This document shows positions 1-64,000 of a DNA stretch of 64,000 nucleotides, one piece after another; within the stretch, counting starts at the first letter, position 1; every line of letters starts with the position of its first letter. Where the stretch lies: NCBI RefSeq assembly GCF_030684315.1, contig NC_081362.1, positions 95,773,187-95,837,186 of the forward strand, read 5' to 3'. The translations under genes were made by a program, and so were the position numbers. The notes beneath the pieces are model-generated. The model was not told the origin of the DNA. It did no database searches and saw nothing but the letters and a program-made list of their open reading frames with translations. The DNA comes from Stegostoma tigrinum (Eukaryota).

Positions 1-699
1 TGAAATTTTAACATTAACCATGCTTGTCATAGTGATGTTGACAAACCTAACCCACTTATAACCAGGAGCTCTGCAGCTCAGAATGAAGTGATTTGTACTA
101 ATCCATGAATATCTGCTTTCCCCTTGCCATCACAGTTGAGGATATGAGGCTCCACCGTTCATTCTGTTTATCATGTTACAAACTGTGTATGACTTATCTC
201 AGTTCATGTAGGTTTTCAAAAGTCTTGGACTCTATTCCCTTTCCACTGAGCATGACCTAAACTTGCAGAATTCTAAAGAAAGCATTGAAGTAAATTCTCC
301 TCTGCCTAGGTTACCTTGGTGAGCTCTGGGATAGAGCTTCAACGTTAACAACCTTAGCTTATTTGCCAGCCTTACAAGAACCATGGTGCTTAATTTTGTA
401 AATATTACACCCTTCCAGACTGTGGGAATTGCTGCTAAGGATTTATAACATAGGAAAAGCTAGTATGCGCTACACAAGACCAAATCCCAGTGTCGTGCTC
501 TCTCCCTAAAATCTTAGAGCATTCTCTGCTGCTGATCTACCATTTCCTAGAATAACGTAATCGTCTTGTCATACAGTAATCAAAATGTCCATTCTAAATG
601 CTGCTTCTTGCTCTTAATGACCATTGAGGCTGCACAAATTATTTTAACCCCATTCAACTGCCAGAATGTTTTTCAATCCTTCTGACATTTAACTCCAGA

Positions 700-960
700 G
701 GGAGTGATGATGTAATTGTTTTGCCACGGGGTGAGTAATCCCAAACAGCATATTAATGCTCTGGGAATGTGGGTTTAAATTTCACCTTGATAGATGGTGA
801 AATTTTAATCAATAAATCTGGAATTAATAGTAAGTCCGTTGGTGATTATGAAGTTATTGTTAATTGTCTATCTGGCTCATCATCTTCCAGTTAGGCAAGC
901 AAATCTGCCATCGTCACCTCGTCTGGCTTACATGAGACCCCAGACCCTCAGAAAACTGAC
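700..960 (+). mobile_element. Deu-domain (SacSINE1-like) SINE, degenerate
   Basis: Similar to 39015-39370 (gatggtgaaat...tctggaattaa...catgagaccccagaccc). Confidence 0.65.
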
Positions 961-2984
961 TGTTCAATAACACCAGATGAGCCAGTCAGAATCAAAGAAG
1001 GGGCTGGAAATGGAGATGACATGCACAGCCCTGTCAAACCTCAAAAGTTCTCATTGTTAATGCCTCAGACAACACCATCACTATTGTCCCACAGGCAGGA
1101 TAAGCCCAGCAAAGGTGGTAACATAGTAGCATATAGTCAGGAGGGAGCTACCCTGCCAATCTTCAATATTGACTCTGGGCCCCATGAGATGTCTTGGCAC
1201 TTGCTCAGTAGTAAGCTGCTCAGTGACATCCAGTTTGGGTTCCACCAGGGCCACTCAGCCCCAGACCTTATCACAGCCACTGCTCCCACAGCAAGACCCG
1301 GATCAGTCCCAGTCCTCAGCAGTGCTTGTATCTTTGCCTAAAATGATAACTGAGTGTGGAAGAACCATCTTTCACAGCTCTCCTGCCTCCTGGGACTGCA
1401 GAACTGAAGGTTGTTTTCATGCTGACCTTGCACAGTGCTATTGGTTTTGATGAGTTACCTATTAATACACCACATCCTCTTTATATATTTGTTTATAAGA
1501 TATTAATTTGTTGCCTTGTCTAGTGTCATTAGCTTGCTGTATTGAACACATGTAATTCTTAGACTTCATACCTTGGTAAAGTGAGAAACTAGACACTAAT
1601 TTTTATTTTTCTCTAAGAAAAAGGATTTATTTACCCAATGCTGTGGTGAAATATATTTGCCGCCTACAACCACCCCAGTGTCCCATCAATCTCTATCAAT
1701 GCATTAGGGACTTAATTAAATCATGCTCTTCGTTAATATAATTAACATTGCATTAACAATTTCTTGGTTACCCTGCTCTGTCTTGATGCAGTACAAAACA
1801 GCAAGTCTTAAAATGGGATGCTTGTCACGTTTGGGACTTTGAGATTTACTCTTTGAAGAGGTGGGGAGGAGGAATGTTGAGCAGATTGCAAAAGATCCCT
1901 GAGTCATTGCTCGGTGTTTGTATTCATCATGACCATCGTACCAGAAATGCAGGCTTTGTTCTTGCATGCTGCTGTAACAGCCCAACATTTGGAAATGAGG
2001 AACAGGGAATGTTAAACACTGCTTTAACTATCCTAATATTATAAACTTAAGCAATACGAGCAGGAGTAGGCCCTCTTGTTCCTTGCGCCTGCTCCACTCT
2101 TTGATGAGAGGTTGCACACTATTTCTATCGCTTTCGATTCCCTTAATTTCTCAAACTGCCAATCTCTGATCTGAAGGTATTAAGTGGCTAAGCAGTGCCG
2201 GTCCTGGGAGCGGAGAGTTCCAAAAACTTGCAGTCCTTTTGAATGATCTTGTTCCCTTGTCTCCTAGCCTGTTGGGAATGGAAACAATTGACTCTACTGG
2301 CCTTAAAGCTAAAGTTCCTTTAACTTTATTCCTCGTCTTGTTCTGTTCCATTAGTACTTCTGTCTGTTCTGTCAATTGTACTTTTCATTCTCTAGTAAAT
2401 AAGCATTTGGTTCATTTGCATTTCTTGCGTAAGGATCTTTAGTTATCTAAAGTTCATTAACTTGTCCTGCACTACTGCATGTTGTGTTGATTTGACCCTG
2501 AGTCCCTACAGATTTGCATATTGCAGATTGTCAGTTCCACATTTCTCACTGCATGCTCATGGGCATTTTGAATGTTACACTATTATTTGCTCTTTACTGT
2601 GAGGCAATTCAGTTCTGGTTCTTTCTCCTTGTTGTATTCTCCGATGTCTCTTTTCTGTAGCCCTTTCCCTGCTGAAGTTAAACCCTTCCTGTTCACACAG
2701 TGTAAGCAGCTGGATCATGGGTTTAGACAGTGATTGTAGAATATCACAGAACAGGCATGATCTGGTGTAAGGTACTTGACAGATACTTGACCCTTAAATG
2801 TTCTATTTACAGACTTCTAGCAGACATCTAATAAGTCTTATGAAAGACTGTCAGCTAAAGTTGTACCTTATGCAATTGTTGGCTGGTTATCCAGCTCAGA
2901 CAACACTAGGTTACAGTCCAACCTGGTGTTGTGTGACTTCTGGCTTTGCCCAATTCCAGCACCAGCATCTCCACATTAGGTCAT

Positions 2985-3920
2985 TCAGCTGGTGAACATG
3001 TTAACTGAGCCTTGGGAGGAAAATGGGGTGAGCAGACAGGGAACCTAATTTACAAGACGAGACTAGTGGTGTCCCACGGAGATGTATGTTGAGGCCTCAG
3101 CTATTCACCTATTCTCTAAAGGGGGCAGATAATAATGTAGAAAGCTACAATTCAAAACATGCTGATGACACAAACAGTGGTGGCAGTCACAGAGATAGAC
3201 ACTTTGAATAAACAAGAAATATTTGTGTATCTGGGGCAAAGGGATTTTAATGCCAGCAAGTGTGCTAACAGTTTGGAGCTAAATTGAATCAAAGTTATGA
3301 AAACCTGAAGTGATGACAGTTCAGACAGACTTGGAGCAAGGCACCATATCAAAGCCAGGATTCTATAGCCTTTGATGGAGTGCAGTATGTTATCATGACC
3401 ACAATGAGATCTGAATTACAAATGTTAAATTATGTGGAGAGAATATATAAACTGGGGTTGTATTTTCTGGTTCTTAGAAGGTTACAGGGCTGTTTCGTCG
3501 ACACTGGGATTGCAAGACTGATACATGAGGACATATTGAATCAATAAAATTGCATTCTCTGAAGTTTGGAAGAATGGAGGGGACGGGGTCTCATAGAAGT
3601 CTATAAAATTCTGACAGGCCTGGACAGGTTAGGTGAAGAAGGGGTATTCTCAGTGAATGAGGAGCTCAGAGCCAGAGGCCACAGCCTAAAGATATAGGGT
3701 AGACTATTTAGAACTGATATGAGGAGAAATAACTTCACCCAGAGAGTGGAGAGCCTGTGGAGTTTTGTGCAATGGGAAGCAGCTGAGTCCAAAACACTTC
3801 AAGAAGAAGTTGGATATACGGGATCAAAGGATATGGAGAAAAAACAGGAACAGGCTATAGAGTTGGATAATAAGCTGTCATTGTAATGAATGGCAAAGCA
3901 GGGCTAAATGGCCTACTCAG
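2985..3920 (+). mobile_element. CR1-clade LINE 3' fragments, decayed
   Basis: RT motif-like SGVP...L.PQLF, 3' end resembling other CR1 copies (aatggcctactc). Confidence 0.7.
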
Positions 3921-5024
3921 AGGTAGTAAGAACTGCCAATGCTGGGAGTCAGAGATAACATGGTGTGGAGCTGGAGGAACACAGCAGGCCAGGCAGCATC
4001 AGAGGAGCAGGAAAGTTGACGGTTTGGGTTAGGACCCTTCTCCTCCTGCTTCTATTTTCTATGTTTTACAGTGGATCTACAGAATTGGATAGGAGAACAG
4101 GCCTAAAGCAGCTAAATGAAATAAAGATACAAAAATTTAGTGAATAATTAGCAGTCAGGTAGGATCGGGTAACATCAAAGTTAATGTTTTGAGTCAGTGT
4201 TTTTCAGATTTTCAGCAACTGCAGCATTTTGCTTTTGCAGGCATCATCCCGAACCTGTGTAGAGGTCATGTAATCTAGCCAAATATTGAACATAGCATCT
4301 AAGATTACGAGGATGGGCTCCAATTTCTCAGGCTCTTCCTTACGGAGGTGAAATGCTTCTTTAAGTGTCAGAAGTCGCACATCACCAGGTTATAGTCCAA
4401 CAGGTTTATGTGAAATTCCAAGCTTTTGGTGTGCTGCTCCTTTGTCAGGTGAACTGGAGGAAGCATACAGGCACACTCCACCTCACCTGTAACTTGGCGT
4501 ATTGTGACTTCTGACTTTGTCGACCCCAGTCCAACACTGACCCCTCCACATCATTTATTTTAAGTATAGTTACCTGTTTGAACAAAGCAAATATTTTGAG
4601 TTCTCCACAGTGTTGATTGTCTTCCAGTTTTCTAGATCCTTCATCATTTTCGTAACCCCTTTCCAGGGCAGATATTCACCATCTACCCCTGAGATTTCTG
4701 GATTTTTTTTCCAATCCTGATTGTCTGTTAGCACACAGTTAACTTATAGCAGATACACGTTCCAAAAACACACAGAGATCTCAATATGGTTTAGTTTTTG
4801 AGAGCTCCTGTTCCAATCTGAATGATAAAGATGATGACTACTTCTAATGATCAACATAGGACAAGATTCTCATAGCAAGGTTTCTCTAGAAGGAATTTGG
4901 AGGGATAATCCAATCTTTCAACTTTGCAATTTGTCATAGGAAGCTTTTTATTTGTTGGGCCATTGATGGATACTGTTTGCATGTGATGCACAGAAAGAGG
5001 CCAGGTATTAACAATTGAGTAGAA

Positions 5025-5195
5025 GTAGTAGGAACTGCACATGCTGAAGAATCTGAGATAACAAGGTGTAGAGCTGGATGAACACAGCAGGCCAAGCAGC
5101 ATCAGAGGAGCAGGAAAGCTGATGTTTCAGGTCTGGACCCTTCAGATGCTGCTTGGCCTGCTGTGTTCATCCAGCTCTACACCTTGTTATCTCAA
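5025..5195. mobile_element. Palindromic Penelope terminal-repeat mini-element
   Basis: ~50-bp perfect inverted arms (gagataacaaggtgtagagctggatgaacacagcaggccaagcagcatc and its reverse complement). Confidence 0.75.
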
Positions 5196-5537
5196 TCATT
5201 GAATAGATTTTTGTACACTTACACCCAGGCCTCCAAGCTCTGTGGAAGCCCCACTTGCTCCTGAGGTGTGCATAATAGCTCTGAACAAGTTGATTAGAAA
5301 AGGTGGAAGTTTTTTTAAAATCTGAAATGTGTCCCTAGTGAATGGCATAGAACACAGCTCAGCAGTTATGGATTGGATCGGTGCTTCACTGTCTGACTGG
5401 TCCCTGGATTGCTGTTTGATGGTTTCATGATGGCACTGACTTTAACAAGTTAGTATAACTAAGTCAAGTCAGTCATATACCGATCAATAAATAAAAATTC
5501 CGAACTGAATATAATTTAATTTGGCAGAGAGTGAAAA

Positions 5538-5935
5538 AACTCAGCACTGTTTCAGTCCTGGTTCCAGGCTATTCCACAGGAACTTGTTCATATTGATGTT
5601 TTGTCCTTGCACGCTGCGAGGGGACATTGGGATCAGGGATTGGTCTCTTGGAGTTTGGCTGTTGCATTGAACAATCTGAACTTGATGAGCCTGAAGAGTG
5701 ACGTCAGGTCGTTGTCTATAGTCCTCCTCGATAGCCCTTGCATGTGTAAGTGCCTGAGGGAGGTGTCTGCACTCTTTACTACCTGATGCCATCATTGGCC
5801 TGGACACTGTCACTGAAACTGATCCCTTGCTGGTCAACCAAGCTCCATACCATCATAATGTGTACCAGGAGCTGCAGCTAAATGACCCTCAGCAGCTATG
5901 GACAGAACAACTGAAGATCAGTGCTGAGTTGTGAA
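5538..5935 (+). ncRNA. Candidate structured RNA module, copy 1 of a dispersed duplicate
   Basis: 12-bp terminal inverted repeat aactcagcactg (5538-5549)/cagtgctgagtt (5919-5930) with further nested stems. A near-identical copy lies at 13567-13962. I do not recognise a known RNA family. Confidence 0.4.
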
Positions 5936-7179
5936 TCACGTTGAAAGGTTAAACCAAAGTGCCAAGTGCGTTAGATGCCTTGATCCAAAGCTGGAACAGA
6001 GCAAACTCTGATCAGAGAAGCTACGAAGTAAGGAAGTTTAGTGACTGTACACTAAGCAATGCTGAAAGGTTTGCACCTGTCAGAATTTGTAGTTTATTTA
6101 CAGAGCTGTCTCACCCGGAGATTGAATTACTGAGAGGGGTGAGGATGGCTCACCCTGTACTGGAGGTCAACTGTAACTGAGCAACCCTTTCTCTGTGATC
6201 ATTGGTAGGTGTAATCTAATGTTCTCAGCTGCTGTAAATGAATTTGCTCATTGTCTTTAAGTCTAACCTGTTGTGCCTTGAACTGAATTTTAAATTACTA
6301 GTTGTTAAATGTTGTCAAACCAGTTTAGTGTGTAAAAATTAAACTCTTCAATTATTTATGAAACATAATAAAATAATCTCAATCAGTACCTGGTCCTAGG
6401 ATCATGGTGATGCCTTGGTTTGAGAGTTTTTTCAGGGGATTCCTCCACCACCATCACCTTTTACTTGTTTTGTTTTCTTCCCTGCTCTCTAGTCTTCAAT
6501 CTGACAATGTGTCAATAGCTGTCATCTACCATGAGCTTATATAGCAATGATCTACATCAGCAAAGTCTCACAGGGCTCTGTGACTCTAGTAAAACATCCT
6601 GCACATTGCTTCCTCAAGCACTCACACATAATGGGATAAATCTGCCTCTGCTGTGCCAATAACCTCAGCTCTTGCAATACTCTTCAGGTTAGTTGTTACA
6701 ACATTCACACTAACCATCCATGTGTCAACTTGATGTTGCCATGTGTCAACTTGATGTTGAGGTCTGATTGTACCAGGCGGAAGACCAGGAATAAGCCATT
6801 CAGTCTCTCAAGCCTGCTGTGATATTCTAGATCATGAGTAACCATCTCCCTCACTGCCATATTCCAGAGCTATTTCATACCCCTGGATGTCAATAGTAAC
6901 TCAGAACCTGCCCCTGTAACCTCACATTTCCCATGGCGAATGCACTAAACCTGCACATACTTGGACAGTATGGGTCAATTTACCAGGGCTAGCCCATGTA
7001 AAACTGCAAGTCTTTTGACTGTGAGAGGAAACCAGGTCACCTGGTAACAGGTCTATTGTCCCTTCTTCAGAACCCTGAAGAAGATTTTAAGAACCTGAAA
7101 CAGTAACTCTACTTTCTCACCAGTTTGTCCAGCAATTTCTACATTTGTTTCTGATTCCCACCATCCACACTTACTGAGT

Positions 7180-7720
7180 CATATAACACAGAAACAGACC
7201 CTTCAGTCCAAGCAGTCCATGTCCACTATAATCCCAAACTAAACTGGTCCCACCCACCTATGCTTGGCCTGTATCCCTACATACATTTCTTATTCATGTA
7301 CTTATCCAAATGTCTTTGAAATGTTATAACTGTACCCACATCCACCATGTCCTCTGTAAGTGCATTTCACACACAAACCACTCTGTGTAAAAAGGAAAGT
7401 GGCCTCTCAGGTCTTTTTTAATTGTTTCTCTTCTCACCTTAAAAATATGGTCCCTTGTGTTGAAATCCCCCACCTTAGGGAAAAGACACCTGCTATCCAC
7501 CTTATCTACACCCCTTATAATTTTGTAAACCTGTATAAGGTCACCTCTGAACCTTCTACACTCCAGTGAGGAAAAGGTCCCAGCCTGTTCACCTCTCCTT
7601 ATAACTCAAATCCTCCATTCCTGACAACATCCTGGTAAATCTCTTCTGAACCCCCTCCAGCTTAATAATATCGTTAGTATAACAGGGAGACCAGAACTGG
7701 ACACAATACTCCAGAAGAGG
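7180..7720 (-). mobile_element. CR1 LINE 3' fragment
   Basis: Antisense CR1 C-terminal motifs; same subfamily as 8905-9570. Confidence 0.8.
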
Positions 7721-7721
7721 A

Positions 7722-8885
7722 TTCATAACTTCAGTAAGGCATTTGATAACGTTCCCCATGGTAGGCTCATTCAGAAGGTCAGGAGGAATGGGACACAGGG
7801 GAACTTAGCTGCTTGGATACAGAATTGGCTGGCCAACAGAAGACAGCGAGTGGTAGTAGAAGGAAAATATTCTGCCTGGAAGTCAGTGGTGAGTGGGGTT
7901 CCACAGGGCTCTGTCCTTGGGCCTCTACTGTTTGTAATTTTTATTAATGACTTGGATGAGGGGATTGAAGGATGGGTCAGCAAGTTTGCAGACGACAGAA
8001 AGGTCGGAGGTGTCGTTGACAGTGTAGAGGGCTGTTGTAGGCTGCAGCGGGACATTGACAGGATGCAGAGATGGGCTGAGAGGTGGCAGATGGAGTTCAA
8101 CCTGGATAAATGCGAGGTGATGCATTTTGGAAGGTCGAATTTGAAAGCTGAGTACAGGATTAAGGATAGGATTCTTGGCAGCGTGGAGGAACAGAGGGAT
8201 CTTGGTGTGCAGATACATAGATCCCTTAAAATGGCCACCCAAGGGGACAGGGTTGTTAAGAAAGCATATGGTGTTTTGGCTTTCATTAACAGGGGGATTG
8301 AGTTTAAGAGTCGTGTGATCTTGTTGCAGCTCTATAAAACTTTGGTTAGACCGCACTTGGAATACTGCGTCCAGTTCTGGGCGCCCTATTATAGGAAAGA
8401 TGTGGATGCTTTGGAGAGGGTTCAGAGGAGGTTTACCAGGATGCTGCCTGGACTGGAGGGCTTATCTTATGAAGAGAGGTTGACTGAGCTCGGTCTCTTT
8501 TCATTGGAGAAAAGGAGGAGGAGAGGGGACCTAATTGAGGTATACAAGATAATGAGAGGCATAGATAGAGTTGATAGCCAGAGACTATTTCCCAGGGCAG
8601 AAATGGCTAGCACGAGGGGTCATAGTTTTAAGTTGGTTGGTGGAAAGTATAGAGGGGATGTCAGAGGCAGGTTCTTTACGCAGAGAGTTGTGAGAGCATG
8701 GAATGCGTTGCCAGCAGCAGTTGTGGAAGCAAGGTCATTGTGGTCATTTAAGAGACTGCTGGACATGTATATGGTCACAGAAATTTGAGGGTGCATACAT
8801 GAGGATCAATGGTCGGCACAACATTGTGGGCTGAAGGGCCTGTTCTGTGCTGTACTGTTCTATGTTCTATGTCCTATGTCCTATA
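7722..8885 (+). mobile_element. Young 5'-truncated CR1 LINE with open RT ORF (7850-8788)
   Basis: SGVPQGSVLGPLLF, KFADD, RPHLEYCVQFW motifs, and a (TTCTATG)n tail. Confidence 0.95.
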
Positions 8886-8904
8886 ACGCCATAGTTACCA
8901 TAAC

Positions 8905-9570
8905 ATACAGAAACAGATCCTTCAGTCCATGCCAACTATAATCCCAAACTAAACTAGTCCCACCTGCCTGCTCCTGACCCATATTATTCCAAACCTTTCC
9001 TATTTGTGCACTTATCTAAATGTCCTTTCAATGTTGTAACTCCCCACATCCACCACTTCCTCAGGAATTTCATTCCACATGTGACCCACCCTCTGTGTAA
9101 AAAGATTTCCCCTCGGATTTTTTTTTAAATTCTCTGTCATCTCACCTTAAAAATATGTGCCCCCTAGTCTTAAAATCCCCCATACCAGGGGGAAAAAACA
9201 CCTACCATTAATTGTATCTGTACCCCTCATGATTTTATAAGCTTCTATAAGGTCACCTCCCAATCTTCGGCGCTCCAGTTAAAAAAGTCTCAGCCTATCC
9301 AGCCTTTCGTTATAACTCAAACCTTCTGTAGCTGGCAACATCCTGGTAAATCTCTGTTGAACCCACTCCAGCTAAATAATACCATCCCCATAACTGGGCA
9401 ACCAGAACTGGACACCATATTCCAGAAGAAGCCTCACCAATGTCATTTGCAACCTCATTCTCAACTCCTATATTCAAAGGACCGAGCAATGAAGGCAAGT
9501 GTGCCAAACATCTTATTAACCATCCTGTCTAGTTTTGATGTAAGCATCAAAGAATTATGTACCTGAACCT
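8905..9570 (-). mobile_element. CR1 LINE 3' fragment
   Basis: Antisense CR1 C-terminus. Confidence 0.8.
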
Positions 9571-9769
9571 CTTTGGTTTTAGGTTTTCCAGGTGGTTGCC
9601 TAGATTGGAGTGTATTAATTGATAAGAAGACAAATTTGGATTATTTTTACTGGAGCATTAGAAGCTGAGAGGTGACCTGAGAAAAATGTTTAAAATTATC
9701 AGACTCATGAATAGGGTGGATGGTCAGAGTCTTTTTCCCAGGGTGGAAACATCAAATGCTAGTGGGGTT

Positions 9770-10934
9770 AAAATTGTATCGGAGATATTGGGAACTGCAA
9801 ATGCTGGAGAATCCGAGATAACAAGGTGTAGAGCTGGATGAACACAGCAGGCCAAGCAGCATCAGAGGAGCACAAAAGCTGAGGTTTCAGGCCGAGACCC
9901 TTCATCAGAAAAGGGGGATGGGGAGAGGGTTCTAAAATAAATAGGGAGAGAGGGGGAGGTGCATCGAAGATGGATAGAGGAGAAGATAGGTGGAGAGGAG
10001 ATAGACAAGTTAAAGGGGTGAGAATGGAGACTGTAGAGGTGAGTATAGGTGGGGAGGTAGGGAGGTGATAGGTGCAGTTTGAGGTGGGAGGAGGGGATAG
10101 GTGAGAGGAAGAACAAGTTAGGGAGGCGGGGATGAGCTGGGATGGTTTTGGGATGCAGTGGGGGGAGGGGAGGCTTTGAAGCTTGTGAAATCCACATTGA
10201 TACCATTGGGCTGCAGGGTTCCTAAGTGGAATGTGGTATATCGCATCAGCTGTACCCATTGTGGTTTCCACTATTTTGGGGAAACCAAAGAGAGGCTTGG
10301 GTACGGCTTTGCAGAACACCTCCGCTCTGTTCGTAACAAACAACTGCACCTCCCAGTCGTGAACCAATTCAACTCCCCCTCCCATCCCTTAGACGACATG
10401 TCCATCCTGGGCCTCCTGCAGTGCCACGATGATGCCACTGGAAGGTTGCAGGAACAGCAACTCATATTCCACTTGGGAACGCTGCAGCCCAATGGTATCA
10501 ATGTGGATTTCACAAGCTTCAAAATCTCCCCTCCCCCACTGCATCCCAAAACCAGCCCAGCTCGTCCCCACCTCCCTAACTTGTTCTTCCTCTCACCTAT
10601 ACCCTCCTGCCACCTCAAGCCGTACCTCCATTTCCTACCTCCTAACCTCATCCCGCCCTCTTGACCTGCTCGGACTGGCCTATCCCCTCCCTACCTCCCC
10701 ACCAATACCTACCTCTGCAGTGTCCATTCCCGCCCCTTTAACTTGTCTGTCCCCTCTCCACCTATCTTCTCCTTTGTCCGTCTTCGATCTGCCTCCCCCT
10801 CTCTCCCTATTTATTGCAGAGTCCTCTCCCCATCCCCCTTTTCTGATGAAGGGTTGAGGCCCGAAACATCAGCTTTTGTGCTCCTGACATGTTGCTTGGC
10901 CTGCTGTGTTCATCCAGCTCCACGCTTTGTTATC
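9770..10934. mobile_element. Penelope-like element, inverted (tail-out) arrangement with GIY-YIG remnant
   Basis: NVVYRISCTHCGFHYFGETK...LGTLQPNGIN. Minus arm 9780-10230, plus arm 10230-10934. Flanked by a 13-bp TSD tcaaatgctagtg (9752, 10935) inside a CR1 fragment. Confidence 0.88.
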
Positions 10935-11554
10935 TCAAATGCTAGTGAGTACAGGTTTAGGGTGAGAAGGGGAAAGATTAAAGGTGATATGGGACACGAG
11001 TTTTTTTACATAGGGTGGTAGGTGCTTGGAAGGAATTGCCAGGGGAGATGGTAGAAACAGGTATGATAGCAAGATTTAAGAGGATTTGGACAGGCACAAA
11101 AACAGGTAGGGAATCAATGGATACTGGCCGTGTGCAGCCACATGGAATTCACTTAAAATGGCATTGTGGTCAGGACAGTCATGGTGGGCCAAAGGGCCTG
11201 TTCCTGTGCTGTACTGTCTGATGTTCAATCAAGTGACTATCCATATGTTGGATCTTGCATTATAACTGAGGTCACCATGATATCTACTGAGGGTGAGCTG
11301 TACTCGACATTCAGAATCTCGCATCCAGGGGATGGAAGCATAGTTTCAACCCTATCATCAAATCCTCACAGGCTATAGCTGGGCTATGTGTTCAATAGAG
11401 GGTGGTGAAGGTGTTGTGGCCCTGTACTTTGACTCAGGACTCCAGAACTCTAGGCTAATGATCTGTGGACGAGTTCAAATCCTACCATGGCAGATGGTGA
11501 AATGTGAATTCAATTAAAACTGGAATTAAAAACTAATGTGAAGGTGACTGTGTA

Positions 11555-12470
11555 CTCTCTTTGAGGTGGGAGGAGTGGATGGGTAGGAGAGAAGATGGAC
11601 AGGTTGTGCCAGTTCAAGGAGGCGGGGATGAGAGGGAAGATTGGTCATGGGATGAGGCCATGGTTGGGAGATTTTGAAGCTGGTAGTGTCCACATTTAGG
11701 CCATCAGTCTGGAGGCTCCTGAGGTGGAATGTGAGGTGCTGCTTCTCCAGTTTGTGGGTGGTGTCATTGTGACACTGGAGGAGGCCCAGGATGGACATGT
11801 CACCCAGGGAGTGGGAGGGCGTGTTAAAATAGTTCACGACTGAAAGGTATTATTATTTGTTGTGAATCATTTCAGCTCCCCCTCCCACTCCCTGGGTGAC
11901 ATGTCCATCCTGGGCCTCCTCCAGTGCACAACGACACCACCCACAAACTGGAGGAGAAGCACCTCACATTCCACGCCAGGAGCCTCCAGACTGCTGGTCT
12001 AAACTTGGATATTACCAGCTTCAAAATCTCCCAACCACAGCCTCATCCCATGACCAAGCCTCCCTCCCATCCCTGCCTCCTTGATTTGACACAACTTGTC
12101 CATCTTGTCTCCTCTTACCTGCTCCTCCCACCTCACTGACCAATTTCTGATGAAGACTCTAGGCCCGAAATGTCAGCCTTCCAGCTCCTAAGATGCTTAG
12201 CCTGCTGCGTTCATCCAGCTCCACATTTTGTTATCCCACCACTGCCTACCTGCATTCACCTATCATCATCCCACCTACCTACCTTCCCCAGCCCCACCCT
12301 GTCCTCTTTCTTTATTTCTGAGCTCCCTTCCCACTCCCCATTTCTGAAGAAGGGCCCCAATCCAAAATGTCAACTTTCCTGCTCCCCTGATGCTACCTGG
12401 CCTGCTGTATTCCTCCAGTCCCACACTGTGTTATCTCTGACTCCAACATCAGCAGTTCTTAGTATGTCTG
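11555..12470. mobile_element. Penelope-like element, inverted pair of 3' fragments
   Basis: DMSILGLLQCHNDTT..KLE..HL.F motif on both strands around ~11860. Confidence 0.8.
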
Positions 12471-13021
12471 TATATGCTCTTGATTTTTTGTAAAAATTAA
12501 TGGCTCAGTAACATCAAGGAAATCTGACATCATTTCATGTGTAAACCTCTCAGCCCATAATGCATCCTATCCTGCCAGTAATCAGCTTCACCCTTCCTGT
12601 GTTGTATAGCAGCCACGGTGACAGACAGCAGTGTAGGCTCACCATTTCAGATACTTGTTATATTTTCTGCAGTGTTCCCATCACCAGAGTTCTGCTTCCA
12701 TCTGCTGGATGGAGCCTTAAACGAAACTTTGGATACTCAGGGCATGACCATCTCCTGGCCTGCTCACCTCCTGCTTCCTGACACAGGCTAGGATTGCCTG
12801 GAGATCCTGATAGGAGACATAATAGAGTTTTTGGAATTGGAAAATCTCTTGGAAGTAAGGCACTCTCTTCTGCAATATCACAACTGAAGCCAGTAGCAGC
12901 ACTCGGATTGATAAATTGGAGAGGTCCAGGTCGAGTGAAGGGTGTGAGGGTGATCCTCAGGACCCCAGACCCTGGTGATCTCTATCTGGCATTAGTTTGT
13001 TCTTCCCCTTGGGGTCAGGTT

Positions 13022-13220
13022 CATTAGCTTGGACAGCTCATCTGTGACACAGAGTGACACCAATGGAGTAAGTTCAATTCCTGCGCCTCCTGAAATTACA
13101 AGGAAGGTCACACCTTCTCAACTTCACTTCCCACCTGAGGTGTGGTGACCCTCGGGTTAAACCACCACCTGTTGCCTCTTTCTAATGAGAGCGCAGCCCC
13201 TATGGGACGAAGATAGCTTT
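13022..13220 (+). mobile_element. tRNA-derived SINE, degenerate
   Basis: A-box/B-box-like head (gttcaattcc) followed by a SINE-type body. Confidence 0.45.
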
Positions 13221-13566
13221 ACAATACCCATCACTTACCATTGAGCCATCTACATTCTATCCGACAGGCTCGATTATGCTCTGTGCTCAATGTTCCAACC
13301 TGAAACAGTGAAATGTTTCAGAGAATTACATCCCAATTGTTCAGTAGGCCACTTCGCTTGAAGCAATGTGAACATCCACCATGTCCACCGAGGTGCATTT
13401 CTACAGAGGGGGGCTATACTTCATATGGGAGAATAGTGTAGAGAGAGCTTAATTCTGTATCTAACCACGCGTTATTCTTGTCCTGAGAGTGTTTGATGGG
13501 GACAGTGTAGAGAGAGCTTTACCCTGTATCTAACCCCGTGTTATGAAAACCGCAGAGTAAACAGCC

Positions 13567-13962
13567 CAGCACCATTGCAGTCCTAGTTCCAGGCTATTCC
13601 ACAGAACTTGTTCATATTGATGTTTGTCCTTGCACGCTGCGAGGGGACATTGGGATCAGGGATTGGTCTCTTGGAGTTTGGCTGTTGCGCTGAATAAGCT
13701 GAATTTGATGAGCCTGAAGAGTGATGTCAGGTCGTTGTCCTATAGATAGTTCTCCTCGATAGCCCTTGCATGTGTAAGTGCCTGAGGGAGGTGTCTGCAC
13801 TCTTTACTACCTGATGCCATCATTGGCCTGGACACTGTCACTGAAACTGATCCCTTGCTGGTCAACCAAGCTCCATACCGTCATAATGTGTACCAGGAGC
13901 TGCAGCTAAATGACCCTCAGCAGCTATGGACAGAACAACTGAAGATCAGTGCTGAGTTGTGA
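13567..13962 (+). ncRNA. Candidate structured RNA module, copy 2
   Basis: Direct repeat of 5542-5935. The 3' ~220 nt differ at about one position; the 5' part has several substitutions and small indels. Confidence 0.4.
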
Positions 13963-15061
13963 TCACACTGAGGAGACCACTGGAGAGAGAAACTCAGTAG
14001 GCCTGGCAGTATCTGTGGTGAGAGAAACAGAATTCATATTTTACATCCAACAACGCATTTTCACTGCTGAAAGGTCTGAACTCCAGCGATTTTTGGTTTC
14101 CTTTACAATACATGATTTCTGGTTTTAATACTTTATCAGTGTTTCCTCTTATCATACATTGAAGGGTGTTTGTGTCAGCATTTAACTGGGTGGATCCCTC
14201 ATCCCACAGAGATATTGTGCAGACAGATCGTCGAGTACAAATTACAACTGAACAACAGAATCTTTGGGTATGCATCATCTAGTGTCTGTTCCTGGATTTC
14301 TCCAACTCCCCATTCTTCTCCCTCTCTCCCCGTCACTCTCTATCGACACATTATCGTCTCTTTTTCCGTCTTTTCATCTCGTCCTTTTCTGCCTTGTCTT
14401 CCTGTCTCTGCTTTGTTCTCTCTGTCTTTGTGTATATCTTTGTCTTTTATCTCTCGGTTCTTCCTGACTGTCCAAATTCAATCTTTCACTCTGCCCTGTG
14501 TAGGTATCTATGCCTACCCGCAACTTTAACTCTCCAGAGGTATTCTTTCAACAGATTTCGGGATGCTGGAGTTCTGAACCAACCCTCACTTCCCTGAAGA
14601 GCTGTGAGGCTGTGTCTTGGGCTGTGACCTGTTTGGATAGTGGCAGTTTGGGGTGTTTGATTCTGAGCCAAAGCTCTCAGTCTCCATGTTCAATTCTCAA
14701 TCTGCACCTAAGATGATGTTGCAAGTGGTGATTTATCAACTTTTCACTGAACTCATTTGAGTGCGCATGACAATAAAGCAAATGCAGTTCACACCATTGA
14801 TTGGTATGAGGCCAGCTTACAGCCAGCAGCTTAAGCTGAAATATCTCTGACCAACCCCAGGTACTCCCCTCCCCTTCCCATACTCAGTTTATTACTTGGA
14901 GAATTAAGCCAGAGGGACTCATCAGATTTTCAACTGGTATTTTGTTCAATGAGCTAGGTATGGCATAGACTACCAACTGGTGAAGGGTTGGTGGGAGGAG
15001 GGAAATGGTTGAGTGCTGTTTCGCCAATGAGTCCCACAAGACCTGACTTATATCAGCATTG

Positions 15062-15363
15062 GTGATAATGGGAGCTGCAGATGCTGGAGAATACAAGATA
15101 ACAAAGTGTGGAGCTGGATGAACACAGCAGGCCAAGCAGCATCAGAGGAGCACAAAAGCTGACTTTTCGGGCCTAGACCCTTCATCAGAGAGGAGCAGCT
15201 TTTCATGCTGTGGTATAAAGTGCTGTCTGGAATTTGGCATACTTCCACCAGGTGCTATCTCCATCCCCTTTTCTGAAGAAGGGTCTAGGCCCAAGACGTC
15301 AGCTTTTGTGCTCCTGAGATGCTGCTTGGCCTGCTGTGTTCATCCAGCTTCACACTTTGTTAT
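15062..15363. mobile_element. Palindromic Penelope terminal-repeat mini-element
   Basis: Inverted arms, each with a hammerhead-like motif; 15-bp TSD cttatatcagcattg (15047, 15364). Confidence 0.8.
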
Positions 15364-15589
15364 CTTATATCAGCATTGCCTGAGTTTCCCCTCCCACTCG
15401 GGGACAGTGCACCCAGTGGCCTTCCCATAGCTTTGATCCCAGGTGACAGCAATACTGAACAAGTCAGATCTCCGTGTGATAATCAGCTGGAAAAATCTTT
15501 TATCTTTTATTTTAGTTTTTCTTTTAGTTCATGTTTTGCAGTCGATTGCCACAATGATTAGTCACTGAAATATACACAGATAAGGCTGC

Positions 15590-15855
15590 AGATAGATTTA
15601 AGACGGATGTCAGAGGCAGGTGCTTTACTCAGAGAGTGGTAAGGGTGTGGAACGCCCTGCCTGCCAATGTAGTTAACTCAGCCACATTAGGGGCATTTAA
15701 ACAGTCCTTGAATAAGCAGATGGATAATGATGGGATAGTGTAGGGGGAGGGGCTTAGATTAGTTCACAGGTCGGTGCAACATCGAGGGCTGAAGGGCTTG
15801 TTCTGCGCTGTGTTGTTCTATGTTCTATGTTCTATGTTTATTGTTCTATGTTCTT
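15590..15855 (+). mobile_element. CR1 3' end
   Basis: DVRGR.FTQRVVRVWNALP motif and TTCTATG tail. Confidence 0.85.
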
Positions 15856-16489
15856 TAACAACAGAAGTCAAGCTTTTTATACAGAAGGGAAAGAAAGAAA
15901 AAAAAAACAGGCAACACTACAGGAGAGAAAAGTATGTTCAAAAGATCTTAGCATAAACATCCAAATGGAGCTCAAGTTGTTTCCTAGCCCTATCTGTTTC
16001 TGAGACACAGAGACACAGACCTGTCTCAGTGTGCTATATCTGATGAAGGGTCTAGGCCCGCAACTTTCCTGTGCCTCTGATGCTGCTTGGCCTGCTGTGT
16101 TCATCCAGCTCCACATTTCGTTATCTCTGATTCTCCAGCAACTGCAGTTCCTACTATGTCTGATGCCATATCTATAACTTGTTTCCTAACACTATCTGCT
16201 CCTGAGACACAGAGACACAGGCCTGTCTCAGCATGCTATATCTGCTTAACCGACACTTTCTAGTTTCCTTTTCATGGACATTGGACACATTTCTCCGATT
16301 ATTTACTGAGATCAACGGCATAAACCTTTCATTATTCTGTTGTTGTAAACACTTCCACCTCAAACAATCTGCAGATTTTGATCAAAGCTCTCCTGGCTTG
16401 CAATCTCCACAGACTAGAATCTACATCTGCTGCTCCAAACTGAGCTAAAATACTTGGTTGCCCTGTTCAGAGAAAATCTATTATAAAGT

Positions 16490-17450
16490 CATAGAGTAAT
16501 ACACCATGGAAACATGCCCTTCGACCCAAAACTGGGCCATGCTGACCATGGTAACCACTCAGCTAATTCCAATCACCTGCATTTGGCCCATATCCCTCTG
16601 AATGCTTCCCATCCATATGCTAATCAAGTTTTTTCTTAAATGTTGCTATTGTACCTGCCTCAGCCACTTTCTCTGGCAGCTCATTCCACATACGCACCAC
16701 TGTCAGTGTGAAGATATTGCCCTTCTTCTTAAATCTTACCCCTCTCACCTTAATCCTATGCCCTCTAGTTTTCAATTCCCCATCCCTGGAAAACAGACGA
16801 TATCCATTCATCATATCTATGCCCTTCATGATTTTATACATGTCAATAACATCAACCCTCATTCTCCTATGTACCAAGGAATAAAGCCCTATCCTGACCA
16901 ATCACTCCTTATAACTCAGGGCTACCAGACCTGACAACATCCTCATAAATCTTCTTTGCCTACTTTCCAGTTTAACTGTGTCTTTCCTATAACAGGGTGA
17001 CCAAAACTGTACACAATTCTCTAGGCGCAGCCTCACCAATGATGGAAACAACTGTAACATAATGTCCCAACTCCTATGCTCAATGCCTTGACCGATGAAG
17101 GCCAGCATGCTAAATTCCTTCTTCACTGCTCTATCTACCTGTGTCGCTGCCTTCAATGAAATATGTACTTGTACTCCTAGGTTCCACAACTCGCCCCGGG
17201 ACCTTACCATTCACTGTATAAGTCCTATCTTGGTTTGACTTTCCAAAGTGCAACACCTCACACAGGTATCTGTACTGAATTGTATTTGCTGGTCCTCAGC
17301 CCCTTCCCCATCTGATCAAGATCCCTCTTTAATTTTTGATAACCTTCCTCACTATCAACAATATCTCCTATCTTTGTTTCATCATCAAACTTACTAATCA
17401 TGCCTTGTACATTCACATCCAGATCATTTATGTAAGTAACAAATAACCCT
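16490..17450 (-). mobile_element. CR1 LINE fragment
   Basis: LGVQVH.SLK, LENCVQFWSP and WNELP motifs on the minus strand. Confidence 0.85.
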
Positions 17451-17546
17451 ATCTTCCTCTAAACTCAACCTTCTGTTTTGTAAAGACCGCAACAGTTTGT
17501 TTAGCTTTAATTTTGGTCATGAGCTGAATTGGAAACAGGACTGACC

Positions 17547-17790
17547 GGCACGGTGGCTCAGTGGTTTAGCACTGCTGCCTCACAGCACCAAGGACCCAGA
17601 TTTGATTCCACCCTCGGTCGACTGTCTTTATGGAGTTTGCACATTCTCCCCATGTCTGTGTGGGTTTCCTCCGCGTGCTTCAGTTTCCTTCCACAGTCCA
17701 AAGATGTGCACATTAGGTGAATTGGCTATGCCAAATTGCCCACGGTTAGGTGGATTAGCCACGGAAAATGCAGAGCAGGGTAGGCGGGTG
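17547..17790 (+). mobile_element. HE1-like V-SINE
   Basis: ggcacggtggctcagtggtttagcactgctgcctcacagc head and ggagtttgcacattctcccc...gggtttcctcc V-domain. Confidence 0.85.
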
Positions 17791-18939
17791 GTGGTGGGTG
17801 GGGGGGGGCAGCGTTTGCGGGCGGGATGGGTCTCAGACTGGGGACTTGTTGGGCTGGCCCTAGTTCTAGCCTGGAGGTGTCAAATGTTAAACAATTTCCT
17901 ACTCATCCTACAGAGCAACTTCACATTTTCCGACATTAACTCTGTTTGCCCACTTTTCACCCACTTATGTAACCTATCAATATCTTTCTGTAAGCTGTCT
18001 GCATCCCTCTAACAACTTCTGTTTTTGTCTAAAGTACATTCACTTCCTTCCTCTCAGTCATTAGTGTAAACTGTAAATAATTGCAGTTCCAGCACCAATC
18101 CCTGTGGAACTCTACAGAAACACTTACCCATTCCCCATACAATTGAAACCTCCATTCCTATTTCATTCCCACATGTTTTGCTCCCGTCCTGTGCAGCAGA
18201 GCTAACTGTGGTCTAACAGATTTGGCTGTTGCTGTTTTCCCCTGAGAGGCCATTCTGCTCAAAACTGGCCAAATTGGTTTATCTGTTTCTCAGGGGAATG
18301 GCAACAGGGAATTCCTGCTGTGCCTGCCTGGTCCTCTGACACTGCCTGGTGTTCACTCATTCCCTTTCCGCCAGTGGAGTGTTAGCTTGCAGTGTGACCA
18401 CCTCTCTGTACTATCCGCCTTTGTGGATGCTCCACAGTATCTCCTGCCTCCCCTTCAGCTCTGAATTCCAGGATTGCGGCATCCTGGGCACACGCTGTTC
18501 CCAGCCACTGGGAACGTTCCCGGCTTCCCACAGGGAGCAAGAGGAGCCCACCATGGTTCAGAACTCTGCTTTAAAATTAAATAAAATTCATGACTTGAGG
18601 ACCTCTGCACGATTGTCCTTAGAAAGCATAATCCTGAAATAAAGACCTTATAATCTTTAAATGATAAAAGTGGTAAAATGACTTCACAGTCTTTCTCACG
18701 CCATCAGCCCGGAGTCATATTTAAAATCCCGACATCGCATCAGGAGTTCTGTCTTTGGAATTGGTGAAGACTCGCTTCATTCTGCTCTACTCCCACTGCT
18801 ACTCCCTCTGGGCCTTGCACCTCAGGCTTCTATCAGGGTGCTCCACAGCTGCTGTCCAACCTCAGATTCACTTCTCTTGCTGCTTCAACTGGTTTCATCA
18901 TGATGCTGACTGCAGGACACCTTCCCAGACTGCTTCATA

Positions 18940-20250
18940 AGAACGTGAGAAATGGGAGCAGGAGTAGGCTGTCTGGCCCATCGAGCCTGCTCCACCATTC
19001 AAGAAGATCATGGCTGATCTCCTTGTAGACTCAGCTCCACTCACCTACCCGCTCACCATAACCTTCAGTTCCTGTACTGTTCAAAAATCTGCCGATCTTT
19101 GCCTTCAAAACATTCAATGAGATATCCTCAACTGCTTCACTGGGCAGGGGATTCCACAGATTCACACCCCTTTGGGTGAAGATGTTACTCCTCAACCGAG
19201 TCCTAAACCTGCTCCCCCATATTTTCAGGCTATGCCCCCTAGTTCTAGTTTCATATGCCAGTGAAATAACCTCCCTGCTTCTATCTTATCTATTCCCTTC
19301 AAAATTTGATATTTTTCTATTAGATCCATCCTCATTCTCCTAAACTACAATAAGCGTAGTCCCAGTCTACTCAATCCCTCCTTATAAGGCAACCTTCTCA
19401 ATTTTGGAATCAACCTAATGAAACCCCTCCTCACACCCTCCAGTATCAAGTAAGGCACCAAAACGGTACACAATACTCCAGGTGTGGTCTCACCAGCCTC
19501 CTATACAGCTGTAGCATAGCCTCCCTGTTTTAAACCCCATCCCTTTAACAATGAAGGACAATATTCCATCTGTCTTCTTAACTTGCAAATCAATTTTTTG
19601 TGATTTATGCACAAGGACACCCAGGTGCCTCTGCATGGCAGCATGCTGCAATTTTTCACCATTTACACAATAGTCCCTTTAGCTAATATTCTTACCAAAA
19701 TGGATGACTTCACATTTATCAACATTGTATTCTATCTGCCAGATCCTGGCCCACTTATTTAGTTTCTCTACATCCCTCTGTAGACACTATGTCTCTGCAC
19801 TCTTTGCTCTCAGACTCACTTTTGAGTTATGTGTGAATTTTGACACACTACACTTGGTCCCCAACTCTAAATCATCTCTGTAAATTGTAAACAATTACGG
19901 TCCCAACACTGTTCCCTGAGGCACACCACTAGCCACTCACCGCCAACCAGAAAAACACTCATTTCTCCCAACTTTTTGCATTCCATTAGTTACCCAATCG
20001 TCTATCTATGCTAATATATCGCCTGACACTTTGCATCTTTATCTGATGCAGCAGTCTTTTGTGTGGCATCTTGTCTGCCTTCCGGAAATCCAGATACACT
20101 ATGCTCACCGTGCCCATAATGTCCTCAAAGAATTCTAGTAAATTAATTAAACATGACCTGCCATTCCTGAACCTATGCTGTGTCTGCCCAATGGGACAAT
20201 TTATATCCAATTGTCCTGCTATTTCTTCTTTGATTATAGATTGAAGCATT
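18940..20250 (-). mobile_element. CR1 LINE fragment
   Basis: GRSCLINLLEFFE, VYLDFRKA and a CR1 3' tail on the minus strand. Confidence 0.85.
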
Positions 20251-20560
20251 CCTCCCATTAGAAAAGGGCCCTGACCCGAAACGTCAACTTTCCTGCTCCT
20301 CTGATGCTGCCTGGCCTGCTGTGTTCCTCCAGCTCCACAGTATGTTATCACTGACTCCAGCGTGAGTAGTTCTTACTATCTCTGCTGTCATCAATCCTCT
20401 TTGTTACTTCTTCAAAAGACTCAATCAAGTTAGTTTGACACCATTTCCCATGCACACAGCCATGTTGACAATTTGATGCACTGAATACCTTTATTGTGTG
20501 CTCAGTACTGTATGGTATCGATAATTTATAATGCGCACACAGCATTGCTTTTACTTTCAG

Positions 20561-21772
20561 GTATCAATTGCTGGTATTAGATTCTTTGCATGGTATAATT
20601 CAACAGATGTTAAACACCTGATAAGCACATATCATCGTGGTGGGTTTTCTGTTCTTCAATCAGAGTTCGAGAAAAAAAAACACATTTGAAAATGTGAAGA
20701 TTGATATTGCAGTGATGCGTGCAACAGGTGTAGGGTAATCAACATTAGTTAACGCACTGAGAGACATGGATATCAATGATAAAGATGCAGCTCCCATTGA
20801 TGTTGTAGAAGCCACAATGGAACCCAAATACTATGCACACCCCACTGTACCCAACATGATGTGCTGGGACTCCCACAGAATCAGCTCAGTTAACTTTGAA
20901 GTTAAGAAGTTCCTCAAAGAGACCAAGTTTTCAGCTTTCGACTTTAGTTTAATTGTTTCTGATCTCTGCTTCAGAGAAGAAGATGAAATCCTGGCCAAAG
21001 CGATGAAGAAGCCAGGTAAACTGATCTTCTTTGAGCGTTCAAAGATTGACCAATCTCTCTCATCTGAGGGAAAGAAACACCTTTACAGCAAAGAACGAGT
21101 TCTTCAGAAAATCAGGAATTATTGTTCTAACTCATTGGTCACAATGGGTATGAAAGATGAACATGTCTTTCTCATATCATGTGACAATCTGGATAAGTGT
21201 GAATTCCCTAAATTATGCCGTGCTTTCGACGCTGTCCTACCAGAAACAAAGAAGAATGTGTTTTTTGCTGTCTCTACCAAAGAGACCCATAGATGTTATT
21301 GAAAAGAAACAGGAAGGCCTGAAGATATTCATGAATGAGATTGCTGCAGCCTCTGCAGGCTGTGGTGCCATTCCTATTGCAGAGGTATCCTATGTCTGTG
21401 ACCTGGCCCTGATTTCCTCCACACTGCTGTTCATGCATACAGTTCTGTGTCTGAATGTCTCTGCAATGAAAAGGCTGACTCTGTTGGGTGGGAAGATCTG
21501 TGACTGACCTGCAAGCTAACATTGAGGACACATGAATGTTTGGAGAGATGAATCCAAAACTTGGTGTGGAGGTTACTGATGCAGAACACCACCACCATCA
21601 CGTCCCAGTCTTTGGCATAATCTTTGGGATAACCTCATCTTCTTATGTAACCTGCACCATACTGACTCAGGCACTAAAGGATATGTTGAAAACTGCAAAA
21701 ACAGTCCTTAAGAATGCCAAACGGTCTTGTTTAAATCATCTGCACCAGGCAAGGAGAAACAGGAATACATAA
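20561..21772 (+). pseudogene. Immunity-related GTPase (IRG/IIGP, IRGC-like) pseudogene, single long exon
   Basis: Translates as VKIDIAVMRATGVG*STLVNALRD...AAP...YAHP...WD...RSKID...FLIS...LLSLP...AAASAGCGAIP, the IRG motif order. The P-loop Lys is a TAA stop (20736-20738) and G3 WDLPG is degraded to WDSHR. There are frameshifts in the A-run (~20675) and the T-run (~21265), plus a stop at 21505-21507. A splice acceptor ttactttcag ends at 20560. Confidence 0.9.
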
Positions 21773-22779
21773 TATACTGCTGTTGCAGACATATCGCAGT
21801 TAATCCCTGTCCTCACTACTTGCTCCTCACCATTCTGAGTCCCTGTTACTCATCATTCTTGGTGTTTGCGCTCAGAAACAGTTAGAGGCACTGGCTACTG
21901 CAAAGACTACAGGACCTGAACAAAATCATCAACAAAGCCTTCACAGCATGAACTCAGTCCATCTTCTTCTATTTTGAAAAAATTCTAAACCCCGTGATAT
22001 TAATAATCACAACATATGCAAAACACCACGAGTCCTTCACTGATCAAATATTAAAATCCATTTTTCTTCTCTCTATAGGCTCAGTTTTCAAATGTTAAAA
22101 ACCATCTAACATTCCTCCCTCCCTCTTCTGAACTGGAGTCGGATCAACTTGGCAGAGATTTCATTTGCAATATGTGAGCAATGCAAGCAACAGACTATAG
22201 ACTCACGTGTAGGAGGTCCATTGGTCACTGGGAATAACACTGTTTTGGGGTGTACCTAATGCTGTGTTCAGAGATATACACTCCATATTGCTGCCTTAAT
22301 GTGAAACATGTCCACATCCTACCCGACGTCCACAGGTGCATCATGTTCCTGCTCTTGTAGTCACTGTGTTTACATGACAAGTCAAGTTCAGTTTCTGGTC
22401 AATGGTTACTCCCAGGATAGTGGGGAATTCAATGATAGTAATACCAACAAACGTTAAGGGGTGTTGGTTAAATTTTCTCTTATTGGGGATCGTAATTGGC
22501 TGGCATTTAGGTGGCACAAGTATGGTTTTTGCTGCCTGTCAGCCAAAGCCTGGATATTGTCTGGATCTTGTTACATTTGGACTTGGGCTGCTTCGGTGTC
22601 TGCGTCACGAACAGTGCTGAACGTTGTGTTACATTTGGGATGGGGTGGTGATGGCCTAGTTGTATTGTCAGTGGACTGTTAATTCAGAGTCAGGTAACAT
22701 TCTGGGGATGCAGGACTGAATCCTGTCGTGGCACATGGTGGAATTTCAATTCAATTAAAAAACAATCTGGAATTAAGAG

Positions 22780-23230
22780 ATAATGGGAACTGCAGATGCT
22801 GGAGAATTCCAAGATAATAAAATGTGAGGCTGGATGAACACAGCAGGCCAAGCAGCATCTCAGGAGCACAAAAGCTGACGTTTCGGGCCTAGACCCTTCA
22901 TCAGAGAGGGGGATGGGGAGAGGGAACTGGAATAAATAGGGAGAGAGGGGGAGGCGGACCGAAGATGGAGAGTAAAGAAGATAGGTGGAGAGAGTATAGG
23001 TGGGGAGGTAGGGAGGGGATAGGTCAGTCCAGGGAAGACGGACAGGTCAAGGAGGTGGGATGAGGTTAGTAGGTAGATGGGGGTGCGGCTTGGGGTGGGA
23101 GGAAGGGATGGGTGAGAGGAAGAACCGGTTAGGGAGGCAGAGACAGGTTGGACTGGTTTTGGGATGCAGTGGGTGGGGGGGAAGAGCTGGGCTGGTTGTG
23201 TGGTGCAGTGGGGGGAGGGGACGAACTGGG
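22780..23230 (-). mobile_element. Penelope terminal repeat inserted in a Deu-type SINE
   Basis: 13-bp TSD ctggaattaagag (22767, 23231). The host SINE continues on both sides (22645-23640). Confidence 0.85.
22875..22906 (-). ncRNA. Minimal type I hammerhead ribozyme motif in Penelope terminal repeat
   Basis: Minus strand reads CU-CUGAUGA-A-GGG(UCUAGG)CCC-GAAA-CG-UC-AG. This gives the core, a short stem II, a palindromic ACGU stem III and a UC cleavage site. Confidence 0.7.
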
Positions 23231-23724
23231 CTGGAATTAAGAGCCTAATAACATTCCTAAAACTGTTGCCAATTGTTGGGGAAATCCCATCTCGTTCACT
23301 AATATGATTTTTAGGGAAGGACATCTGTCATCCTTAATCAAAGCAGCGAGAACTGTGGATGCTGTAAATCAGGAATGAAAACAAAGTTGCTGGAAAAGCT
23401 CAGCAGGTCTGGCAGCATCTGTGAAGGAAAAGATTGAGTTAACACTTTGGTTCCGGTGACCCTCCCTCTGAGGGCCCGAAATGTTAACTCAATCTTTTCC
23501 TTCACAATCTGTCATCCTTACCTGATCTGTCCTACATGTGACTCCAGACCCACAGCAATGTTGTCGACTCTTAACAGTTAGGGATGTGCACTAAATGCTT
23601 GCCTAGCCAATGATGCCCATGTCCTGTGAATGAAGAAAGAAGAATCAACGAAGATCCCCATTTCTAACCTTATGATAGAAGGAAGGGCATTAATGAAGCA
23701 GCTGAAGGTGGTTGGGTGTTCATC

Positions 23725-23990
23725 ATAGAATCCCTACAGTATAGTAACAGGCCATTTGGCCCATTGAGTTCACACCAACCCTCCCGCCCAGCCCCATCCC
23801 TGTAAACCTGCATTTTACATGGCCATCTACCTGGCCTGGACATCTTTGGACCGTGGGACGAAACTGGAGCACCTGAAGGAAACCCGCACAGACACAGGGA
23901 GCACGTGCAAACTCCACATGGACAGATGCCTGAGGCTGGCATTGACCCCAGATCCCTGGTGCTGTGAAGCAACAGTGCTAGCCACAGGCC
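23725..23990 (-). mobile_element. HE1-like V-SINE
   Basis: Reverse complement of the HE1 head and V-domain. Confidence 0.8.
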
Positions 23991-24489
23991 CACAGTCAGA
24001 CTCTGTTTAATTTATGCTATATATTCCAGTAATGGGGAGCTTGGATGTTGTGACTATAGGATGTTGACTGGTCAGGCACATTCTGCTTGTTGTCTTGTAC
24101 ATACTGCACCCAATTTGTGTGCCCCCATGCCCAGTCAGGTGCACTGAGGGTGCCAGCTCTATTGAGCTGTATTTTCTGACATCACATCGTGTAAACAATT
24201 GTCTCCTGACATCAGCACATTATTATGCTGGTGCAGCCAGTGCTGACACTGTGTAAACACACACTTTCTTTGGACGGTAAAATGGATTTCCAAGTGACAG
24301 TACAGCACTGGATTCATGTGATTTGCACAGGCTGTGGCTCAGAGAGCTCAGGTTTACATAGACTGAATCGTTTCCTGTGAAGCAGGCCCCCTGGTACCAC
24401 CTAAGCAGGGAAATGAATCGTTTCATCTTCCTGTTTATCAATCTGATCACCCCTCCACATCACACCGATAGCTCAAATATTGGTGAGAA

Positions 24490-24863
24490 AATGTCACTGT
24501 GTGAGGGTGGTGTCACTGTGTGTGCAAGGGTGTGCTGCTGTATGTGTGTCCCGATTGTGTGTGAGGGCGTCTTGCTCTGTGTGTGTGAGGTTGTGTCGCT
24601 GTGTGTGATGATGAGCAATGTCACTGTGTATATGTGAGGGTGTGTTGCTGTGTGTCCCTGAGTGTGTGTGAGGGTGCTTTGCTCTGTGTGTGTGAGGTTG
24701 CGTCATCATGTGTGACGATGAGCAATGTCACTGTGTGTGTGAGGGCGTGTGGCTGTGTGTGTGTCCCTGAGTGCATGTGAGGGTGCGTCACCGTGTTTGA
24801 CGATGAGCAATGCCACTGTGTGTGTGTGAGGGTATGCTGCGGTGTGTGTGTGAGGGTGTGCTG

Positions 24864-24947
<84 letters not shown>

Positions 24948-25630
24948 GTGCGCTGCTGTGTGTGTGTGAGGGTGTGTTACCATGTGTGACGATGAGCAAT
25001 GTCACTGTGTGTGTGTGAGGGAGTGTTACTCTATGTGTGTCCTGAGTGTGTGCGAGAGTGTGTCACCATGTGTGACGATGAGCAATGTCACTGTGTGTGT
25101 GTGAGGGTGTGTCACTGTGTGTGCATCACTGTGTGTGTGTGACGGTGTGTTGTTGTGTGTGTGTCCCTGAGTGTGTGTGAGGGTGTGTTGCTCTGTGTGT
25201 GTGAGGGTGTGTCACCATGTGTGACGATGAGCAATGTCACTGTGTGTGTATGAGGGTCTGCTGCTGTGTGTGTATCACTGTGTGTGTGTGAGGGACGATG
25301 AGCTATGTCACTGTGTGTGTGTATGTGTGAGGGTGTATTGCTCTGAGTGTGTGAGGGTGTGTCGCTGTGTGTGACGATGAGCAATGTCACTATGTGTGTG
25401 TGAGGATGTGTCAATGTGTCACTGTGTGTGTCACTGTGTGTGTATGAGGCTGTATGTGACGATGAGCAATGCCACTGTGCATGTGTCACTGAGTGTATAT
25501 GAAATATGTATGCCTGTAGATGTAAGCAAGTGTTTACATGATTGGACGGGTGTGATTGTAAGGGTGTGGCAGTGTGTAGGTGTGAGTATAGGGAGTCACA
25601 GTGTGAGTGTGTGGGCGTGAAAATGTGTGG
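24490..25630. repeat. GT-rich compound satellite with recurrent 20-bp unit gtgacgatgagcaatgtcac
   Basis: Pure (GT)n at ~24866-24943 and nine copies of the 20-mer. Confidence 0.95.
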
Positions 25631-25984
25631 GTGTGACAGTAAGGGGATGAAACCATGTGGGTATGCATGTTGACAGCATGTTTCAAGGCCAGTCCTCCTG
25701 ACCATTGGTCAGATGAGGCCCAGAGTTGGCCAGTGAATGATCACATGAGGACCTGATGCTGGAAGTGCTTCAGTTCTCTATCCCTGGCGGACAGGGAGCT
25801 GGAAGAGGGCGTGAGTCTGCCTGGTTCCTGGGGCAATCTACCTGAATGGTGGATGGTCAGAAACACTGGCCCTGGTGGAGGATCTGTCAGTGGTAGGACC
25901 TTCACTTCAGGGATACAAGACAGTAGGAAATAGCAGCAGGAGTAATCCATTGTGTCTGCCATTCATTAGGTTTACAGGTGATTT

Positions 25985-26815
25985 CCGAGAGTGGGGTCCG
26001 TGTTAGAGAGAGGGTGGGAACTGTGTTAGAGAGAGAGAGTGGAAACTGAGTGAGCGAGAGCGAGTGAGAGTGGGGGCTGTGTTGGAGAGAGAGTGGGAAC
26101 AGTGCTAGGGAAAGAAAGTGGGAACTATGTTAGAGTGTGAGAATAGGGACTATGGTAGAGGGAGAGTAAGTAGGGACTGTGTTAGAGAGAGTGTGGACAT
26201 TGTGTTAGAGAGGGGCATTGGGAACTGTGTTGGAGAAAGAGTAGGGACTGTGTTAGAGAGAGAGTGAGAGTGGGTCTGTGTTAGAGGGACAGAGTGGAAT
26301 CTGTGTTAAAAAGTGGGGACTGCATTTGAGAGAGAGAGTGGGAACTGTATTAGAGAGTGAGAATGGGGACTGTGTTAGAGAGAGAGTGAGAATGAGGCCT
26401 GCATTAGAGAGGTTGAGAGTGGGGACTGTGTTAAAGAGAGACAGAATTGTGTCGGTGTTAGACAGAGAAAGAGAGTGGGGACTGTGTTAGAGAGAGTACG
26501 GACTGTGTTAGAGAGAGTGCAGGGACTGTGTAAGAGAGAGAGCATGGGGACTGCATTAGAGAGAGTGAGAGCGGGAACTGTGTTAAAGAGAGAGAATTGG
26601 GTCCGTGTTAGAGAGAGAGCGAGAGAGAGAGAGAGTGGGGACTGTGTCAGAGAGAGAGATTAGGGGCTGTGTTAGAGAGAGAGAATGGGGACTTCATTAG
26701 AGAGAGTGAGAGTGGGTTCTGTGTTAGAGAGAGAGAGTGAGAGTGGGGTCTGTGTTAGAGAAAGAGATTTGAGTCTTTGTTGGAGAGGGAGAGTGGGGTC
26801 TGTATTTGACAGGGA
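25985..26815. repeat. GA-rich minisatellite (gagagagtggggactgtgtta)n
   Basis: Degenerate tandem unit of ~20-27 bp. Confidence 0.95.
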
Positions 26816-26979
26816 CACTATGAGGACAGTGTTAGTCTAACATGTTTTAAGGATATGCTCTATCTTTGTGTGTATTGTTGAATGTTGCTGCTCACCCGAA
26901 TAGGACACCTTGTACTTGCCATTTACCTGTTCACTCTCCCCTCTCTCCTGCTCTGACCATAAATGCCTGGTGTTTGCAG

Positions 26980-27333
26980 TTCCAGGTTTGTTCCTTGTCG
27001 GATGTGACAGTGACAGATTTATACTTCAGGTTGGAGATGATCTTATCACTCCCTGTTACTTTTATTCACAAAACGAGCCTCAGTTCATCACCGTCCAATG
27101 GGAGAAACTGGGAGCCAGCAGATTGGTTCAGCATTATCAGATCAACAGGACTCTCTTTGACCAACTGGATCCAGACTATCGAAACCGAGCCCAGCTGTTT
27201 GAGAATGAGATTGCAGAAGGCAATGTCTCACTGAGGTTACACAATGTGCGTCTATCTGATGCAGGGACATACAGGCTCAATGTCAGTGCGACCTCAGGAG
27301 CTAGTTTCAAGGATATCACTATTGAGGTGGGAG
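26980..27333 (+). CDS. B7/butyrophilin-like receptor, IgV exon
   Basis: Sequence LITPCYF...VQWEK...DPDYRNRAQLFENEIAEGNVSLRLHNVRLSDAGTY is typical of B7/BTN V-set domains. Phase-1 acceptor ttgcag (alternative ttccag 6 nt later) and phase-1 donor gag|gtaaga. Confidence 0.9.
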
Positions 27334-27786
27334 GTAAGAATGAGGCATTCAACTAACTTTGACATTCAACAGACCTCCTGAAAGGCAATATCTGTAACAT
27401 CATTTAAACCTCACTGATGTGACCAGGAACTGTGCAGATTGACAGATTACCCAGAGAATCCCAGGGTCATATTGTTAGTTTTCTCCTCACATTATTCATT
27501 CACAGTCACAGAATAATAACAGTCTCTGATAAGAACAGTGTAGAGGGAGGTTTACTCTGTATCTAATCCCAGTATGGTCCCTGACTTGGGAATGTTTGAG
27601 AGGTTAAAGAGCAATGATTGATTCTGCTTTTGTAACATGATTGGTTCTAGTTTAGTCTTGGTTAATAAAAAAAAGTAGGCACAGTGTATCTTTTATAGCT
27701 CAGACATGAAATTAGCTGAACAGTTTCTTTGTTGAATCTCCAAGGATTGATTGTTAACAATAAATCTTTTTTTCCATCTCCTGGAG

Positions 27787-28071
27787 CCATTGGCCATTCT
27801 CCCAGATTTTACTCATTTGTTACAAAGAAGAACGACTCAGTGTTGGTTTGTGAGTCCACAGGCTGGTATCCCGCACCGAGTGTGACCTGGCAAAACTACA
27901 GGTGGAGGAACATCACAAAATCTTCCCAGACCCACGAGACAGACAGCAGAGATGGCACAGTCCGGGTACGCAGCGCCATGACCTTCCCGACTGGCTCCAA
28001 AGGCAGTTTCACCTGTACCATCTGGAACTCATTACTGCACCAGGGCATCGCTGCCAATTATACACTGCCAA
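27787..28071 (+). CDS. B7/butyrophilin-like receptor, first IgC exon
   Basis: LVCESTGWYPAPSVTW...VRVRS...FTCTIWN is a BTN/B7 C-set signature. Exon is phase 1/1 with donor a|gtgagt. The acceptor appears to be a GAG after a pyrimidine tract. Confidence 0.88.
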
Positions 28072-29580
28072 GTGAGTACCCTACAACACAACAAGAACTG
28101 CATTCCTGTAACACCTTTCCACCTCCCACTCTGGTTGTGCCTAAGTGAAACCAGTCTGAAGTGTGTAGTCTCTGTTATTGGGTAGGAAATGCAGCAACTC
28201 CTCAGTACATCATCAAATATCTTGAAAGTCCCCTTGGGGTGGAGTGTTGTGGGGGGTGGGGGATGCTGGTGTTGGTGGCCTTGGTTTAAGATCTCATTAC
28301 AAAAACAAGACTGCCAACAGTGCATGCTTCCCTCAACCCTTCCTTTAAGGTGACTGCTGGATACAGCTTCAAATGGCAAGATTTATGATGTTGGGAGGAA
28401 GATATCCAAGATGGAGGTCCTCCTCAACCCCACCCTATCCCCACCCATTCACCATCCTTCTCTTATCTAGGGAACGAGACCCTTTATTTCCAAACCACGT
28501 CCCTAGTTCTTGACTCACCCACACGGGACGAACATCTTCTCAGCATTCACATTGTCGAGTCCCTTCAGGAGCTTATATCTTTCAGTAAGGTTATCTCTCC
28601 TTCTTCCGGACTCCAATAGATACCAGTTCACAGTTTTCTCACAAAATAACCCCTACTGTCCCAACAATCAATTGAGTGGCTTTTCTGAGAGCCATGCCTC
28701 ATACAGTTTAGGAGGCCAGCACTGCTGGTACATTCCAGATGTGGTCCTACCAAACTGCTGTTAAAACCCTTATAGAACGTAGAACATAGAACAGTACAGC
28801 ACAGTACAGGCCCTTTGGCCCACGATGTTATGCCGACCTATTATCCTACCATGGTCAATCTACCCTGCATACCCTACATTTTACTATCCTCCATGTGCCT
28901 ATTTGCTTGAAAGTCTCTATATTTGTATTCCAATCCCCAAGTCTCCCAACAGTCAACAGGACTCTCTTGTGTATTAAAACTGACTTACGCTTCTACATAA
29001 TTGCAGCTGCCCTTGATTTCATTGAAGCCCGATTGTAATGAGGAAGTGGCACTTTGCAGTGCACTCTGGGTGGAGAGAAGAGGGAGGATGGTCAGGGAAG
29101 GGAGGCAGAGATAATCTGTAGGTGAGAAAGGACCAGAGCTAACCCAACTCCAAGATGTGTTGCAATTGTTTTGTTTTATCCATTCATGGGATGAGAACTT
29201 AGCTGGCTATGTCAGCATTTATTGCCCATTAGTGAACTAGATGGGTTTTTCCAACAATTGGAGATAGATTCATGGTTATCATTACATTCCTAAATCCAAA
29301 TTTTTATTGAATTCAAATTCCACCATCCCCTATGGTGGGATTTGAACCTTGGTCCCTAGATTAACAGTCCAGCGATAATGTCACTTGGATGTTGCCTCCC
29401 CAAATGATGCACCCTCTGTGTGAGGCTGCAGCCCAGTGTGAGGACAGCGGGTGTAGTGCCCAAGGATCCTGGTGGGAAGTTACTGCCCCACTCTCCAGGG
29501 ATTGACCCTACCTATTTACTCAGAAAAGGGTAGCCTCAAGGTGGTGTCTCTGAAAATAGCCTGTGTTTCTCTCTTGCCAG

Positions 29581-29865
29581 CTGTAGGCTATGGCCCATAC
29601 ATCCAGTCACGGGTAACAGGAGGTGGGCGCTCGGTGCTGACCTGTGAGTCCTCAGGCTGGTACCCCACTCCAGATGTCAGTTGGCACAATGACCTGGGTG
29701 ACACCATGACACGATTCCTACTCACCGAGCTGACCAACAGCACCGATGGGAGCGTGTCTGTGAAGAGCTCACTCAAACTGAAAGCTGGGTCAAGTGGGAA
29801 CTACACCTGCACCATCTGGAACCCGGTGTTGGAGCAAGGATTGTTTCACCGCTTCACTGTCCTTA
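29581..29865 (+). CDS. B7/butyrophilin-like receptor, second IgC exon
   Basis: LTCESSGWYPTPDVSW...VSVKS...YTCTIWN. Acceptor ctcttgccag, donor a|gtgagt. Same length (285 nt) as the first IgC exon. Confidence 0.9.
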
Positions 29866-29994
29866 GTGAGTACACCCAGAGGCTTTCGCTATGTGTTATA
29901 GTTGGTGCATATTATGTTGGGACAGTGTCCCTTTAACAGGTGAGTCATGAGACACTGGACAATCTACAACTGGGCCCATGAGCTTACTTGAATT

Positions 29995-30525
29995 AGAACA
30001 TAGAACATAGAACATAGAACATAGAACATAGAACAGTACAGCACAGAACAGGCCCTTCAGCCCACAATGTTGTGCCGACCATTGATCCTCATGTATGCAC
30101 CCTCAAATTTCTGTGACCATATACATGTCCAGCAGTCTCTTAAATGACCCCAATGACCTTGCTTCCACAACTGCTGCTGGCAACGCATTCCATGCTCTCA
30201 CAACTCTCTGCGTAAAGAACCTGCCTCTGACATCCCCTCTATACTTTCCACCAACCAGCTTAAAACTATGACCCCTCGTGCTAGCCATTTCTGCCCTGGG
30301 AAATAGTCTCTGGCTATCAACTCTATCTATGCCTCTCATTATCTTGTATACCTCAATTAGGTCCCCTCTCCTCCTCCTTTTCTCCAATGAAAAGAGACCG
30401 AGCTCAGTCAACCTGTCTTCATAAGATAAGCCCTCCAGTCCAGGCAGCATCCTGGTAAACCTCCTCTGAACCCTCTCCAAAGCATCCACATCTTTCCTAT
30501 AATAGGGCGCCCAGAACTGGACGCA
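29995..30525 (-). mobile_element. Young CR1 3' fragment in the intron of the Ig gene
   Basis: Nearly identical to 8365-8875; (AGAACAT)n tail. Confidence 0.95.
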
Positions 30526-31003
30526 GAACTGGTTTCAGCCTGTGCAGAATGCACAGATGCAGAATTAAACGTCCCTGTTTGGTTGCAGACAACAATGAGT
30601 TTGTGTGTTCTTTAGTTCTGACTGGAGTCTAGTAACTGTTCAGCACAGAATAGTTTTCACTGGGCCATTTTTCAATTGCTGCCTGAGTGTGGCCTCCCAC
30701 ACTCACAACTTTTCCTTTGGCCAGGCCTACAGCTGCCCAAGAACTGCCAAGGAGGATGTGTGGGATTGAAAGGGACACGATAGTGTGAGAGCACTCTGGG
30801 ACTAGCACCGTGTTACGCAGCTGAGAGTCTCAGTGTGAGCCTGGACTGCTCCTTGTATGAGAGCATAGGCCGGGCCAATCCCAGATACCGAATATCGAAG
30901 GAATCTATCTATTCGTCTCACCAAGTCTGGTCTTGGTCTCTGAGGGTGAGTGAACTTCCCTTGTGGGTGGAATCTCTTTTCTGGAATTTTGTTTGTTTTC
31001 CAG

Positions 31004-31132
31004 CTTCCCGGTATAAGGAGATCCAGTCACACTGGTATGCTGCTGGTGCCATCGTTTCCACTGCCGTCTTGGTTGTTGCCGCGGTGATCAAAGCAAAGAC
31101 CTTCATCAGGCAGATAAAGAAAGAAAGAAAAG
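31004..31132 (+). CDS. B7/butyrophilin-like receptor, transmembrane exon
   Basis: Hydrophobic segment WYAAGAIVSTAVLVVAAVI is followed by basic KAKTFIRQIKKERK. Acceptor ttgttttccag, donor g|gtacc, phase 1/1. Confidence 0.85.
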
Positions 31133-31157
31133 GTACCGTCAAGTGTGTCAGTGCATC

Positions 31158-31457
31158 CCACACTCGCTACACCTTCTCACACACTGACACATGCATTCTC
31201 ACGCATTCTGTCACACACGCACACACACATACACATAACACTCATACACACAGGCACACTCTCACACCTTCACAGGTTCACACACACATACACTCACCCA
31301 CTTATTCATGCTGACACACTCACATCCTCACACACACAGACACACACCCTCTCTCACACACACACATTCATACTCACAGACTCACTCGCACACACTCAAT
31401 CACATGCAGACACACTCATACACCCTCACTCACACCCATACTCACATACACAGCCAG

Positions 31458-31495
<38 letters not shown>

Positions 31496-31590
31496 ATTCA
31501 CACTCACACACACAATTACACACACTCACAAATATTGAAACACTCACACAGACACACTTACACACACTCTCTCTCACACGCACTCACATT
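31158..31590. repeat. CA-rich simple repeat
   Basis: Degenerate (CA)n starting ~25 nt after the TM-exon donor. Confidence 0.95.
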
Positions 31591-32289
31591 AATCTTGATG
31601 GTCAACGATATTGAGATGTTACAAATCTTGGAAGAGGTGGTCACGTGATACAGTAGGCAGTGTCCCTGCCTCTGAACTGGAAACTCCAGGTTCAAGTCCC
31701 ATTCCAGGGTGTGATGATGAAGGAAGATATGTCATAATGTGGTCAAACAGGCCAAGGATCAGTTTGTAAACCTTTCCGAGACAATCCAATGGAAGGAGCT
31801 CAGAGCAGGAGAGATTCCTGGTCACCCACCTACTGGACAGAAAGGTGGACCCTCTCCCACTGATCCAGGCTACAATATCCTTTAATAGTGACACAGCAAC
31901 CTGGGAAGAGCAGGGCATGCTCAGCTGGCTGGACAGTTGTTATGAATCAAATAAGCTCCACAGCGTGGGCTTGAATGGCATTCTGGACGGGGGTGGATCT
32001 TCTTCCTTGCCCCATCAATAGTGGAGATCTCAGTGCTGAGTGTCAGACAGCTCAGGAGAAAATACTGAAACTAAGAAAGACAGGGAGAAAGGAACATGGG
32101 CAGCCCTTAAGAAAAATAAGTAGAATAGTGAAAGGGCTGGAGAGCGAGAGAAAGAGATAGACTGTAGAAAATTCTGATGATAGGTCTTTGACCAAAAATG
32201 TTAACTCTGTTTCTCTCTCCACAGACACTACCAGACCTGCCAAGGTCAGTTTGATTTGAGATAATGAAAAGAAACCAGGAAGGATCAAT

Positions 32290-32490
32290 AGTAGACGGAC
32301 GGACAGACAGAAGGACAGTTAAACAGACAGATAGATGGACACATAGATAAACAGATAGATGGATAGATTGATACACTGATAGGAATACAGATAGATAGAT
32401 AGGCAGATAGACAGACAGATAAGCCAAAAGACAGATAGACAGACAGACAGATAGATGTATAGACCAACTGACTGACGACAAACAGATAAT
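32290..32490. repeat. (GATA/GACA)n microsatellite
   Basis: Direct inspection. Confidence 0.9.
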
Positions 32491-32655
32491 AATCAGGAGA
32501 AATAGTAAGAGACATTGGAGCAAGATAGCATGAGTGAGCAAATGAGAGTAAGGGAGATAGAGTGTAACTGAGTTGGGAAAGAAATGTCCCAAATCAATAT
32601 GATACTGTAGTGTATGCGTGTTGCTCAGGATAACTGTCAGTTTTGTTGTTTGTAG

Positions 32656-32811
32656 CTCATGCTGCCTATCCTCCAGCTGAGTGAAGAGGCTGCGAAACTG
32701 AGGCAGATTCAAGAACACTGCATTGAGAGAGATTCAGGCAAACAATCTCACCCTGGACCTCCCGAGCAAGAAACTAGCAACAATGGCTGGTTACAACACA
32801 GAGAGAATTAG
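32656..32811 (+). CDS. Candidate terminal (cytoplasmic tail) exon of the B7/BTN-like gene
   Basis: Strong acceptor ttttgttgtttgtag and AATAAA at 32822. Direct phase-1 splicing gives AHAAYPPAE* (ends 32684). The phase-0 frame gives 51 aa to 32811 but needs an intervening exon. Confidence 0.45.
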   Translation, partial: LMLPILQLSEEAAKLRQIQEHCIERDSGKQSHPGPPEQETSNNGWLQHREN

Positions 32812-33089
32812 ACTTTAACAGAATAAATATCTATTGTTTATCATGTAATACATCTGTGTGTTTACTCATTTTATTCAGTGGATTGACCCTTGACTCTGTG
32901 GATTTAAGTGATCGGCAATAAATACGAGTCTAGCTGCAGATGCCCACATCCTGTGAAAGAGTTTTTGTAAAGTTAGTGTCCAAAGTTAGTGTCTCCTCTA
33001 GGGGAGAGGATCGGAAGCATTGGGAAGGGTTTGAGAGTGAGGTCAGTGAAAGCCCATTGGGAAGACATAAAACACTGACAGGTCACCTC

Positions 33090-34560
33090 TTAGTCTTCTC
33101 TGCTGTAAGGAGAATAGCCCAATTTCTCTAATCTTTCCTTGTATCTAAAATCCTTCATTCCTGATATCATTCTAGTAAATCTCATTTCCACTCTCTCCTG
33201 GGCATTAATATCCTTCCTTAAATAAGACACCCAGAATTGAACACAATACTCCAAATGTGGTCTGACCAATGATTTGTAGAAGTGTAACATCACTTACCTG
33301 CTTTTATACTCTATATCTCAATTTCTGACCCAATCATCCTATATATTTTCTTAACAACTGATCTGACCTGTGTGGCCACCTTCAGAGTTATGTGCATGAA
33401 CTCTGAGTTCCCTCTACTCCTGTACTCCCCTGAAAGTTTTACCATTGAGCCTGTTTTATCTCTCTGTGTTTCCTCTGCAAAAATGCATTCCCTCACATTT
33501 CTCTGCATTGAGATTCATCTGCCAGGTGTCTGCTCATTTGTAACTTGTCAATGAGCCAATGAAGTCTCTCAGCATCATCCTCACAATTCCCTATTGCCCC
33601 TAACTTAGCATCATCTGCACATTTTGAGATTTTGCCCTGAACAATCATCCCTGAATCATTTATATAAATCAGGAAAAGCAAGAACCACAATTCCATTCCT
33701 GGGGAACACCACTTTCAACTTGTCTCCAATGTGAGCTCCTCCAGGTCCACACTGTGTTATCTCTTGCATTCTATACATATTCCTTTTGGTATTCTCTCAT
33801 TTTTCATCCATTGGTTTATCTAATAAAATGTGTTTCCAATCAACATGCTCCAATTCAACTTTTAAACCCCTAAAATCTGTCTTTTCCCAGACTGAGGTCT
33901 TAATCTTCAACTAATTTTTATTCTTTATCCAACTTGAAATTGAAACTTATTATATTATGATTGCGGTTTCCCAAATGCTCCCCCACTCTGAGGCTCTCCA
34001 CTTCGCCTGCCTCATGTCCTGAGACTAGATCCAGCACAGCTCCCTCCCTGGTAGGACTGGAAATGTACAGTTCCAAAAAGTTCTCCTGCACACATTGCAG
34101 AGATTTCTCCCATTCCATGCCCCATACCCCTCCTTTCTCCCAGACTGTCCGAGACTGATTGAAATTACTAACTACTACAATCCTACTTGTACTGCAGGCT
34201 CCCACAATCTGTCTACAAATACTCTCTACTTCCTCCCCACTGTTTTGAGATCTATAATAAATACACAACAAGGTCACAGGTGCATCCCTGTTTCTCACCT
34301 CCAACCAGACAGCTGCTAATTCAGAAACTGGATCTTTTTCAAGTGCAATGATATCTTTGGCCTAATGCTACACCTCCGCATCTTTTATTCACCCTATTTA
34401 TACTAAGAGCTGAATAACATAGAATGTTAAACATCCAGCCCTGTTCTGCTTGATCCAGGATAGTGTCAATGTTGTTGTATCATATCCCACGAAAATGATT
34501 TCTACCTCCAGTTCCCCAGTTTTGTTTACTCTACTCCATGCATTTACAACTTAACCCTGC
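33090..34560 (-). mobile_element. CR1 LINE fragment (endonuclease + RT remnants)
   Basis: PTREGAVLDLV, EHLGN.NHN, IYIND, CADD and RPHLEYCVQFW motifs. Confidence 0.88.
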
Positions 34561-36174
34561 TCTTATCTCTCGCCCATTGGGAGGCGACATTTCTTTGTTT
34601 ACCATCAACACTCAAGTCTTCCCTCACTTTCTTTACCCCACTTCCCATCTTCGCTTTTTACCTTCTCTGGCATTTCTGAAACAAGGTCTATTAGTCAACT
34701 CACATCTCCTGTTTTAATCTATCCATCTGTTAGGCTCTACAACATAACCTAATATTTTGAATAATAACCTTTGATTGACACCTTACTAAGTATCTTCTTA
34801 AAGTCTAAATACTGTCCATTTACTTTATCCTCCCCTTTATCCACAGAACGTTATTTTCCCCAAAACTTCAATTGATGGGTTAAACATTCTGAAGAAGGGT
34901 CATGTGACTTGAAACATTAACTCTGTTTCTGTCTCTGCAGATGCTGCCAGACTTGCTGAGTTTCTCTAGCAATTTCTGCTTTTGCTTCTGATTTCCCGCA
35001 TCTGCAGTTTTTTGAGTTTTTGTGATGGGTTAAACATGATCTCCCATCTACAAAACCTTGTGGACTCTGCCTGATTGCATTTAGTCTCTCTGTGCGTGAC
35101 CATAACATTGTTATATTATAGTTTCTCACATCTTCCCCCTGACAGATGTTGAGCAAATGCGTCAATACTTTTCAGTTTTAACAACACTCAAAGGAGCCAC
35201 AGCGGCTGGGGAAGGCTGAAAGTGTTTCAATAAGTTGCTCTTTCAGTGAGATTATTGTTGTGATCGAATTGACGCTGGATTCTGGTCACAGAGCACAGAC
35301 CACATCCTGCAGGCTGTGCTCCAGCTTCAGCTTTACTGTGCTTCATCAACAGTGATAGTGTCAGAAACCCTCAGTATTTCACAAAAGCAAACCTTTTCGC
35401 TGTTTTGACTTTCATGTTCACTTGGTTTCTGCTTCCCTCTGTTGGTTGGAGCCCTGCTTTCAATATGAAGTTGTGAAACACAGGCAGACAGACAGGGTTT
35501 TATCACTGAGAGCTGCTGGGGTCTGTGCAGCTGGAGGCTGGGAACCCATCGGAGATTCAAATACAAAGGCTCCGTGGGTAGTGCCCCACAAGTTTCAACT
35601 GGCAATGGGCAGTTCTGCTGCTCCTGGGAACTTTCAGAACAAGCCTCTGATTCACAGTTAGAGCTAGGCACTACAGGGAACCTGGAATTACTTGTCTGGA
35701 TAGTTACCTAGCAAACATCCAACAGGAGAAAACTTGGTATAACTCCTGGATAATGGTACAATTGAAGTCCCCAATCTGACCCCCTTGATGGCTCAGTGAC
35801 TTTCTGATTGCCTAATAACTGAAAACAGCTCCCACCCAATCCGACTGCACTCCCTTATCCCACTCCGTGGAATCAAGGGCTATGGGGATAAGGCAGGAAC
35901 AGGATACTGATTGTGGATGATCAGCCATGATCATAATGAATGGTGGTGCTGGCTCAAAGGTCCGAATGGCCTACTCCTGCACCTATTGTCTATTGTCTAT
36001 TGTCTTATATACCCCTCCCCTAAACCCACCCAGCTCCATACACCTGCCACCCCATCCAAAGGTTTTTTCTCCACTTTCTATCTGAGTTTCCTGCCCACTA
36101 GTCACCCTATCACCCTGCCAACATGTCACCCACCCCCTGCCCACCAATCACCCTATCACCAAGTCCACTTCTAT

Positions 36175-39010
36175 TTTTCGTTTGTGGGATGTGGGTCTCG
36201 CTGGCTGGCCAGCATTTATTGCCCGTCCCTAGTTGTCCTTGAGAAGGTGTTGGTGAGCTGCTTTTGTGAACTGCTCCAGCTGTCCAGCTGTAGGTTGCCT
36301 CCAATGTCCTTAAGGGGGAATTCCAGGATTCTGACCCAGCAACAGTGAAGGAATGGCCATATATCTCCAAGTCAGGATGGTGGAGACTTGGAGGGTAATT
36401 TGTAGGGCGTGCTTTTCCAATTTATCTGCCTCTCTGGTCCTTCTAGATGGAAAGTGGTCATGGGTTTGGAAGATGCTATCTGAGGATCTTTGTGAATTTC
36501 TGCCGTGCATCTTGTAGGTAGTACACACTGCTGCTGCTAAGCTTCGGTGGTGGAGAGAGTGTATACTTGTGGGTCTAGTGCCAATCAAGTGGGCAGCTCT
36601 GTCCTGGATGATGTCAAATGTCTTTAGTGTTGTTGGAGATGCACCCATCCAGACAAATGGAAAGAATTCCATCACATTCCTGACTTGTGCCTTGTAGATG
36701 GTGGACAGGAATTGGGGGAGTCAGGAGTGAGTTACTTGCTGCAGTATTCCTTGCCTCTGACCTGCTATAGTAGTCACTATGTATTTATAGCAAGTCCAGT
36801 TGAGTTTCTGGTCAATGATAATCCCCAGGATGTTGATAGTGGGAGATTCAGTGATGGTAACACCATTGAAGGTCAAGGGGCAGTGGTTAGATTGTCTGTT
36901 ATTGGTGATGGTTACAGCCTGGCATTTGTGTGACACGACTGTTACTTTCTGCCACTTGTCAACCCAATTATGGATTTGTTCAGATCTTGTTACATTTGAA
37001 CATGTACTGCACCAGTATATGAGGAATGCTGCTGAACTTTGTATAAGCATCAGTGAACGTCCCTACTTCTGACCTTATGATGGAGGGAAGGCCTTTGTTG
37101 ATGCCACTGAAGATGGTTGGGCCTAGAACCCAAGGATCTCATGCAGAGATGACCTGGAGCTGAGATGATTGACCTCCAACAACCATGACAATCTCCTTAT
37201 CTGGCAGGCAACCACTGGAGGGTTTGCCCCTGATACCCATTAATTCCAGTTTTGCTAGGGATCCTTCGTACTAAGGGCTGTCACTCTCAGCTCACCCTCT
37301 GGAATTCAGCTCTTTTGTCCATGTTTGAACCGAGGCTGTAATGAGGTCAGGAGCTGAGTGGCCCTGGTGGAACCCAAACTGGGTGTCACTGAGCAGGTTA
37401 TTTCTGTGCAGGTGCTGCTTGATAGCACTGACACCTTCTATCACTTTCCTGCTGATTGGCTGGATTGGATTTGCCCTGTTTTATGTGTACAGGGCATACC
37501 TGGGCAATTTTTCGTATTTTGTTTGGTAGATACCAGTGTTGTTGTTGTACTGGAACATCTTGGCTTAGGTGAGCAGTACCTTCTGGAGCACAAGTCTTCA
37601 GTGCTATTGCCGGAATATTGTCAGGGCCGGTAGCCTTTGCACTATCCAGTGTCTCTAACTGTTTCTTGATACCACATGGAGTGAATGGAATTGGCTGAAG
37701 ACTGGTCTCTGTCTTGCTGGGGACCACTGGAGGAGGCCGAGATGGATCATCCATTCGGCACTTCTGGCTGAAAATTGCTGCAAATGCTTCAGCCTTATCT
37801 TTTGCACTGATGTGCTGGGATCTTTCATCATTGAGGAAGGGGACATTTGTGCAGCTTCCTCCTCCATTGAGTTGTTGAATTGCTCCCCCATGATTCAAAA
37901 TTGGATGGAGCAGGACTACAGAGCTGAGATCTGATCTAATAAAATGTGAGGCTGGATGAACACAGCAGGCCAAGCAGCATCTCAGGAGCACAGATGCTGC
38001 TTGGCCTGCTGTGTTCATCCAGCCTCACATTTTATTATCTTGGAATCTCCAGCATCTGCAGTTCCCATTATCTCTGAGATCTGATCTGTTTGGTTGTGGG
38101 ATCGCTTAGCTCTGTCTATCACTTGTTGCTTTTGCTGTTTGGTGTGCAGGTAGTCCTGTTTGGTGCTTCACCCGATTGACACCTCATCTTCACGTATACC
38201 TGGTGCTGTTCCTGGCGTGGCCTCCTACGCTCTCCATTGAATCAGTCTTGATCCCCCGGCTTGATGGTAATGGTTGAGTGGAGGATATGCTGGACCATGA
38301 GGTTACAGATTGTGCTGGAGTACAATTCTGCCATTGTTGATGACCCACAGCACCTCATGGATGCCCAGTCCTCAGTTGCTAGATCTGTGTGAAGTCTGTC
38401 CCATTCAGCACAGTGACAGTCCCACACAATACATTGGAGGGTGTTCTCAGTGTGAAGGTAGGACTTTGTCCCCACAAGGACTGTGCGATGGTCGCCCTTC
38501 CCGATACTGTCATGTACAGATGCATCTGTAGCCAGCAGATTAGTAAGGTTTGCGGTCAAGTATGTTTGTCCCTCTTGTTAGTTCCCTCACCATCTGCCGC
38601 AGACCCAGTCTAGCAGCTTTATCCTTTAGGACCCGACCGACTCGATCTGTAGTACTGCTGCTGAGCCATTCTTGGTGGTGGACATTGAAATCTCCTACCC
38701 AGTGGATATTTTGTGCCCTTGCCATTCTCAGTGTGTCCTCTAAGTGTTGTTCGATATTGAGGAATACTGATTCATCAGCTGAGGGAAGACGGTACGTGGT
38801 AATCAGCAGGAGGTTTCTTTGCCCATGTTTAACCTGAGGCCAAGAAATTTCATGGGGTCAAGAGTCAATATTTAGGACTCCCAGAGCAGCTCCTTCCTGA
38901 CAGTATACCACGGTGCTGCCACCTCTGCTGGGTCTGTCCTGCTGGTGGGACAGGACATATCCAGGGATGGTGATGGTGATGTCTGGGTCATTGTCTGTAA
39001 GGTATGATTG
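36175..39010 (-). mobile_element. CR1/L2-clade LINE (APE endonuclease + RT), decayed, interrupted by a Penelope palindrome
   Basis: WVGDFNVHH, DHRTVLV, KATGPDNIP and LGIIIDQKLNW motifs. Insertion at 37938-38073 has a 14-bp TSD ctgagatctgatct. Confidence 0.85.
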
Positions 39011-39014
39011 TCTG

Positions 39015-39370
39015 GGGAGTCGATGGCCTAGTGGTATTATTGCTGGGCTGTTAATCCAGAGACTCAGATAATGTCCTGGGGATGTTGGTTCAAATTCTGC
39101 CGCGGCAGATGGTGGAATTGAATTCCATAAATATCTGGAATTAAGAGTCTAATGATGACCGTGAATCCATTCTTGATTGTTGGAAAATCCATCTGCTTCA
39201 TGAATGTCTTTTAGGGAAGGAAACTGCTATCCTTACCTGGTCTGGCCTGCATGTGACTCCAGATCCCACAGCAATGTGGTTGACTCTTAACTGCCCTCTG
39301 GGCAATTAGGGATCGACAATAAATGCTGCCTGGTCAGTGATGGCCTCATCCCATGAATGAATAAAGAAAA
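39015..39370 (+). mobile_element. Deu-domain (SacSINE1-like) SINE, near full length
   Basis: tRNA-like head (tggcctagtgg...ggttcaaattc), central ccttacctggtctggcctgcatgtgactccaga domain, A-rich tail. Related copies at 29175-29400(-), 39690-39990(-) and 42760-43080(+). Confidence 0.75.
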
Positions 39371-40677
39371 CAAAGATTCTGTGAGTTCGACTAGTCAGGC
39401 TGTTGCTTAACAAGTCTAAGGTTCTAGGCCAGAAACGTTAGCTTTTGTGCTCCTAAGATGCTGCTTGGCCTGCTGTGTTCATCCAGCCCCACACTTTATT
39501 ATCCCAGATTCTCCAGCATCTGCAGTTTCCATTATCTGTGAGACAGTTCTCCCAGTTTTGGCGTGAGCCTCCAATGTAAGTGAGGAGGACTTTGCCAGAT
39601 TGACAGGGCTGTTTCTGCTGTTGTCTTAACGGGTGCCTGGGTCGATGCCAAGTGATCCATTCGGTTTCATTTCTTTGAGACTTTGTAGCAATTAGTACAA
39701 GTGAATGACTTGCTAGGCCATTTCAGAGGGCAGTTGAGAGTCAACCACATGCTGTGGGCTTGGAATCATGTATAGACCAGACTAGGTGATGGTGGCAGAT
39801 TTCATTCCCTGAAGGACATTATTGAACCAGATGTGCTTTTCCGGACAATCGACAATGGCTTCATGATCATCAATAGAATTTTAATTCCAGGTTTATTTTT
39901 ATTGAATTCAGATTCCACTCTCTGCCATAGCAGGATCTGAATCTGCCCCCACAGAACATTATCTGGCTATCGAGATTAATAGTCTGGTGATTACGGAATT
40001 AAGCCATCCCCATCTCCACTTTAACTGTCACCTTACCACCTGCCCACCTGTCCTTGAAGGGCATATAAATGGGAGTTGCTCGTTTAACTCCCTTTCAGTT
40101 TTGAATTTCTTAATTTTAAAACTAACAAATGACATTGCTTTATTTCAAATGGTTAGTTTATTACTCTACTATTGAAAGATTCTAAATTTACAAAGTGTGA
40201 TGAAGTTAATTACAAAAAAAGTGCAAAGACTAAATACATGTAGATTAAAAATAAAGATGAAAATAGAGTCAATGTGTTATCATTGCAACTTATTATTTAC
40301 TTGAAGATTCTCTTTTCAAGGTATTGTAATCCTGAATTCAGAAATCAGCTCCTCTGATGGCTTCTGTAGTTGAATAACCACACGTTGTTGGTACAGGAGG
40401 TCTCAGTGAAGTGAGCTTTCACACAGAGAGAGAGAGAGATAAACAAGAAGAGATCTTTCATTCCCCACTAGTTCTGTGGTTACAGCACTTGCAGATTGTC
40501 ATGACTCTTTTTGACAGAAGCAGAGTTTTATTTCTGTAAGCCTTTTTCCTTCAGCTTTCTTTGGCTGAGAACTCTCTCTCTCTCTCAGGAGATGACTCCC
40601 AGAGAGATTCCAGAGATATTCTGTTTAAAATCGTGTCTCACAGCCTGTCTTCTCATCACAGGCTGTGATACTAGATT

Positions 40678-41630
40678 CTGCCTTGGGAGCTGACAGCCCA
40701 ATGGCCTAAATGTGGACTTTACCAGTTTCAAAATCTCCTCATCACTCCCTGGTCTTATCCCACGACCAACCCTCCATCTCATTCCCTCTTCCTTGATCTG
40801 ACACAACCTGTCCATCTTCTCTTCCATCCATCCGCTCCTCCCACCTCACTGACCTTTCTTCAGCACTGCCTACCTGCAATCACCCATCACCACCCCACCT
40901 ACCTTCCCCAGCCGCACCCCTCCTGTCTCTATTTATTTCAGAGCTCCCTTCCCCCTCCACCATCTCTGAAGAAGGGTCCCGACTTCAAACGGTAGCTTTC
41001 CTGCTCAGCTGATGCTGCTTGGCCTGCTGTGTTCCTCCAGCTCCACACTGTGTTACCTCTGACTCCAGCATCGGCAGTTCTTACAATCTCTGGCTCTGAA
41101 ACTACCTTTGATGGATCATTGTTACACAAAACAAAGGCGCTTATTACTTGAGATAATGGGAACTGCAGATGCTGGAGAATCTGCGATAATAAGGTGTGAA
41201 GCTGGATGAACACAGCAGGCCAAGCAACATCTTAGGAGCAGGATGGCTGACATTTCGGGCCTAGACCCTTCATCTGAAATGGGGGAGGGGAAGAGGTTTC
41301 TGAAATAAATAGGGAGAGGGGGGAATGCAGATCAAAGGTGCACAGAGGAAAAGATAGGTGGAGAAGAAACAGACAAGTTAAAGAGGTGGGGATGGAGCCT
41401 GTTGAGATGATTGTAGATAGGGAGGTAGGGAGGGGATAGATCAGTGCGGGGAGGACGGACAGGTCAAAGGGGCGGGATGAGGTTAGTAGGTAGGAAATGG
41501 GGGTGGGGCTTGAGGTGGGAGGAGGGGATAGGTGAGAGGAAGAACAGGTTAAGGAGGCAGGGACGAGCTGGACTGGTTTTGGGATGCAGTGGGGGGAGGG
41601 GAGATTTTGAAGCTCGTGAAATCCACATTA
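40678..41630. mobile_element. Two Penelope 3' terminal repeats in opposite orientation
   Basis: Plus arm 40678-41090 and minus arm 41150-41630, each with a hammerhead-like motif. Confidence 0.8.
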
Positions 41631-43579
41631 CTTGATTTCCCTGTCATTTCCTTCCAAGTTCCTGTTGCCTCAGAAGCTGAGAATGCTTACACTTTTAGAA
41701 GGGCCCACTGTGTGGTCTCTGAATTGTTATTCAAATCTGTCTGCCTTTCAGGTTGTGATCTATCAACAGTGAGAGTCATGGGAACTTCTGGGAGCCCAGA
41801 CTTCACTTTTACCTCCCAGGATTTTGTTTTCCTTTTCAATAAATGAAATATTATAATTACCCATTGGAGACATTAACTGCCTACCATATCACCTTCAGAC
41901 CACCCTGCCAATCACTCCCCTGCCACACTGACACCCTCCCAAGTTACAGCCGTCCCTTCCTGTCACCTCGCCCAGATACCCCCTCCCAGCAGCAGTTTGG
42001 AATGAACTCTCTTGGTTTGTTTTTCCATGACATCTCCAGAAGCAAGAAGAACTTTGCAATGCTTTGAGTTGGCTTTTGTTCCAAACTCACACTGAACCAA
42101 CCTCTGTACTGTACAGATCCACAGACTCAGGCCAGTCACAGACGGAAATCTGTGCTAACTTGGTGGCTCCAATTGTACTGCTGCCTGGCAACGTGGCAGA
42201 GAAACAAGAGTGTTGCTAAGTGTTAGTGAATACCAACGAGCAGCTTGGCCAACACTGTGAGCAACAGTTGGTGAAGAGGAAGAAAGACCCTCTGTGTGTT
42301 TAACAAGCCACGTGCTCACTGAATACAATGGCACTGGAATCTGCTGAGATTGAATGTAGGAGTTTCCCAGGACTGAGTTTCATTCAGTGTCACAGACGCA
42401 ACTTCTCCTGAGAACATTCATAATCACATAATTGTTACAGCTCTGAAGGAGGCCATTCAGTCCATGGTCTGTGCATGGGCTCATTGAATGAGCAAAACAC
42501 ACTGGGCCACTGTCTCTCCTTCTCCTCAGATCGCTGCACCTTCTTCCTGTTTCAGGTAATAATCCAGTGCTCCCCAGTGCACCCTCATATTTCCCCTACC
42601 CCCATCTCCCCCTCACACACAGACACACACACACACAGAAGCACACAACCATACACACTGTCTCTCACACACACACAGTCTCACACTGTCTCTGTCTCAC
42701 TCACACACACACACACAGACAGAAGCACACGAACAGTCACACACAAACACACACGGAATTATTGCTGGACTGTTAATCCAGACATCCAGGTAACATCCTG
42801 TGGACCCTGGGTTCGAATCCAGACATGGCAGATAGTCGAACTTGAATTCATGAATTTCGGAATTAAGAATCTAATGATGACTATGAATCCACTGCTGATT
42901 GTTGGGGAAAAAGCCACCTGGTTCACTAATGTCCTTTAGGGAAGGACACTGCCTACATGTGACTCCAGACTCACAGCAATGTGGTGGATTCTTAACTTAC
43001 CTCTGGGCAATTAGGAATGGGCAATATATGTTGCCCAGCCAGTGATGCCCTTATTGCATGAATGCATAAAGGAAAAAAAAATTATCTCTCAGACACTTTG
43101 TCTCCCTCTCACTCGGGCACATACAATCCTTCCTTTAATGGAAACAGATGCTCCTGACCTACTCAGCCCAGGCCCCTCATAATTTTGAATATTCGACGGA
43201 ACATCCTCTCACCTTCTCTGCTAGAAGGGAAACAGCCCCACAGTCTCCAAGTAATCACCATCACCGAGGTTCCTTAACCCGCGAAGCATTCCCACCAATC
43301 TCCCCAACATCTTCACACAACACAAAGGGTACAGACCTGGAACTGGACAGAACTGTAGATGTTTTTCCAGCAGAAAAGGGCATGGTGGCAGTGAAGAGCG
43401 GGCACCACAGGATTCACTGCCAGGGCCCAGCAATTCACAATATGTGTTAATGATTTTGATGAAGGAAACTAAATGACATATCTCCAAATTTGCACATGAC
43501 ACAAAACTGCATGGGAGGGTGAGCTGTGAGGAGATGTAGAGATGCTGCAATGTAGATAAATGTGTAGCAGATAGAATCA

Positions 43580-45050
43580 TTGAGACGTATAGCATAGTAA
43601 CAGACCCTTCAGTCTAACTCGTCCGCCAGATATCATAAACTAATCTAGTCCCATTTGCTAGCAATTGGCTTATCTTCCTCTAAACTCTTCCTATTCATGT
43701 ACCCACCGAAATACCTTTTAAATATTGTAATTGCACCAGGCTCCACCATTTCCTATGGCAGCTCATCCCAAGCACGCACCACCCTCTGCATGAAAAAGTT
43801 GCCTCTTTGTTTCCTTTAAATCTTTCCCCTCTCACCTTAAACCTATACCATCTAGTTTTGGCCTCCTCTAGCCTGAGAGAAAGACCTTGGTTATTCACCG
43901 TACGTATACCCCTCATGATTTTACAAACCTCTGTAAGGTCACCCCTCAGCCTCCATTGCTCCAGGGAAGATAGCCCCAACCTATTCAGTCTCTCCCTACA
44001 GGTCAAACCTCCCAACCCTGTCAAGATCCTTGTAAATCTTTTCTGAACCCTTTCAAGTTTCACAGCATCCTTCCAATAGCAGGGAGACAAAAGTTGTCCA
44101 CGGTATTCCAATAGTTGCTTAACCAATGTCCCATACAGCCACAATATGACCTCCCAACTTCTATACTCAATGCACTGGCCAATAAAGGCAAAAGTGTCAA
44201 ATGCTTTCTTCATCACCCTGTCTACCTGTGAATCCACTTTCAGGGAACTATGCACCTGCACTCTTAGGTCCCTCTGTTTGCAACAATAGTGTAGAAAAAT
44301 GTGAAGTTATCCACTTTGGTAGCAAAGATTGGAAGGATGATTATTATTTTAGTGAGAATAAATTGAGAGAAGAGAACGATCATTAAGACTTAGGTGTACT
44401 TGTGCACCAGTCACTGAATGAAAGTGTGCACGTGCAGCAGGCAATAAAGAAGGTACAACATATGTTGGTCTTCACAGTGGGAGTGTTTGAGTATACCAAC
44501 AGGGATGTCTTGCTGATATTAGACAGGACAGTGGTGAGACCACACCTGGAACCTTTTGACCAGTTTTGGTCTCCTTAACTGAGGAGGGATGTTCTTGCTG
44601 CAGACGGAGCACAGCAAATGTTGACCTGATCGATTCCTGGAATGGCAGGACTAACACATCAGAAGAGATTGAGTCAACTGAAATTGGATTCACTGGAGGT
44701 TAGGAGATTGAGGGAGAATTTACAGAAACCTGTATAATTCTAACAGGATTAGACAGGTTAGATGCAAGAAGGATGGCGGGGGAGTCCAGAACCAGCAGCC
44801 ATAGTTTCAAGGTTTGGGGGAAACCATTTTAGGACTGAAATGAGGGGCAATACCTTCACCCAGACAGTGGTGAGCCTGTGAAATATATTACTACAAATAT
44901 AGCTCTTGTGGCTAAAGGTATCAAGGGCTGGGGAGAGGGTGGGGATAAGGGTACTAAGCCCGATGATCAGCCATGATTATACTGAATGGTGATGCAGGCA
45001 CGAGGTGTTGAATGGCCTACTCCTGCCTCTATCTTCTATGTTTCAATGTA
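43580..45050. mobile_element. Two CR1 3' fragments back to back (- 43580-44285, + 44290-45050)
   Basis: CR1 C-terminal motifs on both strands. Confidence 0.85.
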
Positions 45051-45757
45051 TCCATGTTTTGTTGTTTCCATGTATTTATTTTTGATGATCCTTTATTTCT
45101 ATCTCTCTAAATTTGTATGTATCAATGATTCTGTTTCAATGTATACATCTATGTAACCATGTTTTCTATGTATCCATGTATCTACTTATATCTGTTTCAA
45201 TGTATCTATGTTTCCACGTTTCCATGTATCTCTGTTTCAGTGCTACATAAATGCCTTTGATATGAAGAAGAAGAAACATGCTTAACACAATCTCTCTGCC
45301 ATATGGGTCCAGGCAAGCAAAGAGTTGTCTGGGGCCTGGAATGGGCATCAGGGCCTTTGCATGGGTGAGGTGACCTATCTGGTGCTCTATTGTAAGACTG
45401 GGATGCCCTGAGTTAACCAGTCTTTGCAGTGGTGAGGGAAAGTGCTGCGAAAAGCCCCCAAAGGGCAGTTGTTATCGACCACTGCTTTCAGTAATTTAGA
45501 AGGTAAGTTTTAAAAATACACTTCACTGAAGGTGGAACTGGGAGGTGTGCTTGGCCAATCTTTAACATTACCACACCTGCACTAAAACCCATTACGGACT
45601 GTCCCTCTCATCCATTCCTACCCATTCCCCCTCAGTGATCCAGCGGTGATCACTGTAACCAGTGACTCAAACATGTTGGTTCCAGAGGTCACCCAGGCAT
45701 ACATAGAACATGACTTTAATAGATGACACTAGAAATGTGCTCTCAATTGCGATTCAG

Positions 45758-45759
<2 letters not shown>

Positions 45760-45799
<40 letters not shown>

Positions 45800-46100
45800 G
45801 CGTGCGCTCACGTGAGAAACAGTATGTGAGTGAGTGTGTGAGAAACAGTATGTGAGTGAGTGTGTGTGTGAGAGAGAGAAACCGAGTATGTGAGTGAGTG
45901 AGTTTGTGTGTGTGTGAGAGAGAGAGAGCAAGTGTGTATGTGTGTGAGCACGTGTATGTGAGAGAGAGCAAGAGTGCATGTGTGTGTGTGACTGAGAGCC
46001 AATGTGTGTGTGTTTGTGTATGTGAGAGTGAGAGAGAGAGAGAGAGAGAGAGAATGTACATGTGGGTGAGAGGGGGTGTATGCGACAAGGTGTGTGTGAA
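45760..46100. repeat. GT/GA-rich simple repeat
   Basis: Direct inspection. Confidence 0.95.
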
Positions 46101-46426
46101 AGACAGTTAGTGCTGTGGGTGGCGGAATGTTGAAATGAGTTGACTAAATGAATACCGAGTGAAGGTGGCTCAATTTAAGCTCAGAAATAGATCAACCACA
46201 TTGAAATGGGATGGGTTTTATATACATTTATTTCAAAAAAGGACAGAAAAGAGCAAGGTGAGTAGAACAGTCACTTTGAAGTTTCAGCTTAAGCATAATG
46301 GACAGTATGGCCTGCTGTTTCAATGACCTACTTCAGTTGCTATGTTCATCTGCAGCTGATCTACCTGGTTATTATTCCATAATCACATCTCTTTTCACTC
46401 TGATTAAGAAATATTTTAAATGAAGG

Positions 46427-46932
46427 TTACATATAACTGGCAATATCTGAAAGGTTAGGTTCCTGCAGTTTGGGAAGCATAATTCTCACACCCTCGATGA
46501 CCTTGTGGATCTGTGAGCCAGTCATCAGGAGCTCAGTCCCTGGGCCTTGCAGCTGAGCTTGTGCACAGGTCTCTCTTACAAATGGGATCAGGGGAACCAT
46601 GCTGTACATGTGCTGGGCCTGAGCCTTCAATGCACTCACTCGCCCATGTAGAGCTGACAGGTGCTGGTGGCAGCGCTTGAGTTTACATTGCACATTGGCC
46701 AATGCACCACGGGATCTTTTGATCTTTAGTAACTCTGCCTTCACCACACTCAGGCTCTCTGCTGTCTCTTCCCTTTTCTTCTCCAACTCTGGGAACTGAC
46801 TGTTGAGTTTCTCCATTTCCTCTTCATCCTTTGTGATGTTTGCTTTCACATGAGAGAGATCCTCCAAAGCTATGTCCACTTCAGACTTCCTGTACAGTCG
46901 CTCCTTCTCAAAGGCAACTGCCATTGGGATCC
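46427..46932 (-). CDS. Uncharacterised coiled-coil protein, coding exon 2 (spliced product 326 aa)
   Basis: Acceptor ttttccctccag is phase-compatible with exon 1. Reads GIPMAVAFEKERL, then coiled coil, to TAA at 46427. Minus-strand AATAAA at 46227-46232. Confidence 0.8.
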
Positions 46933-47659
46933 CTGGAGGGAAAATCAAAGACATAACCCTCAGGATAATGTGACAGACAAGTTCTCCACTGTAAAATGCC
47001 CAACACTGTCCCTCTTACCCATCCCAACCAGCACCTTCTAACCCCAGTGAGACTCAATCAATAAATTTCTACTCAAAACTGACAATGCACTCTGATGTAT
47101 CACACATTTCCAAACCCAGAAGTTCTTCAAAAGCTCAGGGAGGACCTGATCAATCCCATCAAAAGCTTATCAGTTCTGTCTGTGTTGAATTCCACAAGAA
47201 CCCCACATAACATGAAATTTAAGAATCTTGAACTGGTCTATAAGTTCTTCTCTGTGTTTTGAACATATATGCTTATGGACTGTGAGATTGCATGTGGTAA
47301 TGACTTTAAAAAAATCTATTTTTGTGATGTTAATCATCGGGTAAATATGAGCCAGTACACCAGGATGATCATCCGGAATAGTTTGTGAACAAGTCCCATG
47401 GGGCCTCCTGTACATATACCCCCTTACATAGTGAAACATTACAGGGTGCTTCATCACAGGAGAGGCCTAACGTCAAACCACATTGGGAGGAATAAGATCA
47501 AAGGTTTTGTCATTTTTAGAAGAGTCATTTGACTCAAAATATTAAGACTTCTCTGGAGACAGATGCTGCCAGTCCTGCTGGGTTTCTGAACACATTAAAA
47601 ATAGGTTTTAAGGAGTACTTTAAGGATGGTTAAAGATAGCAAGGTGGAGAGGTCTAGGG

Positions 47660-49050
47660 GGGACTTTGAGAAAGTAACAAGGGAATTGATAAAGGTGGAC
47701 CAGTAGACGTAATATACTTGGATTTCCAAAAGTCATTTGTCAAATTACCACACGTTATGCTGTGTAATAAGATATAGCCCATGGTGTTGAGGGTAGTATA
47801 TTTGATAGGGGATTGGCTAATGAATAGAAGAGAGAGAGATGAGGTAAAAGGGGTTTTTCAAGATGACAACCTGTAACTAGTGGAGTGCCACAGGGATTAA
47901 TGCTCGGATCACCATTATTTATAATATACATCAATGACTTGGCTGAGGAAAGGGAATATATTGTAGCCCAGTTTATAAGAGACACAAAAATAGGTGGGAT
48001 AGCAAGGTTTAATTTCTCCTCGAAGTTGCATGGCTCTGATATTCCAAGCAAAGCCTTAGCATCAGCAAATCAACCATGGGATTGACTGGCAGTTCCAGAA
48101 GTTGCTGTCACAGTCAGACCTTAGAGAGACCTGTGCAGCTGGTAAGAACATTAGAGGAAACGCCGGTGAGGATGAAAAGGGATAGGGACAGTTAATTGAT
48201 AAGAATCTGACGAATCAAATATGACATGGGAAAATATAAGGCAATGTATTTTGACAGGAAGATTAGAGGAACTAAATATTATTTAAATGTGGAAAGACTG
48301 CAGGAAGTTTCAGAGCAGAGGGATCTGATGGACCTCATGCCTCACTCATAGAAAGCTGGCATCCACGTTTTGTGGGCAAATGGAGAACTGGCCTGTATTT
48401 CAAACGGAATGGAGTATAAATATAGGGAGGTCTTGCTAAATACATACAAGGCACGAGTTCGACGACACCTTGTATACTGTGAACAGTTTTGAGTCCCTTA
48501 TATTAAGGAAAGGTATACTGGCATTGAAGGCAGTCCAGAGAAGGTTCATTAGGTTCATTTCAGGTATGGAGAGGTTGAGAATATCTGGAGAGGTTGAGAA
48601 TATTGTGTGTGTATTCAATGGAGATTAGAATGATGAGAGGCAACCTTATTGAAACATACAGGATTCTTGGTGGGGGTGGGGGGGGCTTGATGGGAGAGAT
48701 GTGGAAAGTTTGTTTCAAAGAACAAAGAACAAAGAAACCTACAGCACAGGAACAGGCCCTCTGTTTCTTCTTGTGGGAGAGTCTAGGACCAGAGTGTGTC
48801 ATCTCAGAATAAGGGGTTACAAATTTAAAGCAGAGAGGAGGAGGAATTTCTTCTCTCAGAGGGTAGTGAATCCAAAGAATTCTCTACCGTAGATAGTTAT
48901 TGAAGTTGGGTTGTTAAGTATAAGGTTTTTAATCAGTATATGAATCGAGGGTGATGGGGAAAAAGCAGGGAAATAGAGTTGAGGATTATCAGAGCAGCCA
49001 TGATCTCATTGAATGGCAGAGCAGACTTGGGCTGAATGGCCTGATTCTCC
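47660..49050 (+). mobile_element. CR1 LINE RT fragment in the intron of the coiled-coil gene
   Basis: YLDFQK and [21 protein letters not shown] motifs; interrupted at ~48010-48165 by non-CR1 sequence. Confidence 0.85.
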
Positions 49051-49550
49051 TGCAGGATATGGTCCTCTGGAAATTTCAGAGCATGGGGCCCAGACAGCTG
49101 AAAGCATGGTCACGAGTGATGGAGTGACTGAAATAGGGGATGCGCAAGGCTAGAATTAGAAAGGTGCAGAGATTGTAGAGGATTGTGGGGTTGTACGACA
49201 TAACAGTGAATAAGAGGGTGAGGCCATAGAGGGGTTTAAACATTGGACTGAGAATTTTAAAAATGAGTTGTTGTTTCTTGAGAAGCGAATGTAGGTCAGT
49301 GAGCCCAGGGATGAATAGTGGCAGAGCTTGGTTTGCACTGGGATAGTAGCAGCAGAATTGTACATGAATTAATTCAGATCCCCGGAGAATTGAAGTTGGA
49401 AGATGGTGACGAGTGGGATGGAATAATTAATGTCTGACATCACAATGGTTTTCATCATCTGAGGTGGGAGGCAGGAGCTGGGCGATGGTGTGGATGTTAT
49501 GGTCAGTCTTTGTAAAAATCAATACTTTATTCTCCTGATAAACATCTTAC

Positions 49551-61659: not shown

Positions 61660-62352
61660 AATTGTTCAAATCAATATTGTGGCCTAGAGTCTGTAGAGTG
61701 CTTAAGAGGACAATGAGGAGCCATTCGTCGAGATTGTGTTGAGGTCCTTTGGAACACTGCAGGAGACCCAGAACAGAAGTGTTTAGCATAAGAGCAAAGT
61801 GGTTTATCGAAAAGCCAGAGCAACTGGGAGTTCAGGGTCATCCCTACTGGCAAAGAGGAGGTGTTCCACAAAGTAGTCAGCCAGATTGCATTCGGTCTCA
61901 GTGGTGTAAAGGAGACTGCATTGTGAGCAGCAAATACAGGAGACCAGATTGAACAAAGTACAAGTGAAACACTGCTTCACCTGGAAGGTGCATTCAGGCC
62001 TTGGGCCGTGACGAGGGAGCGAGTCAATAGACTGGTTACACATTCTGTAATTGCATGTGAAGGCCCTGTGGAAGAGTGATAAAGAGTTAGGAGTGATGAT
62101 GGAGTGGACCAGGGTGTCACAGAATGCTGAGGTAACAAGGTGTGGAGCTGGATGAACACAGCAGGCCAAGCAGCATCACAGGAGCAGGAAAGATGACGTT
62201 TCGGGCCTAGACCCTTCTTCAGAAGTGAAACAGTCTGGCCCTGAAACGCCAGCTTTCCTGCTCCTCTGATGCAGTTTGGCCTGCTGTGTTCATCCAGCTC
62301 TGCACCTTGTTATCTCAGATTGTCCTGCATCTGCAGTTCCTACTATCTCTGT
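61660..62352 (-). mobile_element. Old Penelope GIY-YIG fragment plus a younger palindromic terminal repeat
   Basis: NLVSCICCSQCSLLYTTETE motif. The palindrome at 62130-62352 is flanked by cagaatgctg. Confidence 0.75.
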
Positions 62353-62614
62353 CTCAGAATGCTGCCAGAAGTGTGTTGAGTACTTCCAACATTCTGCTTT
62401 TAATTCAGATTTTTCAGCATCTACATTGTTTGGAATATGTAGGAGAGATGGAGATGACACATTGAAGGAGAGGTGGATGGTGCAATGGAGGGAGCAAGGG
62501 AGAAGGGAGAGATGGAGGGGGAGTAAAGGGTGGGAGATATGGAGGGGGAGTGATGGAGTGGGGAGAGGTGGAGGGGAGAAATGAGGGGACTGAAGGAGGG
62601 GAGAGAGATGGACG

Positions 62615-62995
62615 GCAAGTGATGAAGGAGGTAGTGATGGATGGGAAGTGATGGAGGGGGTAGTGATGGAGGGAAAGTGATGGAGGAGGTAGTGATGGAG
62701 GGGAAATGATGGAGGAGGTAGTGATGGAGGGGAAATGATGGGGGGTTAGTGATGGAGGTAAAGTGATGGATGAGGTAGTGATGGAGGGGAAATGATGCAG
62801 GAGGTCGTGATGGAGGGGATGTGATGGAGGGGAAGTGGTGGAGGGAAAGTGATGGAGGAGAAATGATGGATTGGGTAGTGATTGAGTTGGTATTGATGGA
62901 GGGCAAGTGATGGAGGAGGTAGTGATGGAGGGGAAGTGGTGGAGGGGGTAGTGATGGAGGGGGAGATGGAGGGAGAGAGATGGAGGTGGGAAAGT
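62615..62995. repeat. (gtgatggagggg/aggta)n purine-rich minisatellite
   Basis: Direct inspection. Confidence 0.95.
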
Positions 62996-63029
62996 TGGAA
63001 GTGGGAATGATACATTGGGAACCTATTCA

Positions 63030-64000
63030 AATATCTTTTAGCTACTGTAATTATATATCTCTTCTGGCAGCTTGTTCCATATATGCACCATTCTTTCGGT
63101 AAAAAACCTGTCCCTTAGGTCCCTTTTAAATCTTCCCCTTCTCACCCTAAACCTATGCTGTTTAGTTCTGGACTCCCCTACTCTGTGGAAAAGACGTTTG
63201 CTATTCACCTTATCTACGCCTCTCGTGATTTTATAAACCTCTATAAGGTCACCCCTCAGCCTCCTGAGCTCTATAGAAATGTATCTTGGCACATGTGACA
63301 ACAATATGTCAAATCAAATCAAAAAGTCCCAACCTATCCAGTCCAGCCCAGACGAGGTAACATTCTTGTTTATTTTTTCTGCACCCTTTCCAGTTTAATA
63401 TCCTCCCTTTAGCAGAGTGGTCAAAATTGTTTACAGTGCTCCAAAACTGGCCTCATCAATTTCTCGTGCATTCACAACATGACATCCTAACTCCAGGACT
63501 CAATGCTCTGACCGATGAAGGCAAGCGCGCCAAATGCCTTCTTCATCACTTTGTCTATCAGAGAAGCCACCTTCAAGGAACTACGTACCTGCACACCTTG
63601 ATCTCTCTGTTCAACAACACTACCCAGGGCCCTACCATGAGCTGCGTAAGTCTTGTCCTGGTTTGCCTCACCAAAATATTACACCTTGCACTTATTTACA
63701 TTAACTTCAGCTGCCATTCCTCAGCCCATTGGCCCAGCTGATCCAAATCCTGTTGTACTCTTAGATAGCCTTTTTCGCTGTCCACTATACCATTAATTTT
63801 GGTGTCATCCGCAAACTTACTCAGCGTGCTTCCTATATTTTCATCCAAATCATTTATATAAATGACAAAACATCAGTAGACTCAGCATTGATCCTCATGA
63901 CACACCGTTGGTAACAGGCCTCCTGTCCAATCAACAACCACCACCCTCTGTCTCCTGAATCAAGCCAATGTTGTATCCAATTGGCCAGCTCTCTCTGGAT
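63030..64000 (-). mobile_element. CR1 LINE fragment
   Basis: LRGDLIEVYKI, WNKLP and SKFADDTK motifs on the minus strand. Confidence 0.88.

What the first reader, a model, noticed from the sequence alone, without database searches (positions are those of the whole stretch)
5538..13962. One ~395-nt structured module duplicated 8 kb apart, with repeat boundaries matching the terminal stem
5538-5935 and 13567-13962 are direct copies, and similarity starts and stops close to the closing helix (aactcagcactg/cagtgctgagtt). The duplicated unit therefore equals the folded unit. Internal helices include gttcatattgatg/catcataatgtgtac, the tgtccttgca/tgcgaggggaca hairpin and tggagtttgg/ccaagctcca, with a possible crossing pair gggatcag/ctgatccc. 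The 3' half is almost identical between copies while the 5' half has diverged, hinting at gene conversion or unequal constraint. It could be a retrocopied RNA, a MITE-like element, or an exapted fragment of an old RTE-type LINE (weak minus-strand resemblance: HYDGM, FRLFN..AKLQET).
Basis: partly seen in the sequence, partly recalled or inferred. Interest (0 to 1): 0.7.

Follow-up and report, generated by a model that had tools for sequence, protein, structure and literature searches.

The report
One-off local copy of UTR hairpin
A 415-base, weakly self-complementary stretch that likely lies in the untranslated tail of an immune-receptor gene has one extra copy 8 kb away, most likely pasted there by a DNA-repair accident, and nothing found here marks it as a functional RNA or a transposon family.

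Summary
The duplicate is real: 5524/5528-5939 and 13549/13554-13966, 94% identical, with no third copy found in the 3.2-Gb genome. Its ends lie 14 and 9 nt outside a 12-bp stem, which 0 of 6287 random local segments match. Only copy 1 folds better than shuffles (z -3.5); copy 2 has four broken pairs in the stem (z -1.0 to -1.3). Differences form two clusters, and no change is compensatory. In two runs of this species single contigs cross both ends of copy 1, which lies downstream of a B7-H4/B7-H3-like gene and likely in its 3' UTR. In a related species the element is no better conserved than its flanks (8% against 6.5%). No Rfam family, RTE relic, TIR family, poly(A) tail or larger segmental duplication was found. 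Best reading: an imperfect fold-back in a likely UTR, copied once as a templated insertion between two repeats, with its ends probably set by the fold. Two oddities remain: the stem-boundary match, and a hammerhead-like core that misses the consensus by two single bases.

The parts
5524..5939 (+). Copy 1: imperfect fold-back segment, likely the donor, in unique sequence covered by contigs
13549..13966 (+). Copy 2: 94%-identical duplicate between a minisatellite and a repeat-end fragment; left arm of the stem broken
5538..5549 (+). Left arm of the 12-bp terminal stem (pairing continues 5550-5556 with 5910-5916)
   Evidence: pair probability 0.99
5919..5930 (+). Right arm of the 12-bp terminal stem
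5597..5628 (+). Nested helices pairing with 5881-5909; with the terminal stem they make about 60 nt of near-continuous pairing of the right arm
   Evidence: probabilities 0.90-1.00
5629..5636 (+). GGGATCAG, paired with 5819-5826 in the predicted fold of copy 1
5691..5702 (+). Hammerhead-like CUGAAGA plus 5-bp helix strand (partner 5809-5813); near-miss, not a canonical core
5809..5824 (+). Helix partner, one extra U (5814), GAAA (5815-5818) and CUGAUC, which can pair with 5916-5921; no cleavage-site nucleotide in register
5537..5560 (+). First cluster of differences between the copies (7 substitutions)
5666..5723 (+). Second cluster of differences (7 substitutions and the 5-nt gap; copy 1 lost the 5 nt)
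5531..5535 (+). GTGAA, repeated at 5931-5935 just outside the stem of copy 1 (TSD-like 5-mer; inside the duplicated unit)
13430..13544 (+). About 1.7 units of a 69-bp minisatellite-type repeat left of copy 2
13986..14070 (.). Decayed end fragment of a dispersed repeat (matches the family profile on both strands; likely Penelope-like) right of copy 2
   Evidence: family name from earlier notes
5185..6357 (.). Stretch covered by contigs of this species that run across copy 1 (X2 5185-6167, X3 5231-6357, X6 5499-6277)
6367..6372 (+). AATAAA just beyond the last contig end; candidate polyadenylation signal
   Evidence: inference

Best explanation
Copy 1 is an imperfect fold-back stretch that likely lies in the long 3' UTR of the upstream B7-family gene, and copy 2 is a single, likely non-functional duplicate of it that was probably written into a DNA break 8 kb downstream by templated repair. 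SHOWN: two copies only; unrelated flanks; no poly(A) or TSD at copy 2; shared sequence runs 14 and 9 nt past the stem; contigs cross both ends of copy 1; no compensatory change; no excess conservation in a related species. INFERRED: (1) a broken end in repeat-rich DNA near 13.55 kb switched to the nearby template and copied about 415 nt; (2) the copied single strand folded as soon as the right arm was made, with its two ends brought together, and so left the template there, which would explain why the unit matches the fold; (3) afterwards both copies drifted (12 of 15 substitutions are transitions, a CpG decayed independently in copy 2 and in the related species), and the clustering of differences came from error-prone junction synthesis, arm homogenisation in copy 1 or short gene-conversion tracts, not from selection.
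For: Two copies in DNA, protein and pattern searches of the genome. Within window -5000..22000 the only low-copy match between the two neighbourhoods is the 412-nt unit; a two-copy profile finds nothing below E 0.27 in 264 kb. Copy 2 sits between a cut minisatellite unit and a repeat-end fragment, longest TSD-like match 4 nt. One contig each in runs X2 and X3 bridges both ends of copy 1. Leader, IgV, IgC and transmembrane exons with a stop lie 1.3-7.1 kb upstream of the window on the same strand, then a splice acceptor at about -265; best solved relatives VTCN1/B7-H4 and CD276. Related species: 11 differences in 138 nt of the element against 22 in 340 nt of flank, p=0.55. The fold signal needs both arms: 1 of 14 sliding windows reaches z -3.6, the other 13 lie between -1.4 and +0.8. 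Insertions with no TSD or poly(A) are a described class (PMC5110952, passages read); IR-arm homogenisation by template switching is described (PMC8604942, passages read).
Against: The left end lying near the stem is not explained by release at the right arm, and taking copy 2 out in silico did not restore a flanking repeat. In PMC5110952 the experimental insertions came from distant regions and were attributed to RNA, not nearby DNA. The arm homogenisation in PMC8604942 was sought only for spacers up to 70 bp, here the spacer is about 370 nt. Outside the terminal arm 8 of 9 differences at paired positions keep a pair, a weak hint of structural constraint (the fold was predicted from copy 1). 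The inner region 5597-5909 still folds with z -2.95. No contig links copy 1 to the coding exons, and the runs are not on record as RNA. Which copy is the donor is inferred from context only.
Confidence: 0.55

Rival explanations
1. A stable RNA of about 410 nt is trimmed out of the UTR up to its terminal stem and was reverse-transcribed once by a LINE or Penelope enzyme, so copy 2 records the ends of a real structured RNA.
For: Explains both ends lying 9-14 nt outside the stem. Copy 1 folds well on the gene's strand and keeps the stem that copy 2 lost. Copy 2 lies 19 nt from a likely Penelope end fragment; Penelope enzymes can move unrelated sequence in trans (PMC3846280, passages read); RNA-derived patches without TSD exist (PMC5110952).
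Against: No poly(A), TSD or flanking pLTR pair. Insertion only 8 kb from the source favours DNA. Contigs cross both ends (contigs cannot show RNA ends). No Rfam match even at E<=1. No excess conservation or covariation.
Confidence: 0.17
2. The unit is a non-autonomous DNA transposon (12-bp TIR, 5-bp target duplication) that hopped locally.
For: Perfect 12-bp inverted ends in copy 1, weak collinear complementarity over about 110 nt of each arm (19 of 300 shuffles score as high), GTGAA on both sides of the stem.
Against: Copy 2 carries both GTGAA-side flanks of copy 1, so it is not bounded by the TIRs, has no TSD of its own and has a broken left TIR. No family: a 21-mer of the right arm has 1 non-self hit that does not extend; a 16-mer has 74 hits, but 0 of the 27 non-self loci among the 30 fetched extend past 26 nt; of 58 loci with 9-nt arms at this spacing, only copy 1 has these arms among the 50 listed. 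Copy 1 may still descend from a very old such element.
Confidence: 0.1
3. The two copies are the last trace of an older, larger tandem duplication in this B7-like gene cluster, kept alike by gene conversion.
For: Three B7-like genes lie within 100 kb. Identity is patchy, with two near-identical tracts of 105 and 216 nt.
Against: About 0.3 kb of unique sequence left and 1.2 kb right of copy 1, and about 1 kb on each side of copy 2, do not align. The paralogous genes' surroundings hold no similar stretch. Overall divergence (3.7%) is below that between the two species (5-8%), so no old age is needed.
Confidence: 0.1
4. The unit is a decayed, discontinuous hammerhead ribozyme or retrozyme-like element in the UTR.
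For: CUGAAGA, a 5-bp stem II, GAAA and a 6-8-bp stem III are in order on the + strand of both copies; 4 of 5000 shuffles meet the descriptor drawn from this case, and 10 of 1500 shuffles and 5 of 242 local windows give a near-miss with at most 2 defects. A discontinuous hammerhead is known in the 3' UTR of Clec2 genes (PMC6155905, passages read).
Against: A strict descriptor finds none: one extra U before GAAA, no nucleotide at the cleavage position, stem I only 3 bp. The tests were built after seeing the motif, and a self-complementary sequence makes stems cheap. No tandem array, no Rfam hammerhead hit.
Confidence: 0.04
5. The unit is a relic of an RTE-type LINE or a duplicated coding exon.
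Against: No Pfam family near its cut-off; only self hits in the genome at E<=10 and E<=1; the 5-nt difference shifts the 83- and 103-codon frames in copy 2 and the related species; no YADD/FADD-like motif (recalled RT motif) follows AKLQET.
Confidence: 0.04

Closest known systems
Class 2 templated sequence insertions (Onozawa and Aplan, PMC5110952; passages read)
   Same: A few hundred bases of unique genomic sequence copied to a new site with no TSD, no poly(A) tract and the donor left intact.
   Different: Here the donor is 8 kb away, not distant; the unit is bounded by a stem; no empty allele could be examined.
Template-switch homogenisation of inverted-repeat arms (PMC8604942, passages read; PMC5453318, search listing and start of abstract only)
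   Same: A cluster of substitutions in one arm, most of which favour pairing in one copy.
   Different: Described for short spacers (up to 70 bp in the study read); here about 370 nt; direction of change unknown without an outgroup.
MITEs / non-autonomous TIR elements (recalled definition)
   Same: About 400 nt, non-coding, inverted ends, fold-back, a 5-mer on both sides in copy 1.
   Different: No family in the genome; the second copy includes flanks and has no TSD.
Discontinuous hammerhead ribozyme in Clec2 3' UTRs (PMC6155905; passages read) and metazoan retrozymes (PMC7229834; search listing and start of abstract only)
   Same: Likely 3' UTR of an immune surface-protein gene; core-like words around a junction with long inserts.
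   Different: Core has two single-base defects; long inserts are in stems II and III, not helix I; no tandem array; no conservation shown.
B7 / butyrophilin-like Ig genes, closest solved chains VTCN1 (B7-H4) and CD276 (B7-H3)
   Same: Host context: leader, IgV, IgC, transmembrane exons upstream on the same strand.
   Different: Orthology not tested; the link from gene to element is inferred.

Membership tests
Class 2 templated sequence insertion | No TSD and no poly(A) tract at the insert | tested here: met
   longest TSD-like match at copy 2 is 4 nt; no A tract
Class 2 templated sequence insertion | Donor sequence retained elsewhere | tested here: met
   copy 1
Class 2 templated sequence insertion | Microhomology, microdeletion or added bases at junctions against an empty site | tested here: inconclusive
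   in-silico empty site did not restore a repeat; no empty allele available
MITE / non-autonomous TIR element | Terminal inverted repeats at the ends of every copy | tested here: not met
   perfect in copy 1 only; shared sequence runs past them
MITE / non-autonomous TIR element | Own target-site duplication for each insertion | tested here: not met
   GTGAA at copy 1 only, none at copy 2
MITE / non-autonomous TIR element | Dispersed family | tested here: not met
   (DNA searches give lower bounds; pattern counts are whole)
Hammerhead ribozyme | CUGANGA followed by stem II | tested here: met
   5691-5702 with 5809-5813
Hammerhead ribozyme | GAAA directly after stem II | tested here: not met
   extra U at 5814
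Hammerhead ribozyme | NUH cleavage triplet between stems III and I | tested here: not met
   strict descriptor 0 hits on both strands of both copies; H missing in best near-miss
Hammerhead ribozyme | Self-cleavage | not testable with these tools
   needs an in vitro assay
Known ncRNA family (snoRNA/scaRNA, telomerase RNA, others in Rfam 15) | Match to a covariance model | tested here: not met
   0 at gathering; best E 1.1-1.7, miRNA models far below cut-off
Conserved structured RNA element | Conservation above flanks and compensatory changes | tested here: not met
   one related species, 138 nt: p=0.55; 0 double-sided changes among 19 mapped substitutions; power is low
Conserved structured RNA element | Discrete RNA with ends at the stem | not testable with these tools
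   only contigs were available; they cross both ends
RTE-clade LINE relic | Reverse-transcriptase similarity in translation | tested here: not met
   no RTE-specific profile was available
Segmental duplication | Flanks align once repeats are set aside | tested here: not met

The most novel reading that the evidence does not exclude
The 3' UTR of a shark B7-H4/B7-H3-like mRNA releases or contains a discrete rod-shaped RNA of about 410 nt, possibly descended from a discontinuous hammerhead ribozyme, and copy 2 is a reverse-transcribed fossil of that RNA whose ends mark the processing sites.
Probability: 0.1. Interest if true: 0.6.

Novelty: new member of a known kind. Interest (0 to 1): 0.2.

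Why it matters
As read here it is one more short templated duplication and matters little, beyond a clean case in which secondary structure may have set the ends of an insertion. If the novel case held, it would show a structured regulatory RNA in the UTR of an immune checkpoint-like gene of a cartilaginous fish, with its ends recorded in the genome.

Tried and rejected
No RNA holder listed: none of the 6 runs is on record as RNA, so expression is inferred, not shown. No copy-2 letters appear among the listed differences (12 rows not shown), which is no evidence that copy 2 is silent; the lack of cover at 6452-6763 is likewise no proof of a 3' end. Rfam at gathering and E<=10: nothing real. 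Pfam on 253 stop-free frames of at least 42-52 codons in unique DNA from -50 kb to 15 kb: 0 families at E<=0.002; my repeat mask had hidden the Ig exons, which were then found by reading. A selenoprotein reading of the minus frame (6 of 6 stops are TGA) was dropped: the 5-nt difference breaks it in copy 2 and the related species. Arms derived from neighbouring repeat families: profiles of three families give no hit inside the unit below E 0.27. The excess of the arm 16-mer in the genome comes from a dispersed repeat whose other strand reads PQGSVL (a LINE RT motif, recalled) and shares only 14-17 nt with the arm. A 22-mer of the core has 0 matches in viral contigs. The protein atlas gave no result, which says nothing. 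Earlier findings near the place or like the sequence: none. Literature searches for shark B7-H4/VTCN1 gave 0 and 1 papers (listing only); no search for this element by name was possible, so nothing is claimed about print.
Full report
Observation. The two stretches are direct copies: 5528-5939 and 13554-13966, 393 matches, 15 substitutions, four single-base gaps and 5 extra bases in copy 2. The window lies on a 99-Mb contig of a 3.2-Gb genome, and DNA searches with the whole unit and with each end, protein searches with three frames, and a pattern from the right arm find only these two copies (one further 23-nt match does not extend). The DNA and protein searches give lower bounds.

Fold. The signal needs both arms: of 14 sliding windows only the one holding both reaches -3.6. 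The right arm 5881-5939 pairs almost throughout with 5531-5556 and 5597-5628, so the unit is an imperfect fold-back. Copy 2 does not stand out because four pairs of the terminal stem are broken. The shared sequence ends 14 and 9 nt outside the 12-bp stem, which 0 of 6287 random unique segments match. This coincidence is real for copy 1; the ends of copy 2 are matched by 3-4% of random segments.

Pattern of differences. Seven substitutions lie in 5537-5560, none in 5561-5665, seven in 5666-5723 and one after that (clustering p=0.005, 12 of 15 transitions). None is compensated on the other side. Outside the terminal arm 8 of 9 changes at paired positions (6 in copy 2, 2 of 3 in the related species) keep a pair through G-U or A-U, which is only a weak hint because transitions often do.

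Context. Reading the 10 kb before the window showed leader, IgV, IgC and transmembrane exons on the + strand, with a stop in the last and a further splice acceptor about 265 nt before the window. Pfam gives V-set and butyrophilin-type IgC; the closest solved chains are VTCN1/B7-H4 and CD276. Two more such genes lie at about -63 to -73 kb and at 27-30 kb. Contigs from three runs of this species cover 5185-6167, 5231-6357 and 5499-6277; two of them bridge both ends of copy 1, and AATAAA follows at 6367. The runs are not on record as RNA; their small size and patchy cover make RNA likely. So copy 1 likely lies in the far part of a long 3' UTR, but no contig links it to the exons. A run of another organism holds 5661-5798 with 11 differences and the 5 extra bases of copy 2, against 10 in 184 nt and 12 in 156 nt for two flanking pieces: the element is not better conserved than its flanks (p=0.55), and copy 1 lost the 5 nt. 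Copy 2 sits between a cut 69-bp repeat unit and a decayed repeat-end fragment; its flanks do not align with those of copy 1, and it has no TSD or A tail.

What it is not. No Rfam family. No RT or other Pfam domain in 9 read-through frames. No TIR family: 74 genome hits of an arm 16-mer trace, in the 30 loci fetched, to self, to a dispersed repeat sharing 14-17 nt, or to isolated matches, and paired 9-nt arms at this spacing are mostly inverted ends of the flanking repeat family (50 of 58 loci listed). A GTGAA 5-mer flanks the stem in copy 1, so an ancient TIR origin of copy 1 is possible, but copy 2 includes those flanks and so was not cut out at the TIRs.

Hammerhead-like core. CUGAAGA, a 5-bp helix, GAAA and a 6-8-bp helix occur in order on the + strand of both copies. 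A strict descriptor finds nothing; the best fit needs one extra U and lacks the cleavage-site base. Shuffles reach such a near-miss in 10 of 1500 cases and local windows in 5 of 242, by tests built after the fact. The genome is rich in repeats with true short cores (28 of 60 and 11 of 23 members of two local families; earlier unreviewed notes call them Penelope ends), but their profiles do not match the unit. It stays a lead of low probability.

Mechanism. Most likely a break in repeat-rich DNA was patched by copying the nearby fold-back; folding of the new strand, once the right arm was made, would release it and set the end. These steps are inferred. The result resembles class 2 templated insertions (PMC5110952, passages), though those came from distant sites and were ascribed to RNA, so an RNA intermediate trimmed to the stem is the main rival. 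The clusters of differences can come from error-prone junctions (PMC4937565, abstract), arm homogenisation (PMC8604942, passages; short spacers only) or conversion; the data here do not separate them. Supplements of these papers were not opened.

Verdict. Real duplicate, real but one-sided fold, no sign of function beyond a likely UTR location. New member of a known kind; interest 0.2.

Noticed in passing
L012:2897-8744 (window -7100 to -1250), + strand: B7/butyrophilin-like gene (leader, IgV, IgC, transmembrane exon ending in a stop; almost no cytoplasmic tail); best solved relatives VTCN1 and CD276.
   Followed up: partly
window 26997-27305, 27789-28067, 29583-29864 (+); also about -63.5 kb and -73.2 kb (-): Two paralogous B7-like genes; the one in the window has one IgV and two IgC exons.
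   Followed up: partly
window 20739-21504 (+): Interferon-inducible GTPase (IRG/IIGP) frame, Pfam IIGP E 4e-42, matching only model positions 49-226 and with altered motif residues; may be broken.
   Followed up: partly
window 46430-47014 and 49522-50394 (-): Two long coiled-coil-like open frames, probably exons of one gene; no Pfam family above cut-off.
   Followed up: partly
window 8365-8884 and 30007-30526: Two inverted copies of a LINE 3' part, 99% identical over 520 nt: a young retroelement family.
   Followed up: no
window 5018-5194, 9778-10943, 11562-12470, 15058-15370, 52576-53561: Many short dispersed repeats, often as inverted pairs; 28 of 60 family members carry a CUGANGA..GAAA core; RT-like frames at 52.6-53.6 kb. 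Earlier notes call this family Penelope-like.
   Followed up: partly
window 5691-5924: Hammerhead near-miss with two single-base defects in both copies.
   Followed up: yes
window 5835: C>G allele in runs X3 and X6, at an unpaired position of the predicted fold.
   Followed up: partly
L009:7800-9250 and L010:3000-3950: GC-rich, promoter-like or repeat-derived stretches 27-32 kb upstream of the window.
   Followed up: no
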